Shown here in pieces: positions 1 through 63,488 of a stretch of 63,488 nt of DNA (its first letter is position 1; each line of letters begins with the position of its first letter). Below the pieces are notes generated by a model. The model was given only the letters and a program-made list of their open reading frames with translations. It was not told where the DNA came from and did not search any database. The stretch is taken from the NCBI GenBank assembly GCA_036725705.1, contig DAIMDR010000001.1, positions 1 to 63,488 on the forward strand, written 5' to 3'. Made by a program: the position numbers and the translations under genes. Source of the DNA: Syntrophomonadaceae bacterium (GTDB lineage: Bacteria; Bacillota; Syntrophomonadia; Syntrophomonadales; Syntrophomonadaceae).

Positions 1-360
1 AAAATTCCAATCCTGATGATAATGACCTTTTAATATCTTTGCGCCGCTGGAAGTACAATAGATTGGAGTATCAGGAATCTCTTTCATTAAATATGGCAAT
101 GCTCCGCTATGATCCGTTTCAGCATGATTTGCTATTATATAGTCTATCTTGTCCAATTCAATTTCTTTTTTTAGATTGGCTATAAATTCTTTGGCAAAAG
201 GTCCCCAAACTGTATCAATTAAAACATTTTTTTCGTCTTTTATTAAATAAGAATTATAGGATGAACCACGATGAGTAGAGTATTCATCTCCATGAAATCG
301 CCTTAACTCCCAATCAATTTTTCCTACCCAGGTTACTTTATCAGTCAGTATAAAACTCAT
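1..360 (-). CDS. Flavodiiron protein (FprA / type A flavoprotein family); only the N-terminal 120 aa are present because the gene runs off the left edge
   Basis: My own minus-strand translation from the ATG at 358-360 gives [55 protein letters not shown]...[15 protein letters not shown]. This is the metallo-beta-lactamase-like diiron domain with the H-x-E-x-D-H motif. Confidence 0.8.
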
Positions 361-445
361 TTGTTCGCCTCCTTTAAATAAATTGAGATTAAACCGTCTA
401 AAGAAATTAACGGTTCAATAAGCAGATTATAGCATATACCTTAAA

Positions 446-481
446 ATATAAACAAACAGCCCCCTTCTTAAGCGGGGGCTG
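446..481 (-). terminator. Rho-independent terminator after the CoA-transferase gene
   Basis: On the minus strand, stem CAGCCCCC/GGGGGCTG (457-481) is followed by a T-rich run (TTTGTTTATATTTT). It lies 113 nt downstream of the stop at 594. Confidence 0.7.
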
Positions 482-593
482 AATATGGGTAATTATAAGC
501 AATTTTTATCCAGACTTACTGGCATTTAGTTTATTTATTTTTATAAGATTGGCTAATCTTTCACATATCCTCCGGTCTCTTAAACTGTAGCTG

Positions 594-1943
594 TTAACCC
601 TCAATCCGGTTGGTTCTGGTCCACAACTTCATTGAGTCAGCTGCTTTAATCAAATCATCCTGGAATTGTGGATGGGCAATACTTATTAAAGCCTCGGCCC
701 GTTCATAAGTGGCTTTACCCTTTAACTGCACAATACCATATTCAGTAGCTACATACTGAACAATAGAACGCGGAACAGTTACTATTGTACCCGGAGATAA
801 AGAAGGAACGATTCTGGAATGTATGTTTCCTTGCTTATCTTTATAGGTAGAATGCAGACAAATAAAACCTTTACCACCATGTGATTGGAAAGCTCCAAAT
901 ATGAAGTCAAGCTGCCCGCCGGTTCCTGATATTTGTCTTAACCCCATAGTCTCAGAAGATACCTGACTGAGCAGGTCCACTTCCAACGCATTATTAATGG
1001 CTACCACCTTGTCGTTTAAAGCCGTTATACGAGGGTCATTGGTATAGCTTACCGGATAGGAGGCGCACATCGGGTTATAATCCAGAAAATCATACAACTT
1101 GCGGGTGCCCAAAGCAAAGGAATATACCATCTTATACTTGTCAATATTCTTACGTGCTCCGGTCAGGCGACCCTGTTCGTATAATTCTACGAAGGAGTCC
1201 ATCATCATTTCACTGTGAACGCCCAGATCCTTTAAATCACTCTGCGCTATTAAAGTTCCTACTGCATTGGGCAGTCCGCCAATCCCCAGCTGTAGACAGC
1301 TGCCGTTTTCAATTTCCGGTAACAGAATTTCAGCTATCTGCTGATCAGTGGGTGACGGCTGAGCAGCAGGCAATTCAAGCAGTGGAGAATGTTTTCCTTC
1401 TACTACAAAATCTACATTGGATATATGAATTGATTCCTGATTGCCGCCCAGACAATTGGGAGCATTATTGTTCACTTCTACTATAATCATATCCGCTTTA
1501 TCCATAGCAGCATGCGTAACTGAGTTACTCAGTCCAAAGTTGAAAAAACCTTTACCATCCATTGGCCCGGTTACTGCAAACACAATATTCATGTGCATAT
1601 ATTTTCTTATAATTCTGGGGCCCTGATGATAAGTTACCGGTATATAGTTGCACAGATTATCATCATGTAAATATCGGGCAACTTTTCCAAAATGATAATC
1701 GCGCATGGTAATATGTTTACGTTCAGGATCAGCCAATACGACTTTAGGAGGTTTAGTATAGCTGACACCGGTAAGAACCAAATTATCAAGTTCATTAATA
1801 CGTTTGGCTAATTCCTCATCCAGTGTTTCAGGGAATAAAGCAAATTCACCATAAAAAATGTGATCGCCGGACTTTACCTTCTTTACCGCTTCTTCAGCAC
1901 TGATTAATTTTTGACTGTATTGCCACTTTAAAATGTCTGTCAT
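594..1943 (-). CDS. Acetyl-CoA hydrolase/transferase family protein (butyryl-CoA:acetate or 4-hydroxybutyrate CoA-transferase-like)
   Basis: 449-aa ORF with family-typical segments (GIGGLPNAVG, SGTGGQLDF, EYGIVQLKGK). The RBS GAAAGGAG lies upstream of the ATG. Confidence 0.8.
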   Translation of the reverse strand: MTDILKWQYSQKLISAEEAVKKVKSGDHIFYGEFALFPETLDEELAKRINELDNLVLTGVSYTKPPKVVLADPERKHITMRDYHFGKVARYLHDDNLCNYIPVTYHQGPRIIRKYMHMNIVFAVTGPMDGKGFFNFGLSNSVTHAAMDKADMIIVEVNNNAPNCLGGNQESIHISNVDFVVEGKHSPLLELPAAQPSPTDQQIAEILLPEIENGSCLQLGIGGLPNAVGTLIAQSDLKDLGVHSEMMMDSFVELYEQGRLTGARKNIDKYKMVYSFALGTRKLYDFLDYNPMCASYPVSYTNDPRITALNDKVVAINNALEVDLLSQVSSETMGLRQISGTGGQLDFIFGAFQSHGGKGFICLHSTYKDKQGNIHSRIVPSLSPGTIVTVPRSIVQYVATEYGIVQLKGKATYERAEALISIAHPQFQDDLIKAADSMKLWTRTNRIEG

Positions 1944-2261
1944 AGAAACTCCTTTCGAATCTATAATTTCCTGAACGGTATATTTATTCTAACATTATTT
2001 ATATCGCAGTCAATAAATTTACCTCATATTACTAATAATAGACATTTTCAATTTTTAAAAATAATCTGACCATTATAATTATCTGTACAACGAAAAAATG
2101 CTCTGGTAAAGCCAGAATTATTAGCTATACAATCAGCATAAATATAACCATTCTGCGGTTAAAAAATAATATTCAGGTATATTCTTACAGCTATTGATTA
2201 ATCTTCGCGAAAGAATATACATTTGTTCTAATAAATAAACACCGGTCCACTTGTTGATAAC

Positions 2262-3809
2262 TCAACTAAATATCCTGGCCTCAACCTGATTGGTGCATTC
2301 ACCCTTCCTGCACAGGTGATTAAAGGCTGGTCCTTCAATAACTTCACCGTCAGGACTGAAACGGGAACCGTGACAGGGACAATCCCAGGATATATCAGCG
2401 TCATTCCACTTTAATTCACAGCCCAGATGGGTACAGGTAATATCTATTAAATGCAGTTCTCCTTCTTTATCACGATAAGCCCCCATCTTCTGACCCTGCT
2501 TATAAACTGTTCCTGCTTCACCGGGAGCAATATTAATATCATCAGGTCTGCTTAATTTACCGGTTACATATTCTTTGGCTACATCCAGATTTTGCACCGC
2601 AAAATTCTTAACTAGACCAAGTTTAAAGCGGGAGGGATTATATACCGGTGCCCAGGGATTATCACCTTTGGTTATCAAGTCACTGATAATCATGGCCGAG
2701 GCGGTACTATTGGTCATTCCCCATTTTCCAAAACCGGTAGCCACATAAATATCAGGATTTCGCGGGGTTATATTTCCTGCATAAGGCACACCGTCAATAG
2801 TCATGCAATCCTGTGCAGACCAGCGGTAAGGTATATCTGTTACCTCAAAGGTCTGATGTGCAAAATCAAGCAAGTTATAGTAATGCTGATTTAAGTTGTG
2901 ACCGTCACCAGTCTTGTGATTTTCACCGCCCACCAGAATCAACTCCCCTTTACCGTTATTTTGAGAGCGCAGCGAACGAGTTGGTTCTTCCGCGCTAATA
3001 AACATTCCTTCCGGGAATTTTTCCTTTATTTTTATACCCAGCACATAAGATCTCTCAGTATAAATCCGGCTGAAGTACAGACCGCCGCCATCAAAGAAAG
3101 GATAATGACTGGCAATTACAATCTTATCTGCGGTTATTCTATGGCCTTGACGAGTTACAGCTGCCAGAGGATTTTTCTCAATATCGATAACCGGCGACCC
3201 TTCAAAAATATGACTACCCTGGCCTGGAATATCCTTAGCCAGCCAGCAAAGATACTTCAGAGGATGAAACTGAGCCTGATTTTCAAAACATACCGCTCTT
3301 TTTATTGCAAACGGCAACGAAATATCTTCTTCGCATCCAGCTTTAATACCTAATTCAGAAGCAGCCCTTACCTCGTCTTCAATATCCTGGATGTATTTAT
3401 TACTCTGGGTATATACATAAGCTGGCTTCCATTCAAAATCACAGTCAATATTATATTCTTTTACTATAGTGGCAATATAATGAATGGCGCTTTCATTGGC
3501 CTGCGCGTATTGACGGGCTAATTCCTCCCCGATACTATTTTTTAGCCGTGCATATATAAGCGAATGTTGAGAAGTAATTTTGGCGGTAGTATGTCCGGTA
3601 GTACCCTGTAAAATCTGGTCAGCTTCCAGCACTGCCACCTTCAGGCCTTTTTGTTTTAACATAAAGGCCGTACTAATACCGCAAATCCCGCCCCCGATTA
3701 TGGCGACATCCACTTCGATATCTTCTTTTAAGTGGGGATAAAAGCTATCTTCAGTTGAGGCTATCCAATAAGAATGGGGACTATCTGAAAAATCTGCATA
3801 GCTGTTCAT
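2262..3809 (-). CDS. FAD-dependent oxidoreductase fused to a C-terminal Rieske [2Fe-2S] domain (YhfW-like)
   Basis: N-terminal dinucleotide fold VAIIGGGICGIS. C-terminal Rieske motifs CTHLGC ... CPCHGSRF. The ATG at 3809 has an AAAGGG RBS 8 nt upstream, whereas the track ORF starts at a GTG at 3818. Confidence 0.8.
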   Translation of the reverse strand: MNSYADFSDSPHSYWIASTEDSFYPHLKEDIEVDVAIIGGGICGISTAFMLKQKGLKVAVLEADQILQGTTGHTTAKITSQHSLIYARLKNSIGEELARQYAQANESAIHYIATIVKEYNIDCDFEWKPAYVYTQSNKYIQDIEDEVRAASELGIKAGCEEDISLPFAIKRAVCFENQAQFHPLKYLCWLAKDIPGQGSHIFEGSPVIDIEKNPLAAVTRQGHRITADKIVIASHYPFFDGGGLYFSRIYTERSYVLGIKIKEKFPEGMFISAEEPTRSLRSQNNGKGELILVGGENHKTGDGHNLNQHYYNLLDFAHQTFEVTDIPYRWSAQDCMTIDGVPYAGNITPRNPDIYVATGFGKWGMTNSTASAMIISDLITKGDNPWAPVYNPSRFKLGLVKNFAVQNLDVAKEYVTGKLSRPDDINIAPGEAGTVYKQGQKMGAYRDKEGELHLIDITCTHLGCELKWNDADISWDCPCHGSRFSPDGEVIEGPAFNHLCRKGECTNQVEARIFS

Positions 3810-3924
3810 AAATATCACCCTTTAATAAGTTATTTGCTAATAACTTGTACCTTCCGGACAGATATATACTAAAATTTTTTAGGAAGGGTTATATAAAGGA
3901 TAGGGGGGGTTTCTTCGTTTTAAT

Positions 3925-4065
3925 TTATCGGTCTGCATATTCTTTAAGCAAATTCTCAATACTGATTAATCGGGCTAATATTTCTTCATTCTTATGATTC
4001 GCCTCTTCCTGTAGTTTAACAATTCTTTCCAGATGTTTTGCCATGCGATAAAAATAGGTTAGCAT
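3925..4065 (-). CDS. Small hypothetical protein, 46 aa (below the ORF-track cutoff)
   Basis: My own translation is MLTYFYRMAKHLERIVKLQEEANHKNEEILARLISIENLLKEYADR. A strong RBS (GAAGGAGGG) lies 5 nt upstream of the ATG at 4063-4065. The product is predicted to be a helical coiled-coil-like peptide. Confidence 0.45.
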   Translation of the reverse strand: MLTYFYRMAKHLERIVKLQEEANHKNEEILARLISIENLLKEYADR

Positions 4066-4206
4066 CGTCTGCCCTCCTTCTGTATTAAGTTATAAAAGGC
4101 GTTATATTCTCCCATGCAGAGTCCTGGCGAAAGAATATTTACTCACCATGACGCAGTGCATTACACCAAGGATTATAATTGGTTTCGGTTTTTAAAAATA
4201 AATATC

Positions 4207-5214
4207 TTAGCAGATGCGGGGGACATGTTCCCCTTCCAGCATACCCAGAATACGGTCCGCCCCTAATTCAGTTTCAATCAGCACCATTCCGGTCGGTTCA
4301 GTACAAACTTCACCTATAATGGCAGCGTTAATGGTTGGCGACAGTTTACGCAAATCGGCCAGGATCTCATCCGCCTTTTCTGCAGCTGCAAACATGACCA
4401 TTTTACCTTCATTGGCCATATAAAGCGGGTCCATCCCCAACATATCACAGGCCGCCCGGATTACTTCCGAAACCGGAATGCTGGATTCCTTCACCCGGAT
4501 ACCCACTCCGGCCTGCTTCGCTATCTCATTCAAAACTGTTGCCAGACCTCCCCGGGTTGGGTCACGCATACATTTTATGGCCTGTCCGTACTTATCAGTC
4601 ATTTCTCCTAACTGATAGAGAGGGGTACAATCACTTAAAGCTGGAGTAGTGAAACTTAATCCTTCCCGCTGGGCCAGTATGGCCAGTCCATGATCACCTA
4701 CATAACCGGTAACGATTATTTTATCTCCGGGATTTACTCTTTGTGGTCGGTAATCTATGCCTTCAGGAATAATACCTATGCCGGTGGTATTTATAAATAT
4801 TCCATCAGCACTGCCTTTTTCCACTACTTTGGTATCTCCGGTTACCAATTTTACTCCGACCTCCTGAGCAGTTGCTGCCATAGAATCTGCTATTTTGCGC
4901 AGGTCTGATAACGGAAATCCTTCCTCAATGATGAAAGCAGTAGACATATACAGCGGTTTGGCACCGCAGGCCACCAGATCATTTACGGTTCCGCAAATGG
5001 ATAGTTTGCCAATATCCCCGCCCGGAAAAAATAACGGGGTGATAACAAATGAATCAGTAGACATGGCCAGTCGGCCGGCTGTTATATTCAGTATGGCACT
5101 GTCCAGCATTTCCATTAATTCATTATTCCAGGCAGATTTAAATATTTCATCTATCAACTGCTGACTCATTAAACCACCACTACCATGTGCCATTAAAATT
5201 CTTTCCTGCTTCAT
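4207..5214 (-). CDS. hypE: [NiFe] hydrogenase maturation protein HypE
   Basis: 335 aa with a PurM/AIR-synthase-like fold, an N-terminus MAHGSGG and the diagnostic C-terminal PRIC motif. Confidence 0.93.
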   Translation of the reverse strand: MKQERILMAHGSGGLMSQQLIDEIFKSAWNNELMEMLDSAILNITAGRLAMSTDSFVITPLFFPGGDIGKLSICGTVNDLVACGAKPLYMSTAFIIEEGFPLSDLRKIADSMAATAQEVGVKLVTGDTKVVEKGSADGIFINTTGIGIIPEGIDYRPQRVNPGDKIIVTGYVGDHGLAILAQREGLSFTTPALSDCTPLYQLGEMTDKYGQAIKCMRDPTRGGLATVLNEIAKQAGVGIRVKESSIPVSEVIRAACDMLGMDPLYMANEGKMVMFAAAEKADEILADLRKLSPTINAAIIGEVCTEPTGMVLIETELGADRILGMLEGEHVPRIC

Positions 5215-6294
5215 CTAACCTCTTCCTTTCGCCGGGGTATACCGGTAATAAGCCGCACAGGAACCTTCATGTGAAACCATACAGGGGCCCACCGGATTTA
5301 AAGGCGTGCAGGCCCGTCCAAATAAAAGACAATCCGGCGGGTTGATTTTACCGGTTAACACTTCACCGCAGGCACAACCTTTTATGGGCATTTCCTCCAT
5401 ATCCGGTATGTTAAATTTGAGTCGGGCATCCATACTTTCATATTCCTCACGCAAAGCCAGGCCACTGTCAGGAATAACCCCCAGGCCTCGCCACCGGGCC
5501 TCCACCGGTTTAAATACCTTTTCAATACTCTGCCGGGCCACCAGATTGCCTTCCCGCTTGACTACCCGCCGGTATTGTATCTCTGCCTGTGCATCTCCCT
5601 GCTTTATCTGTTTAAGCAGCATAAAGATGCCTTCCAAAATATCCATGGTTTCAAATCCGGTAATTACACAGGGTTTTTTATACTTATGCGCTAAAATCTC
5701 ATAAGGTTCCACCCCAATTACCACTGAAACATGTCCGGGACAAATCAAACCGTCCACATTAATATTCGGATCGGAGAATATTAATTCCAAAGCCGGCGGA
5801 ACCACCTTGTGCAGTGAAAACACTGAAAAATTACTTAACCCTTCTGACCTGGCCTGTTCCAGGGTAATAGCAATCGCCGGAGCAGTAGTTTCAAAGCCAA
5901 TGCCCAGAAATACTACTTCTTTATCAGTATTTTCGCGGGCAACTCTCAATGCATCCAGCGGCGAATAGGCTATACGGACATCAGCCCCCTGGCTGCGTTC
6001 TTCCTGCAAACTGCTGTAAGTACCGGGTACTCTCATCATATCTCCGAAGGTTACCAGCACAATATCCTTCTGCCTTGCCATTTCAATAACTGCATCAATA
6101 TCTCCCTGAGAGGTAACGCATACCGGACAGCCCGGTCCGGATAACAGCTTAATATTGGGAGGCAGCAGTTCTCTGATCCCACTTTTGGCTATAGCCATCG
6201 TATGAGTACCACAGACCTCCATCAGCGAAACAGTTGCCTTTTCTGTTTGAATAGCCTGCAATAATTGCTGCCGGTAATCTGATATTTCACTCAT
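5215..6294 (-). CDS. hypD: [NiFe] hydrogenase maturation protein HypD
   Basis: Motifs CGTHT, GPGCPVCV, GFETT and PGHVS are present. The ATG at 6294 (MSEISDY...) overlaps the hypC stop by 8 nt. The track ORF extension to 6384 lies inside hypC and is unlikely to be real. Confidence 0.92.
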   Translation of the reverse strand: MSEISDYRQQLLQAIQTEKATVSLMEVCGTHTMAIAKSGIRELLPPNIKLLSGPGCPVCVTSQGDIDAVIEMARQKDIVLVTFGDMMRVPGTYSSLQEERSQGADVRIAYSPLDALRVARENTDKEVVFLGIGFETTAPAIAITLEQARSEGLSNFSVFSLHKVVPPALELIFSDPNINVDGLICPGHVSVVIGVEPYEILAHKYKKPCVITGFETMDILEGIFMLLKQIKQGDAQAEIQYRRVVKREGNLVARQSIEKVFKPVEARWRGLGVIPDSGLALREEYESMDARLKFNIPDMEEMPIKGCACGEVLTGKINPPDCLLFGRACTPLNPVGPCMVSHEGSCAAYYRYTPAKGRG

Positions 6295-6508
6295 ATTGCA
6301 ATAACTCCTCCAGATACTGCATGGTTTCCAGGGCAATGCTTTCATCAATAATTTCCATGGCAAAACCGGCATGTACCAGTACATATTCGTTAATCTTCAC
6401 TTCCGGGGTCAGACGAACACTGATTTCGGTCTGATTACCATTTACATCCACACGGGCAACATCATTGGCCATTAACTCAATAACTTTGGCGGGTACTCCC
6501 AAACACAT
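6287..6508 (-). CDS. hypC: [NiFe] hydrogenase maturation chaperone HypC
   Basis: 73 aa starting MCLGVPAKV, the canonical HypC N-terminus with the essential Cys2. Confidence 0.93.
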   Translation of the reverse strand: MCLGVPAKVIELMANDVARVDVNGNQTEISVRLTPEVKINEYVLVHAGFAMEIIDESIALETMQYLEELLQYE

Positions 6509-8769
6509 TATCCCTTCACCTCACTAGCTATAATTGCCTGTCCCAGTGATATTCCTCCGTCTCCCGGAGGCACAATTTGGTTATAATATACTGCAAACCC
6601 CTGCCGGGTTAATAATTTATACATTTTTATAAATAATATCTGGTTATGAAATACTCCCCCACTCAATACTACTCGATTTAAACCAGTTGCCTCTCTGAGT
6701 TGCAATAGGGTTTCCAAAAACATTTCCACCAGGGTCAGATGGAACTTCTGGGCAATACAACCCACGCTGCGGCCTTTTTGTAAATCGTTCAATAATTCTG
6801 GCCACATGGGCAGTACATCCATCAACCATACCCCATTATCCGCCTGCAAATGGTATTCATAATGGTTTTTCTCATATTTATCAGCCCGGGCTTCCAGCTC
6901 CGCCGGCGCCTGACCTTCATATTTATTTATAGTGCAAACCCCTAAAATTGCACCTGCCGCATCAAATAACCTGCCGCAGGAGGAAGTCAGCGGTTCACGG
7001 GCATAATTAATCCGGTTGATAATTAAATTCTTTTCCTGTTCAGTTAAATCCGGCAATAGCGATGAAGCTAAATCAAGCCCCTTTTCACCAAGTGCCTGAT
7101 ATAAATATACCAGCGCCATACGGTAAGGTTTGCCGGCGGTAACATCTCCGCCTGGCAGCGGTACATATTTCAAATGAGCCAAGCGGGTAAATCCATTATA
7201 ATCACCACGCAGGATTTCGCCGCCCCAAATGGCAGCATCAGTCCCCCAGCCGGTTCCATCACAGATTAACCCTAAAACTTCCCCCTGTAAACCGTTTTCG
7301 GCCATGACCGAGGCCATATGAGCATGATGATGCTGTACTTCCAAACGCTTAATATCCTTTTGCTGGCGGGCCCAGCGACTGGTCTGATAATCGGGGTGCA
7401 AATCATGCACTATGGTTTGCGGTTCTACATTTAACATTTTTTTAAAATACTTTATACCCTTTTGAAAGTTTACATAATTATTATAATGATTCAGATCACC
7501 CCAATGCTGGCTGAGAAATGCTTCCCCACTTCTGGTTATGCAAAAAGTATTTTTCATCTCTCCACCTGTTGCCAGCACCGGCGGTGAGTCTACCGGAATA
7601 ATTATCCCACCCGGCACCATTCCCCGTGCGCGTCTGAATACCTGCGCAGACTGCAACGCGGTTACGCGCACAACTGAATCATCACAGGGATTATATATAT
7701 CACGATTATGCAATAAGAAATAATCAGCAATTTCATCTAACTTTTGTAACGCTTCATTATTATCAGTTATTAATGGTTCATCACTGATATTGGCACTGGT
7801 CATTATTAATATTTCCAGTTCATCATCAAAGAGCAGATAATGCAACGGAGTATAGGGCAGCATAACTCCCAGAGTATCAAGCCCCGGATGTATTAGCTCC
7901 CCAGGAAGAGCAGTATCATTTTGTTCCTCCACCACTACAATTGGAGCCGAACGGGAATTTAACCATTTCTCTTCTTCCTGATTAATCAGGCAGTAACGGT
8001 GAGCTGTTTCCATATCCCTAACCATAACCGCAAAAGGTTTCCGATCCCGTTTTTTCCGCTGACGCAAACTGGTAACCGCCTGAAGATTAGTAGCATCGGC
8101 AGCCAGATGAAAGCCGCCCAATCCCTTAATGGCAACTATAAAGCCAGCCTTCAGTAATTGGCGTATATCCTGCCTGACCATCTCACCCTGACGATCAACC
8201 AGCCAGGTATGAGGTCCGCAAACCGGGCAGCAATTTGGCTGGGCATGAAAGCGTCTATGCAGCGGATTTTCATATTCCGCCTGGCATTGTGGGCACATGG
8301 CAAATCCGGCCATAGTAGTCATAGCCCGGTCATAAGGTACATCCTTTATTATCGTATAACGGGGTCCGCAATTAGTACAATTGGTGAATGGATACTCAAA
8401 ACGACGATCCGCACTATCCCTTACCTCAGTTTTACAGTCATCACATATGGCAATATCAGGTGATAGTACAACTGTTTTTTCCTGCCGGTCGTCACTGGAT
8501 TTTATAATAAATTCTGTATAACCTCTCTCCTCAACCTCCTGCACGGTTAAACTTTTAATAACTGCCAATGGAGGAGGTTCTTGCTGTAACTTGACTAAAA
8601 AGGCCTGCAATGCCTCCCTGTCACCTTCTGCTTCTATGAAAACTCCAGATGAAGAATTAAACACCCAGCCTTTTAAATTATATTGCATGGCCAGACGGTA
8701 GATATAAGGTCGAAACCCTACCCCCTGAACAATTCCTCTAATATTGATACTACATGCCTGAATATTCAT
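6508..8769 (-). CDS. hypF: Carbamoyltransferase HypF
   Basis: 753 aa with an acylphosphatase-like N-terminus (GIVQGVGFRPYIY), two CxxC-x18-CxxC zinc-finger pairs, and YrdC-like and Kae1-like domains. Confidence 0.93.
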   Translation of the reverse strand: MNIQACSINIRGIVQGVGFRPYIYRLAMQYNLKGWVFNSSSGVFIEAEGDREALQAFLVKLQQEPPPLAVIKSLTVQEVEERGYTEFIIKSSDDRQEKTVVLSPDIAICDDCKTEVRDSADRRFEYPFTNCTNCGPRYTIIKDVPYDRAMTTMAGFAMCPQCQAEYENPLHRRFHAQPNCCPVCGPHTWLVDRQGEMVRQDIRQLLKAGFIVAIKGLGGFHLAADATNLQAVTSLRQRKKRDRKPFAVMVRDMETAHRYCLINQEEEKWLNSRSAPIVVVEEQNDTALPGELIHPGLDTLGVMLPYTPLHYLLFDDELEILIMTSANISDEPLITDNNEALQKLDEIADYFLLHNRDIYNPCDDSVVRVTALQSAQVFRRARGMVPGGIIIPVDSPPVLATGGEMKNTFCITRSGEAFLSQHWGDLNHYNNYVNFQKGIKYFKKMLNVEPQTIVHDLHPDYQTSRWARQQKDIKRLEVQHHHAHMASVMAENGLQGEVLGLICDGTGWGTDAAIWGGEILRGDYNGFTRLAHLKYVPLPGGDVTAGKPYRMALVYLYQALGEKGLDLASSLLPDLTEQEKNLIINRINYAREPLTSSCGRLFDAAGAILGVCTINKYEGQAPAELEARADKYEKNHYEYHLQADNGVWLMDVLPMWPELLNDLQKGRSVGCIAQKFHLTLVEMFLETLLQLREATGLNRVVLSGGVFHNQILFIKMYKLLTRQGFAVYYNQIVPPGDGGISLGQAIIASEVKG

Positions 8770-8806
8770 TATTAACCTCTGATGCGTTTAATTATTTAGC
8801 AGATAA

Positions 8807-8860
8807 TTTAAAAGGGTGAGTCACAGAAGAATAATATCTGTCACTTCTGCAACCCACCCT
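8807..8860 (-). terminator. Hairpin plus U-run between the endopeptidase gene and hypF; a possible internal terminator or processing site
   Basis: The minus strand reads AGGGTGGGTTGCAGAAGTGACAGATATTATTCTTCTGTGACTCACCCT followed by TTTTAAA. There is an outer stem AGGGTG/CACCCT and an inner stem CAGAAG/CTTCTG. Confidence 0.45.
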
Positions 8861-8882
8861 AAAAGCGAATCGTATAAAAGGT

Positions 8883-9347
8883 TCAATTAGCAAGTATTTC
8901 TGCAATATCTTTTTGAATCATTTCTACAATCAAAGCAACTTGCTCTGCCACAACCGATGTAAGTTCCAATCCCAGATCCACTGTATGTGGTTCAACTCCA
9001 TAAATAAGCACTTTGGGATTGTAACCTTCCAATTGCAACATATACATGGCCTCTGCAAAGCTTAGTTCATGCAGGGATTGGATATCCGGATTCGGATTCA
9101 AATCCAACTCTGCCAATGGAACCCGGTAAACAGTTCCCGGTTTTTCTCCGGCATGCATGGCATCAACCACAATACAAAAATCTGCCTGGCTGAAATAATC
9201 AAGTAAATCGTAGCTATGCGTACCCCCATCCACCAGTTCCACCTGAGGCGGCAAATCCAGAGTCTCCAGGTGCCTTATGACATGAACACCGACTCCATCA
9301 TCCTGCATTAATAGATTGCCAATACCCATTACCATAATTCGTTTCAA
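8883..9347 (-). CDS. Hydrogenase maturation endopeptidase (HyaD/HybD/HupD family)
   Basis: 154 aa with the motif GIGNLLMQDDGVGVHV. A TTG start is preceded by a GGAGGA RBS. Confidence 0.9.
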   Translation of the reverse strand: MKRIMVMGIGNLLMQDDGVGVHVIRHLETLDLPPQVELVDGGTHSYDLLDYFSQADFCIVVDAMHAGEKPGTVYRVPLAELDLNPNPDIQSLHELSFAEAMYMLQLEGYNPKVLIYGVEPHTVDLGLELTSVVAEQVALIVEMIQKDIAEILAN

Positions 9348-9380
9348 GCCTTAATCCTCCATGTCTGCCGAAAATATAGC

Positions 9381-10007
9381 TTAACCCTCTTCCTCATGAT
9401 AACCGTGATGAAAATCAGCAGGTATCTTACCGGTAAACATGGACTTTAAAACCGGAATGCCTTCCGCCACATCCAGGTAAACATGCAGTAGAACTGACAA
9501 CACAAATAACCAGGTAACGATATAGTGGATCATACGAACTACTAAAAATCCTCCAAACCAGCCTGACATAAAGCCAAACAGCAAAGGCTTGTAGAGTATG
9601 AAACCAGTTATAATCATGATTATGGCCAAAAACAGCCATCCGGTATACATACCTTTCTGACCGGGATTATACTTTCCATAATAAGGATGGTCGTCAGCCA
9701 GAAACATATAATACTTCAACATACTGGGTAATTTCTTGGTATCCTCAACCGGTGAATATACAATATTTTTTGCATCGTTAGCCGCAATAGCATAATAAAC
9801 CCGACCAATAACCCCCACTACCAGAATATAAGCCATAATAAAGTGAATGGTTCTGGGCGTGTCCATATTACTGAACAACCTGAATGTCTGCGGAGCGTGA
9901 ATATAAAAGCCGGTTAAAGTTAACATGGTAATAGCAATCATATTGGTCCAGTGAAATATCCGGATCCATATGGAATGCCTGTCTTCCATCTGTTTTACCA
10001 TCTTCAC
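9381..10007 (-). CDS. [NiFe] hydrogenase b-type cytochrome subunit (HyaC/HupC-like)
   Basis: 208 aa with four predicted TM helices and the motif IRIFHWTNMIAITMLTLTGFYIH. It follows the large-subunit gene directly. The ATG at 10001 is a possible alternative start. Confidence 0.85.
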   Translation of the reverse strand: MKMVKQMEDRHSIWIRIFHWTNMIAITMLTLTGFYIHAPQTFRLFSNMDTPRTIHFIMAYILVVGVIGRVYYAIAANDAKNIVYSPVEDTKKLPSMLKYYMFLADDHPYYGKYNPGQKGMYTGWLFLAIIMIITGFILYKPLLFGFMSGWFGGFLVVRMIHYIVTWLFVLSVLLHVYLDVAEGIPVLKSMFTGKIPADFHHGYHEEEG

Positions 10008-10012
10008 ACCCC

Positions 10013-11467
10013 CTAGTTAATGGCAAACTGGCTGATGGTTTTCTTGTCAGGAGTCATAACATGGATAGCACAGCCTAAACAAGGGTCAAAGGACCGTACT
10101 ATTCTAACCAATTCAACCGGATTATTAGGATCGGCAACCCTGGTTCCGATTATTGCCTGTTCCATAGGTCCACGAACGGCACTGGCCCCGCTTCCGGTTC
10201 TGGGTCCGGCATTCCAGGTTGTAGGAACAACTGCATTATATACCATGGTGCGTCCATCGCTGCTGATGCGGTGCCAATGGCCTAATGCTCCACGGGAACC
10301 TTCACACAACCCCATTCCCACAACTTCCTTGTCAGGTAATTTATGCGGCGTACATACCGGCTTTCCAGGTTCCAGTTGCAACACCCATTTTTCCATCTCT
10401 TTGGCCATTTTGGCAGTTTCAATTGCCCGGGCAAAATGGCGTCCCATTACTGAGAAGGCTTTATCACCCAGAGCAGCTACATCCGGGTCTTTCATTATCC
10501 ATTGGCGGGCCAGAGGACCAACTTCCATGGCTTCACCGTTGTAACGCGGCGATTTCATCCAGGAATAAGCACCCTTCTTGTCCACATCAGGGCTGATAAC
10601 AGCTACATCAGGAGTTGTGCCATTAGTATCATCCTTGTACCAGGAATAAGTTACTTCCTCGGTGATCATATTGGCATCAACTTCGCCAAAACGGCCTCTG
10701 ATATAAGTTCCTGACTTGAAATACTTTTCTTTGTTTAAGTGATTCATTCCCTCTTCCTGAGGATAACCACCATAAGACAGCATATTCCTGCAACCGACTC
10801 CTATAGCAAACCAGTCAGCATAAGCTCCTGCTACCGCTTTAACGGTGGGAATATATTTATTATCAATAAAGGCCTGCATTTCTTTTAGCAAATTTATAAA
10901 CCGATATATTTTTGAAGTATCGGGCACTTCAGATACGCCACCAGGTACAATCGCCTGAACATGAGGCATCTTTCCGCCCCAGATAGCCAGCATTTCCTGG
11001 GCTTTACGCCGAATAGTCAATGCTTCCAGATAGGTGTTGACTGCCTCAGCATTTACATCATCCGGCAAACGATAATCTGCTTCATACCGCGGCTTAAATG
11101 GAGCAATATCCGGCCCTTTTACATAATCGAGAGCTGCCAGGTGAAAGAAATGAAGAATATTGGACTGAATCAGATTGGAACTCAAAATAAGGTTTCTAAT
11201 AATACGTCCGTTAGGAGGCGGTTCAATGCCAAACGCATCATCCAACGCTAAAATTCCGGCAGTCGCATGGGCTGTAGGACACACTCCACAAATTCTTTGC
11301 ATTATCTGTTCAGAATCACGCGGATCTCTGCCCTGCATGATAAGCTCCAGACCACGCCACAATGTTCCCGATGTCCAAGCATCAACTACTACACCGCCAT
11401 CAACTTCTACCTCCAGTTTGAGATGACCTTCGATTCTGGTTACTGGATCAACAACGATTCTCGCCAT
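10013..11467 (-). CDS. [NiFe] hydrogenase large subunit
   Basis: N-terminal RIEGH and RICGVCPTAH motifs and a C-terminal DPCLGCAIH motif. A 15-aa extension (VMTPDKKTISQFAIN) follows, which is expected to be removed by the endopeptidase. The start overlaps the small-subunit stop (TAATG). Confidence 0.93.
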   Translation of the reverse strand: MARIVVDPVTRIEGHLKLEVEVDGGVVVDAWTSGTLWRGLELIMQGRDPRDSEQIMQRICGVCPTAHATAGILALDDAFGIEPPPNGRIIRNLILSSNLIQSNILHFFHLAALDYVKGPDIAPFKPRYEADYRLPDDVNAEAVNTYLEALTIRRKAQEMLAIWGGKMPHVQAIVPGGVSEVPDTSKIYRFINLLKEMQAFIDNKYIPTVKAVAGAYADWFAIGVGCRNMLSYGGYPQEEGMNHLNKEKYFKSGTYIRGRFGEVDANMITEEVTYSWYKDDTNGTTPDVAVISPDVDKKGAYSWMKSPRYNGEAMEVGPLARQWIMKDPDVAALGDKAFSVMGRHFARAIETAKMAKEMEKWVLQLEPGKPVCTPHKLPDKEVVGMGLCEGSRGALGHWHRISSDGRTMVYNAVVPTTWNAGPRTGSGASAVRGPMEQAIIGTRVADPNNPVELVRIVRSFDPCLGCAIHVMTPDKKTISQFAIN

Positions 11468-12537
11468 TAGTCCTCACCTACTTTCACATCTTCTTCATTT
11501 TCTTTGCCAGGACCAATTCTGCCGGCTAATATATTGCCAGTCAAATGTCCACCAATTCCCAGTACCGTAGCTGCACCCAGAACTAATCCAACCTGATCGG
11601 CGGTAACACTGCTGGCGGGCCCAACCGGCACTTCCGGAACTCTCTCATACATAGGCCAACCCGGGAATTGCGGTTCGGTACAACCTATGCAAACTGAACC
11701 ACACTGAACGCACCAGTTGGTACCATTATTCCATAACCTTGTGGTGGCATCACAATGAGCAAATGGTCCCTTGCAACCCAATTCCAGCATACATCCCATT
11801 TCTCCAAAGGTTTTCGCAAAAATTCCATTGTCAAAATACTGCCTTCTCTGGCAATTATCATGAATTATAGTATTAAAAAACATCTTGGGTCGACCAAATG
11901 AATCCAAATCCGGAATTTCATTATATAGCAGAACATGAGCTATGGTACCTACCATCCAATCAGGATGAGGCGGACAACCAGGCACATTGATTATTGGTAC
12001 ATCTTTGATAACAGAACCGACTGGCACACAATTAGTCGGATTAGGTGGAGTAGCCGGAACACCGCCATAGGCTGAGCAAGTTCCAAAGTTTAATATAGCA
12101 CTGGCCTTGCTGCCAACATCTTTTAACAACTTTTCAAATACAACATGATGCCCGTCTTCTTCCCCTACCATACAAAAGCGTCCATCGGCACCTAAAGGTA
12201 CAGCACCTTCTACGACCAGGTAGAATTTACCAGCGTTCTCCTCCGCCACCTTGTAAACGGCTTCTTTGAGAGCCAGGTCTCCGGCAGCAGCGCTGATATT
12301 GGGATGATAGGTCAAGCTGATAACTTCGGTTAAAACTTTTTGAATATCGGGATGCACAGTATTCAACAAGGATATAGAACATCCGGTACAGGAAGCTCCC
12401 TGAATCCAGATAACTGGTGGTGCTCCAGCTGCTACTGCCTCAGCCATAAACGGGGCCAAATACCCTGACAGTGATATGGCAGCAGCCGATCCTGCACATA
12501 GTTTCACAAAGTCGCGTCGACTCAGTTTACTAGGCAT
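11467..12537 (-). CDS. [NiFe] hydrogenase small subunit with a Tat signal peptide and a C-terminal membrane anchor
   Basis: Twin-arginine signal MPSKLSRRDFVKLCAGSAAA. The Cys-rich FeS cluster pattern is present. The C-terminal hydrophobic helix is GLVLGAATVLGIGGHL. Confidence 0.92.
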   Translation of the reverse strand: MPSKLSRRDFVKLCAGSAAAISLSGYLAPFMAEAVAAGAPPVIWIQGASCTGCSISLLNTVHPDIQKVLTEVISLTYHPNISAAAGDLALKEAVYKVAEENAGKFYLVVEGAVPLGADGRFCMVGEEDGHHVVFEKLLKDVGSKASAILNFGTCSAYGGVPATPPNPTNCVPVGSVIKDVPIINVPGCPPHPDWMVGTIAHVLLYNEIPDLDSFGRPKMFFNTIIHDNCQRRQYFDNGIFAKTFGEMGCMLELGCKGPFAHCDATTRLWNNGTNWCVQCGSVCIGCTEPQFPGWPMYERVPEVPVGPASSVTADQVGLVLGAATVLGIGGHLTGNILAGRIGPGKENEEDVKVGED

Positions 12538-12704
12538 TTAACTCATTCCCCCCAACATAAATTATTACTAATTCATCAGATCTGTTCTAATCCCAATCAA
12601 GTGACTTTTACCGCAATATGCCATTGTCAATAAAATTAACTCCGGCAAATATATTGAGCAGCAGGTCAGTCACTTTAGCCATTATTGGCTTTCTCTATCT
12701 ATAT

Positions 12705-13364
12705 TTAAGCCCGCTTGGCGCTCACCTCCCTTAAAAGCCACTCGTTCCAATCATTTATGCCCTCACCGGTCCGCCCCGAAACTAAAAATAATGGAGCCGA
12801 AGGGTTGATCCGGGCTAAATCTTCCCTGAACCGTTCCAAACTAAAATCGGTATAAGGCAGCAAGTCAATTTTATTCAGTAAAATAACTCCTGCTTCCCTG
12901 AAAATCAGCGGATATTTGGTTAATTTATCATTACCCTCGGCAGTACTCATAACTACTGCTTTTAAGTCTTCCCCCAGGTCGAATTCAGCCGGGCAAACCA
13001 GATTACCAACATTTTCAATGAAAAGTAAATCCAGATCATCGCCGGGTAATTCCTGAAAAGCTTTATCTACCATTCCGGCATCCAGGTGACAGGCCCCCTC
13101 AGTATTAATCTGAATTACCCGCACCCCTTTATTTTCAATTCGCTGAGCATCCTGATCCGTATACAGATCGCCCTCAATAACACCTAATTTAAGCCGGCCA
13201 TTTAAACTATCAATGGTTTTCTCCAGAATGGTTGTTTTACCGGAACCCGGAGAACTCATTAAATTAATAACCAGCAACCCCTGCGCAGAAAATATATTAC
13301 GATTTTTACGGGCCAGCAGCTCATTAGCCCCGAGTATATTATGTTCCAGCCGCACTTTTACCAT
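12705..13364 (-). CDS. hypB: Hydrogenase nickel-incorporation GTPase HypB
   Basis: P-loop SSPGSGKTT, metal-binding EGACHLDA and NKIDL are present. The ATG at 13364 has the RBS GAAGGAGAC 7 nt upstream. The track ORF start at 13382 lies inside the end of hypA. Confidence 0.92.
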   Translation of the reverse strand: MVKVRLEHNILGANELLARKNRNIFSAQGLLVINLMSSPGSGKTTILEKTIDSLNGRLKLGVIEGDLYTDQDAQRIENKGVRVIQINTEGACHLDAGMVDKAFQELPGDDLDLLFIENVGNLVCPAEFDLGEDLKAVVMSTAEGNDKLTKYPLIFREAGVILLNKIDLLPYTDFSLERFREDLARINPSAPLFLVSGRTGEGINDWNEWLLREVSAKRA

Positions 13365-13368
13365 GGTT

Positions 13369-13716
13369 TCAGTCTCCTTCATAATAATCCAGATACAGCT
13401 CCCGTCCCTGGATTATATCTACCTGATTTGAGCCACATCCCGAACAGACGAATATATGCTGTTCCTGGCGGGTAAACAGCTGCTGACACTGCTGGCAACT
13501 GCATATAACTTCCTTTTCCTCTATTTCCAGAACTGCTCCCTGAAACAGGTCTTCGCCGGCACTGATTACCTCAAAAGCAAACAGCATACTATCCGGCAGG
13601 ACCATGGACAACTTGCCTACCACCAATCCGACTTTGCTGACCTTGCTGATGCTATTCGCCGCGGCACTGTCTCTGACTGCATCCATTACTCCCTGCATTA
13701 ACGCCAGTTCATGCAA
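13369..13716 (-). CDS. hypA: Hydrogenase nickel-insertion protein HypA
   Basis: 115 aa with the N-terminus MHELALMQ (the Ni-binding MHE motif) and the zinc site CSCQQC ... CSGCGS. Confidence 0.92.
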   Translation of the reverse strand: MHELALMQGVMDAVRDSAAANSISKVSKVGLVVGKLSMVLPDSMLFAFEVISAGEDLFQGAVLEIEEKEVICSCQQCQQLFTRQEQHIFVCSGCGSNQVDIIQGRELYLDYYEGD

Positions 13717-13764
13717 ATCAAATTCCTCCCGGGTTAGTACTATTTATTATTCGGTTATTAACAT

Positions 13765-13956
13765 AAAAAAAATCCAGCAACGAAATGCTGGACTCCTTAG
13801 CGCACCAATATTAACCTGATATCTTTCATAGATATCCTTATCAGCCGCCTGACTCAGCATCTCCTTTTCACAATGGAAGGCACACTCGTTTCCCAATGCA
13901 CCCAATAACCTGATATCATAGTGTTCATCACCTGCAGATACTCAGGCTCGGAGAAT
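13765..13956 (-). promoter_or_regulatory. Riboswitch-like leader unit B (hypA-proximal): Moco/Tuco-like core plus intrinsic terminator
   Basis: On the minus strand the core spans 13956-13860: ATTCTCCGAGCC...ATGATATCAGGTTATTGGGTGCA...TGTGCCTTCCATTGTGAAAAGGAGATGCTGAG. The 5' TCTCC can pair with the 3' GGAGA. The terminator TCCAGCA-TTTCGT-TGCTGGA plus T8 spans 13793-13765, 49 nt before the hypA ATG. Confidence 0.6.
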
Positions 13957-13975
13957 AGCTCCTTATAATGTTTCA

Positions 13976-14188
13976 TAAAATAATCCGGCAACGAAATGCC
14001 GGACATCATAGCACACCAATATTAAACATGATACCTTTCTTAGGTACACTTATCAGCTGCCTGAACTCAGCATCTCCTTTTACAATTAAAGGCCCACCCG
14101 TACTTGTTTTCACAATACACTTTTTCTCAGTGTGGCCTATGGCCTGATAATATCAGTGTTCATCACTTTATATTCAGACCGGGAGAAC
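13976..14188 (-). promoter_or_regulatory. Riboswitch-like leader unit C (distal): Moco/Tuco-like core plus intrinsic terminator
   Basis: On the minus strand the core spans 14188-14073: GTTCTCCCGGTCT...GATATTATCAGGCCATAGGCC...GGGCCTTTAATTGTAAAAGGAGATGCTGAG. It carries an extra internal hairpin (ACAC-TGAGAAAAA-GTGT). The terminator TCCGGCA-TTTCGT-TGCCGGA plus TTATTTT spans 14004-13976. Confidence 0.55.
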
Positions 14189-14415
14189 AGAGTATTATTT
14201 TTTAATTAGATCAGTATACTATCTTCGTTAAAAGATATAAAACTCCTGCAAAAAAAGACTTATTCACAATTTTTATTTAAAATTAACATATTTTAGTTTT
14301 TATTATCTTTTTTTATAGTTTATATTAATTATTATAATATTAACTACATAATTATATCAAGAGGGAAATAAGGTGCAAGGGGAAATGGACAACAGGACTT
14401 TGAGGCTGCTAAAAT

Positions 14416-14564
14416 AGTATTATAAATATCATTCTGAGGAGCTGATGGCTACGAAGGGTCTTTCTTGGTATTCCGTAATATTGGATATTCAGGCAACGGA
14501 GTCCCCCTAAGGTACTACTGATACACCCTGATTGGGTATAATTAATGCTGCTTCACTATCGTTT
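14416..14564 (-). repeat. Diverged, internally shortened copy of the structured repeat family seen at 27.9-28.4 kb
   Basis: The plus strand here aligns to the reverse complement of the 28-kb copies. Shared blocks are AGTAyyATAAATrTCATyCTGAGGAGCT, ACGAAGG, CCGTAATATTGG, CCCCCTAAGG, GATACACCCTG, TAATTAATG and CTTCACTATCGTT. Confidence 0.7.
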
Positions 14565-14597
14565 TAGAAAGCCATTGAAAGAGTACTCTTTCAATGG
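14563..14597 (-). terminator. Putative terminator of the metal-transporter operon
   Basis: Perfect 12-bp stem CCATTGAAAGAG/CTCTTTCAATGG with a 2-nt loop (14572-14597). It sits 19 nt after the stop at 14616 and is followed on the minus strand by CTTTCT, a weak U-run. Confidence 0.5.
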
Positions 14598-14615
14598 TCT
14601 CGGGCTTCGTCTGCT

Positions 14616-15431
14616 CTAGCCATGAACATAATAATGGTTATGTTCTTCTTCCCCATGAACATGACAGTATTCATCAATCAGATTAACTGACATCAGCAGG
14701 GACTTATTGGTCAGAGCCTCATGGCTGGGTCCGTCAAAGACCAACTGATGATCTTCCGACAGTACCAGAGCGCGTTTGGATATGGCATGGGCAAGTTCCA
14801 GATTATGCGTAGCGGTTATTATGGTTCTTCCCCTTTTATTCAGTTCCAGCAGCAATTCAATTAACCAGCGCTGGGTTTTAGGATCCAATCCATTAGTAGG
14901 TTCATCGAGAATCAATACCTCGGGATTAAGAATTAATGTGGAGGCCACTGCCACCTTTTTCTTTTCTCCTCCACTCAGGTGATAAGGCGAGCGATCTGCC
15001 AGGCTTTGTAAATTAAGCAGGTTAAGCACATCTTCTACCCGGGAAGCTATGTCCTGCTTGTTTAACCCCAGTTGCCGGGGTCCATAAGCTATCTCATCCC
15101 AAACCCGGGTGTTAAAAAGCTGGGCTTCAGAATTCTGAAAAATAAAACCTACCCGACGATGATATCTTTGAGCAACCCGGTTATCTTCCATAAGGCCTTC
15201 ACTTATTTCCTGCCCAAAAGCATATAAACGACCGGCGCAGGGAAAAGCCAGACCGCAAAATATCTTTAATAAAGTTGATTTTCCTGAGCCATTGGCGCCC
15301 AGCAGGCAGACACTCTCACCGCCCGCTATCTTCAGACTCAGATTATTAAAAAGATTATCCCCGCTACCATAACTAAAGGCAATTCCATCTAAAACAAAAA
15401 CAGTATTATTCAAAAAAAGAAGGCCTCCCAT
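14616..15431 (-). CDS. cbiO: ECF/CbiO-type ABC transporter ATP-binding protein (cobalt/nickel importer ATPase)
   Basis: Walker A GANGSGKST, signature LSGGEKKK and Walker B LILDEPT are present. The start is uncertain. The ATG at 15431 gives a family-typical N-terminus, whereas the track ORF uses a TTG at 15473 that overlaps cbiQ. Confidence 0.85.
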   Translation of the reverse strand: MGGLLFLNNTVFVLDGIAFSYGSGDNLFNNLSLKIAGGESVCLLGANGSGKSTLLKIFCGLAFPCAGRLYAFGQEISEGLMEDNRVAQRYHRRVGFIFQNSEAQLFNTRVWDEIAYGPRQLGLNKQDIASRVEDVLNLLNLQSLADRSPYHLSGGEKKKVAVASTLILNPEVLILDEPTNGLDPKTQRWLIELLLELNKRGRTIITATHNLELAHAISKRALVLSEDHQLVFDGPSHEALTNKSLLMSVNLIDEYCHVHGEEEHNHYYVHG

Positions 15432-15465
15432 GCAAGCAAGTTCAATTACTAAAAACTTAGCATAT

Positions 15466-16350
15466 CTAAGCAATTAGTTCCAGTTGCCCGCATTCATCCA
15501 ATACTGCTTCGGGAATTGATCCGGTATAACAACGGGCGCACATGGCCTGATATACTTCCTCGGAAAGATTCATACTGCGATCAAATAGTGCCGCTATGGA
15601 AGATCCCACCTGGGCTTGCCGGCTTCGAAGCGCCAGATGTCCAACTGTACGAATTTTGCGGGCTTCAAACATTTCAATGGAAATTGACAGCAATACCATC
15701 AGATAGCGGTAGGTCATTTCCAGAATCATAATGAATAAATCCGGTACCCGCAAAACCCGTAACGATTTAAATATATCGGTTACCGGGGTAGTCATAATCA
15801 GCAATACACCCAGTGATAACGACAACCCCACCCGTAAAAACAAAAAGGTTACGGAGATGACCCCCTGCCGGCTTATAAAAATTGTCGCCGGCCAGTTTAT
15901 GCCCAGCCAATGGCCGGGCTGTTCAGATTGAAACAATACTATAAGCGGGGTACCGTCAATAAAAATATTAAGAGTCATGGGCATGGTAAAAAGCAATGTA
16001 ATGAGGGGAATAAATCCCCAAATTCGCTTCTGCATCATCAGAACCGGTAACCGGGAAAGATGCATAAGCAACATCGTCATTAATAACATAGCGAGCAATA
16101 CCGGTATCTGCCTGCTCAGACTAATTCCCAGAATAAGAATGATCATACTGACTAATTTCAGTTCAGGGCTAAATTTTTGTAATAGTCCATCACGTTTGGC
16201 CATATGCTCAGTTTGCATAGCTTCACAAATAACCTTACGCATATTGCGGATACTTTTAATCAGGTAATGGTTATTACCGGTTTTAAATGCAGTTGGGTTT
16301 TTATCTTTAAAATCAGACTCATTCATCCAGTCCGGAAGCAACATGCCCAT
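15466..16350 (-). CDS. cbiQ: ECF transporter transmembrane (T) component, CbiQ/NikQ-like
   Basis: 294-aa polytopic membrane protein located between the M/N components and the ATPase. The C-terminal region shows the conserved Arg-containing coupling-helix pattern (EARKIR). Confidence 0.8.
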   Translation of the reverse strand: MGMLLPDWMNESDFKDKNPTAFKTGNNHYLIKSIRNMRKVICEAMQTEHMAKRDGLLQKFSPELKLVSMIILILGISLSRQIPVLLAMLLMTMLLMHLSRLPVLMMQKRIWGFIPLITLLFTMPMTLNIFIDGTPLIVLFQSEQPGHWLGINWPATIFISRQGVISVTFLFLRVGLSLSLGVLLIMTTPVTDIFKSLRVLRVPDLFIMILEMTYRYLMVLLSISIEMFEARKIRTVGHLALRSRQAQVGSSIAALFDRSMNLSEEVYQAMCARCYTGSIPEAVLDECGQLELIA

Positions 16351-16367
16351 AACCCTTTCAATTATAT

Positions 16368-16682
16368 TTAATCTCTGACTACTTTGTATAACAGGCTGAC
16401 CACGGCTACCACCAGAGCTACACCAACTATTGCCGATAAAATATAACCACCGGCTGATTGTATAAAAGTAGCATCCATACCTGGAATGGCATAATCAGGC
16501 AGTGGACTTAAGGTCCAGATCTCAGCAAATCTTTCCAAACCGGCCGGAATAAAACCGACCTCCCCGGGTAATTCATCCAGGCCCCATTCACCAAATGCTG
16601 TTCCGGTTGCTAATAAACCCAGGGGGGATAAAATTATAAAGGCTCCCAGGACCAGCCATAAATTACGATAGCTTTTAAACAT
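16368..16682 (-). CDS. PDGLE-domain small membrane protein (CbiN/NikN-like partner of CbiM/NikM)
   Basis: 104 aa with two TM helices flanking FGEWGLDELPGE...PLPDYAIPG (PDGLE-type motif). The start overlaps the cbiM stop. Confidence 0.7.
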   Translation of the reverse strand: MFKSYRNLWLVLGAFIILSPLGLLATGTAFGEWGLDELPGEVGFIPAGLERFAEIWTLSPLPDYAIPGMDATFIQSAGGYILSAIVGVALVVAVVSLLYKVVRD

Positions 16683-17397
16683 GCTTCTCTACCCCCAGAT
16701 CATCAATTTTCACGCCATTGGAAAACCTCTGCGCCAGTACGGCCGGATAATTTTTACCCACAAACCATAAACCAGCTGCTGTTACTAATCCCTCTACCGG
16801 ACCGGCCAGGATCAGATGTTCACTCATCATGGCTATCACCGCCACCTTCAAAGGGACCGGAAAGAATAAAGGAGTCCCGTCAGCCGCCTGAAACAGATGG
16901 TACTGAGAGCCAAATTCCACCGCTGTAAATAAAGCGGCTATATTTAATCCAACATAACCGGCAATAAAAGCTGCTGCCATCGCCCGCCCCGACAGATTAT
17001 CGGCATTGCCTTTAATCAGCCTGTAAGTCAGATATCCCACCCAGGGCATGATAAAAGCCATATTAAAACAGTTCGCCCCCACAGCCAGGACACCACCGTC
17101 GCCAAATATTAAAGCCTGAATTATCAAGGCCGTAGACACACCTATACAGGCTGCCCACGGCCCAAGAAGTATGGCCAGCAACACTGCTCCTACCGCATGA
17201 GCCGAGCTTCCTCCCGGTATAGGAAGATTGAACATCATAATCGTAAAAGAAAAGGCTGCTCCAATAGCCAGTACCGGGATATCTTTCTTTTTAACTTCCG
17301 ACTGCACTTTCTTTACCGCAATTCCCCAGAGTGGAACCATGGCAACTACAAAAGGAATAGCTGTTTGCGGACTTAAATAACCATCCGGTATGTGCAT
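16675..17397 (-). CDS. cbiM: CbiM/NikM substrate-capture component of a Co/Ni ECF importer; probably nickel-specific given the flanking hydrogenase genes
   Basis: The N-terminus MHIPDGYLSP is the metal-chelating N-terminus typical of CbiM/NikM. 240 aa, polytopic. The RBS is AAGGGAGGG. Confidence 0.88.
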   Translation of the reverse strand: MHIPDGYLSPQTAIPFVVAMVPLWGIAVKKVQSEVKKKDIPVLAIGAAFSFTIMMFNLPIPGGSSAHAVGAVLLAILLGPWAACIGVSTALIIQALIFGDGGVLAVGANCFNMAFIMPWVGYLTYRLIKGNADNLSGRAMAAAFIAGYVGLNIAALFTAVEFGSQYHLFQAADGTPLFFPVPLKVAVIAMMSEHLILAGPVEGLVTAAGLWFVGKNYPAVLAQRFSNGVKIDDLGVEKHV

Positions 17398-17452
17398 TAT
17401 AATCCCTCCCTTAATTTAATCCGGTAAAAGAAATGTTTCCTTTTTTAAACCA

Positions 17453-17573
17453 GACAAAAAACCATGAAGGCATTAACCCCACTGGTCGGTTAATACCTTC
17501 ATGGTAATGATAAAAAACTAATTGGTTTTTAAATAAAAGGAAACTTATTTGAATAACTGCACCTTCATGGTGC
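17453..17573 (-). promoter_or_regulatory. Leader with terminator/antiterminator alternative structures upstream of cbiM/nikM
   Basis: On the minus strand an 18-bp terminator stem ACCATGAAGGTATTAACC/GGTTAATGCCTTCATGGT plus T5 spans 17505-17453. An upstream hairpin GCACC-ATGAA-GGTGC (17573-17559) carries a third copy of CCATGAAGG, which could compete for the terminator 3' arm. Confidence 0.5.
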
Positions 17574-17669
17574 CATTTAAGCCTTTTATTCTACATTTTC
17601 AACAAATCCCCTGCCCGATAACCGGTTTTATGTAAATATTTCTTTTATTTAATAATAATCAGAGTTAAC

Positions 17670-17698
17670 TTGTCAGCTATAAAAATTGATGTTAAACT
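17670..17698 (+). promoter_or_regulatory. Candidate sigma-A-type promoter for the hydA leader
   Basis: -35 TTGTCA (17670-17675), a 17-nt spacer and -10 TAAACT (17693-17698) with an extended TGT. It lies about 180 nt upstream of the riboswitch-like core, so the assignment is tentative. Confidence 0.3.
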
Positions 17699-17877
17699 GG
17701 CATAAAAGCAAATATTTATACTTACTATTATTATATAACATAACATGAAGCAGTATGAAACTGCTTTAAAGCAATGCTTCTACCAAACCATTTCCTGCTG
17801 ACCTGCCTTAACAAAAAGCAGGTTGTCCTCAAAATATATCCATGAAGGATTAAATGTAACCAGAATTTAATAGCACC

Positions 17878-18065
17878 ATTCTCCGAGCCTCTTGGTCTAA
17901 GGCACTAAAAGCTATGATTATCAGGCCATTGGGTTCATGAGCAAACTTATGGGCCTTCCATTATGTAAAGGAGATGCTTAGGTTAGATTATTTGCATAGA
18001 CCTGGATTTTTAAAAGTTCCTGGCTTTGTAAAAAATGGCCGGCATTTCTGTCGGCCATTTTTATT
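17878..18065 (+). promoter_or_regulatory. Riboswitch-like leader unit A: Moco/Tuco-like core plus intrinsic terminator upstream of the [FeFe] hydrogenase operon
   Basis: The core spans 17878-17976: ATTCTCCGAGCCTCTTGGTCTAAGGCAC...ATGATTATCAGGCCATTGGGTTCAT...ATGGGCCTTCCATTATGTAAAGGAGATGCTTAG. The terminator ATGGCCG-GCATTTCTGT-CGGCCAT plus TTTTATT spans 18031-18065. It is paralogous to units B and C, including the CATTTC terminator loop. Confidence 0.6.
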
Positions 18066-18269
18066 GGGAACTTTTAAATAAGGCTTCAGTTGCTTAAGGA
18101 TATTTAGGCCTGAAAGTCAATTCAAGGGGAGGTGAGCAATAGGAAGCCATATTATTTCAACATTATAGCTTCCTGAATAAAGAATCCGGTTTATTGGTGG
18201 GTGAGGGAATTGAGGAACTTTGTCGTGCTTCCCTCAAACCGTAATTAGAAATTGGAGGAGGGATAAGGT

Positions 18270-19439
18270 TTGAGCACAGCTACATTAACAGACACAGAGA
18301 TCATTAAGATAACTAACAAATGCAAAGCCTGTGATCACTGTACTTCTGTGTGTCCGACCGGCGCTGCTAAAGGCCTTCTCGGGCAAAAACATTATATTGA
18401 TTATAAAACCTGTATAAACTGTGGACAATGTCTGATCAACTGTCCTTTTGGCGCGATTACTGACAGTAGTACCGTAGATCAGGTTAACCAGGCCCTGAAA
18501 GACCCCGGTAAAACAGTAATCGTTCAGGAAGCTCCTGCTGTCCGGGTAGCACTGGGAGAAGAATTTGGACTGCCCATCGGCACCAATGTCAAGGGCAAAA
18601 TGCATGCTGCTTTGCGTAAACTGGGTTTTGACAAGGTATACGATACTGAATTTGCTGCTGACCTGACTATTATGGAAGAGGGCACCGAATTGATTCACCG
18701 GGTATTTAAAATGGCCGGAGTAGCAGGTTTCGAGGATAGAGGGCCATTGCCCCAGTTTACATCCTGTTGTCCTGCCTGGATTAAATATGCTGAAGATAAA
18801 TACCCGGCCGTACTGCCACATTTATCATCGGCCAAGTCTCCGCAGCAAATGTTTGGAGCCATAGCCAAAACCTATGCAGCCAAAAAGCAGGGAGTTAATC
18901 CAGCTGATATGGTATCCGTGTCAGTTATGCCCTGCACCGCCAAAAAATATGAATCCGAGCGTCCCGAAATGATAGCCAGCGGCTTTAAAGATGTTGATTA
19001 TGTAATAACTACCCGTGAATTGGCCTCCATGATTAAGGATGCCGGAATTGATTTTGCAAACCTTCCGGATGAAGAAGCTGATAAGCTAATCGGTTCTTCT
19101 ACCGGTGCAGCTACCATTTTCGGAGTTACCGGTGGAGTTATGGAAGCCGCCTTGCGTACTGCCTACGAAGTTCTCAGCGGAGAAAGCCTGGATAAAGTAG
19201 AGTTCAAGGCGGTACGCGGTATGCAGCCGGTGCGTGAAGCTACCGTGGAAATTCCCGTCAAAGATTTGGGGATAACCTTACCGGTCAATGTCTGTATAGT
19301 AACCGGTACCAAATATGTTGATAAAGTAGTTGAGGATGTAATAGCCGGTCGCAGCAACTATCACTTTATTGAAGTGATGAACTGCCCGGGCGGATGTATC
19401 AATGGCGGTGGTCAGCCCATTCGTCATGAAATGTATTAG
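18270..19439 (+). CDS. hydA: [FeFe] hydrogenase large (catalytic) subunit, periplasmic HydA type
   Basis: Two N-terminal ferredoxin-type [4Fe-4S] motifs (CKACDHCTSVCP and CINCGQCLINCP). The H-cluster motifs TSCCPAW, MPCTAKKYE and EVMNCPGGCINGGGQP are present. A TTG start follows the RBS GGAGGAGGG. Confidence 0.9.
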   Translation: MSTATLTDTEIIKITNKCKACDHCTSVCPTGAAKGLLGQKHYIDYKTCINCGQCLINCPFGAITDSSTVDQVNQALKDPGKTVIVQEAPAVRVALGEEFGLPIGTNVKGKMHAALRKLGFDKVYDTEFAADLTIMEEGTELIHRVFKMAGVAGFEDRGPLPQFTSCCPAWIKYAEDKYPAVLPHLSSAKSPQQMFGAIAKTYAAKKQGVNPADMVSVSVMPCTAKKYESERPEMIASGFKDVDYVITTRELASMIKDAGIDFANLPDEEADKLIGSSTGAATIFGVTGGVMEAALRTAYEVLSGESLDKVEFKAVRGMQPVREATVEIPVKDLGITLPVNVCIVTGTKYVDKVVEDVIAGRSNYHFIEVMNCPGGCINGGGQPIRHEMY

Positions 19440-19455
19440 GAAAGGAGGAGGGCTA

Positions 19456-19815
19456 ATGAGTATTTTTAAAGAAAAATCAGTATTTACCCGCCGACAGTTC
19501 CTGATAGGTTCAGGCATGCTGGCGGCTACTGCAGTTATAACCGGCATATTTGCCAAGTTTGGCTTTGATGCTTATGCGGTAAGTCAAGACTATATTGCCA
19601 AAAGAGCTGCTGGTCTTTATAATCTCGATGAAAAAATGGCCATAAGGAAATCCCATGAAAACCCTGAAATATTACAGATTTACAAAGACTTTTTGTCACC
19701 GGGAGAGGTTAGCCCGGTGAGTGAAAAAGCTCATCATCTCCTGCACACCAAATATGGCAGGGAAATCCCTGCTATGATTGAAGAATTACATGCTCACCGG
19801 CATGATGCGGCGTAG
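19456..19815 (+). CDS. hydB: [FeFe] hydrogenase small subunit with a Tat signal peptide (HydB type)
   Basis: The ATG at 19456 follows AAAGGAGGAGGG. The N-terminus is MSIFKEKSVFTRRQFLIGSGMLAATAV, a twin-arginine signal. The 119-aa size matches Desulfovibrio-type small subunits. The track ORF start at 19402 lies inside hydA. Confidence 0.8.
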   Translation: MSIFKEKSVFTRRQFLIGSGMLAATAVITGIFAKFGFDAYAVSQDYIAKRAAGLYNLDEKMAIRKSHENPEILQIYKDFLSPGEVSPVSEKAHHLLHTKYGREIPAMIEELHAHRHDAA

Positions 19816-19826
19816 GAGGTAATAAT

Positions 19827-20486
19827 ATGAGCGAAATTAATGGAAAAGTACTTAAACACGGTGAACAAACCCGAACCATGCACTGGGTGCATATGATAGC
19901 TTTCATTATCCTGGCCTTGACCGGTATTGGTTTCTACTTTGATATCGGCTTTATTGCCGGAATTTTTGGCGGCGAAGCCAACTCTTCCCTGGTTCATCGC
20001 TGGGCGGGAGTAGTATTTACCGTTGGTCCTGCTCTTTATATTTTATTAAACTTTGAACGCTTTGCCCGGTTTATGAATACTATCGCTACCATTACCAAAG
20101 ACGATATCGGCTGGCTGAAAACCATGGGAGGCTATATTCCTTTCCTGAAAGGAGAAGTACCGCCGCAGGATAAATATAATGCCGGCCAGAAAATGCTGGG
20201 GCATTTAATCATTATTGGCTGCCTGCTGATGATACTGACCGGTTTCCCCATGTGGTTATGGCGGGCAGTAGTACCAGCCGCCTTTTTGGCCTTTTGTTAC
20301 AATATTCATTTTTGGGTGGCGGTGATATTGATTCTGGCCATTGCCGGTCACTTTTTCCTGGCAGCTATTCACCCCAAATCCAGAGTGGAATTTGCTTCCA
20401 TGATGATGGACGGCTATATTGATGCCGAAATCAGTGCCCATCACAACGAAAAATGGTTTAATAGTTTGCAGGAAGTAAAAGAATAA
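19827..20486 (+). CDS. b-type cytochrome membrane subunit (FdnI / hydrogenase cytochrome b family)
   Basis: 219 aa with four TM helices, the motif RTMHWVHMIAFIILALTGIGFYF and conserved His residues in the helices. It lies 11 nt after hydB. Confidence 0.8.
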   Translation: MSEINGKVLKHGEQTRTMHWVHMIAFIILALTGIGFYFDIGFIAGIFGGEANSSLVHRWAGVVFTVGPALYILLNFERFARFMNTIATITKDDIGWLKTMGGYIPFLKGEVPPQDKYNAGQKMLGHLIIIGCLLMILTGFPMWLWRAVVPAAFLAFCYNIHFWVAVILILAIAGHFFLAAIHPKSRVEFASMMMDGYIDAEISAHHNEKWFNSLQEVKE

Positions 20487-20500
20487 GCAGTTTATTTATA

Positions 20501-20530
20501 AACCCGGTCTAATATAGATCGGGTTTTTTT
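20501..20530 (+). terminator. Rho-independent terminator of the hydAB-cytochrome b operon
   Basis: Stem AACCCGGTC/GATCGGGTT followed by T7, 15 nt after the stop codon. Confidence 0.8.
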
Positions 20531-20629
20531 ATAAGTTTTTGAATAAAAATCCCTTTATCATTAATTTGATTAGCTCTCCCGGAAATGGCATTATATAAGC
20601 ACCTGGTTATCACCGGTTAAAGGAGAGTC

Positions 20630-21133
20630 ATGTCCATGTTATGTGAATCATTTGCCCCGATTGCCGCACCGGATGCCCGCGTATTGATTCTGGGCAGCAT
20701 GCCGGGGGTAATGTCACTGCAAAAACAACAATACTATGGTCATCCCAGAAATCACTTCTGGCCAATAATATTCTCGGTAATAAATAAACCATTGCCTGAA
20801 AATTATGAGGCGAGAGTGCAGGGGCTGATGGATAATAAAATTGCCCTCTGGGATGTATTGCGTTACTGTCATCGCGAAGGCAGCCTGGATTCACGCATAA
20901 AAAATGAAGTGCCCAATGATTTTAATGATTTATTAGCTAAGCTTCCCCAGCTTAAACTAATTTGTTTTAATGGAAGCAAAGCTGCTCAGATGTGGAAAAA
21001 ACATGTTAACTGTTCTGCCGAAAACCTGGATTTAATACTTCTGCCCTCTACCAGTCCGGTACCGGGTAAAAATATCAAAACCCTGCAGGAAAAACTGGCC
21101 GTCTGGAAAATTATTGCCGATTATTTGAATTAA
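20630..21133 (+). CDS. DNA-deoxyinosine (hypoxanthine) glycosylase, UDG superfamily family-6-like
   Basis: 167 aa with ARVLILGSMPGVMSLQKQQYYGHPRNHFWPI and LLPSTSPVPG, patterns typical of this glycosylase family. The ATG at 20636 is an alternative start. Confidence 0.65.
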   Translation: MSMLCESFAPIAAPDARVLILGSMPGVMSLQKQQYYGHPRNHFWPIIFSVINKPLPENYEARVQGLMDNKIALWDVLRYCHREGSLDSRIKNEVPNDFNDLLAKLPQLKLICFNGSKAAQMWKKHVNCSAENLDLILLPSTSPVPGKNIKTLQEKLAVWKIIADYLN

Positions 21134-21199
21134 TCCTGTAGTTTAAAGTTGACATTTAAGGTGGTCCCCGGTTGTCCATTCCCTGCGAGTTATTTACCG

Positions 21200-23506
21200 C
21201 TATATGTGTTCTTCCAAAAGTTTCAGAAACAGGTCTGCCAGGCGGGGTTCAAACTGTGTTCCACTGCAACGTATTATCTCGGCTTTAGCTTCTTCATGCG
21301 ACATGGCCTTACGATAGGGGCGGTCATTGGTCATGGCATCATAGGCATCGGCCAGAGCCAGAATACGACATTCCAGAGGAATATCTTCACCAGCCAATCC
21401 CAGAGGATAGCCTTTACCGTCCCACCATTCATGGTGCATGAGGATTAGATCGGCCAGAGGGCTTAGTTCCGGTGAAGCCAGAGCAATGCGTTGTCCAATT
21501 TCAGAGTGGCGCTGCATTTCCAGATATTCTTCCGTAGTAAGCCGATCCTCCTTGAAAAGAATCCGGTCCGGTACTCCCACTTTACCAATATCATGAAACT
21601 GAGCCAGCAGTCGCAGAGTAGTAAGAACACTGTCAGCCAATCCCAAACCTCTCCCCAGCAATACTGCCAGCACCTGCATTCTTTCCCCATGACCTTCAGT
21701 AATAAAATCTCTGGCCTCCAGAGCTTTCAATAAAGTATGTACAACCGCACTGCGGGCACTTCGGCTGTGGTGAAGCTTAATGCGATTCATATAGTCATCG
21801 GCATCCTTGTAGGTTTCCCGCAGAGATACAGCCGGATCTTCTCTTACTGCTATACCAATTGACAGGCTCAACGGAAGCTCAGGATTGCTATTATTGAATT
21901 CAGTTATTTTTTCCTGTATGGATGCTGAAACTCCTTCAAGACTTTCCCGGTCCATATTGGGAAGCAGGACGGCAAATTCATCCCCGCCAACCCTGGCAAT
22001 TATTTCTTTTTTAAACACTTCCTGTAATATATGCGCAGTTTTAACCAGCAAACGATCTCCCGCCTCAACTCCCATAGTATCATTAACCAGTTTTAATCCA
22101 TCCAAATCGAGCATTATTACTCCGACTGGAATTATACCGGCGTTATCCAGACGGCTTATTTCCTCATCAAAATAAGTGCGGTTATATAAATTGGTTAATG
22201 GATCATGTACACTTAAATAGCGCAGCTCCTCTTCCAATTGCTTGCGCTCGGTAATATCACGGCTGCTAAGTATTATTCCGGTTACTTTTCCATTCTGAAC
22301 AATAGGATTTCCCAATGTTTCCGTCCATATATAATGCCCTTCCGCATGTTGGCAGCGATGATGACTGGTGGCAGGTGCTCCTGTTATCAGAGCATTTTTT
22401 AGAGCGCGGGCTATACTCCGCATATCATCCGGATGAACAAAATCAACGAACATCATCTTTTTCATAACTTCAATCGGATATCCCAATACTTTAAAATGTG
22501 AAGGACTCACATACACCAGATTACCTTTGGCATCCAACTCACTTACCAGATCCAGCATATTATCAGTTATACGGCGAAGGTTGCTTTCACTTTCGCGCAG
22601 GGCTTCCCGGGCTTTTATATCCTCGGTAATATCATCGGCCAACACCATTCCGCCGACAATACGGCCATTTTCTCTTAAAGCAGCGGAATTAATCTTTAAA
22701 AACTTCTTGCTGCCGTCCTTGTGCCTTACCGGTAAAACATAAGTTGATGAATCTCCGGTAGTTAATCTTCTTTTAATCTCTTTTTCTATCCATTCCCAGT
22801 CTTCATCGGGAAATAGTTCCCGGGTACGGAAAGTGCCGATTACTTCATCGGGTCGGTAACCAATTATTTCAAAGCACTTTTTATTAATAAATGTCAGACG
22901 GATATCCTGATCAAAGGTATAAAACAGCTCGTTCATATTATCAATCATGGTTTTATTAAACTCCAATTGCTTACGCAACTGCTGCTCAGTTTTCTGCAAG
23001 GCCTCATACTGCTGGCGCAATTCCTCTTCAGCCGCCATTAATTGCTGAAAGGCCGCTTCTGCCTGCTCGTTAGCCGCCTGGGAGCTATAATCCAGGGCAA
23101 CTACAAAACCGTTATCCCGCAATATCTCTATAGCGGCAATAATATTACCGTTGTGATCAAATATGGGGGAAGCCTTGGCCCAATAATAGACGCTTTTCCC
23201 AGTAGAAGCGACATTGATATGTCCCTCTTTGTACAAATCATCACCCTCGCGACGAAAACTCCGGTTAAATTCAGTTTCCAGAGCAGGTTCCAAAATCAAA
23301 TCAGCCAGTACCGGGCCAGGAGTGCCATAAAAATTCATGGCACAATAGCTGCTGTCCTTTCCCAGTATTTCCTCGCGGGGAATTTGAGAAATTTTTTGCA
23401 GCTGTTTGTTCCAGACAACAATTTTATGATTAGAATCAATAACAAATACAGGATCGGGAATAGAGTCCAAAATGTTCAGAAATAATTCTGTTTCTAATTC
23501 TTTCAT
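21200..23506 (-). CDS. Multi-PAS sensor with GGDEF and HD-GYP domains (c-di-GMP synthesis and hydrolysis)
   Basis: PAS/PAC repeats and a coiled-coil linker are present. The GGDEF site is RVGGDEFAVLL. The HD-GYP domain has HDIGKV ... HHEWWDGKGYP. The ATG at 23506 has the RBS GGGAGAG. Confidence 0.88.
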   Translation of the reverse strand: MKELETELFLNILDSIPDPVFVIDSNHKIVVWNKQLQKISQIPREEILGKDSSYCAMNFYGTPGPVLADLILEPALETEFNRSFRREGDDLYKEGHINVASTGKSVYYWAKASPIFDHNGNIIAAIEILRDNGFVVALDYSSQAANEQAEAAFQQLMAAEEELRQQYEALQKTEQQLRKQLEFNKTMIDNMNELFYTFDQDIRLTFINKKCFEIIGYRPDEVIGTFRTRELFPDEDWEWIEKEIKRRLTTGDSSTYVLPVRHKDGSKKFLKINSAALRENGRIVGGMVLADDITEDIKAREALRESESNLRRITDNMLDLVSELDAKGNLVYVSPSHFKVLGYPIEVMKKMMFVDFVHPDDMRSIARALKNALITGAPATSHHRCQHAEGHYIWTETLGNPIVQNGKVTGIILSSRDITERKQLEEELRYLSVHDPLTNLYNRTYFDEEISRLDNAGIIPVGVIMLDLDGLKLVNDTMGVEAGDRLLVKTAHILQEVFKKEIIARVGGDEFAVLLPNMDRESLEGVSASIQEKITEFNNSNPELPLSLSIGIAVREDPAVSLRETYKDADDYMNRIKLHHSRSARSAVVHTLLKALEARDFITEGHGERMQVLAVLLGRGLGLADSVLTTLRLLAQFHDIGKVGVPDRILFKEDRLTTEEYLEMQRHSEIGQRIALASPELSPLADLILMHHEWWDGKGYPLGLAGEDIPLECRILALADAYDAMTNDRPYRKAMSHEEAKAEIIRCSGTQFEPRLADLFLKLLEEHI

Positions 23507-23710
23507 GTGCACTCTCCCATTTAATAACAGATGGCAGCTGTTATTAGTAAATAGAAAATTCTACTTGCTTTGACAAATATCCTTCTAATACTTCAATATT
23601 TTCGTAATTTTTAATTTAAAACTTGAATAAATAATATACTTATATAACCAATAAGAATAATACAGGCTCATATAAATATAGAGTTTCAGGGTAAAATAAT
23701 TAAGGTTTGA

Positions 23711-24922
23711 TTATTGCATGGCATTATTGAAATGGGCATAGTCCAGGGCTACCCGGTTACGACCATTTCTTTTAGCCCGGTACAAAGCTTTATCTGCTCT
23801 TTCTACCAGGATGCTGGCGGGAATATTATGGGGAAAAACTGTAGCCACACCTAAACTGATGGTTACCTGGTTATAAACGGGTGAATAAGCATGAGGCAGG
23901 GACAGATTAATGATTTGTTGACGCAGGCTTTCTGCCAGCATGGCAGCTCCTTCCAATTCGGTCTCCGGCAATAATATGGCAAATTCCTCACCGCCATAGC
24001 GGGCTACCAGATCAGTAGGCCTTTTTACTCCGTTCTGCAATGCCTGCGCTACCCGGTGCAAACATTTATCTCCATTTAAATGACCATAGTTATCGTTATA
24101 AAGCTTAAAATTATCTATATCAACAATAATCAGGGATAGCGGCGTATTATTGCGCCTGCCTCGCAGCCATTCTCCGTTAAGCTGTTTATCAAAATAGCGG
24201 CGGTTGGCAATACCGGTCAAAGTATCAACTATACTATGTTCAACTAATTTACGGTGTAATTTTTCCACCTGATTCATACCGTAATTTATACTGACAAAAG
24301 TAATAAATATCCCCGTCAGTACTGCCACTATAGCACTTAGAGCCGCGACTGGCTGAGTATAAATGGAACTGCCCGGGTAAATAAGGGCAGGTGTTAACGG
24401 AATAGCTCCGCTTACTTCCATAATTGCCACCAGCGTAAATAAGGCTCCTCCCATTATGGCAGTATAAAGTGCATAGCGATAATTTAGAAATACCCGGTAT
24501 AAAGCTACGGCAACAATTATAAACATGGTAGCATAAGAGGTCAATGAACCGGCCATATAAAGAACCAGTTGATTGATACCTAATTCTATCAGGATACTGG
24601 TACAGGTTAATTGTTTTATAAGCTCATTTTTTGATTTAACAATATTAATCAGGATATTGGCCGATATATATACCAGAACCATAAATACCCAGATAGCCAG
24701 AATAACTCTTTCAACCTGGGTTTGGCCCCCCTGCCCCTTAAAAGTACTCATTGCTATAAATGAGATTAGAAATATAAGTGGAAAAACAATAACCAGGCGT
24801 ACGCGTGCCGCTATCAGGAGACGCCGGTTATGTACTTCCTCTGAACCAATAGAAGTTAAAAACTCCTGATAGAGCTTATTATTTTTGCTGGATAAATCAG
24901 ACCCCATGCTATTCTCCGCCAT
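23711..24922 (-). CDS. Membrane-anchored diguanylate cyclase (GGDEF)
   Basis: About six N-terminal TM helices, then a GGDEF domain with RYGGEEFAILL and a C-terminal YRAKRNGRNR. Confidence 0.88.
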   Translation of the reverse strand: MAENSMGSDLSSKNNKLYQEFLTSIGSEEVHNRRLLIAARVRLVIVFPLIFLISFIAMSTFKGQGGQTQVERVILAIWVFMVLVYISANILINIVKSKNELIKQLTCTSILIELGINQLVLYMAGSLTSYATMFIIVAVALYRVFLNYRYALYTAIMGGALFTLVAIMEVSGAIPLTPALIYPGSSIYTQPVAALSAIVAVLTGIFITFVSINYGMNQVEKLHRKLVEHSIVDTLTGIANRRYFDKQLNGEWLRGRRNNTPLSLIIVDIDNFKLYNDNYGHLNGDKCLHRVAQALQNGVKRPTDLVARYGGEEFAILLPETELEGAAMLAESLRQQIINLSLPHAYSPVYNQVTISLGVATVFPHNIPASILVERADKALYRAKRNGRNRVALDYAHFNNAMQ

Positions 24923-25072
24923 CCTGTAGAATTTTATGATTCTAATTATAACCTTTATTCCAATAATAACTAGTAATGGCAGGGAATTAATAAGTAGTTG
25001 TTAAGGGGGGCGGTTCTGCTATCCTCCAAAGCGGATAACAAAATCGCCCCCCTTGCCACTAACTTATATCCA

Positions 25073-25855
25073 TTATTTTCCGATTCCGGCCTTACCCCTG
25101 CTCAGATTGTGCATAACCAACATAATCTGATTACGGTCTTCCATCTTCAGGGCATTCTCCAGTCCACCACAATCCAGATTCATGTTAATGGCTTCCTTAG
25201 TAAGCCGCATGGCCATATAATCCTTGGCTACCATCAAATTGGCCAGTTCCAGAGCCGCCTCAGTAAGTTGATCACGCTCCACGCATTTGGATACAAAGCC
25301 TAGGGCTACGGCTTCTTCCGCACTCATAAAACGACCGGTCAGCATAAATTCATAAGCCCGTCCGGCACCAATTAAACGGGGCAGAAAATAGCTGCAACCC
25401 ATATCAGCCCCGCCCAGACCAACATTTACATAAAAAGCCGAAAAACGGGCATCCGTAGAAATTACTCTGATATCTGAAGCCATGGCAAAGCTGAAACCGG
25501 CTCCGGCAGCTGCACCGTGTACCACCGCAATTATGGGTTGGGGAATCTGGCGCATAGCCAATTGCAGTCTGCCCAACCGGCTTTGCCAGTCATACAGATA
25601 ATAAGTATTGGCATTTTCCGGATCTATAGGTTCAGATAAATCCAGTCCTCCGCAGAAACCTTTGGACTCCGGAGAACCGCGCATGATTACTACCCGAACC
25701 TTCAGATCGTGACGCAGCCTGGCCCACAGATCGGACAATTCATCCAGCATCAGATTGTTGACTGAATTAAGTTTTTCCGGACGATTCAGCGTCAGCCACA
25801 GGATTCCCTGTTCATCAACCTCGGTCAGCAGAGTCTGGTAATTAAAATCAGCCAT
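25073..25855 (-). CDS. Enoyl-CoA hydratase/isomerase (crotonase) family protein
   Basis: 260 aa with the crotonase-fold oxyanion-hole segments GGLDL and AVVHGAAAGAGFSFAMASD. Confidence 0.88.
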   Translation of the reverse strand: MADFNYQTLLTEVDEQGILWLTLNRPEKLNSVNNLMLDELSDLWARLRHDLKVRVVIMRGSPESKGFCGGLDLSEPIDPENANTYYLYDWQSRLGRLQLAMRQIPQPIIAVVHGAAAGAGFSFAMASDIRVISTDARFSAFYVNVGLGGADMGCSYFLPRLIGAGRAYEFMLTGRFMSAEEAVALGFVSKCVERDQLTEAALELANLMVAKDYMAMRLTKEAINMNLDCGGLENALKMEDRNQIMLVMHNLSRGKAGIGK

Positions 25856-25882
25856 CTTGTTTCCTCCCCTTTTATTTAAATC

Positions 25883-27679
25883 TTATAGGAATACTTCCAG
25901 AGGTATGTCGCTCATAAAGCCCTCATTACGGGTAAGGATCGTGCACATTGTATTAATCCGGGGCATTTCATAATCGAAATAATACTGCATGGTGATTATT
26001 TTTCCCTCATAAAAATCCTTATCCACAGAGGAATTATTACTGTTCAGCGCCGAGCATGCTGCCATACCCTGCAATAGCCATTGCCAGCCAATAGTCAGTA
26101 TACCCATCATTTCCAGATACAAAGAGGCATCACTGAGAAATCGCCCCGTATCCCCCTGCGATGCGGCCTGCAATAAATGGGATGTTACCTGATCAACCCT
26201 GGTCATGGCCTCTTCCAGAATTTTCGCCGCCGGTTTCAGGTTATTAATTTCTACAGCTGTATTTATGGTTTTGATCAATTCCTCTTTAAATAAATGGTAG
26301 GCCTGACCTTTTTTCATAATAACTTTCCTGCCCAGCAAATCCTGGCCCTGTATACCGGTAGTACCTTCATGAATGGGGTCAATGCGAATATCGCGGTAAT
26401 ATTGCTCCACGGGAAAATCTTTGCAATATCCATAACCGCCCAGACACTGAATAGCAGCACTGGTAGCCAATATGCCCATTTCCGAAGGGTAAGTCTTCAC
26501 TACCGGTACGAGGAAATCAACCAGCAGTTCGTTATTTTCCGGTTCTTTACCAGCTTTGACCAGATCTATATATTTACTTACCTGTAAACCCAATGCCAGT
26601 GCCCCTTCAGCTATGGCCCGCTGAAACATCAACATACGTTTTATGTCCGCATGATTGATAATTGCTATTTGTGGGGACTCAGGATTCTTATCATTTAGTT
26701 TTCTTCCCTGTAATCTCTGCTGTGCGTATTCCAAAGCTGCATAATAAGCGGCAGTAGCCTTTGAGGTTGCTCCTATCCCCACATTAACCCGTTCTTCATT
26801 CATCATCTGGAACATGTAAGCCAGACCTTTATGGGGTTCACCAATCAAATAACCTCTGCAACTGCCGTTGTCACCCATGGATAACTGGCAGGCGGGACAT
26901 CCCTTGTAACCCAGTTTATGCTCAATACCGGTACAAAATATATCATTGGCCTGTAAATTACCGGCTTCATCTATATAAAGCTTCGGAACCAAAAAGAGTG
27001 AAATTCCTTTAACCCCGGAAGGTGCACCTTTAATTCGGGCCAGCATCATGTGCACCGTATTATCAGTAGCATCAGTACTGCCGCCGGTAATAAATATTTT
27101 TTGTCCCTTAATAAGAAAATACCCCTGTCCGCTGTCTTCAGCGGAAGTTTTCACATCCGCCAGTGAACTGCCGGCATTGGGTTCGGTAAGGGCCATGGTT
27201 CCCTGCCACTGCCCGGCCAACATAGGTTTCAGATACAAATCCTGCAACTCTTTGGAGCCAAAGTTCACCAGCAGATTGGCTGCTCCGGCAGTCAGCTGCG
27301 GATAGGCTGATAAAGAATAATTGGCTGCTCCCATAATAAAAGTAATTACTGTATTTATTACACTGGGCAGTTGTTGTCCCCCAAATTCATAACTGGCACC
27401 CGGATTAATCCATCCGCCGGCACCACATTCCTGCATGTAAGTACGGACCACCGGATGCACCCGCGCTATACCGTCTGCATAAACCGGCGGGTTGGAATCC
27501 ATATCCTGAAAAACCGGATACATTACACCGGTGCCCAACTTGGATATCGTATCAATAATTAATTCAAAAGTATCCCGGCTGTGATCCTGAAAATACTCAT
27601 AGTTACATAAATCTTCCGCCTGTAATACTTCATAAAGCATAAACTGAATATTGCGTCGGCTGAAAAACTGTTGCGCCAT
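25883..27679 (-). CDS. Long-form acyl-CoA dehydrogenase
   Basis: 598 aa with ACAD middle and C-terminal domain patterns (TEPNAGSSL, QCLGGYGY, IHEGTTGIQ) and an extra C-terminal helical extension. Confidence 0.88.
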   Translation of the reverse strand: MAQQFFSRRNIQFMLYEVLQAEDLCNYEYFQDHSRDTFELIIDTISKLGTGVMYPVFQDMDSNPPVYADGIARVHPVVRTYMQECGAGGWINPGASYEFGGQQLPSVINTVITFIMGAANYSLSAYPQLTAGAANLLVNFGSKELQDLYLKPMLAGQWQGTMALTEPNAGSSLADVKTSAEDSGQGYFLIKGQKIFITGGSTDATDNTVHMMLARIKGAPSGVKGISLFLVPKLYIDEAGNLQANDIFCTGIEHKLGYKGCPACQLSMGDNGSCRGYLIGEPHKGLAYMFQMMNEERVNVGIGATSKATAAYYAALEYAQQRLQGRKLNDKNPESPQIAIINHADIKRMLMFQRAIAEGALALGLQVSKYIDLVKAGKEPENNELLVDFLVPVVKTYPSEMGILATSAAIQCLGGYGYCKDFPVEQYYRDIRIDPIHEGTTGIQGQDLLGRKVIMKKGQAYHLFKEELIKTINTAVEINNLKPAAKILEEAMTRVDQVTSHLLQAASQGDTGRFLSDASLYLEMMGILTIGWQWLLQGMAACSALNSNNSSVDKDFYEGKIITMQYYFDYEMPRINTMCTILTRNEGFMSDIPLEVFL

Positions 27680-27894
27680 ATACTTTTCTCCCTAAAATTC
27701 GATTTAAAAATTAAACTGCTTTTATTATAACAAATAAATTGCCTTTAAGGGGGCGGTCAAGGGGACGAATGCTTCCCAATCCAGGAACTGTACCCGGGTC
27801 ACATGTTTCATCGCAAATGCAGTCATTCCGGCAGTAATCATGAAGGTTTTTTCATCCCCTTTTTGACCTTTTGCAGGACAAATAAGTGTCAAAA

Positions 27895-28405
27895 GAACCG
27901 TCCGAAACCGCCTGAAAAAGTCCTCTTTTGCGTGTCATTCTGAACGATAGTGAAGCAACCTTAATAGCGACCTTAAGGAGCATCGGCAACATTAATTACA
28001 CCCGACAGGGTGTATCGGTGGTACCCGTGAGGGTGAAGTCCCTTAGGGGGGAATCTCGTTGGTAATCCCAATATTACGGCCTTAGAAGAGATCCTTCGTC
28101 CCTGTAGCTCCTCAGGATGACATTTATGGTACTTTTTCAGTGATCTCGAACCGTCCGAGACTGCTGAAAAAGTCCTTTTTTACATGTCATTCTGAACGAT
28201 AGTGAAGCAACCTTAATAGCGACCTTAAGGAGCATCGGCAACATTAATTACACCCGACAGGGTGTATCGGTGGTACCCGTGAGGGTGAAGTCCCTTAGGG
28301 GGGAATCTCGTTGGTAATCCCAATATTACGGCCTTTAAAAGAGATCCTTCCTCGCCTGCAGCTCCTCAGGATGACATTTATGGTACTTTTTCAGTGATCT
28401 CGAAC
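27895..28405 (+). repeat. Two tandem near-identical copies (period about 252 nt) of a highly structured repeat, separated by a terminator-like hairpin
   Basis: The cores at 27934-28121 and 28186-28374 are each closed by the 10-bp stem GTCATTCTGA/TCAGGATGAC. On the plus strand the internal hairpins carry GNRA loops (CACCC-GACA-GGGTG and CCC-GTGA-GGG). The junction hairpin CTTTTTCAG...CTGAAAAAG plus T6 spans 28132-28181. Half-hairpins sit at both outer ends. Confidence 0.85.
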
Positions 28406-28429
28406 TGTTCCCTTGACACTTTTGACACT

Positions 28430-30190
28430 TTATGGTTTGGGATAAGTAACTTTAGCCTCTCTTAAATCACTATTCCAGCCAACCTGACATCCCAGATTTT
28501 CGCTTATAAAACGCAATGGAAGCATGGTGCGTCCCGGCGGTAAGATTTGCGGGGCTACCTGCGCATTATCCGGGTCAATCCTTTTTTCCACCCCGTTGAT
28601 CAAGGCGGTGTTTTTACCAATCCACATTTCGATTCTGGTTTCATTATTACTTATGGTAACTTTGCGGGTGTCCGGGTCCCATCCAACTTCGGCACCCAAA
28701 GGTGTTGCCACATAGCGGATTGGCAGCAGGGTCCGGGCATCTATGATAACCGGAGCTGTATCCATAGGGGTAGTAATATCATTGATATAATATTGGGCTT
28801 TGTCAATATAAAAGCGTAATATTGTGGTCTTGCCGACAATATCAGTCGGGGGCTGATTTTCCTGCGGAGGTTGTACAACTGATGCCTGTTGGGTAGTGGC
28901 ACTGGTCAGTGAAGAATAATTCGAATCCCCTGCACTGTTATAGGCTTTAACTCGGTAAAAATAAGTAGTTGATGCTGTAAGCCCCTTATCATCATAAGCA
29001 GCGCTTCCTGCCGGCAGTTCTGCGATTTGAGTATAACCGCCTACTTGAGTCAACGAACGTTCGAGCTTAAATCCACTTTCATTATTGGCATTATCCTTCC
29101 AACCCAGTTTTATTTGTGAATCTGAAATCGCTGTAGCCATCAATTCAGATGGTGCCTCCGGCTTAACTGCCGGAGGAGTTCCGGTAGTAGTAGCACTTAA
29201 GATATTGCTATCCGCAGACCCCAGCGCATTATAAGCGGATACATAGTAATAATATTTGGTGCCCGGCAGCAATCCGGTATCGCCGTATCCATTCCATCCT
29301 CCGCTGTCACTGTCATATACTTTACTGAAATTAGCCTCTCCGTCTTTTTTACGATAAATATAAAAGCCGGTTTCGTTGGTGGAGTTGTTTTTCCAGGTAA
29401 GGTCAATACGGGTATCATCTGAACCGGGAAGGGCTGTCAACAGGGTAGGTGCTAATGGTTTGCTGTTTACTATTTCCAGGGTAGTAGCAGCAGCATCATT
29501 GCTAAATGGCGAAGAACCAATACTATTATACGCTGTAACTACATAATGATACTTGGTTCCGGGAGTAAGTCCGGTATCATGGAAACTGGTAATGTTGGGG
29601 CTTGTATTTCCTATGCTGGTATAGCCGGGAGCACCCTCAAGCTTCCGATGTATGAAGAATCCGCTTTCATTAAAAGATTTATCTGTCCAGGCCAAATCCA
29701 CAGTATCCGTAGTAGTACCTGTAACAGTCAGGTCAGCGGGAGCTGCTGGTTTTATCAGAATGGGTCCCATTAATTTTTTAATACTGAAAGTTCCACTGTC
29801 ATTATAGTAATGCTTGATAACCGGATGAGGGGGGTATCCCTGAAATAAACTTCTTGCGATATCAATTTTTATGATTCCCTGGGTGGTAGGAGATGTCGGA
29901 ACTGTCCAGGTATACGTTCCGGGATTGCCGTCTAATATTTCCTGAGAATACCAAGAGGTTCCACCATCAGAAGAATACATGATATTAACTGATTGTACTA
30001 TTCCGCCGGCATCCCAGGTAATGTCATAACTGCTACCGGCAGTAAGTATTGCCCCGGCTGCCGGGGTGTTGATAATAATATTCGTATCCAGTTCAGGTAC
30101 ATATTCGGCTCGGGCCGCATATACCTCCGTGAAGACCATGCCCAGTATAAAAACAAACATCATTGCCAACCAAAAGAAACGCTTTTTCAT
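28430..30190 (-). CDS. Secreted protein with three fibronectin-type-III repeats and a C-terminal copper-amine-oxidase N-terminal-like (stalk) domain
   Basis: Signal peptide MKKRFFWLAMMFVFILGMVFTEVYA. Three repeats of the type P..L.....S...I.L.W.DNS.NE.GF.I.RK are present. The C-terminus has LLPIRYVATPLGAEVGWD ... MLPLRFISENLGCQVGWN. Confidence 0.8.
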   Translation of the reverse strand: MKKRFFWLAMMFVFILGMVFTEVYAARAEYVPELDTNIIINTPAAGAILTAGSSYDITWDAGGIVQSVNIMYSSDGGTSWYSQEILDGNPGTYTWTVPTSPTTQGIIKIDIARSLFQGYPPHPVIKHYYNDSGTFSIKKLMGPILIKPAAPADLTVTGTTTDTVDLAWTDKSFNESGFFIHRKLEGAPGYTSIGNTSPNITSFHDTGLTPGTKYHYVVTAYNSIGSSPFSNDAAATTLEIVNSKPLAPTLLTALPGSDDTRIDLTWKNNSTNETGFYIYRKKDGEANFSKVYDSDSGGWNGYGDTGLLPGTKYYYYVSAYNALGSADSNILSATTTGTPPAVKPEAPSELMATAISDSQIKLGWKDNANNESGFKLERSLTQVGGYTQIAELPAGSAAYDDKGLTASTTYFYRVKAYNSAGDSNYSSLTSATTQQASVVQPPQENQPPTDIVGKTTILRFYIDKAQYYINDITTPMDTAPVIIDARTLLPIRYVATPLGAEVGWDPDTRKVTISNNETRIEMWIGKNTALINGVEKRIDPDNAQVAPQILPPGRTMLPLRFISENLGCQVGWNSDLREAKVTYPKP

Positions 30191-30413
30191 CACAACTCCT
30201 CCTATTCATTGGATGTTTATGGATTTTAATTACAGTGCCGATTTTATTTTATCACAATTTAATACAAGTAATTTGCTACCGAAAAAATACACTTATAACC
30301 TAAATTAAAAATTTTAAAATATTAAATTGTAATAAAGGAAATTAAATCCTTTTTCTAGAATTTTATTAATAATTATCGACCCTTTAATTCATTATAAAGA
30401 GGAGGAAACAATT

Positions 30414-32282
30414 ATGCGAAGAGTCCTTTTGTTGGCATTCCTTATTTCATTTTCCGTGATTGCTGCTTTTATTTTCCCGGCTAATGCTTCTGCAGCATTA
30501 GTAATACCAATTACCAATCTGGAAGTGTTGCCATCCAACCAGTCAGCTGATGTAGGAGAAACAGTTACCTACAAGGCTATGTCAACGAATGCTGCCGGGA
30601 AGGTAACTGATGTAACCAATCTATGCGACTGGTTTATTGGAGACAGTACAATAGCCCAGAATATCTCACCAGGCGAATTTAAGGCTTTAAAAGCCGGAAC
30701 TACTATAGTATGGGCTAAGTGGGAGAGATTCCCTGAAGGCTCCAATGAAGCCGGTTTGACAGTTACCGAACCACAAGGAAAACCAATTCTGGTTATTGAG
30801 CCTGCCAATGCCAGCATTCTTAAAGGGGAATCCCAGCAATATCGAGCTTACCTGCGCAACACCTTGGGAGATGCGCCTAATCTGGATGTAACTGATGCAT
30901 GTGTCTGGGAAATTAATAATCCAATTGCCGAACTACAGGATCAGGGCCTTTTCCAGGGTATTGCTATCGGTAATGCCATAGTTACCGCCCATTATTATAA
31001 GGCTTCTCCAGTTGCTACACATTATGTTCCCCCACTGGATCTTCTTGCCAGAGCCACTCTGGAAGTGAAAGACAAGACAACCAGATACTGGTTGGAAGTC
31101 ACTCCTCCAACAGCTACTATAATGGTTGGAGAATCCCGGCAGTATACTGCCACGTTATACAGTTCGGATAATGCTGCCGGTGATGATGTAACTTCCATCT
31201 GTAGCTGGGCTATTGCAGAGAATATTGCCAACCCGGTAGCCAAAGGAAAATACCAGGGTACCAGTGAGGGTACTACCACGGTTACTGCCACCTATAATCC
31301 GGTTCAGGAAGCCATTAATGGAGAATCGAGCATTATGGAGCTAAGCGATGATGCCGTACTAATTGTGCTTGAAAATGAAATTCCCCCGCCAACTGAAAAT
31401 CTGCCTGACGGCAAAATGATCGACCGGCAGCCAGGTTATATAACACTTTGCGATCCTCAAAATTTAGGTAACCCCGGAAATGAGTTTTTTATCGATTTTG
31501 ATCAGAGCAAAATGGATACTAATCCGGATCGTTATCCAAAAGCATTCTATTGGAATACCAGCTATCAAAAATGGGTGGCACTTACTACTTATCCGGTTGC
31601 AAACGGTAAAGTAAAAGTTCTTAACGACGGCAATTATTCCGGATGGTTTGTAGTCATGGGATGCATTCAGCCAAACTTCACTGATATCGGTGGACATTGG
31701 GCTGAAAAAATTGCCAATCGCATGAACGGGCTGGGACTTCTGGAAGGTTATCCTGACCCTCAGAATCCCAATAGCCTTACCCGTCCGGCGGGTCTGGACC
31801 GTATCATTATTCGTTCCGAGCTTACGGCAGCAGTATCCAGAATACTTGGCCTGGCACCCGGCGACACGCATCTTTATAGCAGCATTACCTATATGACTGC
31901 CGCAGAGAATGACCAGATTTTGCAGGCTAAATATAGCGATGCTGATCAAATTCCTGAATGGGCCAGACCATATGTTGCAGCTATGACCAAAGCTGGTCTG
32001 GTTAGTGGTAAAGGTGATCGTTTTGCCCCCAACGACCAGTTAACCAGAATTGAAGCTGCGGTTATTATTTCCAATGCTTTGAAAAATGTTCCCGGATTTG
32101 GAACTCCAGCTGACCTGAGTACTTACTCAGATTACAGTCAAGTTCCCGGCTGGGCTGTTGGCAAAGTAGCTCAGGGTACCATCAATGGTTATCCGGATGG
32201 AACCCTTCGTCCCAACCAGACTATAAACCGTGCCGAATCCCTGACCCTTCTGCTTACCTTGCTCAGAGGTCTGGACTGGTAG
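30414..32282 (+). CDS. Cell-surface protein with four Big_2-like Ig repeats and three C-terminal SLH domains
   Basis: A signal peptide is present. The repeats are of the type L.V.P....I..GES.QY.A.L. The C-terminus has FTDIGGHWAEKIANRMNGLGLLEGY and two further SLH-like units. Confidence 0.8.
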   Translation: MRRVLLLAFLISFSVIAAFIFPANASAALVIPITNLEVLPSNQSADVGETVTYKAMSTNAAGKVTDVTNLCDWFIGDSTIAQNISPGEFKALKAGTTIVWAKWERFPEGSNEAGLTVTEPQGKPILVIEPANASILKGESQQYRAYLRNTLGDAPNLDVTDACVWEINNPIAELQDQGLFQGIAIGNAIVTAHYYKASPVATHYVPPLDLLARATLEVKDKTTRYWLEVTPPTATIMVGESRQYTATLYSSDNAAGDDVTSICSWAIAENIANPVAKGKYQGTSEGTTTVTATYNPVQEAINGESSIMELSDDAVLIVLENEIPPPTENLPDGKMIDRQPGYITLCDPQNLGNPGNEFFIDFDQSKMDTNPDRYPKAFYWNTSYQKWVALTTYPVANGKVKVLNDGNYSGWFVVMGCIQPNFTDIGGHWAEKIANRMNGLGLLEGYPDPQNPNSLTRPAGLDRIIIRSELTAAVSRILGLAPGDTHLYSSITYMTAAENDQILQAKYSDADQIPEWARPYVAAMTKAGLVSGKGDRFAPNDQLTRIEAAVIISNALKNVPGFGTPADLSTYSDYSQVPGWAVGKVAQGTINGYPDGTLRPNQTINRAESLTLLLTLLRGLDW

Positions 32283-32306
32283 ATTTAAATACCAATTTAA
32301 ACCTTA

Positions 32307-32339
32307 AAGCCCCGGCTCTGTTTCAAAAGGCCGGGGCTT
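32307..32339. terminator. Bidirectional terminator hairpin between two convergent genes
   Basis: Stem AAGCCCCGGC/GCCGGGGCTT with a 12-nt loop, lying between the stop at 32282 (+) and the stop at 32376 (-). Confidence 0.65.
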
Positions 32340-32375
32340 AACTTATTTAAGGGTATACTATATCAGGATGCTGTT

Positions 32376-35300
32376 TCATTCCCGAAAAACGCCCGGGCCC
32401 TGCAATATACTGCGGCCTCCGGATTGAGAAATCACCTGTATCCGAGTGCTTATTCTCTCCTTCAGGGCGGGAACATGCGAAATTACACCAATCAGCTTGC
32501 CATCCTGCTGTAGTTCCGCCAGGGTAGTCAGGGCGGTATCAAGGGTATCTTCATCCAGAGCTCCAAATCCTTCATCCAGGAACAATGAGTCTACGCTAAC
32601 CTTATGACTGGCCATACCGGACAAACCCAGGGCCAGGGCCAGACTGACCAGGAAACTCTCGCCTCCGGACAAGTTGGCGGTAGAACGAATCTCTCCCGCC
32701 TGATAGTGATCAATAACATTTAACTCCAGGTTCTGGTCATAGCTGCGTACCAGCCTGTAACGGTCACTCATTTTCTGCAGTTGACGGTTGGCATGGTTTA
32801 TCATAATATCAAAGCTCAAACCCTGGGCAAAATTGCGATACTTCTTACCATCTGCCGAGCCAATTAAATCATGTAAAACCTGCCAGCCTCGCAGTTGTTC
32901 ATTTTGAATTTCTATCTTCTTAAGATGTTCCTGCATCTGTTTGCGGGAGTGGTCGTTTTCCTGCAGAGTTCTCCGAATATCACGGATACTATCCTGTAAA
33001 TCACTCAACTCCTGAGCACAGACAGGTAAACCAGCCTGTAAAACCTCATAAGACTGATTGGTTATCTGTTTATCTTTTTCCTGCTGCAGTTTATCCTGGC
33101 GGTCAGCCAGACGGGTTTGCAACCCGGTTTTTTCCTTTTCAAATTGTTCCATTTGTAAGGATAGTGATTCCTGCTCATCTGCAGGTAAACAGGCCTGTAA
33201 ATAATTTTCTTCCTCATTAAAACCAGTCTGCTGCAAACCAGCTATGAAATCCTGCTCCATAGTCTGTAATTCCAGTGAACGCTTTTGCACATCATCACCT
33301 AGTTTTTCCTCCTGCTTTTGTAAATGATTCAGGTGTTGTTTTAGTTCTTCCACATAATCACGCGCCTGTCCTACTCTATCCTCAGCTATATTTATTTCTT
33401 TATCCAGACGCTCCTCTTCCCTGTCCGGATTACGGTCAGCATATAATTCAAAACGGACCTTCCGCTGCACCTGGCATTGTTCCCCGAGTCCGTCCAGCCT
33501 GATTTGGTTGCTCTGTATAGCATTTTTGCCGGTTTGCCAGCGGAACTGTTTTATTTCCAGTTCATTTTGGCCAGCGCTAATATCTTTTTCCAAACGCAAG
33601 CCCTCGGTCTGATTATACTCCCACAAATCCTTGCGTTGCCTCAGACCTTCAATTATTTCCGCCAGTCCATCCAGGGGAAGCTCTGAAATATCATAGGGGG
33701 CTAATTCCTTTAATACTGCCGCCTGTAAATTAAGCACTTCAGATTTTATATTCCGGTACTCCCGTTGCAGTCGTTCATTATCTTTGCAGGCCTGTTGCTG
33801 CTGCCAGCTGGACTGCTGCAGCTGCAATTCCGAGTTTTTGAACATAGTTTGCGCTTCATCATAGCCGGCACTTAATTCCTTTATCGCTTCCTCTGAAGTT
33901 TCCATGGCAATAATTTTTTCATTATACTCAATAATGTTTTGCTCATTTACAAGCAATAACGATTCAATTTCTGCAACCATATTCTCTTCACTAAATTGGA
34001 GATTCAATTCAGCCATAACCACATTCTGCAACTCAGACTCATTTCGCATAAGCTGCTCATTATCCTGCACTGCTTTAAGCGTATTTTCCAGCCGGTTATT
34101 TACTTTGGCCACTTCTATTTTTCCCTGCTGTATTTCCTGATTAACCTTTTTCAACAGCTGTCGGGACGCATGCAGATTTTGTTCAGTTTCATCCAACTGC
34201 GGTACATTTCCACTGGCAAAGGGATGTTCGGTAGACCCGCATAACGGACAGGCTTTGCCGTCTTCCAATCTGCTCCGTTCTTCTTCCAGGTCTTGAATAC
34301 GATTCAGTAGCATTACCTGGGTTTCCAGATGGGCCGCTTCCCGTTCCAGGTTTCCGGCTTCTTCTTCGCCTGCTTCTATTGCAGTTATCAACTGCTGCTG
34401 CTGTTGTTCCAGTTGCTCGATCAACCGCCGGTTATTTACCAATTCACTATCCAACTGACTAACTTTAGTTAGAATCTGTTTCAACTCTGCCATTCGGTTT
34501 TCCCTATACCTGTAGTCATCTAATCTGGTACGCCACCAGCTTAACCGATGTCCTTGCAGGCTGGCGTTTAAACTGTCCTGATTATTTTTTAATACTCTAT
34601 ACTGCCTTTCCATAGCGGCACGATTATTTTCACAGGCAACCGCAATTTCCTGTTGGGATATGGTTAGAATCTGCAAGTTTTCTTCATTGGTTAGCCATTC
34701 TGCCTGCTTGTTTTTTAAAGCAGCCGATAAGTCCATCAATTGATTAAAACTACGGGTTATTCCAGTGAGACCGCCAACCAGACCGGCATCATGACGGTTA
34801 TCTATGCAGTATTTTTCAATTTCGTCCCGGTTTTTTTGCTTATCCTGCAAATTCTTTTGCTGCTCAGCTATTTTGGTCTGTAAATCTGAACACTCCAGCT
34901 CAGCTGTTGCAATAACCGACTGGATTTCTTCCATCTGCTGTTGAAGCTGCCTGATTAAAACATCTATTTCCCTTACTCTTTTAGCCGTTTCCCCTTCCGA
35001 CCTGCGTAATATTTTTAATTCCTGCAGCTTATTGCCGGCCTCCTGCCAGGCCTGCACCGCCTTCTGCAGCGCCTCCTTCTGCCCGGGCAAATCCTGCCTG
35101 ACTTTAATCAGACTGGTCGTATCATCCTTTTGTGATTGCCTGGCATTGCAAAGATTGGCATAGGACACATCTAAGGCTGATGCCTGCCGCGCCGCCAGCA
35201 GTCGGTCCTGTTCGGGCTGAAATGCTGCCTGCTGCTGTAAATAATCCTGCCATTGCTGATCAATGGTTTTAATTTCACTTTCCAGTTCATTCAGCTTTTC

Positions 35301-36047
35301 CAGCCAGGCCAATGCTTCCCGCATATTCGCAAGTTGTTGCTGCTGTTCTTTTTCATGGGTGATTTTAAGTTGCCATTCATCCTGCAGCTGTTCTTCTTCG
35401 GAGGCACTTAACAGCTTCATGCCAGTTGTTTCTGCCTGCAGAACTTCCAGACGGTTTTTTTCTTCCCGACTTCTTTCATGCACTTTTCTGGAAATTTCAC
35501 TGTAAATTTCCGTGCCGGTTATCGATTCTAAAATGGGGGCCCGTTCATCAGCTGAGGCCTGCAGAAAAGCTGCAAAAGCCCCCTGGGCCAACAGCATGGC
35601 CCGCGTAAACTGGTTAAAATTCATGCCGGTAATTTCTTCTACCCGAGCAGCTACATCCCGGATTTTATTCTCCAATACCTGACCGGTACGGGCATCAACT
35701 ATCTCATGTTTATGGGCTTGCAGATTGCCATCCGGTTTTTTTCTGGCCCGTTGCTGGCTCCAGTGACAACGATACTGTCCTTCCCGGGTCTCAAAGGTTA
35801 TCTCCGCATAACAACTGCCGGTATGACGGGACATAATCTCATTACTATTGCTGTTTATACTGGCCAGACGCGGGGTACGCCCGTACAAGGCCAGACAGAT
35901 AGCATCCAGAATGGAGGTTTTACCGGCCCCGGTGGGCCCGGTAATGGCAAATATGCCATCCGACAGATAAGCCGGGTGGGATAAATCTATACTCCACTCT
36001 CCGATAAGGGAATTCAGGTTTTGAAAGCGTATCTGATGAATTTTCAC
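32376..36047 (-). CDS. sbcC: SbcC (Rad50-like) DSB-repair ATPase
   Basis: 1223 aa. The N-terminus MKIHQIRFQNLNSLIGEWSIDL...ITGPTGAGKTSILDAICLALYG closely resembles E. coli SbcC. There are long coiled coils with the zinc hook CPLCGS. The C-terminal signature is LSGGESFLVSLALALG and Walker B is LFLDEGFG. Confidence 0.93.
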   Translation of the reverse strand: MKIHQIRFQNLNSLIGEWSIDLSHPAYLSDGIFAITGPTGAGKTSILDAICLALYGRTPRLASINSNSNEIMSRHTGSCYAEITFETREGQYRCHWSQQRARKKPDGNLQAHKHEIVDARTGQVLENKIRDVAARVEEITGMNFNQFTRAMLLAQGAFAAFLQASADERAPILESITGTEIYSEISRKVHERSREEKNRLEVLQAETTGMKLLSASEEEQLQDEWQLKITHEKEQQQQLANMREALAWLEKLNELESEIKTIDQQWQDYLQQQAAFQPEQDRLLAARQASALDVSYANLCNARQSQKDDTTSLIKVRQDLPGQKEALQKAVQAWQEAGNKLQELKILRRSEGETAKRVREIDVLIRQLQQQMEEIQSVIATAELECSDLQTKIAEQQKNLQDKQKNRDEIEKYCIDNRHDAGLVGGLTGITRSFNQLMDLSAALKNKQAEWLTNEENLQILTISQQEIAVACENNRAAMERQYRVLKNNQDSLNASLQGHRLSWWRTRLDDYRYRENRMAELKQILTKVSQLDSELVNNRRLIEQLEQQQQQLITAIEAGEEEAGNLEREAAHLETQVMLLNRIQDLEEERSRLEDGKACPLCGSTEHPFASGNVPQLDETEQNLHASRQLLKKVNQEIQQGKIEVAKVNNRLENTLKAVQDNEQLMRNESELQNVVMAELNLQFSEENMVAEIESLLLVNEQNIIEYNEKIIAMETSEEAIKELSAGYDEAQTMFKNSELQLQQSSWQQQQACKDNERLQREYRNIKSEVLNLQAAVLKELAPYDISELPLDGLAEIIEGLRQRKDLWEYNQTEGLRLEKDISAGQNELEIKQFRWQTGKNAIQSNQIRLDGLGEQCQVQRKVRFELYADRNPDREEERLDKEINIAEDRVGQARDYVEELKQHLNHLQKQEEKLGDDVQKRSLELQTMEQDFIAGLQQTGFNEEENYLQACLPADEQESLSLQMEQFEKEKTGLQTRLADRQDKLQQEKDKQITNQSYEVLQAGLPVCAQELSDLQDSIRDIRRTLQENDHSRKQMQEHLKKIEIQNEQLRGWQVLHDLIGSADGKKYRNFAQGLSFDIMINHANRQLQKMSDRYRLVRSYDQNLELNVIDHYQAGEIRSTANLSGGESFLVSLALALGLSGMASHKVSVDSLFLDEGFGALDEDTLDTALTTLAELQQDGKLIGVISHVPALKERISTRIQVISQSGGRSILQGPGVFRE

Positions 36048-36058
36048 CCTGTTCCCTC

Positions 36059-37288
36059 CTATTCTGCCCTTAAGTCTTCTGTATTTAACAAATCAACCAC
36101 TTCGTTATATAACTTTAGCAACTCCTCGCGTTGCTCATCTTCTACATCGTGGGCTTGCAAACATAATTCGAAAACTTCAGTGACATCCAGCTCACTGAGC
36201 ATTTCCCCCTCACCCAGGAGGCTCTTGTCCTGCTCCCAGAGACGATTGTTTTTCACACGCAGAATTTCCAGGTCGGTATCGGCTACCAATTCGTCCAGCT
36301 TTTCCCGTAAATCACTTATTATTTCCGCACCTTCATAAATAATTTCCAGCCATACCCTCTGTGCTTCGGACTTAAGCAAAACAATTTGCTGCTCAACCTG
36401 CTGCCAATCACCGCGGATACTTTGCAGGGCCTGGAAAAGCGGAACCGAAAGCGGAGTAATTTTCATCCGGCCCTCATTAAAATTTATCGTAATAACCTGC
36501 TTGTCCCGGGAAGCTTCACCAAAACTCATGGGCAGAGGCGTCCCGCAATAACGAATATTTTCCTGACCCGCAACCAGCTGGGCAGTATGTAAATGCCCCA
36601 GGGCTACATAATCAAATTCTGTCGAAAATATATCTGCTCCCACATGGACCAAAGTGCCTACATACAAGTCCCTGACCCCGTCACCCTCCACCTTGCTTCC
36701 GCCGGCAGCAAACAAGTGACCCATAGCTACAACCGGAACCGGCTTTTCCAACTCTTTCAGAACATCCTGAGCCTGCCTGGCCACCAGAGCATAATGTCCG
36801 CGAATCCCCTCAATCAGCTTTCGTTCCTTATCTTCCGGGGTTTCCCCGGCTTCCACGCTGCGGATATCCCGATCACGCAGATATGGAACTGCACAAACGA
36901 TTAATTCTGCTTCCCCATTGGCATCCTTTAACAGCAGAACTTCCTCTTCCGGGCGTTCTCCAATACTCCCTGCTATGTAAACCTGCAGATGGCGCAGTAA
37001 ATCACGGGGAGCATTCAGAAAAGAAGGGGAATCATGGTTGCCGGCTGTTATTACTACATGCCGGCAGGATGATTCGGCTGCCCGGCACAAAAATTGGTAA
37101 TACAACTCCTGGGCCCGATTGCCGGGAGTAGCAGTATCAAAAATATCCCCGGCTACCAGTAATACATCAATATGCTCCTGCTCCAGCAGTTGGGCCAGCC
37201 AATCCAAAAAGGCGTCAAACTCATCATATCGTTTGCGCCCGTACAGGGACCGGCCCAGATGCCAGTCTGAGGTATGTAATACTTTCAT
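36059..37288 (-). CDS. sbcD: SbcD (Mre11-like) nuclease
   Basis: MKVLHTSDWHLGR, GDIFD, GNHD and GHLH phosphoesterase motifs are present. The ATG at 37288 has the RBS AAGGGGGA 6 nt upstream. The track ORF start at 37363 would overlap recQ. Confidence 0.92.
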   Translation of the reverse strand: MKVLHTSDWHLGRSLYGRKRYDEFDAFLDWLAQLLEQEHIDVLLVAGDIFDTATPGNRAQELYYQFLCRAAESSCRHVVITAGNHDSPSFLNAPRDLLRHLQVYIAGSIGERPEEEVLLLKDANGEAELIVCAVPYLRDRDIRSVEAGETPEDKERKLIEGIRGHYALVARQAQDVLKELEKPVPVVAMGHLFAAGGSKVEGDGVRDLYVGTLVHVGADIFSTEFDYVALGHLHTAQLVAGQENIRYCGTPLPMSFGEASRDKQVITINFNEGRMKITPLSVPLFQALQSIRGDWQQVEQQIVLLKSEAQRVWLEIIYEGAEIISDLREKLDELVADTDLEILRVKNNRLWEQDKSLLGEGEMLSELDVTEVFELCLQAHDVEDEQREELLKLYNEVVDLLNTEDLRAE

Positions 37289-37346
37289 AACCATTCCCCC
37301 CTTAAGAAGGTATAAGCCACTATGTTCAGTTAGATCAAAAGACGCG

Positions 37347-39509
37347 TCAGCGTAAAAGTCCATTTTTTATAAGCGCCAGCCTTATCATGAAATAATCAAT
37401 ATCTTCCGGTAATGCTTCCTTAACAGGTGCCAATCTTTCCGTTCCGGTTTCACCCACTGTCTGTAAAATCAGTTCCTCCTGGGGGTTAGAAATAAATTGT
37501 TCCCATTTCATCGCATAACCGGCCATAGCCGCCCGGACCAGATGACTTTGGATGGTATTCACGGTCAGGTCCCGTTCACGGGCAATTTCCTTAAGACTTT
37601 TACCTTCACTGTACATCTGCCAGCTAATCACATGGGTGGGTATTTTGGGATTGCGGGAAGGGATGCTTCTGCCTTTTTTACTGTTTACAGCGTTAGACGG
37701 CCTGGCTTCGGTTTTTCCCGGCAGGTCTTCAATATCATCATCGGGAATATAACGGCATATCACCTCGATAAACCGCTGTCCGTATTTTTTCAGCTTTAAT
37801 TCACCAACCCCGGTAATTTGCAAAAGGGCTTCCGGATTCCGCGGCATAAAGGACGCCATTTCCCGCAGCGTACTGTCAGCAAAAACCACATAAGGAGGTA
37901 CTTGCTCCTGTTGAGCTATAGTATAGCGCAGAGCCCGTAAAGCCTCAAACACATCGTTATCAGTATCAATGTCAATGGCAGGCTTCGGTATCATCCTGAT
38001 CATCAGTTTCTCCTGGCCGCGCAAAACAGGATTCGCAGCCGGCGTCAACATAACTACCGGGTATTTTCCGCCGCTGCTGCTCAAATATCCTTCCGCTATC
38101 AGCAAATTTATGAATTCAACTATCTGCCGGGTCTGCCAATCACTCATAATACCATAAGTGGATAGCCGGTCGAAACCTGATTGCAAAACCCGCTTTTGTT
38201 TTGAACCTGCCAATACTGCAGCCACCAGTGATATACCATATTGTTGCCGCATGCGGTAAACGCAGGATAAAACCTTCTGTGCCTCCACAGTCATATCGCG
38301 TAATTCGTACTCAAGGCAATTGGTACAGTTGGTACAGTTATCAGTCAGCGGAGTTTCTCCGAAATAATTGAGAATATATGTGCGCAAACAGGCAGAAGTA
38401 TGGCAATAATCAATCATACTCTGCAGCTTGCCATATTCTATCCCTTTACGCTCCGGTGACAGAACACTTTGCTCAATTAAATATTTCTGAACCTGGATAT
38501 CAGCAGGCTGGTAAAGCAGAATGCAGTCAGCCGCCTCTCCATCACGCCCGGCCCGGCCAGCCTCCTGATAATATGCTTCCAAATGACGGGGCATATTGTG
38601 ATGGATGACAAAACGGGCATTGGACTTGTCTATCCCCAGACCAAAAGCATTGGTAGCCACAATAGCCTGGACCCGATCATGGATAAAATCTTCCTGAGCA
38701 GTGTTTCTTTCCCCATTGCTCATTCCGGCATGATATTTGCTAACCGATAAACCCCGGGCGCTTAGTTCCTGGTACAGACTGTCTGCTTCCTTGCGGGTGG
38801 CTGCATAAATAATGCCTGCCTGTCCCGGGTGCGACTGCAGGTATTCCCTGATAAACCGACTGCGGCCCCCGCTTTTTTCAACCGAAAATCGCAAATTGGG
38901 ACGATCAAAACTATTTATATATATACGGGGTTGCTGCAATCCCAAACCATTAATAATATCTTCCCGTACGCGGGTAGTTGCCGTCGCTGTAAATGCCGCC
39001 AATAAAGGCCGCTGTTTCAGGGAGGCTACCCACGAGCCTATACTCAAAAAACTGGGGCGGAAATCATGCCCCCACTGAGACACACAATGCGCCTCATCTA
39101 TAGCTATGAGAGACAGCGGCAGCTCCCGCATTATATTGTCAAATTGCTCAGATTGCAGACGTTCCGGGGCCACATAAAGCAGGCGATATTTACCCCGGCA
39201 AGCTTGATAAAGACGCTCCTTAACCTGGGCAGCATTTAGTGAGCTATTTATGTAAGATGATGAAATACCTTGCATGCCAAGGGAATCAACCTGATCTTTC
39301 ATCAAAGCTATAAGTGGCGATATTACCAGAGTTACTCCCGGCAACATTAAGGCAGGCAGTTGATAACATAATGATTTTCCGCCTCCAGTAGGCAAAATTG
39401 CCACCGTATCATGTTTGCTGAGAATGCTGTCAACTATCTCCTGTTGGCCCGGTTTAAACTCCGTAAAACCAAAAAATTTTTTCATTGTCTGGTTAACAGT
39501 CATTGGCAT
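37347..39509 (-). CDS. recQ: RecQ-family DNA helicase with HRDC and an extra C-terminal HTH-like region
   Basis: FGFTEFKPGQQEIV, PTGGGKSLCYQLPA, DEAHCVSQWGHDFRP, an RQC zinc motif and an HRDC region (ALRALRYTIAQQEQVPPYVVF) are present. An additional tail of about 100 aa contains KSLKEIARERDLTVNTIQSHL. Confidence 0.9.
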   Translation of the reverse strand: MPMTVNQTMKKFFGFTEFKPGQQEIVDSILSKHDTVAILPTGGGKSLCYQLPALMLPGVTLVISPLIALMKDQVDSLGMQGISSSYINSSLNAAQVKERLYQACRGKYRLLYVAPERLQSEQFDNIMRELPLSLIAIDEAHCVSQWGHDFRPSFLSIGSWVASLKQRPLLAAFTATATTRVREDIINGLGLQQPRIYINSFDRPNLRFSVEKSGGRSRFIREYLQSHPGQAGIIYAATRKEADSLYQELSARGLSVSKYHAGMSNGERNTAQEDFIHDRVQAIVATNAFGLGIDKSNARFVIHHNMPRHLEAYYQEAGRAGRDGEAADCILLYQPADIQVQKYLIEQSVLSPERKGIEYGKLQSMIDYCHTSACLRTYILNYFGETPLTDNCTNCTNCLEYELRDMTVEAQKVLSCVYRMRQQYGISLVAAVLAGSKQKRVLQSGFDRLSTYGIMSDWQTRQIVEFINLLIAEGYLSSSGGKYPVVMLTPAANPVLRGQEKLMIRMIPKPAIDIDTDNDVFEALRALRYTIAQQEQVPPYVVFADSTLREMASFMPRNPEALLQITGVGELKLKKYGQRFIEVICRYIPDDDIEDLPGKTEARPSNAVNSKKGRSIPSRNPKIPTHVISWQMYSEGKSLKEIARERDLTVNTIQSHLVRAAMAGYAMKWEQFISNPQEELILQTVGETGTERLAPVKEALPEDIDYFMIRLALIKNGLLR

Positions 39510-39571
39510 TTGCGCCTCCCATAGTTTTAACCGGGGAATATGAGTCTTAATAACAATGTCTTAGCAGGTTT

Positions 39572-40921
39572 TCACTGTACATCATTCCTGCTCCGATTGG
39601 AGGGCTGTGGTTCGAGGTAAACCACGGCAGTTTCCAGACGGTGATTCCTTATATCAGTAACCTTGATATTCATCCCGTATTCTTCCAACTCAGGTGTGCT
39701 GCCATCATCCGGCACCGTACCTAACAATCCAAATATCAAACCGCCAAAAGTATCATATTCATCTTCCGGCAATACAATGCCCAACTGTACTGAAACCATA
39801 TCTAAAGGAGCTGAGCCCTGTATTTTCCAGGTTTGCGAATCAATTCGCTCCATCATTGGAGGTTCCTCAGGGATTGAATCATCATCATCCAGTTCTCCCA
39901 CAATCTCTTCCAGTAAATCATTCATCGTAATAATGCCATTCATACCGCCATATTCGTCCAGTACAATTGCAAAATGATTACGGCTATCCTTCATATTACG
40001 AAACAATACATCGGCCCTGACGGTTTCCGGAACAAACCAGGCGGGTTTGACAGCAGTTTCCAAAACTTTTTCCCGGGTTCGTTCTTTAATACGAAAATAC
40101 TCTTTGGCCTTTAAAACTCCGATAATATTATCGGTACTGCCATCACATACCGGATAAATTGAATGTTTGCTTTCCGTTATGGTCAACTCCCATTGTTCGT
40201 CACTTTCATCCATCCACAGAACAGAAACTTCCGTCCTGTGAGTCATAATATCTTCCGCATTTTTATCGTTAAACTCAAATATATTCTGGATCATATCCTT
40301 TTCGTTATGACTGATAGCACCTTTTTCACTGCCGGCATCAACCATCATACGAATTTCTTCTTCGGTAATTACTTCATCATCAGCATGCGGGTCCATACCC
40401 AACAGCCTAAGTATACTATTGGTTGAAACGGTCAACAGCCAGACAACCGGTGCAAACAGTCTGGCAATAAAATAAATCAGGCCAGACATGGCCAGGGCCA
40501 GCTGTTCCGCCTTTCTCATGGCTATGCGTTTGGGAACCAGTTCCCCTAATACCAAAGTAAAATAGGATAAAATCAAAGTTATCGTAACCACTGCTATGGT
40601 ATCAAGTTTAGCAGGTGAGACGGTTACTCCCAATCCAACCAGCCAATCTACCATCATTCCGGAAAAATTATTGGCGGCAAAAGCGCTGGCCAGAAATCCG
40701 GCCAGGGTAATACCAACCTGAATAGTAGATAGAAAACGGGCCGGCTGGGCGGTTAGCTCCGAAAGCCGCATGGCCCGTTTATCACCCATAGCTGTAAGTT
40801 TAGCCAGTTTGTTGTCATTCATTGAGATAACTGCAATTTCAGCGCCGGCAAATAGAGCATTAATAAGAATCAAAATAAATTGTAAAATCAATGGCCATAA
40901 TATTGGATCCGGGTCAGGCAA
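39572..40921 (-). CDS. CNNM/HlyC-CorC family transporter (DUF21-CBS pair-CorC_HlyC)
   Basis: 449 aa with an N-terminal 4-TM DUF21, tandem CBS domains and a C-terminal CorC_HlyC domain. A TTG start follows the RBS AGGAGG. Confidence 0.85.
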   Translation of the reverse strand: MPDPDPILWPLILQFILILINALFAGAEIAVISMNDNKLAKLTAMGDKRAMRLSELTAQPARFLSTIQVGITLAGFLASAFAANNFSGMMVDWLVGLGVTVSPAKLDTIAVVTITLILSYFTLVLGELVPKRIAMRKAEQLALAMSGLIYFIARLFAPVVWLLTVSTNSILRLLGMDPHADDEVITEEEIRMMVDAGSEKGAISHNEKDMIQNIFEFNDKNAEDIMTHRTEVSVLWMDESDEQWELTITESKHSIYPVCDGSTDNIIGVLKAKEYFRIKERTREKVLETAVKPAWFVPETVRADVLFRNMKDSRNHFAIVLDEYGGMNGIITMNDLLEEIVGELDDDDSIPEEPPMMERIDSQTWKIQGSAPLDMVSVQLGIVLPEDEYDTFGGLIFGLLGTVPDDGSTPELEEYGMNIKVTDIRNHRLETAVVYLEPQPSNRSRNDVQ

Positions 40922-41291
40922 AATATAACCTCCTAAAATTCCAATGATAATGTATTTAACAAGCTTAAATTTAAATATTTAATATCTTAAAAAGAACATC
41001 GGCCGCCAATCCTTCCCCCTATTATATATAAATAGAGGTTAAAAAAAGCGCCATTTAAACAAAAACAGATACGAATACCTGCTCCTGATTAGATGTCACT
41101 TGTTTTAAAGACACAACAAATTTTATAGCCCTTCGTTCCGGCAAATCATCCAATTAAAGATACCACCCCTTAGTAAATTGAGCAAAATTTTACCATAAAT
41201 ATTTCATTAAGTCAATCATTGAAGCGGCAGTTATATTAAGGCAACACTCCGTCATTTTGTAAATACTAATCAACCTGATTAACCTGCAAAA

Positions 41292-42173
41292 TCAGTTATT
41301 TATCTTTAATATTACATCCTCTTCATAATCATCGTCATCGTCGTCATCGTCGTCATCATCGTCATAACTATCTTCATTATCTTTATCATATTTGTTTTTA
41401 TAACTATTATAATTTCGTCTGGATTCCAGTGGCAGAAGCTGCTTATCTTTGGTTATAATATCATGCTTTTTATCAATTTTTATTATTAGCTGTTCCTGTT
41501 CATTGTGTAAACTTTTGTTGTTTTTGCCAATATCCAAATTATCCCTGTCCAAGTCGCCATCTTCCCATATTTCATGAATATCTATATCTTCACCTCTATA
41601 ATCAGGTTCATCTTCATGAAAGTCATAATCGGTGTGTTCTTTGCTGTTTACTTTTTTTCTGGCCTTCTCAGCCTGTTTTAACCCCTGATCAATCTTCTTT
41701 AGCATTTTCTCTTCCAGTTTGGTCTCTTTTCTATCGGGCCCGATAACTGATATTTCCGGTTTATTCACCGATAGCCGGTTATCCTGCTCATCCTTTAAAG
41801 TATGGGTATATATTTTTTCCACCGCAACTTCCAGGGTATCATTTTTAACTTCAACCATATTTAATATCTGCTGACCAGCTTCATTATTTGCCTGGACTGA
41901 AACTACTCTTCCCCAGCGGTTTACCCCCAGTTCTGCCAGGGATGAAACCTGAGCATAGGTTTTGACGGAATAATAATCCAGAGTGGTCAGGCTCAATGCC
42001 AGTAAAATGACAGCTGCAGCTATATAGCTCAATGGCAAACGGAATTTTTCCTGATATTGTTCTCCAACTTCCAGAAAATCGTTAGTCGTTATCTTTTGAT
42101 ATTCTCCATTATCCATGAGAATTATGGCCCAGCCTTTACCAGTCTCCATTACTATGCCTTTTCTGTTTGCCAT
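41292..42173 (-). CDS. rsgI: Anti-sigma-I factor RsgI-like protein with a highly charged extracytoplasmic region ending in a 12-Asp run
   Basis: The N-terminus MANRKGIVMETGKGWAIILMDNGEYQKI is an RsgI_N-type domain. There is a single TM helix (LSYIAAAVILLALSLTTL). The C-terminus is ...SYDDDDDDDDDDDDYEEDVILKINN. It overlaps sigI by 22 nt. Confidence 0.75.
   Translation of the reverse strand: MANRKGIVMETGKGWAIILMDNGEYQKITTNDFLEVGEQYQEKFRLPLSYIAAAVILLALSLTTLDYYSVKTYAQVSSLAELGVNRWGRVVSVQANNEAGQQILNMVEVKNDTLEVAVEKIYTHTLKDEQDNRLSVNKPEISVIGPDRKETKLEEKMLKKIDQGLKQAEKARKKVNSKEHTDYDFHEDEPDYRGEDIDIHEIWEDGDLDRDNLDIGKNNKSLHNEQEQLIIKIDKKHDIITKDKQLLPLESRRNYNSYKNKYDKDNEDSYDDDDDDDDDDDDYEEDVILKINN
41328..41363 (-). 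repeat. GAT/GAC codon homopolymer encoding 12 consecutive Asp
   Basis: The plus strand reads ATCATCGTCATCGTCGTCATCGTCGTCATCATCGTC. Confidence 0.95.
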
Positions 42174-42898
42174 TTTTGTTCCCCCCTGGCTTCCGGTAAA
42201 ATAAAGCTTCTTAAATAAGGAAAATCGTTTAATTGAATAATTACAGCAGTTATTATGTATTTTCGGTAGCGGTCAGCTAATTTACGGTTTACCTGCCAGG
42301 TCTCTTCCATATCCTTCATAGGCAGCATCTTTTTCTCCATTAAATAACTGCTGAGTTCATCATCGGCAACAATTATATCTATAATACGGTTAACATTTTG
42401 CCTGCTCCTGGTCTGGCGGGGTGAAACCTGGACAAGTTCTTCAAAACCTATATTAAATTCACCAAGTATGGATTTCAATTTTTCAATTTCCTGGCTTCTG
42501 GCCAAATCATCTAAAATCTCCTCAAAAAAGCACTCTTCAACGTCCCCGGTAAGACTGCTCCCATTCCTGGTTAGAAATGTAACGGGCAGCAAGCTGTGTT
42601 TTTTCTCTTTACGTTTATAATCAATTATGCGGGTTCTGATCGTCTGCCCAAGAAATACCAGTCCTGAGCCTTTATCCGGGTCATATTTTTCCAGAGTTTC
42701 TATAATGGCCAGGCGTGCAATACTGGCCTCTTCATCATGATCAGATATATATCGTCCGCAGGTTTTGGAAGACACCCGCAGGCAAAACGGCATTAAGTGT
42801 TCATAGATATTATCCAGGGCTTCTTTATCCCCGTTGTGATAATCTTTCCAGACCTGGTCCAACATACTGCTGAGGCTGGTCTGTTCAGGAGAATACAT
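42152..42898 (-). CDS. sigI: RNA polymerase sigma factor SigI family
   Basis: 248 aa with sigma-70 region 2-like and C-terminal SigI-type regions. It is immediately followed by, and overlaps, the rsgI-like gene. The RBS is GGGAGG. Confidence 0.75.
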   Translation of the reverse strand: MYSPEQTSLSSMLDQVWKDYHNGDKEALDNIYEHLMPFCLRVSSKTCGRYISDHDEEASIARLAIIETLEKYDPDKGSGLVFLGQTIRTRIIDYKRKEKKHSLLPVTFLTRNGSSLTGDVEECFFEEILDDLARSQEIEKLKSILGEFNIGFEELVQVSPRQTRSRQNVNRIIDIIVADDELSSYLMEKKMLPMKDMEETWQVNRKLADRYRKYIITAVIIQLNDFPYLRSFILPEARGEQKWQTEKA

Positions 42899-43056
42899 CT
42901 GCTAACCTCCCGGGAAAAATGTATTTTATCTGCTCCGATTTTAGCACATGATTTCAAATAGCTCCCCGGTAAGATTTATAACCGGTGGAGAACCTTACAG
43001 CCCCCACCGGCAAACTATATTAACTGATCGGGGTTCAGGAAGCATAATCTTAAAGC

Positions 43057-44265
43057 TTAGTCATCTTCATCATCGTCATCATCATCATCGTCATCGTCGT
43101 CGTCGTCATCATCATCGTCATCGTCGTCGTCGTCGTCATCATCGTCGTCGTCATCATCGTCATCTTCATCTTCATTATCTTCAGTTAAGGCAGCATCTGC
43201 TGAAACTTTGACCAGAACGGCGTCCCCATTTTCATCCAGTAATACTTTTACCTGTTGGGAACTCTCTATAGTTATATTAGTATCCAGCATTTTCCCCTGG
43301 TAAATCAGCTTCGTATTTGAGTTGGTTGTTAGTTCTACTGTTTCACCCTTTTTAGTTTCAACAGTAAGTTTATAACCACCTTCGGTTACCACAACCGATT
43401 TAATGGTGCCTTTAATGGTTGAGTTTTCGAAACCTTTTATTTGAGTATCATCCAATTTGTTAAGCATGGAGACCATTTCACTTCTCTTGACCGCCTTCAT
43501 AGGTTGAAATGAACCATCAGGATAACCCTTGATTATGCCATTCATATACATCTGGCGAACCTGTTTGGCTGAATGGGCAGGAATCTGCTCCTCATCAGTA
43601 AATATTTTGGTTTCAGTTGATTTGTTACTATTGTCACTCTCAACTATCCTGCTCATATACAGACATACTTCATAACGTTTGGCGGCTTGCTGAGGATTGA
43701 AACTTGCCAGTTCCTCTGTTGTTATAATCCCTTTGTCCAGGGCTACAGCGATATAATTTTTACCCCAATCAGGGATCTTGTCCAGCAATACTTTTTGCTC
43801 ATCAGACAAAGTATAGTTGGCAACTTCATCCTTTAATCCCTGGGCATTAATAATCATTACCAGGGTTTCCAGCCTGCTTACTGAAGAGTTGGGTCTGAAG
43901 GTAGCATCTTCGTAACCCTTTACGAACCCTTTGGCAATAGCCTCCAGGACTTCTTCCAGGGACCAGTCATTTTGCACATCAGTAAACTCCTGGTTAATTT
44001 CGAGAACAAAACGCATGGCCTTGGGATTATTCTGTTTTTGGTTCTGTTTCTGATTCTTCTCTACCTGGACAGCATGTTTTTGCTTTTGTACTATCTTTTT
44101 GTCGCTTATATCCAGCAATAATGACCCTTCTGTAGTTAAAGAAACATTACTGCGATATTGGGAGCCTTCCCCATTATCAGATGGCCCACTTTTAGCTAAA
44201 GCAACATTGCCGGCTATTCCAACCAGACATAAAGATAGTACCAGGGCAATAAATTGTTTTTTCAT
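43057..44265 (-). CDS. SLH-domain cell-wall-anchored protein with a C-terminal poly-Asp tail
   Basis: The ATG at 44265 follows AAAGGAGG. The signal peptide is MKKQFIALVLSLCLVGIAGNVALA. Three SLH units are present (FTDVQNDWSLEEVLEAIAKGFVKGY...). The C-terminal 45 residues are almost entirely D with a few E. Confidence 0.85.
   Translation of the reverse strand: MKKQFIALVLSLCLVGIAGNVALAKSGPSDNGEGSQYRSNVSLTTEGSLLLDISDKKIVQKQKHAVQVEKNQKQNQKQNNPKAMRFVLEINQEFTDVQNDWSLEEVLEAIAKGFVKGYEDATFRPNSSVSRLETLVMIINAQGLKDEVANYTLSDEQKVLLDKIPDWGKNYIAVALDKGIITTEELASFNPQQAAKRYEVCLYMSRIVESDNSNKSTETKIFTDEEQIPAHSAKQVRQMYMNGIIKGYPDGSFQPMKAVKRSEMVSMLNKLDDTQIKGFENSTIKGTIKSVVVTEGGYKLTVETKKGETVELTTNSNTKLIYQGKMLDTNITIESSQQVKVLLDENGDAVLVKVSADAALTEDNEDEDDDDDDDDDDDDDDDDDDDDDDDDDDDDDDDDEDD
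43060..43182 (-). repeat. About 120 nt of GAT/GAC(/GAA) codon repeats encoding the poly-Asp tail
   Basis: The plus strand is a run of ATC/GTC triplets (GTCATCTTCATCATCGTCATCATCATCATCGTC...). Confidence 0.95.
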
Positions 44266-44349
44266 TTTCCAACCTCCTTTTACATATATGCGAAACACAG
44301 CACTGCAAAAATGGGGTCAGAATAAAAAAAGGGGTTGACATGTCAACCC

Positions 44350-45117
44350 TTATTCGATTGGTTCCTCGATTTTCAGGGCTTTTATTGCCAGCCACATATA
44401 TATAATAAAGGTGCCGTAATAAATCAAACCGCTAAAGGGCATGCCCGGGTAGACCAGAGATTTGCAGGCCTGAAATATTATCGGAGTAGTCAGGGCATGA
44501 GCACTTAAACGCAGTGCCTGTTCATAAGTCAAATTGTACCTCTGCATACTGCCCAGCAACAAACCCAATAAACCCAGGATTACTGTTGCCAGTAGTTTGC
44601 TCAGTATCATGGTAATCAGTCCCCCGAAAAGCAGGACGATCCAGAAACCCTTTAACCAGGGTATCCATTGCATAACCTCTTCTTTGTCAAAACTAAACTC
44701 CTTTAACTGGTCATAATTTAGAGTTTCAGTTTTGTAAGCATTTTCTTTACTGACTACTTCATGACGGCCAACAAAAAAACCGGATTCATACTCCTGAAGA
44801 ATAGTTGCAGCAGTGTTTCCGGTAGTATCAATAATAATGACCTGTTCAGCTCCACCATCAATTATAATCGGCATATCAGCAAATACTTCCAGTTCGCCAT
44901 TAGCAAATTGAAAGTCGGGTACTTCCTTTTCGGCAGCAACTATCAGGCTGTCAATCCCCTGATTATAGGAATATGACATTTTCAGCAATACCGGTGTGCC
45001 AAATAATAGTACCAGCAAGATCAGATAAAGCATACACTTCCCGGTAGTCTTCCGAATCAATTCCGGATAAGCACCCGGGTCGGAAATACTGGCCCATACA
45101 CTGACGAAAAAACCCAT
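44350..45117 (-). CDS. Polytopic membrane protein, DUF1189-like
   Basis: 255 aa with an N-terminal TM helix, a soluble loop and three or four C-terminal TM helices. The family assignment is from memory of the overall pattern only. Confidence 0.45.
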   Translation of the reverse strand: MGFFVSVWASISDPGAYPELIRKTTGKCMLYLILLVLLFGTPVLLKMSYSYNQGIDSLIVAAEKEVPDFQFANGELEVFADMPIIIDGGAEQVIIIDTTGNTAATILQEYESGFFVGRHEVVSKENAYKTETLNYDQLKEFSFDKEEVMQWIPWLKGFWIVLLFGGLITMILSKLLATVILGLLGLLLGSMQRYNLTYEQALRLSAHALTTPIIFQACKSLVYPGMPFSGLIYYGTFIIYMWLAIKALKIEEPIE

Positions 45118-45167
45118 CTGTTATCCTCTCCTCATAAAATTAATAGCAGGCTTATCTCAACTTAATC

Positions 45168-45425
45168 TCATCTTTTCTCCATAAACCAGCGGTCTTCCTC
45201 CAAAAATAAATAAACTTCCCGATTTTCTACCCTGCAGGTATAACGAATGCCGGCCCCACCTGCTTTTAGACTGGCTGCCCGCCGAATATCGGTTACTTTG
45301 TTTATTTCGTACTCCTGACCGTCCTCCCAGATAAACGAAACTGGTTTAAATCCGCCATCGGGATAGAAAACGGCTTTTACACTTACATATACTTTATGAG
45401 GATGGTGATAATTTATTTCCTCCAT
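45168..45425 (-). CDS. Small conserved-looking hypothetical protein translationally coupled to dinB
   Basis: 85 aa. Its ATG overlaps the dinB TAA by one nucleotide (TAATG). I do not recognise any domain. Confidence 0.55.
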   Translation of the reverse strand: MEEINYHHPHKVYVSVKAVFYPDGGFKPVSFIWEDGQEYEINKVTDIRRAASLKAGGAGIRYTCRVENREVYLFLEEDRWFMEKR

Positions 45426-46687
45426 TATGGTAATCTTCCTTCCTTAAAAAATGCTACCGGGTGGATAATATGGTCTTCTTTGGGGTTTATGGTCCTCAGG
45501 TCGTTATCATTTAATAAAACTGCCCGTTGGATGGAGAAATGGCCAAAACGGTTACGCAATACATCAACTGTAGCCTCAATTTTATCCTGTTTTATTCGTC
45601 GGGCCTCATCTTCAAACAGTGAAAGCTGCTCATGACTGTCGGCAGAGACCAGATCACATCCCCGTACTCCCACGCTGCGGATAGGGTTTGACCAGGAATA
45701 ATTATCCCGAAAAAGCTCCATGGCTTTTTCAGCCAGGTCAGTAGAGACATAAGCAGGCCTTAAAAATTTACCCTGGGCAACAAAACTGAACAGGTCTTTA
45801 TCCCGAATCTGAATCTGTACGGTACGACATTTAAATCCATGTTCACGCATACGAGCAGCGACGCTTTCGCTCAGAACATAAAATATCATTTGTACATCTT
45901 CATCGGTTTCCAGGTCACGTGGGGCGGTAATACTGTTTCCCACACTTTTTATCAGGGATTCCTCTCCCTGATGTACTACTGCTGAGCTGTCATGGCCATT
46001 GGCAAAAGACCATAATACCTCACCCCATTTCCCCAGAAATGAACGCAGATACCCGGGATCAGTACCGGCAATATCCCCAATGGTGCTGATCCCGCGGCGA
46101 GCCAGTTTATGTCCGGTAGCCCGGCCTACATAAAGCAAATCCCCGGCCGGCAGGGGCCATACCACCTGTTTAAAATTATCGCGGCTAATAACCGTAGTAG
46201 CATCAGGTTTTTTCATATCACTGCCCAGTTTGGCAAATATCTTGTTGTAACTAACCCCTACCGATGCAGTTATGCCCAGTTCAGATTTGATTCGTTCTCT
46301 GATTTGGTTGGCTATACGGATACCGTCACCAAAAATATGAGTGCTTCCGGATACATCCAGCCAGGCTTCGTCCAAACCAAACGGTTCTACCTGATCAGTA
46401 TAGCTGCTGTAAATACTGCGGGCCATACGACCAAAACGCAGATAAAGGCTATAATTGGGGGGGACCACCACCAGTTGCGGACATTTTTGCCGGGCCTGCC
46501 AGATTACCTCACCAGTTTTAATGCCGGTGGCTTTGGCCGGATAATTCTTAGCCAGTACAATACCATGCCGGGCTGCCGGATCACCGCAGACTGCTACCGG
46601 TTTATCGCGTATTTCCGGCCGATGGAGGCATTCAACCGAAGCATAAAAATTATTAAGGTCAGCATGCAGTATAACTCTATCCCCCAT
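45425..46687 (-). CDS. dinB: Y-family DNA polymerase IV
   Basis: N-terminus ILHADLNNFYASVECLHRPEIRDKPVAV, SLDEAWLDVSG-type catalytic acid residues (GLDEAWLDVSG) and a little-finger domain. 420 aa. Confidence 0.9.
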   Translation of the reverse strand: MGDRVILHADLNNFYASVECLHRPEIRDKPVAVCGDPAARHGIVLAKNYPAKATGIKTGEVIWQARQKCPQLVVVPPNYSLYLRFGRMARSIYSSYTDQVEPFGLDEAWLDVSGSTHIFGDGIRIANQIRERIKSELGITASVGVSYNKIFAKLGSDMKKPDATTVISRDNFKQVVWPLPAGDLLYVGRATGHKLARRGISTIGDIAGTDPGYLRSFLGKWGEVLWSFANGHDSSAVVHQGEESLIKSVGNSITAPRDLETDEDVQMIFYVLSESVAARMREHGFKCRTVQIQIRDKDLFSFVAQGKFLRPAYVSTDLAEKAMELFRDNYSWSNPIRSVGVRGCDLVSADSHEQLSLFEDEARRIKQDKIEATVDVLRNRFGHFSIQRAVLLNDNDLRTINPKEDHIIHPVAFFKEGRLP

Positions 46688-46875
46688 CTCTCAGGCCCCT
46701 TTGCGAACATTTGTTCTATTATAATAAACAGGTTTATGGTTTAAGTCAAGCGGGCCGGGATTGCCAAAAGATACTTGTTGGGGTTTTTACTTTAATAGAA
46801 TACTTTTCCAAAATTACTGCCAGCATGTTATTATTGAATCAGATAAGACTAAATATTATGATGGGGGGTCTTATA

Positions 46876-47172
46876 ATGGCAGAAATAGTTGATCTGGAAT
46901 TACGTTACACAGTTAAGGTGGATTATATCGGTGATGTTAAAGAGGGGAAACCAAACGGCAAAGGCAAAGCCGTCTTCCGTAATGGCGGTATGTACGAGGG
47001 CGACTGGGTTAACGGTAAACAGGAGGGGTATGGAAAAGAATACTATCCTGACGGAACCCTGCGTTATGAAGGCGAATACCTGAATGGTTTAAGGCATGGA
47101 GAGGGTACCGTTTATTATAAGGACGGCAGCAAAGGCCACAGCGGCAAATGGAAGCATAACGAACCCATTTAG
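46876..47172 (+). CDS. MORN-repeat protein
   Basis: 98 aa from the ATG at 46876 (GGGGGG RBS-like run upstream). It has repeats of the type YEGDWVNGKQEGYG / YEGEYLNGLRHGEG. The longer track ORF from 46711 has no supporting features. Confidence 0.7.
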   Translation: MAEIVDLELRYTVKVDYIGDVKEGKPNGKGKAVFRNGGMYEGDWVNGKQEGYGKEYYPDGTLRYEGEYLNGLRHGEGTVYYKDGSKGHSGKWKHNEPI

Positions 47173-47182
47173 GATTAACCAT

Positions 47183-47214
47183 AAAGAGTCAGGGGTGTCC
47201 CCTGACTCTTTTAA
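47183..47214. terminator. Bidirectional terminator between convergent genes
   Basis: Perfect 13-bp stem AAAGAGTCAGGGG/CCCCTGACTCTTT with a 3-nt loop, flanked by A/T runs on both sides. Confidence 0.85.
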
Positions 47215-47223
47215 TATTTCCGG

Positions 47224-47484
47224 CTATTTATGCCTGCCATGATTGCAATTCGGTTCGTGATGGTGATGATTATGTCCGCAATTATTATCACAGCAATGAT
47301 GCTCATGGTCTTCGGGCTTGATACCAGCCTCATCCAGCCGGGTGACAACCTGTTGGCGAACTGAAGCCAGATAAATTTTATACAGTTTTTTCTGTTCAGC
47401 CAGTTCTTTTTCCGAAAGCCCCACCGTTTTCTTTTTGGAGGCCAATTCATTTATTCTTTGGATTAAATCTTCCGTTATCATCAA
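47224..47484 (-). CDS. DUF896 (UPF0291/YnzC-like) protein with a C-terminal His/Cys-rich tail
   Basis: The N-terminus MITEDLIQRINELASKKKTVGLSEKELAEQKKLYKIYLASVRQQV matches the DUF896 pattern. The tail is PEDHEHHCCDNNCGHNHHHHEPNCNHGRHK. The RBS is GAGGTG. Confidence 0.7.
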   Translation of the reverse strand: MMITEDLIQRINELASKKKTVGLSEKELAEQKKLYKIYLASVRQQVVTRLDEAGIKPEDHEHHCCDNNCGHNHHHHEPNCNHGRHK

Positions 47485-47682
47485 TTACACCTCGTTTATT
47501 TTAAGCTAAAGCCATCAGCTTTTCAGCTTTCTTATTTCAATTCATCATAGCATTCAGCCTTACTCGCAACAAGTTAAAGGTACATAACTGCTCAAGTTAT
47601 ATAAATTGATGTTCCGAAAGCGCATAAATTTCTGCTAAACCATAGATGCTACATATTAATAGGAGCTGAAAGGAGGCCATTT

Positions 47683-48519
47683 ATGAAAACGCTGTGGAAA
47701 GGTGCCGTAAGTTTTGGTCTGGTCAATATCCCGGTAAGCATGTATGTGGCTACTGAAAACAAGGACCTCAAATTTCATTATCTGCATCAGGAATGTATGG
47801 CACCGGTCAATTACAGAAAAGTCTGCTCCAAATGTGAAAAAGAGATAAAACCTGATGAACTGGTTAAAGGTTATGAATTTCAAAAAGGCAGTTACATCGT
47901 TATCAGCGAAGAAGATTTAGCCCGTATTCCGCAGGAAAACACCAAAACCATTGATATTCTGGATTTCGTAAAACTGGAGCAGGTTGATCCGATTTATTTT
48001 GATAAAAGCTATTATCTTGAACCTTCTTCAGGCGGTGATAAAGCCTATACGCTTATCGTCGAAGCTATGCGCAAAACCGGTAAAATCGCCATCGCCAAAA
48101 TCATCATCCGTTCCAAACAGTCTCTGGCAGCTCTGCGGGTAAAGGATGACCAATTAGTCATGGAGACTATTTTTTATCCTGATGAAATCAGATCTCCCGC
48201 CGCTCTAAGCAAGGGAGTTTCCATTGAAAAACTGCATGATAACGAAATTAAAATGGCAGTGGACTTGATTGAGAACCTGTCGATTGATTTTGAACCTGCC
48301 CGTTATGAAGATGATTATCGTCAGGCATTATGGGAAATGATTGAGGCTAAAATTGCCGGTCAGGAATTTGTCAGTCCGGCTCCTGAACCACAGGGGGGTA
48401 AAGTAGTCGACTTGCTGGAAGCCCTGCAAGCCAGTGTTAAGCTGGCCGAAGAAAAGAAAGCAGCGGAAAGCAAAAAGAAAAAAACTGGCAGGGGTAAACA
48501 GGCCAAAACCGGTACTTAA
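47683..48519 (+). CDS. ku: Ku protein (NHEJ)
   Basis: LWKGAVSFGLVNIPV N-terminus, a Ku core and a Lys-rich C-terminal tail (EEKKAAESKKKKTGRGKQAK). The RBS is AAAGGAGG. Confidence 0.92.
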   Translation: MKTLWKGAVSFGLVNIPVSMYVATENKDLKFHYLHQECMAPVNYRKVCSKCEKEIKPDELVKGYEFQKGSYIVISEEDLARIPQENTKTIDILDFVKLEQVDPIYFDKSYYLEPSSGGDKAYTLIVEAMRKTGKIAIAKIIIRSKQSLAALRVKDDQLVMETIFYPDEIRSPAALSKGVSIEKLHDNEIKMAVDLIENLSIDFEPARYEDDYRQALWEMIEAKIAGQEFVSPAPEPQGGKVVDLLEALQASVKLAEEKKAAESKKKKTGRGKQAKTGT

Positions 48520-48522
48520 TAT

Positions 48523-49452
48523 ATGGAAAACCTGCTTAAAGAATATAAAGCCATGGAGCCGGTCAAGCGGGATGATGTTTTTGACCGCGAAGATTTTCTC
48601 TACCAGATAAAGTGGGACGGAGTACGAATTCTGGCTGGCATGGACAACTCCAAAGTATCTTTAATAAACAAACGGGGTAACTTTAGAACTGTTCAGTTTC
48701 CCGAATTACAAAGTCTCCCCGAACTTGTTGCTGCCGATAGTGCCATATTGGATGGGGAAATCGTGGTATTACGCGATGGTAAACCCAGTTTTCCTGCAGT
48801 TATGCAAAGAGATCGGACTACAAATCCGCCAACCATTAATCTGCTCTCCGGAAGGCTGCCAGTTGCCTATATGGTATTTGATATTTTATTTCTGAATGGT
48901 GAAGACTTAAGAAACCAGCCTTTATCAAACCGTATTGCCCTATTGTCTCAATTATTTACTGACCGGGATTATCTTTATCAGGTACAAAGTTTTCCCCATG
49001 GCAGCACTTTATTGGCAGCGGTAAAAGCTGCCGATCTCGAAGGAATCGTAGCCAAACGCAAAGACAGCCTGTACTGCCCGGGTAAACACCATCAGGACTG
49101 GTATAAAATAAAATGTTTACGCCATCAGAATTGCCTGGTTGGAGGCTATACTTTGCGTGGGCAGCAGGTAAACTCTCTGCTCCTGGGGGTATTAAGGGAA
49201 GGTAAACTGAGTTTTGCCGGTAAAGCTGCCAATGGTCTGAATTCCGGGCAATGGCAAATGCTTTCCCGGGAACTGCCTGAGCTTAAAATAGACCATTCTC
49301 CTTTTTCCAATCCTGTACCCTCAAATGCTTATTTCATAAGACCTCAATTGGCGGTGCAGGTTGAATTCCTCGAGTGGACTGATTCCCTGCAGTTTCGTTT
49401 TCCAGTTATAAAATCATTTATTAACGCCACTAAATCAGATTGCCGTGTATAA
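48523..49452 (+). CDS. ligD: ATP-dependent DNA ligase (stand-alone LigD ligase domain)
   Basis: 309 aa with adenylation motif I (IKWDGVR), DGEIVV, EGIVAKR and an OB-fold C-terminus. Confidence 0.88.
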   Translation: MENLLKEYKAMEPVKRDDVFDREDFLYQIKWDGVRILAGMDNSKVSLINKRGNFRTVQFPELQSLPELVAADSAILDGEIVVLRDGKPSFPAVMQRDRTTNPPTINLLSGRLPVAYMVFDILFLNGEDLRNQPLSNRIALLSQLFTDRDYLYQVQSFPHGSTLLAAVKAADLEGIVAKRKDSLYCPGKHHQDWYKIKCLRHQNCLVGGYTLRGQQVNSLLLGVLREGKLSFAGKAANGLNSGQWQMLSRELPELKIDHSPFSNPVPSNAYFIRPQLAVQVEFLEWTDSLQFRFPVIKSFINATKSDCRV

Positions 49453-49466
49453 GGAGGAAATTTCAA

Positions 49467-50372
49467 ATGGCGATTACAGGAACCCTGGAGATTACCGGAC
49501 GGGAAGTAGTACTCAGCAATCTTGATAAAGTGCTTTGGCCGGAAAACGGTTACACCAAAAAAGACTTGATTGACTACTATGTGGCAGTCTTTCCGTTTAT
49601 AGCCCCGCATATTAATCAACGCCCGCTGGTATTTACCCGTTATCCAAACGGTATTGATGCAAAATCATTTTATCAGAAAAATGCTCCGCCAAATCTTCCT
49701 GATTGGATAAAAACCTTTCCCTGGGCAGGCAGTGAAGGCGAACCCACGAATTATATTCTGGTAAATTCAGCTGCTGATCTGGCCTGGCTGGCTAATCTGG
49801 CCTGTATTGAAATTCATCCCTGGCTGTCACAAATCGGCAGTTTGGATTTTCCGGACTTTATCGTATTTGACCTTGATCCCAGTAATCACAACTCCTGGGC
49901 AGAAATCGTAACCGTGGCCAATTTGCTCAAACAAATAATGGACCAGCTGGGCCTCAGAATATATGCTAAAACATCAGGCTCGCTGGGTTTGCATGTCTAC
50001 CTTCCGATTGTTAATCATTATACTTACTCCCGGGTACGGGATTTCAGTCAGGCGATTGCCGCTATTATTTGCAGGGTAGTCCCGGACATTGCTACTATTA
50101 AGCGTTCTGTACAGCATAGAGGACCGCGTATTTACATTGATTACTTGCAAAACGGACTGGGTAAAACTGTTTGTGCCCCGTACAGTGTCCGTCCCCGTCC
50201 CACCGCCAGCGTCTCTACCCCAATAAAATGGGAGGAATTAAGCTCCATTAACCCCGTTCAATTTACCATTAAGACTGTGCCGGAGCGCCTTAATCGGCAT
50301 GGTGATTTGTTTAAGGAAGTTTTAAGTGATCGTCAGGAATTGGAATTGGCTATACAGTCTCTGGGTATTTAG
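49467..50372 (+). CDS. Stand-alone LigD polymerase/primase domain protein (PolDom)
   Basis: The ATG at 49467 follows AAGGAGGAAA. LSNLDKVLWPENGYTKKDLIDYY, RYPNGI, FYQKN, FDLDP and SGSLGLHVY match AEP-primase LigD PolDom motifs. Confidence 0.88.
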   Translation: MAITGTLEITGREVVLSNLDKVLWPENGYTKKDLIDYYVAVFPFIAPHINQRPLVFTRYPNGIDAKSFYQKNAPPNLPDWIKTFPWAGSEGEPTNYILVNSAADLAWLANLACIEIHPWLSQIGSLDFPDFIVFDLDPSNHNSWAEIVTVANLLKQIMDQLGLRIYAKTSGSLGLHVYLPIVNHYTYSRVRDFSQAIAAIICRVVPDIATIKRSVQHRGPRIYIDYLQNGLGKTVCAPYSVRPRPTASVSTPIKWEELSSINPVQFTIKTVPERLNRHGDLFKEVLSDRQELELAIQSLGI

Positions 50373-51271
50373 ACTTCCATACGGTTACGGCCGTTTTGCT
50401 TGGCCCTATATAGAGCATTATCCGCTGCCTGAACCAGGCCACTGGCATTAGTTGGTCCTCCGGCTTTAAAACAGGCCAAACCCAGACTGATAGTAATTGC
50501 AATATTATTTTCCTGAAACTTTATAGCCGGCTGCTCAATATTATTCAGAATACGCCTCCCAATCTGCCATCCTTCCTCCGCTGAACATCCGGGCAGTACC
50601 AGCAGAAATTCTTCTCCCCCATAGCGGCCAACCGTATCATAAAGACGAATATTATTTCTGATTCTTTGGGCAACTTCCACCAGTACTGCATCCCCGGCCA
50701 CATGTCCATAGGTATCATTAACCTTTTTAAAATGATCCAGATCCCCCATTATTACAGCCAGGTCGCTATTCTGCCGCCGGGAGCGTTCGATTTCCTGTTC
50801 CAGAATCCTTAGTATTTCACCATGATTAAGAATCCCGGTGAGTGGATCATGCCGGGCCTGATAACGCTGTAATTCCAGGGACTCCTGCAAAGATTGCTGT
50901 AATTCCAGAATGCGTACCCCTATGCGTAAGCGCACCTCCAATTCCTGAGTCATGAACGGCTTGGTAATATAATCATCAGCTCCGGCGTTTAATCCCCCGA
51001 CAATATCCTCTTTGCTGTCACGACTGGTCAGCAGGATAATATAATGGTAGCTGCTATCACTTCTTATTCGCAACCGCCGGCATAACTCCGGACCATCAAT
51101 GCCGGGCATTATCCAGTCAGCCAATATCAAGCGCGGTGCATCATCCTGTTGCAATATTTGCCAGGCCTGATCCCCATCTTCAGCTTCAACGGCCTCATAG
51201 CCCCATTTGTTTAACAGGGCTCTGACCACCTTGCGCGTAATCTGATCATCATCAGCTACCAACACTTTCAT
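50369..51271 (-). CDS. Response regulator-diguanylate cyclase (REC-GGDEF, PleD/WspR-like)
   Basis: REC domain (VLVADDDQITRKV ... ADWIMPGIDG), a coiled linker and a GGDEF domain with RYGGEEFLLVL. Confidence 0.9.
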   Translation of the reverse strand: MKVLVADDDQITRKVVRALLNKWGYEAVEAEDGDQAWQILQQDDAPRLILADWIMPGIDGPELCRRLRIRSDSSYHYIILLTSRDSKEDIVGGLNAGADDYITKPFMTQELEVRLRIGVRILELQQSLQESLELQRYQARHDPLTGILNHGEILRILEQEIERSRRQNSDLAVIMGDLDHFKKVNDTYGHVAGDAVLVEVAQRIRNNIRLYDTVGRYGGEEFLLVLPGCSAEEGWQIGRRILNNIEQPAIKFQENNIAITISLGLACFKAGGPTNASGLVQAADNALYRAKQNGRNRMEV

Positions 51272-51316
51272 ATTGCAGACCTCCAGCAGTTAAAATTTAC
51301 AGAAAGTAATGTTACT

Positions 51317-51376
51317 GATCCTTCGTCGCCTGCAGCTCAGGATAGCATTTATAATACTTTCTCAGTGGTTTGGAAC
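51317..51376 (+). repeat. Fragment (3' end, about 60 nt) of the structured repeat family
   Basis: GATCCTTCGTCGCCTGCAGCTCAGGATAGCATTTATAATACTTTCTCAGTGGTTTGGAAC aligns with 28089-28152 and 28343-28405. Confidence 0.65.
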
Positions 51377-51397
51377 TATAACTGTTATAATTTTACA

Positions 51398-54300
51398 TTA
51401 AAAGTCAAGCATTTGTCCTATTGCTGCCAGTATATCCGAACAGCCTTTTTCATCAAATGCGGCCGCCTGCCGATCCAATTTTAAAAACTGATCATACAGC
51501 TCTTGCAGGCGCAATGTGCCGGCAGAGCCTTTCTGTTGATGAGCCAGGATTTTTAAACTGGTAAAATCATCATTTTTTAAAGCATCCTGCATTTGCTTTA
51601 TTATGTCCGGCAGTTTAACCCACAATTGCTCATACAGTTCCCGGCAATCTGATTCTTCCAGACCACTGTCCTGTATAAATATCTGCAGAGCTTTTTCCAG
51701 CATTGCCGGTAATTGTTCAGCTTTTTTCTTTTTTTCTGCCGTATAGCGTTTGATAATATTAAGCAGCAACTTAAAATCAACCGGTTTGCTGATATAATCA
51801 TCCATCCCCGCCTGCAGACATTTTTCCCGGTCACCTTCCATGGCGTTTGCAGTCATGGCCACAATCGGAATATGTCTCCGCTCACCTTCCCATTTCCGTA
51901 TGCACCTGGTAGTTTCATAACCATCCATATCCGGAATCTGACAATCCATAAAAATCAGATCATATTCTCTTTCCTGTACGGCTTTAAGAGCTTCCACGCC
52001 ACTACCGGCAATATCACAAAACATATTATATTTAGCCAGCATCTTAACTATAATCTTCTGGTTCATTTCATTATCTTCCACCAGTAGAAACCTGAAGGGG
52101 ACAGGTACAGGGTTTTCTCTGGCAGTATAGCGGGTTACCATCGATTCCTGAATTGCTTCCTCCTTTAATCCCAGAACAATGGATACACAATCCAGCAACT
52201 CATTTCTTCTTACCGGTTTTGTCAAATAACCGGTAAACCCGCATGCATTGGCAAAATCAATATCCCCCCGCTGGGCTATGGAAGTCAGCATAATCAAGCG
52301 GATATCCCGGGAAGAGGGGATGGCCTGCAAAGCCATGGCCAGGTCACAACCAGTCATACCCGGCATTTGAAAATCAATTATGGCAGCATCAAAATGTTGT
52401 CTGCCTGCTGATGCCAATATCATGCTGACTGCTTTTTCCCCATCGTCACATTCCTCAATCAGACAGCCGCTTTCTTCCAGATAAGCCCGGATAATTTTTC
52501 GATTGCTGGCATTATCATCAACTACCAGTAGCCGCTTCCCGCCAAGTTGGGCGTATTCATAAATGTCTGCACCCTGTTCATCGGCAGGCCTGAATTGGGC
52601 CGTAAAACTAAATTTGGAGCCTTTTCCTGACTGACTTGCAACGGTTATATTACCTCCCATCAGATGCACCAGTTCATTGGTAATAGCCAGTCCCAGACCG
52701 GTACCTCCATACTTGCGCGTAGCCGAATCGTCTACCTGGGAAAAAGGTGTAAACAGTTTATGCATATCAGTTTCAGCTATACCTATCCCGGTATCACTTA
52801 CTTCAAACAGAATTTCAACTTGTTTCTCATCACCCTGCAACATTTCTACTGTAACCAGTATTTCACCACTATGCGTGAACTTAACCGCATTACTCATTAA
52901 ATTATTTAAAATTTGCCTGAGCCGGGCCGGGTCACCTGTCAGTACTTCCGGCACATTGGATTTTATAAGCGCATGTAGTTCCAGCCCCTTTTCCCGGGCC
53001 CGGGGACTTTGCAAAGATACGGCATCTTCTACGGCATTTCTCAACCGGAATGGTATTTCTTCCATTCTGAGTTTACCAGCTTCAATCCTGGAAAAATCCA
53101 AAATATCATTTATCAGATAAAGCAAAACTTCCGAAGCCGAATGAGCCTCCTGCACATATTCCTGCTGTTCAGCGGAAAGTCCGGTTTCACTTAACAAGCT
53201 TAAAAATCCCAATATCCCATTCATTGGTGTACGGATTTCGTGAGACATATTGGCCAGGAAAGCTGATTTGGCCTTGTTGGCAGCTTCTGCAGCCTCTTTG
53301 GCCTGGGCCAGTTTCTGCTCCATCCTGCTGCGCTCGATGGCTTCAGCAATAGTAATACTGAACGCTTTTAAGATGGAAAACTCATCTTCGGTCCAGTCTC
53401 TCTCCATTTTACACTCATCAAAACCCACATAACCCCAAAAATATCCTTCAACAAAAATAGGTAATACCAGTATGGTCAGTATCCCCTGTTCAGTCAGAAG
53501 CTCTTTATCCCGCCCCTCTTTAAAGTCCTTAATCAATCCCCGAAGTGCCTGCCCTTTTATCAGCGGGTCGATAAAACCGCTAACCTCTTCAAAGGGCATA
53601 TTTTGAAGCTCCGGATTCTCAATTTGCGGTTCATATGCCCCCGAGTTCCACTCCATTTTATGACTGGTATAAGCCTGCCCGTCTTTATAATGATTTTCAA
53701 ACAAATATACCCGGTCTACTCCGGTAGCTTCACCCAATAATGCCAGACACTTACTAATCGCATCATAAAAATCGCTATTTACCAGCAATTCATTAGTAGC
53801 CGCCGAAATATTGGTCAGTATCTTTTCCTTTAATAATAACTGTTCCTGAGCATGTTTCCTTTTGGTAATATCACGGGTTACTCCTATTAATCCCATTGTT
53901 TCCCCGTACTCATTATAAAAAGGAGTCTTTACCGTCTCCGCCTCCATCAATGAGCCATTCGCCAGGATGATAGTTTCCTCGTTCATACGGGTCTTATTGG
54001 CCATCAGCATTTCCCGGTCTTTCTGAACAAAAAACCTGGCCAGTTCCGGGTCTTTTACAAAATCAAAATCAGTCCTGCCGACAATCTCTTCTTCCGATAT
54101 ACCAATAAACTTGTGAGCAAAGGCACTATTGCAGCCTAAATACACACTGTTAAAATCCTTATAAAAAATCAGGTCGGGAACCGCATCAATCATGGATTTA
54201 AGAAAATTTTTCTGTTCCAGCAGATCGTGCTCCAGTTGTCGCTGTTCAGTAATATCCCGGGAAATTCCTGTGGTCCCGATTATTTCCCCCCGTTCATTAA

Positions 54301-55732
54301 AAACCGGGGTCTTGAAAGTACTGAACAAACCCTCAACCCCGTTAACTATCAGCTTTTCTTCTTTAATTAATTGTTTACCGCAGGTCATTACCTGCCGGTC
54401 ATCATCAATAATTGACAGGGCTGCCTCCTGAGGCCAGATATCCAGATCGGTTCTGCCAATAATATCATTAGCAGTTAATCCGACATTAAGCTCATATACG
54501 CGATTAACTTCAATGTATCTTCCCTGGGGGTCTTTAAACCAGGCCATAAACGGCAGATTATCCAAAATGGCTTTCAACTGACTGCGCGTACGGCTCAATT
54601 CCAGCTGTGACTCTTTGATGCTGGTAATATCAACATGAGTGCCAATAACGCGCAGTACCTTGCCATTAGCATCCCTACTGATAACCTTGCCCCGATCCAA
54701 AATCCACAGATAACTGCCATCTTTGGCACGCAGCCGGTGTTCGCTTTGATACAGGGGAATTAAACCGTCAAAGTGTTTTTGCAGTTCAACCATGGTAGAT
54801 TCGCGGTCATCGGGATGTATGCGGCTATCCCATTCCTGTAATGAATTACCTACTTCATGCTCTTCATAGCCAAGCATGGTTTTCCATTCCCGGGAAAAAA
54901 ACACCGTATCAGTTACCGCATCCCAATCCCATACCCCATTACCGCTGCACTCCAACGCTGAAGACCATCGTTCTTCATTTTCCTGCAGCCTTTGTTCAGC
55001 CAGCTTTCTTCTGGTAATATCCAGCATTACACTTAATAAATACTTCTGCCCGGATAGTTCCAAAAAATCTGTAGACGCGATAACATAGACCGGAGAGCCG
55101 TTTTTGGAATATATGGTCATCTCCTTATTGCGTATATAGCCGGTACGATTTAATTCATCCAGAAGTGAATTTCGGGATTCGGAGGAGAAAACACCCAAAT
55201 CTGCAGAAGTCCTGCCAATAACCTCTTCACGGCTATATTCCAGTGCATTTAGAAAAGAGTTGTTAACATCTATGTATTCCCCGCTGACAATGTTACTGAT
55301 AGCCATTAAGGCCGGACTTATGCTAAAAGCCTTGGTAAACCTGTCATTAGCCCGTTTTATACGGGTCAGATCTTTACTGATACCATAAAATACAGACTGC
55401 CCCTGCCATAATCCTTTTACTACCCGGGTTTCAACTGGTATATACAATCCTGCTTTGGTATATAAGGGTATATTGCAATCATCACGCACTCCGGACATCA
55501 TAGCCTGGAAAACCGTTAAAGCCTCATCACGCCTTTCCGGAGGGTGCAATAAAAGCAAGTCCATATCCATTAATTCTTCCTGGCTATAACCTATATCTCT
55601 GAGCACAGTCAGATTAGCATCAATTAGCTTTCCATTCTCAGAAATAATAAATAGAAAATCGTCAATGGCATTAAACAGGATATCAAAACTGGTATGCGTG
55701 TGATGGTTATTATCTAACTCAAAATGGCTCAT
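51398..55732 (-). CDS. Giant hybrid sensor histidine kinase (multiple PAS/PAC, GAF, HisKA-HATPase, two REC domains, Hpt)
   Basis: H-box [11 protein letters not shown] and the HATPase N/G boxes are present. The REC domains start [14 protein letters not shown] and [14 protein letters not shown]. The C-terminal Hpt has [10 protein letters not shown]. The ATG at 55732 has the RBS GGGGAGGAA. Confidence 0.9.
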
Positions 55733-55968
55733 CGTTCCTCCCCCTTGTAAAAAAGCCTGTCTTTTCCATACTGCTCTGAGTTCAATATAATACATCGGCC
55801 TGACTTTCGTCTATAGGGCCGGCTAAACAAACAGCTATTCTTCTGACTTCCCTCAGGACAAACACATAATCTGCACAAATCTAATATACTAACCTATATT
55901 GCTGTAATAAACTATCCTGCGTCATAACCGGGCAGATAACCAACCCCGGAAAAAGAGGTGCAACTAAA

Positions 55969-56223
55969 ATGTCTGATTCCGTGGCATTGACTGATATTGC
56001 GGTCGGCGAAAGCGCCTGCATTGCAAATATTTCAGCCAATGGTAAAAACCGCCGCCGGTTGCTGGATTTGGGCCTGATACCCGGGTCAGTAGTAACAGTT
56101 ATTCGCCGCAGCCCCTCCGGTAACCCAACTGCCTATTTAATTAAAGGTGCATTAATTGCCCTGCGAAATGAAGATGCCAGTCAAATCATAGTGAATAAAA
56201 TAAAAGGAGATATCTATGATTAA
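55969..56223 (+). CDS. feoA: Ferrous iron transport protein FeoA
   Basis: 84-aa SH3-like protein (LLDLGLIPGSVVTVIRRSPSGNPTAYLIKGALIALR). Confidence 0.88.
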   Translation: MSDSVALTDIAVGESACIANISANGKNRRRLLDLGLIPGSVVTVIRRSPSGNPTAYLIKGALIALRNEDASQIIVNKIKGDIYD

Positions 56224-56995
56224 AGCTGCGTTCCTGCCCGGCCTGATTGAAAACCCTCAACCTGAACGCAATGAATTCGTTATCGCTCTGGCCGGAAATC
56301 CCAATGTAGGTAAAAGCACTGTTTTCAATCGCTTAACCGGCCTGAATCAACATACCGGCAATTGGCCGGGGAAAACTGTATTAAAGGCCGAAGGCACTTT
56401 TTTATATCGTAATCATTACTATACGCTGGTTGACCTTCCCGGCACCTACTCCCTGTATGCCAATTCTGCTGATGAGCAAACTGCCCGCGATTTTATCTGT
56501 TTTTCAAGGCCGGATGTAACCCTGGCAGTATGTGATGCTACCTGCCTGGAGCGCAACCTGAATCTGGTACTGCAAATATTGGAAATTACTGACCGGGTAG
56601 TAGTCTGCGTTAATCTGCTGGACGAAGCGCAAAGAAAGTCAATTCATGTGAATATTGACCGGCTGGCCTCTGAATTAGGAATTCCGGTAATAGGAACAGC
56701 AGCGCGAAATGGCAGGGGTTTGTCGGAGCTAAAAAATACTCTGCACGATATGGTAAGCGGAAAAATTGTTACCCGGCCCCGACAGGTTACCTATGACCCG
56801 GAACTGGAAGCATATATTCAAATAATCGAAGATAAACTGACCTCCTGGTTACCGGAATGGCTTAATAGCCGCTGGGTGGCTTTGCGTATATTGGAGAGAG
56901 ATTACAGTATCCTGGAACATATTATGATAAACCATAAGTCTGAAGACTATCCACTGCAGATAATCCGGAAAGAGACCGCCCTATGCCTGCAATAA
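56216..56995 (+). CDS. feoB: FeoB N-terminal G-domain plus helical domain, encoded as a separate ORF
   Basis: G1 GNPNVGKST, G2/G3 DLPGTYSL and G4-like NLLD are present. The ORF ends at a TAA at 56993-56995. Confidence 0.85.
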   Translation: MIKAAFLPGLIENPQPERNEFVIALAGNPNVGKSTVFNRLTGLNQHTGNWPGKTVLKAEGTFLYRNHYYTLVDLPGTYSLYANSADEQTARDFICFSRPDVTLAVCDATCLERNLNLVLQILEITDRVVVCVNLLDEAQRKSIHVNIDRLASELGIPVIGTAARNGRGLSELKNTLHDMVSGKIVTRPRQVTYDPELEAYIQIIEDKLTSWLPEWLNSRWVALRILERDYSILEHIMINHKSEDYPLQIIRKETALCLQ

Positions 56996-58374
56996 ATATT
57001 CATCCCTTACGGCTGCTTCACGAAATTGAGCCTATACTCCCCGATGATGCTTCCCGGATCAGAGATCGGGTGGTCAGCAGCATTTATCAGCATGCCGAAG
57101 AAATTTCCGGCCAGGTGGTCAGCAATGAGAATAGCTGGAGGAACAGCCTGGAGTTTAAACTGGATAACATTCTAACCTCTAGATGGGCTGGTTTCCCTAT
57201 CATGATACTATTATTAACCCTGATTCTGTGGATAACCATATCCGGAGCCAACTATCCTTCTCAGCTATTGGCACTTGGTCTTTTCAAGCTTGAAGGTTAC
57301 CTGCTGTATCTGATGACGGCTGCCGCTGCACCTGACTGGTTAACCGGAGTTCTGATTCTGGGTATGTACCGTTCCCTGGCCTGGGTAGTTTCAGTCATGT
57401 TGCCCCCTATGGCAATATTCTTTCCCCTTTTTACGCTGCTGGAAGATCTGGGTTACCTTCCCCGTGTAGCCTTTAATATGGATAACCTCTTTCGCCGGGC
57501 AGGAGCCCACGGCAAACAATGTCTGACCATGTGCATGGGGTTTGGCTGTAATGCTGCCGGAGTTACATCCTGCCGCATCATCGAATCTCCGCGGGAAAGA
57601 TTAATTGCCATACTTACCAATACCTTTTCGGTTTGCAACGGCCGCTTTCCCACCCTGATTGCCCTGGCAACCATTTTTATGGGCACCATGGTTTCCCGGA
57701 CTTATAGCTCCATAATAGCAACCCTGACAGTAGTATCAGTCATAATAATTGGCATAATAATCAGCCTGCTGGTTTCCAGCCTGTTATCCCGGACTGTCCT
57801 GCAGGGAATTGCTTCCTTTTTTATTCTGGAGCTGCCACCGTTTCGTAAACCCCAACTGGGACAAATCATTATCCGTTCCCTGCTGGATCGTACTCTTTTC
57901 GTACTCTGGCGTGCCGTGGTCATAGCCGCACCCGCCGGGGCTCTGACCTGGATACTGGCTAACAGTTGGATTGGCGACAGCACTATATTCGCTTATATTG
58001 CTGCTTTCCTTGACCCTATAGGTAAAATCATGGGCATGGACGGTATTATTCTGATAGCTTTTCTGTTGGGTTTGCCTGCTAATGAAATTGTACTGCCGAT
58101 ATTAATCATGGGATACTTGTCAGCCGGTAATATAATTGAACTGGACAGCCTGAACGCCTTGGGTAAATTGCTGCTTGATCACGGCTGGACCTGGATTACT
58201 GCCCTGTGTGTAATGTTATTTTCCCTATTGCATTTCCCCTGCGGAACTACCATTTACACCATTTTCAAAGAAACCGGAAGTATGCGCTGGACCCTGCTGG
58301 CCACCCTGCTCCCCCTGGGTCTGGGAATACTGGTAACCATAATCGTCAGCCAAACCGCACAACTCCTGCTTTAG
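56983..58374 (+). CDS. feoB: FeoB membrane (permease) portion, encoded as a separate ORF
   Basis: 463 aa, polytopic, with the gate-type motif GFGCNAAGV. Its ATG overlaps the preceding ORF by 13 nt and it is in a different frame. Confidence 0.85.
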   Translation: MPAINIHPLRLLHEIEPILPDDASRIRDRVVSSIYQHAEEISGQVVSNENSWRNSLEFKLDNILTSRWAGFPIMILLLTLILWITISGANYPSQLLALGLFKLEGYLLYLMTAAAAPDWLTGVLILGMYRSLAWVVSVMLPPMAIFFPLFTLLEDLGYLPRVAFNMDNLFRRAGAHGKQCLTMCMGFGCNAAGVTSCRIIESPRERLIAILTNTFSVCNGRFPTLIALATIFMGTMVSRTYSSIIATLTVVSVIIIGIIISLLVSSLLSRTVLQGIASFFILELPPFRKPQLGQIIIRSLLDRTLFVLWRAVVIAAPAGALTWILANSWIGDSTIFAYIAAFLDPIGKIMGMDGIILIAFLLGLPANEIVLPILIMGYLSAGNIIELDSLNALGKLLLDHGWTWITALCVMLFSLLHFPCGTTIYTIFKETGSMRWTLLATLLPLGLGILVTIIVSQTAQLLL

Positions 58375-58417
58375 AAGCAGGGGGGTAGAAGCAAAGGGGA
58401 CCTTCTTCCTGCTTCCC

Positions 58418-59053
58418 TCAAATGCATTGTGAACATCTTTCTTCCAACGGGCAGCCCGGGCATAATGGGTTCTTGCGGCAATAGCGTTTGGCGTGTTCAA
58501 CAATCAAGGCATGGAACTCCTGATATATATAGATGTCCTGCGGAATGAGGGCTTGAATTTGCAGCTGCAGAGTGTCATAAGCGGCAGGTAAATTATAACC
58601 CAGGCGATAAAGAATTCGTTTGGTATAAGCATCAATTACAAAAAAGGGTTTATCCAGAGCATAAAGCAGAATAGAATCAGCAGTTTCAGGCCCTATTCCC
58701 TTGACAGCCAGTAATTCCTCACGCAATAAATAGCCATCTATCTGTCTGGCTTTATCTATATCATACGCGTATTTTTTATACCACTCGGTTAAAGCCTTAA
58801 GTCGCAGAAGCTTTTGATTATAATAACCACTGGGCCGGATTATCCGGGCCAATTCATCCGGGCTGGCCTTGGCAATATACTCAGGCGACAAACAATCACC
58901 AAAATTACTAATCGCCTTCTCCACATTGGCCCAGGCAGTATTCTGCGTCAAAATGGCACCCACCATCATTTCAAAGGGGGTTTGCGCCGGCCACCAGTGC
59001 CTGCGACCATAAGCATTCAACAAAGTATTAAACATTTCCAGCATCCCGGTCAT
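58418..59053 (-). CDS. HhH-GPD / endonuclease III-related DNA glycosylase with an FeS-cluster loop
   Basis: HhH motif LLAVKGIGPETADSILLYAL. The C-terminal Cys cluster is CRKNPLCPGCPLEERC. The ATG at 59053 has the RBS GGGAG. Confidence 0.8.
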   Translation of the reverse strand: MTGMLEMFNTLLNAYGRRHWWPAQTPFEMMVGAILTQNTAWANVEKAISNFGDCLSPEYIAKASPDELARIIRPSGYYNQKLLRLKALTEWYKKYAYDIDKARQIDGYLLREELLAVKGIGPETADSILLYALDKPFFVIDAYTKRILYRLGYNLPAAYDTLQLQIQALIPQDIYIYQEFHALIVEHAKRYCRKNPLCPGCPLEERCSQCI

Positions 59054-59122
59054 CCCCAATCTCCCTGTTACAGCGGAACCGTTTTTGTATCAATCTTCCT
59101 TCCCCGTGAAACCGTAAGCTAA

Positions 59123-59881
59123 TTATCCGGCTATAAAATCAGCAATGGCCCGATTAGTCTCGAGGGCTTTTTCAAGCATTACGTAATGTCCGGCCTGGGG
59201 AATAACGACTAATTCTGATGCGGGTATATGATCATGTAGATACTGTGAATATTTTACCGGAGTCAATTGATCAAGTTGTCCCACAATCAAAAGAACCGGT
59301 ATATTTATTTTTCCCAGATCTTTGCTGCGGTCAAAACGATCACAGGCATTAAAATCACTATATAGAACTTCAGCCGGTACCTGCTGAAAAGCCAGGAGTT
59401 CTGCATCAACAATATATTTTGGTGTATCAGGAGCAAAACATATTTTTAAAAAGGCCGGATCTTTTTGACCAGTTTGCAGCGCTTCCAATACAGCCGGTAA
59501 AACCCGTAAACGGGAACCTGCGCCAATTAAAATCATGCCATCTATGTTCTCTCCATAATCCATAGCTATAGTCATCGCGATTGCAGCCCCCATGGAATGC
59601 CCTGCCAGAAATACGGGACGGGGCAGGTTTAATAAGGAAGGAATTTTACTAACCAACACAGCTGCTGCATCCACAGATTCAAGAATCGGACCGGGAGAAA
59701 CACCATGCCCGGGTAAATCAATTGCAATTCTTGTAAAATCAGGAGGAAGTTCGTTCATCAGAGCATCCCATTTATGATGATTTCCACCACTACCATGAAT
59801 GAATACTAATGTACCTTTAGGCTGAAGTGTTGATTGATATTTATAGGCGATAATATGGTCATCAATTTCAATGCGCTGCAT
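59123..59881 (-). CDS. Alpha/beta-fold hydrolase
   Basis: HGSGGN oxyanion region, nucleophile elbow GHSMGA and a C-terminal AGHYVMLE (catalytic His). Confidence 0.8.
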   Translation of the reverse strand: MQRIEIDDHIIAYKYQSTLQPKGTLVFIHGSGGNHHKWDALMNELPPDFTRIAIDLPGHGVSPGPILESVDAAAVLVSKIPSLLNLPRPVFLAGHSMGAAIAMTIAMDYGENIDGMILIGAGSRLRVLPAVLEALQTGQKDPAFLKICFAPDTPKYIVDAELLAFQQVPAEVLYSDFNACDRFDRSKDLGKINIPVLLIVGQLDQLTPVKYSQYLHDHIPASELVVIPQAGHYVMLEKALETNRAIADFIAG

Positions 59882-60053
59882 TTAAAATTATCTCCCTTCT
59901 TTTTGGGTTATTAGTAATTATAATCTGCTGAATAAGTTCTCTTTCTGCCATGCTGAAAATAAGCCTGAATAATCTAGATTTTACCGACAAAGCCTCTAAA
60001 TGCGTGTTACGCCGGGATGTTTTTTTGTAACAATATTACGCCTCCCGGTCCGT

Positions 60054-61097
60054 CTAGAATACATGTACTGCAGTAGCCTTGAAGACTGCCCAGACATGTT
60101 TTCCTGATTCCAGATTTAATTCCTCCAGAGCCTGTCTGGTCACGAGGGCGGTCATTGTAAAACCTGCATCAAGAACTAACTTGTAGACAGATCCCCGGGG
60201 TATTATTTCTATAATGCGCGCACTAACTGAATTCTGAGCACTGCTGATAAACTTTTCCTGAGATATTATTATGTCTTCAGGACGAATGGCTGCTCTAACT
60301 ATACCGGTAAGATTTGTCACTACTCTTATATATATAGAAGCAATGCTAACATATTGCTCTCCGTTTTTATCAATTATCTCACCTTTATATATATTCTCCA
60401 TTCCCACGAATTCGGCTACAAACTGGGACCGGGGCCTTTGAAATACCTCTTCGGGAGTGCCCACCTGAACTATTTCTCCATTTTGCATAATCCCCATGCG
60501 ATCTGCCAGAAGCAGAGCTTCATTGAAATCATGGGTTATATGAATAGTGGTAGTTTTTATTTGCTGATGAATACTTTTTAATTCCTGCTGAAACAATTCT
60601 TTACTGCGGGGATCCAGAGCACTTAACGGTTCATCCAGCAGCAAAACATCGGGTTCGGTAACCAGGGCGCGGGCCAGAGCCACCCTTTGCTGTTCACCAC
60701 CGCTCAAAGTAGAGGGATACCGATTTAATAGCCCTTCGATGTTTAAGAGACCGGCCATCTGTTGAAGCTTTTGTTTCATAATATTGTGGGGGGTTTTATT
60801 CAGCTTTAAAGCAAAAGTAATATTCTCTCTTACATCAAGATGAGGAAAGAGCATATAATCCTGATAAACAAAGCCTATACGCCTGGACTCCGGATATTCT
60901 GTGGTAACATTACGATCATTTATCCACACCTCGCCCTTATCCGGCTGGTACATACCGGCAATTATCTCCAGTATAACCGTTTTGCCTGTACCGGTTGGGC
61001 CCAGTATTACAAAGTATTCGTTATCTTCTATATTTAAATTAATATTCTTTAAGCTGAAATCTCCTAAACGTTTGCATATATTATAAAGATTAATCAT
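60054..61097 (-). CDS. modC: Molybdate/tungstate ABC transporter ATP-binding protein with a C-terminal TOBE/Mop-like domain
   Basis: Walker A GPTGTGKT, signature LSGGEQQR and Walker B LLLDEPLS are present. The C-terminal region of about 120 aa is beta-rich. Confidence 0.8.
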   Translation of the reverse strand: MINLYNICKRLGDFSLKNINLNIEDNEYFVILGPTGTGKTVILEIIAGMYQPDKGEVWINDRNVTTEYPESRRIGFVYQDYMLFPHLDVRENITFALKLNKTPHNIMKQKLQQMAGLLNIEGLLNRYPSTLSGGEQQRVALARALVTEPDVLLLDEPLSALDPRSKELFQQELKSIHQQIKTTTIHITHDFNEALLLADRMGIMQNGEIVQVGTPEEVFQRPRSQFVAEFVGMENIYKGEIIDKNGEQYVSIASIYIRVVTNLTGIVRAAIRPEDIIISQEKFISSAQNSVSARIIEIIPRGSVYKLVLDAGFTMTALVTRQALEELNLESGKHVWAVFKATAVHVF

Positions 61098-61112
61098 GTT
61101 AAACTCCCAGCC

Positions 61113-61973
61113 TTAATTAATACGCGAAGCCGGAATCTGTTTGACTCCCACCATTTCAAAAATAAATAGTGATATGAACGAAATGATAATTAAGCAGGTA
61201 GCGGCAGCCATAGCCATTTCCAAATTACCTACTGACATATTTAAATACAGGGCAATCGGTAGGGTTTCCGTTACCATTCTGGTAGCTCCAGCCACCATTA
61301 GTGCACAGCCAAACTCTCCAATAGCTCTGGCCCAGCTTATTACCAAACCGGCAATAATGCCGTTTTTAGCCAGAGGTAAGGTGATTTTGTAAAAGGCCTG
61401 CCATTGCGAGCATCCCAAGGTACGCGCCACAAATTCCAGGCGGGGATTGATATCGGCAATAGTAGACTGCAAAACTCTGATCATATAAGGAGTTATAATA
61501 AAGAATTGCGCCAGTATAATTCCGTTTACAGAAAATATGAATCTTAACCCGTGCTCAGCCAATACTGCACCAAACCGGGTAGTTCCGAAAAGAAGCAATA
61601 AAGCTACCCCGGAAACCAGTGGGGGGAGAGATAATGGTATATCCAGAATCACATTAATTAATTTGCGTCCGGGGATTTTAAAACGCTCCAGGCCATAGGC
61701 AACTGGTAAAGCAAAAAGTATACAAATAATAGTTGAAGTAAAGGACGTAAATAAGCTAAGCCGGATGGCAAATTGTATTTCCGGACTGACGATACTTTGG
61801 GCCAATCCCCCCATGCCTTTCCATACTATATTGGCCAGTGCGGAGAAGATAAATGCCGACAGTATCATAATTACAAGTATTATAAAACCTTGAAAAAGTC
61901 TATTATTAATTACCGGTAATTTTTTTGCCCGGGGCAGCTTTTTTCTATCATCAAAACTATGATTAAGCTTCAT
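61113..61973 (-). CDS. modB: Molybdate/tungstate ABC transporter permease
   Basis: Polytopic protein with the EAA-loop-like segment ARTLGCSQWQAFYKITLPLA. The ATG at 61973 has the RBS AAGGAGGG 5 nt upstream. Confidence 0.8.
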   Translation of the reverse strand: MKLNHSFDDRKKLPRAKKLPVINNRLFQGFIILVIMILSAFIFSALANIVWKGMGGLAQSIVSPEIQFAIRLSLFTSFTSTIICILFALPVAYGLERFKIPGRKLINVILDIPLSLPPLVSGVALLLLFGTTRFGAVLAEHGLRFIFSVNGIILAQFFIITPYMIRVLQSTIADINPRLEFVARTLGCSQWQAFYKITLPLAKNGIIAGLVISWARAIGEFGCALMVAGATRMVTETLPIALYLNMSVGNLEMAMAAATCLIIISFISLFIFEMVGVKQIPASRIN

Positions 61974-62032
61974 TGATACCCTCCTTGCCACCTCTGGCTC
62001 AGCTTAATTTATTTCCTGAAAAAGCATATATA

Positions 62033-62863
62033 TTATTCTATAGGTTTAAAGCCGTGTCTGGCAAATATATCCTTGCCTTCGGCGGAATTTACAAAATCAA
62101 CAAAGGCCTGTGCCAGTTCCTGCTTTTCGGTAAAACTAAGCACACATACCGGTACGGTGTCAATTATATTCTGTTCTTTGGGAATAGTAATTATTTCTAT
62201 ATCCTTATTGGCAAATCCGTTGTCTTCCCAGACCAAACCTGCGTCACCCTGTTTCATAGCTATATGAGTGACGATTTCATTTACGGTAGCATCTCTGGCA
62301 ACCACATTTTTAGCAATGCCTTCTTCCAGGTTGTTTTTGGCAAATATTTTAGCACCTTTTTTACCGATAGCGTTGGATTTTTCATCGCCCAGGACCAACT
62401 TTACCCCCGGTTTGGCCAAATCAGCCAATGCGGTAATCTGTGCCGGATTTCCTTTGGGTACGGCTATGGCAGGAACATGATACACTACTTCATCATACTT
62501 TTCTGCGAAGCCTTTTTGCTGAGCTATTTCCATATCATTAAGTGAGCCGCCCACAAAGACATCCCCGGTTTTATTAATCTCCATCTGGCCCAGTAACTGA
62601 GCACTGCCAGCATAGTTATAATTGATTTTGGCCCCATACTTCTGTTCAAAAGCCTGTCCTATTTCATCCATGGCTTTACTTAAACCCGCCCCGCTGTAAA
62701 CCATTAAGCTCTGGCCTTCATATTTTAATTCTTGCTGCTGTTCAGTATCAGGTTTGGAAACATCAGCATCGTTATCAGGTGTCTTATTGCAGCCAGTCAA
62801 GCTGAAAGCAGCTACTAAAAGAACCACCATAAATAATATAGTCCACATTCTAAATTTTTTCAT
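62033..62863 (-). CDS. modA: Molybdate/tungstate-binding periplasmic lipoprotein (ModA/WtpA-like)
   Basis: The ATG at 62863 follows GGAAAGGAAGAGG. A lipobox (LTGC) follows the signal peptide. YSGAGLSKAMDEIGQAFEQKYG and VPVCVL are typical of ModA-type binding proteins. Confidence 0.75.
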   Translation of the reverse strand: MKKFRMWTILFMVVLLVAAFSLTGCNKTPDNDADVSKPDTEQQQELKYEGQSLMVYSGAGLSKAMDEIGQAFEQKYGAKINYNYAGSAQLLGQMEINKTGDVFVGGSLNDMEIAQQKGFAEKYDEVVYHVPAIAVPKGNPAQITALADLAKPGVKLVLGDEKSNAIGKKGAKIFAKNNLEEGIAKNVVARDATVNEIVTHIAMKQGDAGLVWEDNGFANKDIEIITIPKEQNIIDTVPVCVLSFTEKQELAQAFVDFVNSAEGKDIFARHGFKPIE

Positions 62864-63361
62864 CAGCCTCTTCCTTTCCATAAAAAACAATTAATTCTGC
62901 CTAACTAAAAAGCTGCCGGGTAATACAAAATATTTTTCCCTGCCTGCCCTTAAATTAGCAGGCTTTATCATGGCTTACGGTTATTTCAGGAGGAGTTTAA
63001 ATAAATATTACCTGAAGTAAAACCCGGGGTTAACTTCATAGCAATCACCTCTCTATAAAATATTTACCCATGTATCTGGTTAGCTAATCCCAAAACAATC
63101 AGGCTGTTACTCTTCTATTCCTTTTAAAACTTCATATAATCACACTAAAATAAGGATTTTGATATACATATTTTATCACAACCTTATTATTTTGTTTATT
63201 TATGTTTATTCATGTTGATTTTTGTCTCTTTATGTAAGGCCATTCAGTGTGTATAAAAACGATATTTTTGGTTATTTGGGTCCAAATGGTGCCGATACTG
63301 GCAGCGGTAGTCCGGCTGACAAAGCCCAGAGAGTATCGGTGCCAGTCTTTACAAGCTCACT

Positions 63362-63400
63362 ATATTGTAGTAAATTTGTCATATAATTGTACTACAATAT
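63362..63400. promoter_or_regulatory. Perfect 11-bp inverted repeat; a candidate operator for the downstream antitoxin gene
   Basis: ATATTGTAGTA (63362-63372), a 17-nt spacer, then TACTACAATAT (63390-63400). It ends 28 nt before the GTG start at 63428. Confidence 0.45.
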
Positions 63401-63427
63401 TGTTACTTTTATAGGAGAGTGAGTAAT

Positions 63428-63488
63428 GTGCAAATACGACCTTCCGCAGCAATCCGCAAGAACTACAATGAAATTTCTGAACTCTGCA
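63428..63488 (+). CDS. Phd/YefM-type antitoxin; only the first 20 codons are present because the gene runs off the right edge
   Basis: A GTG at 63428 follows AGGAGAG. The translation VQIRPSAAIRKNYNEISELC matches the typical N-terminus (IRPS..R.NYNEIS..C) of Firmicute Phd/YefM-family antitoxins. Confidence 0.5.
   Translation, partial: MQIRPSAAIRKNYNEISELC

Follow-up and report, generated by a model that had tools for sequence, protein, structure and literature searches.

A P3-less Moco-family riboswitch pair with one divergent aptamer in the leader of hypA and a [NiFe] hydrogenase operon of a Syntrophomonadaceae bacterium

The window, i.e., the whole stretch of DNA analyzed here (63,488 nucleotides, GCA_036725705.1 DAIMDR010000001.1:1-63488), comes from a Syntrophomonadaceae bacterium, a family assignment with which its HypA homologues agree. 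On its minus strand, hypA is followed on the 3' side by hypB, the small and large subunits of a NiFe hydrogenase, a b-type cytochrome, a maturation protease and hypFCDE, down to about position 4207 (ORFs and Pfam). Directly 5' of this hyp/hydrogenase operon lies an ECF transporter of the CbiM/PDGLE/CbiQ/CbiO type, probably for Ni uptake. The 900-nt gap between hypA and the transporter houses, all on the minus strand, a promoter-like site, two RNA units (A and B) and both of their hairpins. Another unit (C) is found on the plus strand, 5' of an [FeFe] hydrogenase operon that is divergent from the nik/cbiMNQO operon and encodes a large subunit with ferredoxin domains, a small subunit with a Tat signal and a b-type cytochrome, i.e., a Hyd2-like enzyme. 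The features are as follows.

13369..13716, minus strand: hypA, the first regulated gene, with a TTG start at 13716-13714 (ORFs, Pfam)
13730-13723, minus strand: hypA ribosome-binding site, GGGAGGAA
13765..13793, minus strand: predicted terminator B, stem GUCCAGCA/UGCUGGAU with loop UUUCGU (hairpin 13793-13772), then 8 U (terminator scan)
13811..13852, minus strand: linker of unit B from P1 to the terminator, with two hairpins, a small one at the tail (UGCU/AGGC) and a central one (GAUAUCU-AUGAA-AGAUAUC)
13845..13965, minus strand: unit B aptamer, P1 formed by UCUCC (13954-13950) and GGAGA (13864-13860), P4 with a GAAA tetraloop
13975..14004, minus strand: predicted terminator A, stem GUCCGGCA/UGCCGGAU with loop UUUCGU (hairpin 14004-13983), tail UAUUUUAU (terminator scan)
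14064..14192, minus strand: unit A aptamer, a diverged P3-less copy of the Moco family, P1 formed by UCUCC (14186-14182) and GGAGA (14077-14073)
14250..14213, minus strand: promoter-like region directly 5' of unit A, with a TTTATA-17-TATACT match at 14241-14213 (consensus scan); putative function
14250-14238, minus strand: block TGCAGGAGTTTTA, overlapping the TTTATA-17-TATACT match
14616-17397, minus strand: CbiM/PDGLE/CbiQ/CbiO ECF transporter, with a 12-bp hairpin at its end
17869..17991, plus strand: unit C aptamer, a P3-less paralogue 5' of the periplasmic [FeFe] hydrogenase operon
18035..18065, plus strand: predicted terminator C, AUGGCCGGCA-UUUC-UGUCGGCCAU followed by UUUUUAUU, -15.9 kcal/mol
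18270-20486, plus strand: hydA-hydB-cytochrome b operon (Pfam Fe_hyd_lg_C, Fe_hyd_SSU and Ni_hydr_CYTB)

Units A and B are spaced 211 to 213 nt apart (direct-repeat families D1-D3). The first-pass annotation had described two consecutive units, each made of a core, a GC hairpin and a run of U, and its positions and motifs proved correct both in the minus-strand reading and in the direct repeats. The genes that it had placed under their control (hypAB, the [NiFe] hydrogenase and hypFCDE) are indeed those found downstream, and the paralogous unit C does precede another hydrogenase. A TGCAGGA..TTT block is present at the equivalent place in the hypA leaders of four relatives (L001, L130, L134 and L135, see below), and the window version, TGCAGGAGTTTTA, might serve either as a binding site for a regulator or as the -35 region of the promoter of the leader; the version in L135 reads TTGCAG-17-TAGAAT. 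The hypA start codon is TTG in the window and ATG in L001, the HypA proteins being 86% identical. The window also carries genes for fatty-acid oxidation (beta-oxidation), namely, an acetyl-CoA transferase, an enoyl-CoA hydratase and a long acyl-CoA dehydrogenase, and, near the hydrogenase loci, a PAS-GGDEF-HD-GYP protein and a GGDEF protein (594-1943, 25073-27679 and 21200-24922, minus strand). PAS/GGDEF/HD genes likewise adjoin the hydA operon of S. palmitatica (L139). No Mo/W genes that would confirm the use of the cofactor by the organism were found within the window.

At the gathering threshold, the Rfam model RF01055 gave two matches in the whole 63-kb window, unit B (48.1 bits, E 2.1e-08; gathering score 36) and unit C (62.5 bits, E 1.3e-12). 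The positions of the P3 hairpin of the model are deleted in each of them, and just 3 to 4 bases join P2 to P4; the P3 stem is missing in all of the 15 units that we aligned (see below). The units of the hypA leader are therefore of the P3-less Moco-RNA type, the form proposed for the tungsten cofactor (Tuco/Wco) by Regulski et al. in 2008 on the basis of gene association (PMC2408646). P4 is capped by a GAAA tetraloop in unit B and, on a stem longer by 23 nt, in unit A, while the P4 loop of unit C is an AAA-containing one (GCAAAC). A receptor-like CU(G/A)..UAUG element is seen in units B and C, and its UAUG half is absent from unit A. An association with genes of W/MPT metabolism was not found at these loci, where the downstream genes are hypAB, the NiFe hydrogenase, hypFCDE and the [FeFe] hydABC. 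Other RNA families were considered as well. The NiCo riboswitch had no match across the window at the Rfam gathering threshold, and the region 5' of the nik/cbiMNQO operon (17398-17868) contained neither this nor any other known RNA family. For lack of an Rfam hit, we discarded a riboswitch for Ni/Co, or for another metal, both for the nik operon and for the hypA leader. Weak matches to snoRNA and sRNA families in the hypA leader (E 0.9 to 5.6) are far under the gathering scores and were attributed to chance.

The fold was assessed on an alignment of 15 complete units, each comprising aptamer and platform. Standard pairs make up 90.8% of the cells in the helices of the aptamer and the terminator; of the 40 pairs, 13 show changes in both partners, mostly in P2 and P4. 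An independent RNAalifold run gives the helices P1, P2 and P4, the terminator and the central hairpin of the linker, with covariation; for the linker, its consensus has covarying pairs at columns 166-182 and conserved ones at 136-150. None of 500 column shuffles reached the observed pairing values, a control that overstates significance, since the units share ancestry through descent and duplication. More telling evidence is provided by sliding the partner strand by 1 to 3 columns, which leaves 37 to 47% of the cells paired, and by the pairs of P2, P4 and the terminator in which both bases have changed. The closing stem between TCTCC and GGAGA that had been pointed out from the sequence corresponds to P1 in units A and B, and the compensatory-type stem change between unit B and unit C is a real GU-to-UG change in P4 (columns 74/113). 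The terminator scan also found a hairpin with a U-rich tail for both unit A and unit B, in agreement with the separate terminators described before.

Unit A is a different matter. When 851 nt were searched with permissive filters, the RF01055 model returned nothing for it (14192-14064), not even at E<=10. We built a clade-specific covariance model (R1) from the 14 sister units, leaving unit A out. With this model, unit A scored 55.6 bits (E 2.8e-14) and units B and C 112.9 and 98.1 bits, the latter two values being high by construction since both units are in the training set; nothing else in the window rose above 12 bits. The score of unit A makes it a true, though poor, homologue. The earlier description of both units as complete and Moco-like thus applies to unit B, while unit A fails to match RF01055, and membership in the family, direct for units B and C, extends to unit A only by homology through R1. 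Nor is the suggestion of two full units in series supported, since nucleotides lost by unit A are invariant in its 14 sister units.

Out of 83 columns that are nearly invariant among these sister units, unit A deviates in 14, with 13 of these lying in the aptamer. J1/2 reads CCCGGUC for CCGAGCC (CGG in place of GAG), the base of P4 reads GGCC for GGGU, and CCUUCC is replaced by CCUUUA. The 23-nt insertion in P4, which retains the GAAA cap, includes AUUGUGAAAA (14116-14107, minus strand), which occurs without any change as the P5/junction element in unit B (13874-13865, minus strand). For this reason, the insertion looks like an ectopic copy or duplication within the array, i.e., a rearrangement rather than a designed insertion. 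With respect to the orthologous leader in L001, aptamer A has 77% identity and 26 gap positions, compared with 90% for platform A, 91% for aptamer B and 93% for platform B. The U-tract of terminator A (UAUUUUAU) is interrupted. On the other hand, P1, P2 and an extended P4 with its GAAA cap still form in the fold of unit A, whose antiterminator is intact. An assembly error does not account for its features, because the leader of L126, from another metagenome, is identical to that of the window over its full reading, unit A included, and L127, from a further one, gives a single RF01055 match at the position seen in the window leader (HypA of L126 and L127 is 99% identical to that of the window). 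Taken together, unit A has probably lost or weakened its sensing, which we consider roughly twice as likely as full function, a changed specificity being given a small chance. It may still work, given that P1, P2, the extended P4, the platform (90%) and the antiterminator have been kept.

Loci of relatives were gathered by a HypA search of genome contigs (five loci, most of them ending inside the leader) and by look-ups of contigs with the exact protein. The gene order, with cbiMNQO followed by a long leader and then by hypAB and the NiFe hydrogenase, is conserved in them, and seven other Syntrophomonadaceae loci, belonging to five distinct relatives, have one to three RF01055 units (36.8 to 69 bits) in the leader between cbiMNQO and hypA; they are listed here together with a further locus, L132:

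L135/L136: three units before hypA (69, 69 and 63 bits)
L134: three units before hypA (46, 58 and 57 bits)
L130/L131: two units before hypA (66 and 63 bits)
L001: two units before hypA (65.6 and 64.1 bits)
L132: one unit detected before hypA (59 bits), with an assembly gap in the leader
L002: one unit before hypA (36.8 bits)

Clear tandems of two or more aptamers are thus present in L001, L130, L134 and L135, and the window leader has two terminators and two antiterminators with aptamer A divergent. The hypA leaders of the more distant L003 and L004 had no RF01055 units. Before hydA-hydB-cytochrome b, two units each were found in S. erecta (L137) and S. palmitatica (L139) with 58 to 62 bits by model R1, and none upstream of hydA in Thermosyntropha lipolytica (L138). 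The weakest unit of the L134 array is its first one (46 bits), which, together with unit counts that go from one to three, suggests that the arrays of the hypA leader expand and decay. Five contigs (L001, L002, L128, L129 and L133) end a few hundred bases 5' of hypA, and the leader of L132 contains a gap of N and a repeated fragment from the 5' end of hypA (2440-2545). Repeated riboswitch units probably break assemblies, and therefore the unit counts in metagenome-assembled genomes are lower bounds. A metagenome scan with a pattern of 14 specified bases (AAAGGAGATGCTNAG) gave, among the matches listed, chance occurrences only, none of which had a Moco core upstream.

These arrays bear on the possibility that both window units are fully working sensors of one cofactor, forming a true "pseudo-cooperative" tandem with two checkpoints and a steeper dose-response. 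Tandem or triple arrays in which all units score high are the rule in the relatives, there is a published precedent in S. wolfei (PMC2408646), and unit A retains P1, P2, the GAAA-capped P4, terminator and antiterminator, and is backed by two independent metagenome assemblies, L126 with an identical leader and L127 with its RF01055 match at the same position. However, the failure of RF01055 to detect it at E<=10, the changes at invariant or nearly invariant positions of the 14 sister units (GAG to CGG in J1/2, UAUG, and CCUUCC to CCUUUA) and the confinement of the divergence to aptamer A, flanked by segments that are 90 to 93% identical, make us regard two working sensors as rather unlikely.

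As for the switching mechanism, every unit contains a predicted second pairing that would compete with both P1 and the terminator. In unit A, 14000-13993 (GGCAUUUC) can pair with 14076-14069 (GAGAUGCU), with a duplex of -10.3 kcal/mol versus -13.6 for the hairpin; in unit B, 13790-13782 (CAGCAUUUC) pairs with 13863-13855 (GAGAUGCUG), with -11.0 versus -12.1 kcal/mol. The same target, GGCAUUUC, is held by terminator C at 18041-18048. Overall, the antiterminator duplexes range from -9 to -11 kcal/mol and the terminator hairpins from -12 to -16 kcal/mol. The loop of a terminator is normally free to vary. Here, GCAUUUC, which comprises the end of the 5' strand of the terminator and its loop, is invariant in 15 of 15 units, the AUUUC of the loop included, and so is GGAGAUGCU, which spans the P1 3' strand together with its tail. 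The resulting 8-bp antiterminator (GAGAUGCU:GCAUUUC) is kept in every one of the 15 units, and in a test of 9 pairs, 94.8% of the cells were paired versus 38 to 45% after sliding. Because both strands are invariant, it shows no covariation, and the antiterminator is a prediction supported by conservation and folding only. When transcripts cut at the terminator loop were folded, its probability was 0.84 to 1.00 in 14 of the 15 units (0.58 in unit C), with P1 open; in full-length folds, the terminator predominates in 10 of the 15 units and P1 likewise in 6 of those 10.

Another alternative pairing had been suggested, from a core segment that is repeated in the expression platform. The repeat exists in unit B, where the 12-nt GATATCAGGTTA occurs exactly at 13917-13906 and 13823-13812, but it is absent from the units of the relatives. 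For that reason it is not a conserved switching element and was ruled out as such; the conserved mutually exclusive pairing is that of GAGAUGCU with GCAUUUC.

The mechanism we propose is that of an OFF switch. Without ligand, GAGAUGCU would pair with GCAUUUC, the terminator would be blocked and RNA polymerase would read on; in unit B, the central linker hairpin would draw the antiterminator strands together. With ligand bound, P1 would be locked and GAGA withheld from the antiterminator, so that the terminator could form and transcription would stop before hypA. This predicted design agrees with the OFF behavior shown genetically for the Moco RNA of E. coli moaA (PMC2408646). The units might instead be ON switches, or the hairpins might not be terminators and might act, e.g., in translational or RNA-stability control. 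The last terminator lies 50 to 200 nt from the start codons, and both the terminators and the OFF direction are predictions made from sequence. However, in 15 of 15 units one conserved strand serves both P1 and the antiterminator, as is classic for OFF switches; a GC hairpin leads into a run of U in every unit; and the hypA ribosome-binding site (13730-13723) is outside any pairing conserved in RNAalifold. We hold ON switching, or hairpins with another role, to be very improbable.

Returning to the OFF switch, unit B would be the canonical sensor. Unit A would be a duplicate whose aptamer diverged fast in this lineage and probably lost or weakened its ligand binding, with mostly read-through as its default; if it mostly reads through, one effective checkpoint remains. 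Unit C would control the neighboring Hyd2-like periplasmic [FeFe] hydrogenase by the same OFF logic. With plentiful pterin cofactor (W/Mo), the membrane and periplasmic hydrogenases and the Ni-insertion machinery would be turned down, which would plausibly favor formate dehydrogenase as the electron outlet in a fatty-acid-oxidizing syntroph. To this reading as a whole, i.e., a two-unit OFF-switch array before hypA with unit B canonical and unit A weakened or lost, unit C acting alike and a net logic of less H2, we give a probability of about 60%. What we infer in it is the identity of the ligand, the way in which regulation runs in vivo, how far unit A still functions and what the switch would be good for physiologically. 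The simple rationale of hydrogenase off and formate dehydrogenase on is incomplete, since the same RNA type precedes a membrane formate dehydrogenase in S. wolfei (Swo-1-11 in the supplement of PMC2408646).

The ligand itself could be another one, either for all the hydrogenase-linked P3-less RNAs or for unit A alone, e.g., a pterin precursor or some other metal-related metabolite, and the connection to hydrogenases would in that case stem from this ligand. Going by Pfam, there is no user of Moco or Wco among the controlled genes, the Tuco/Wco ligand of the P3-less type is itself a proposal from gene association (PMC2408646), and the changes of unit A hit conserved junctions, where specificity would be set. 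Against this, units B and C and most units of the relatives reach 46 to 69 bits on RF01055 (36.8 in L002) and keep the conserved junction nucleotides, and the same type of RNA is found in S. wolfei before genes for tungstate transport, MPT synthesis and formate dehydrogenase. The variant of unit A, moreover, is known from one lineage, and its insertion resembles an ectopic copy of the neighboring element. We find a different ligand improbable. Were it unit A alone that had changed, the leader would become a two-input gate, specifically a NOR gate for, e.g., the W-cofactor and the Mo-cofactor or a pterin precursor. Such a changed-specificity aptamer, for which the altered J1/2, the lost tetraloop receptor and the longer P4 of unit A would be the basis, is a slim prospect; if true, the gate would sit atop a cofactor-sensing switch between H2- and formate-based electron disposal in a syntroph.

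A cofactor-sensing OFF switch, as in our preferred reading, would be relevant for the physiology of these microbes. In Syntrophomonas, the Hyd2 [FeFe] hydrogenase and the membrane Fdh2 are two candidate outlets for reverse electron transfer, and which of them dominates differs between laboratories and has been termed "growth condition dependent" (PMC5101538, PMC3582634). Riboswitches are not mentioned in these two papers on S. wolfei physiology. The [FeFe] hydrogenase of the window is orthologous to Hyd2, and an OFF switch of this kind on hyd2, hypA and the [NiFe] hydrogenase would offer a concrete cause, the supply of tungstate or molybdate. In addition, the presence of one, two or three units in related genomes, with a decaying copy in the window, would represent a small case of gain and loss of tandem riboswitches.

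The first-pass annotation had considered that this could be an unreported regulon, yet it had already been catalogued. The annotation "nickel and zinc binding hydrogenase" is, we take it, frequently given to HypA. Sherlock et al. described in 2022 tandem Wco riboswitches before genes annotated as "ferredoxin hydrogenase" and "nickel and zinc binding hydrogenase" (PMC9481103). The supplement of Regulski et al. had listed S. wolfei Swo-1-8/Swo-1-10 as two RNAs in series followed by Fe_hyd_lg_C, Fe_hyd_SSU and FdnI, and S. wolfei has at least 15 copies of the RNA, P3-less units and arrays of two or three among them, with a terminator after each (PMC2408646). The link of the P3-less riboswitch to hydrogenase genes is real but already catalogued in Syntrophomonas. 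The locus of the window shares with these cases the bacterial family, the RNA subtype, the serial units with their own terminators and the classes of downstream genes ([FeFe] hydA-hydB-cytochrome b and hypA). It differs from them in belonging to an uncultured Syntrophomonadaceae lineage, in the hydA leader, which has one unit and not the two of S. wolfei hyd2ABC, and in having a degenerate or altered copy among its two hypA units.

Within RF01055, the window units resemble the Tuco/Wco subtype in the scores of units B and C above the gathering score, in the deleted P3, in the set of P1, P2, P4 and P5, in the GAAA tetraloop on P4 of unit B and in the predicted intrinsic terminator that follows, with an OFF-type design. 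Unlike that subtype, they precede hydrogenase and Ni-maturation genes and not genes for cofactor synthesis, transport or pterin enzymes, and unit A is below the detection of the Rfam model. The NiCo riboswitch (czcD motif) is likewise metal-related and could be expected near Ni-handling genes, but is without a match in the window. The RNA class, the tandem arrangement and the placement before hydrogenase genes are all known from the riboswitch literature, so that the locus adds low discovery value. Homology, a covarying fold, terminators, a conserved antiterminator and an arrangement kept in relatives are observed here. Tandem TPP riboswitches, as far as they are described in the papers that cite Welz and Breaker 2007 (PMC2408646, PMC9481103), are similar in having two aptamer-terminator modules per 5' UTR, both of which have to be passed; compared with arrays of that type, the upstream aptamer of the window is probably impaired, for which reason a steeper, "digital" response is doubtful at this locus, while it is plausible in the relatives with two or three intact units.

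Follow-up and report, generated by a model that had tools for sequence, protein, structure and literature searches.

A P3-less Moco/Tuco-family aptamer and terminator, probably a transcriptional OFF switch, precede an [FeFe] hydrogenase operon in a Syntrophomonadaceae bacterium

Riboswitches of the Moco/Tuco type were originally defined by a regulon of genes that make, transport or use the molybdenum or tungsten cofactor. The locus considered here falls outside that definition, since the genes downstream encode an [FeFe] hydrogenase and a cytochrome b. Why should an RNA of this family precede a hydrogenase operon, and in which direction would it act? We addressed these questions in a 63,488-nucleotide stretch of a Syntrophomonadaceae genome (GCA_036725705.1, contig DAIMDR010000001.1, positions 1 to 63,488), hereafter the window.

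An initial annotation of the window had described a riboswitch-like leader of Moco/Tuco type upstream of hydA. Indeed, a search of the whole window with Rfam cmscan matched RF01055 at 17869-17991 on the plus strand (unit C) with 62.5 bits (cut-off 36; E 1.3e-12), exceeding the gathering threshold and spanning the full model (1-135). Just two matches reached that threshold in the 63-kb window, both to RF01055, the second being unit B in the hypA leader. Model positions ~60-75, which form the P3 stem, are deleted in the alignments of both units, confirming that they are of the P3-less form, and our own covariance model places the core of unit C at 17877-17975 (83.9 bits), in agreement with the 97-nt core at 17878-17976 proposed earlier. 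This places unit C among the P3-less members of the Moco RNA family (RF01055). When this family was described, 58 of 176 members were found to be without P3, in near-perfect correlation with tungsten-cofactor genes (Regulski et al. 2008, PMC2408646), a link that the annotation had stated correctly. The P3-less subclass has been proposed to sense the pterin cofactor in its tungsten form (Tuco/Wco), an assignment to tungsten over molybdenum that appears to derive from the 2008 correlation only; ligand evidence for the family is genetic and correlative, with no direct binding assay found in the reports concerned (PMC2408646, PMC11725836).

The fold of unit C comprises P1 (17879-17884 with 17970-17975), P2 (17887-17897 with 17916-17926, containing the receptor-like sequence UCUAAG...UAUGA), P4 (17931-17941 with 17946-17956) and P5 (around 17957-17966), all on the plus strand. 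The junction nucleotides of the family, CUCCGAGCC, GCC...GGG, CCUCCC and GGAAAGGAG, are represented by CUCCGAGCC, AGGCC, UUGGG and AAAGGAG, with CCUUCC instead of CCUCCC, a variant common to unit B and the orthologous aptamers L001, L005a and L083 (L numbers denote loci of other genomes, final letters single aptamers of a locus). The P4 loop is CAAA (17942-17945) and thus not a GNRA loop; it is GAAA in unit B and in the orthologue L001, as in nearly all family members (Regulski et al. 2008, PMC2408646). The receptor-like sequence in P2 is intact, and docking of the tetraloop could be weaker with a CAAA loop. Two independent metagenome assemblies have the leader at 100% identity, the CAAA change being fixed in both, so unit C is no assembly artefact.

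The helices were examined in 15 hydrogenase-linked aptamers, along the lines of the covariance-model search and covariation check that the annotation had suggested. The helices were supported: 90% of cells were paired compared with 75.5% in shuffles (0 of 500 shuffles reached 90%), and 23 of 33 pairs carried compensatory changes on both sides, figures that are biased towards the model because the alignment was fitted to it. When the partners were slid by 1-3 columns as a control, pairing fell to 37-50%. It is these slid controls, together with independent Rfam scores that reach 89 bits in orthologous leaders, that make the aptamer structure secure.

Downstream on the plus strand lies a predicted regulated operon (18270..20486, Pfam), which is the orthologue of Hyd2ABC of Syntrophomonas wolfei. 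It consists of hydA, the large subunit of an [FeFe] hydrogenase with a TTG start (18270-19439; Fe_hyd_lg_C, E 4e-95), a small subunit with a Tat signal (start probably at 19456, end at 19815; Fe_hyd_SSU, TRRQFLIG; 119 aa in the gene calls of identical contigs) and a cytochrome b (19827-20486; Ni_hydr_CYTB). The Pfam domains and the twin-arginine motif bear out the view that the leader lies 5' of an extracytoplasmic [FeFe] hydrogenase operon. The window also contains beta-oxidation genes.

The minus-strand [NiFe] hydrogenase operon of the window (4207..13716, Pfam) comprises hypA, hypB, the small and large [NiFe] subunits, a cytochrome b, a maturation protease, hypF, hypD and hypE, and its leader holds a tandem pair of units. 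Unit B (13845..13965, minus strand; RF01055, 48.1 bits) is a P3-less aptamer followed by a terminator at 13767-13798 (terminator scan). Unit A, the first of the pair (14072..14189, minus strand), is degenerate: our own model scored it at 21.9 bits (E 0.0015), Rfam gave no match even at E<=1, CTCCCGG stands where CTCCGAG is expected, and P4 has an insertion of ~29 nt; its terminator lies at 13983-14004 (terminator scan). The notion of one RNA family before both hydrogenase operons, on opposite strands, is thus upheld by units B and C, with the qualification that unit A is decayed. Likewise, the sequence blocks said to be common to the three units are exact in unit C, but those of the hypA units are similar and not identical, unit B having ATTCTCCGAGCC exactly, then ATGATATCAGGTTATTGGGT and TGCCTTCCATTGTGAAAAGGAGATGCT. 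Units A, B and C and the L001 orthologue form the tightest cluster, with 71-88% identity compared with 59-71% to other hydA leaders, and have in common the tail GGAGATGCT and GCATTTC at the top of the terminator, which is consistent with duplication of the window units within the lineage. The two operons do flank a nickel importer, as had been noted: between the leaders, and divergent from the hydA leader, lies an ECF-type Ni/Co transporter of CbiM, PDGLE (CbiN-like), CbiQ and CbiO (14616..17397, minus strand; Pfam). Rfam and own-model searches found no aptamer before this transporter.

Is the element before hydA conserved? The closest relatives of HydA are found in Syntrophomonadaceae metagenome-assembled genomes (L001, 90% identity; L002-L006 and L081-L083, 75-82%). 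Counting the window, an aptamer lies 5' of the hydA orthologue on the same strand in 8 of the 10 loci with at least 75% HydA identity (the window, L001, L003, L004, L005, L006, L081 and L083), half of them (L003, L005, L006 and L081) carrying two aptamers in tandem; L002 and L082 have none. Among ~150 distant [FeFe] hydrogenase loci (47-56% identity), only L045, L093 and L097 have the aptamer. Four further orthologous hydABC loci were reached through the cytochrome b. No aptamer was found at those of Dehalobacter (L163), Syntrophothermus (L164) and Syntrophomonas sp. (L166), and that of Desulfosporosinus (L165) is preceded by a tandem pair with the P3 stem. Because this orthologous operon has P3-containing aptamers, the cofactor logic developed below is suggested to cover the pterin cofactor in general, beyond tungsten.

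The intrinsic terminator that had been placed at 18031-18065 is confirmed by sequence and folds at 18030..18065 on the plus strand, as an A-run and an 11-bp G+C-rich stem with loop UUUC, then UUUUUAUU. Its arms are AATGGCCGGCA (18034-18044) and TGTCGGCCATT (18049-18059), separated by TTTC and followed by TTTTTATT. The terminator is a hairpin of 11-14 bp in the minimum-energy structure, and a central pair of its stem has a probability of 0.99996 in the full-length ensemble. GCATTTC stands at the terminator top of units A, B and C alike, so the resemblance to the hypA terminators holds. The hairpin is self-contained and starts ~55 nt past P1, and a non-overlapping hairpin with a U-tract follows every unit except L004 and L006b. 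Since the terminator is separate from the aptamer, ligand binding can only release it and never break it.

Release presupposes a competing structure, and the predicted 5' half of an antiterminator is the P1 3' strand plus the tail of the aptamer (17970..17983, plus strand). Here, GGAGAUGCU (17970-17978) is predicted to pair with GGCAUUUCU (18041-18049), and GGU (17981-17983) with GCC (18038-18040); the captured segment, 18038-18049, is the upper 5' arm of the terminator with its loop and the first base of the 3' arm. A different candidate, GGCCAU (17925-17930) against AUGGCC of the terminator, was rejected on inspection of the sequence, as its conservation does not extend to unit B. We compared the 3' part of each aptamer, from P5 through the junction and the P1 3' strand to 8 nt beyond, with its own terminator. 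The duplex of unit C had -19.3 kcal/mol (RNAduplex), compared with a mean of -10.9 for shuffled sequences (p=0.012), and across 15 units the duplexes ranged from -12.7 to -26.1 kcal/mol, often matching the terminator hairpin in strength, with p<0.05 against 500 shuffles in 12 of the 15. Cognate duplexes in 13 units averaged -19.3 kcal/mol and non-cognate ones -14.5, a difference that 0 of 20000 permutations attained. At L081, a change in P1 from GGAG to GAAG is matched by the terminator loop, where GAAGC pairs with GCUUUUUUC, and L093, L097 and L045 have the classical design, in which AAGGAG of P1 faces CUCCUU in the 5' arm of the terminator. Such complementarity of an aptamer to its own terminator is an antiterminator design, by which the operon would be off when ligand is bound.

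Folding of growing transcripts is consistent with this design. The antiterminator is the minimum-energy fold at intermediate transcript lengths in units C, B, L003a, L006a and L081a; in unit C this is so, with P1 open, for transcripts ending at model positions 175-178, where the loop of the terminator is already out. Once the 3' arm has emerged, P1 plus terminator (-57.9 kcal/mol) outcompetes the forced antiterminator (-53.6 kcal/mol) by 4.3 kcal/mol, and the terminator stays when P1 is blocked. Switching in unit C must therefore be kinetic. Its antiterminator is thermodynamically weaker than those of units B, L003a and L006a, and in unit B, blocking P1 or truncating the transcript makes the antiterminator the minimum-energy structure.

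We conclude that unit C is probably a cis-acting transcriptional OFF switch on the hydA, small subunit and cytochrome b operon. Its position, strand and the predicted exclusivity of terminator and antiterminator fit a transcription-terminating riboswitch; that the leader gates the operon, as the annotation had put it, is what we infer from anatomy and conservation. Transcription would begin upstream of 17869, and the aptamer would fold first. Without ligand, P1 would be weak and 17970-17983 would be captured by the emerging 18038-18049, which would delay the terminator and let the polymerase read into hydA. With ligand, presumably the tungsten cofactor, P1 would be locked, the terminator at 18030-18065 would form and transcription would stop before hydA. 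The hypA-hypB-[NiFe] operon would carry a tandem version of the same OFF logic on the other strand, so that ample cofactor would repress both hydrogenases and scarcity would de-repress them. Within the family, the E. coli moaA riboswitch is an OFF switch (PMC2408646), and in Eubacterium limosum, tungsten limitation up-regulates fetABC1 and focA, which have P3-less RF01055 leaders with terminators (PMC11725836).

The opposite direction, in which cofactor binding would promote read-through and hydrogenases would be made only when molybdenum or tungsten enzymes are functional, for example for formate/H2 interconversion, seems unlikely to us. Some family members do precede genes of cofactor-using enzymes, where activation makes sense, and the formate dehydrogenase (FDH) leader L161 of a Firmicutes genome (4084-4214) looks like such a case: it has no terminator, and in the ligand-free fold aptamer nucleotides pair with its Shine-Dalgarno sequence and start codon, which predicts, from modelling of this single case, an ON switch. 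Thermodynamic folding of unit C also prefers the terminator, with P1 blocked as well as free. Against read-through on binding, however, no terminator arm overlaps the aptamer, so the ligand cannot destroy the terminator; the sole conserved alternative pairing is that of the P1 3' strand with the terminator; and the terminator-type leaders of E. limosum cited above are induced, not silenced, by tungsten limitation.

Could the element be decayed or bypassed, with a CAAA aptamer that no longer responds, a constitutive or leaky terminator and a separate hydA promoter in 18066-18269? The annotation had pointed to the ~200 nt between the terminator and the hydA TTG, and the TTG open reading frame does start at 18270, leaving a spacer that may hold an internal promoter or other control elements. 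This remaining 5' UTR (18066..18269, plus strand) contains the motif GGGGAGGTGA (18126-18135), a hairpin AGGAAGC...GCTTCCT (18141-18174), a second hairpin TGAGGGAA...TTCCCTCA (18202-18236) and the Shine-Dalgarno sequence GGAGGAGGGA (18254-18263). Several observations would fit decay: the population is fixed for a P4 loop that is not GNRA, unit A and L004 are examples of units of this kind that have decayed, several orthologous operons are without the element, and L003, L005, L006 and L083 have an extra terminator-like hairpin and ~250 nt of AT-rich sequence between riboswitches and hydA. Yet the other conserved core nucleotides and helices of unit C are intact, its score is far over the threshold and the complementarity of tail and terminator is kept. 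The leader is moreover conserved as one block, being alignable with L001 almost throughout from the aptamer to hydA, whereas the DNA 5' of the aptamer is unalignable; both spacer hairpins keep their stems relative to L001 while the loops differ, and the GGAGGTGA motif of the spacer recurs in all orthologous leaders. A promoter scan of the plus strand of 18066-18269 found no sigma-70-like site, comparison with L001 no conserved small open reading frame, and the global fold stability of this segment is not unusual (z = -0.03). Promoter candidates 5' of the aptamer are weak, TTAACA-16-CAAAAT at 17808-17835 being a poor match to the consensus. On balance, we regard decay or bypass as improbable, to about the same degree as the ON direction, and retain the OFF switch as the preferred reading.

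A shift in specificity, by which the hydrogenase-linked aptamers would sense another ligand, for instance a metal or a metabolite related to hydrogenase, would suit a gene context made up of hydrogenase, nickel insertion and Ni/Co transport, and a modABC-like transporter in the window (60054-62890, minus strand) that has no aptamer before it. We nevertheless consider it very unlikely, as the family-defining junction nucleotides are kept, orthologous leaders score as high as stated above, the aptamer alignment shows no systematic difference in the core, and in S. wolfei the P3-less class also precedes genes for tungstate transport, MPT synthesis and FDH. That the switch mainly makes or controls a short non-coding transcript (the terminated leader or a downstream small RNA) is equally improbable: L003, L005, L006 and L083 do share a highly conserved module of hairpin, C/U-rich single strand and terminator 3' of the riboswitches, but this module is absent from the whole window, L001 and L081, and in L093 and L097 the hydrogenase ribosome-binding site lies directly 3' of the aptamer-terminator unit.

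To what extent was this association known? At least 15 copies of the family occur in S. wolfei, some of them tandem or triple with terminators (PMC2408646), and P3-less aptamers there precede Hyd2, a membrane FDH-N-like operon and a cytoplasmic FDH/MoeA operon (PMC2408646). Supplementary Fig. S2 of the 2008 study lists Swo-1-8/Swo-1-10 as 'RNA->RNA->NapF Fe_hyd_lg_C->Fe_hyd_SSU->FdnI' (PMC2408646); this operon is the S. wolfei orthologue of the hydA operon, while the word 'hydrogenase' is absent from the main text (Regulski et al. 2008, PMC2408646). One line of a 2022 review mentions that tandem Wco riboswitches precede genes for 'ferredoxin hydrogenase' and for the 'nickel and zinc binding hydrogenase' protein (Sherlock et al., PMC9481103). 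Both hydrogenase associations of the window are therefore already on record, and the co-regulation circuit that the annotation had proposed, although borne out by the presence of the family before both operons, is not new. Since the hydrogenase exception is documented for the subclass, it is no argument against membership of the RNA family. Neither the 2008 paper nor the 2022 review gives a mechanism or a rationale for the hydrogenase link, and in the literature searched we found no paper in which Swol_1925/Hyd2 is linked to a riboswitch or to regulation by tungsten. Unit C belongs to a known riboswitch class, is conserved and has good structural support, and its gene context is documented but unexplained. 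As an RNA it is ordinary; what makes it of value is the regulatory logic, mentioned only in passing in published work.

Comparison with known systems places that logic. Like the E. coli moaA Moco RNA, unit C has P1-P2-P4-P5, the junction nucleotides, a receptor-like sequence in P2, a location in the 5'-UTR and the proposed OFF logic, but it is without P3, has CAAA in place of GAAA in P4, uses a terminator platform where moaA sequesters the ribosome-binding site within P1, and precedes genes with no part in making, transporting or using the cofactor. Swo-1-8/Swo-1-10 is alike in its orthologous operon, aptamer subclass and one terminator per unit; it is a tandem pair, whereas the window has a single unit before hydA, one decayed copy in the hypA tandem and both operons flanking the Ni/Co transporter. 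The [NiFe] side matches the 2022 remark, hypA being the named target ('nickel and zinc binding hydrogenase'; PMC9481103). The fetABC1 and focA leaders of E. limosum similarly combine a P3-less RF01055 aptamer and an intrinsic terminator before genes that are not for cofactor biosynthesis, although these serve iron uptake and a formate channel and not a hydrogenase (PMC11725836).

The proposed logic, in which a plentiful cofactor turns off a cofactor-free enzyme for the same job, has a likeness elsewhere. AdoCbl riboswitches on metE or nrdDG repress cofactor-independent substitutes. RNA family and ligand are unrelated to those considered here, and substitution between hydrogenase and FDH would be a choice of electron carrier and not of isozyme.

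It may be, then, that the tungsten-cofactor riboswitch regulon of Syntrophomonadaceae is a toggle between formate and H2 as interspecies electron carriers, a tentative idea to which we give appreciably less credence than to the OFF switch itself. When the cofactor is replete, tungsten-dependent FDHs would work and the quinone-linked [FeFe] Hyd2-type and [NiFe] hydrogenases would be terminated in their leaders; when it is short, FDHs would fail, the hydrogenase operons would be read through and electrons would leave as H2. An OFF switch on hydrogenases would imply their expression at tungsten-cofactor scarcity, precisely when FDH cannot work. In our searches, the FDH-linked (P0084 family) and hydrogenase-linked cytochromes b were mutual closest relatives, which fits interchangeable modules on one quinol-oxidising anchor. 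Among FDH loci sought through cytochrome b homologues, L161/L162 yielded one aptamer and the AFOR-FDH loci L168-L171 none.

Hyd2 of S. wolfei (external, cytochrome b-anchored) and its membrane FDHs have been described as alternative menaquinol oxidisers in reverse electron transfer, the dominant oxidiser being 'growth condition dependent' (PMC5101538). FDH-2 and a tungstate ABC permease were induced in butyrate-grown S. wolfei with Hyd2 barely visible (PMC3582634), whereas Hyd2 was dominant in another laboratory (PMC5101538). If true, the toggle could explain this difference between laboratories in the dominance of FDH-2 (PMC3582634) or Hyd2 (PMC5101538). Whether fatty-acid oxidisers pass H2 or formate to methanogens is an old question with practical weight for anaerobic digestion, and an aptamer that is conserved across Syntrophomonadaceae and stands before both quinone-linked hydrogenase operons provides a testable link from tungsten supply to the choice of electron carrier.

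The cytochrome b of the hydA operon was found as the exact protein in 52 blocks of a metagenome index.

Within the window, the cofactor-sensing RNA sits on hydrogenase operons and not on the Mo/W-type transporter: even with filters disabled, no Moco/Tuco aptamer was found upstream of the modABC-like oxyanion transporter on the minus strand (60054-62890), which comprises an SBP_bac_11 binding protein, a permease and an ATPase with a TOBE domain. In Desulfosporosinus sp. Tol-M (locus L165), a tandem of RF01055 aptamers carrying the P3 stem (2850-2981 and 3053-3184), which score identically and are each followed by one terminator, precedes the orthologous FeFe hydrogenase/cytochrome b operon. Therefore, the hydrogenase link extends beyond the P3-less class. 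We also observed a hydrogenase-nickel transporter linkage similar to that of the window in Dehalobacter sp. TBBPA1 (L163; 4307-9737 and 10519-10708), where a CbiM/Q/O transporter lies directly 3' of the hydABC orthologue and a CooT-like nickel chaperone 5' of it; a Moco-class aptamer was not found at this locus, and a cobalamin riboswitch is located further downstream. A P3-less aptamer without a terminator was present in the Firmicutes MAG GCA_017889545.1 (L161; 4084-4250), 33 nt upstream of a formate dehydrogenase (FDH) alpha gene that encodes a Tat signal and is split at the selenocysteine. In the predicted ligand-free fold, segments of this aptamer pair with the Shine-Dalgarno sequence and AUG, which points to an ON switch. 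A gene call at 4004-4792 overlaps the aptamer and is probably over-extended.

In the hydA aptamer, P4 is capped by CAAA (17942-17945), where nearly all family members have a GAAA tetraloop, while P2 retains an intact receptor. Two independent metagenome assemblies (L175 and L176) carry this CAAA-loop aptamer with no sequence difference. A GGGGAGGTGA motif, which in the window lies downstream of the terminator (18126-18135), recurs in every orthologous hydA leader and precedes the true Shine-Dalgarno sequence by 50-140 nt. It is followed in the window by two hairpins, AGGAAGC/GCTTCCT (18141-18174) and TGAGGGAA/TTCCCTCA (18202-18236), whose stems are shared with the closest relative (L001) while their loops differ; the 3' strand of the second resembles an anti-Shine-Dalgarno sequence. 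In four other relatives, the region between the riboswitch-terminator units and hydA holds a module (L003, 3666-3790; L005, 3731-3860; L006, 3662-3785; L083, 4668-4800) that shows stronger conservation than the aptamers. It comprises, in order, a hairpin AAAAAGC..GCUUUUU, a near-invariant single strand CAUACAAUC(C/U)CAAUCUUUUUC(C/U)UCC and a hairpin CCCGCUU..AAGCGGG with a U-rich tail. No Rfam family matches this module, and the window lacks it; possible roles are a small RNA under riboswitch control or an additional attenuator.

Unit A, the first of the hypA tandem (14072-14189, minus strand), is a decayed aptamer in which CTCCGAG has become CTCCCGG and a longer hairpin takes the place of P4, but which retains the GGAGATGCT tail and a terminator of its own (13983-14004, minus strand). 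If ligand binding has been lost, unit A would constitutively terminate a fraction of transcripts before the functional unit is reached. By eye, the promoter-like stretch 5' of the hydA aptamer in L001 (2270-2335; TTTTTGCAGGAATTTTAC...GATAGTAAACTGA) resembles the stretch 5' of unit A in the window (14200-14260, minus strand; TTTTTGCAGGAGTTTTAT...GATAGTATACTGA), and is closer to it than to the region upstream of the window's hydA. This likeness hints that whole leader cassettes have been exchanged between the hydA and hypA operons.

The longest open reading frame of the hydrogenase small subunit (19402-19456 region of the window) overlaps hydA by 38 nt. The true start of the subunit is likely instead the Met encoded at 19456 (MSIFKEKSVFTRRQFL...), yielding the 119-aa product called in identical contigs.
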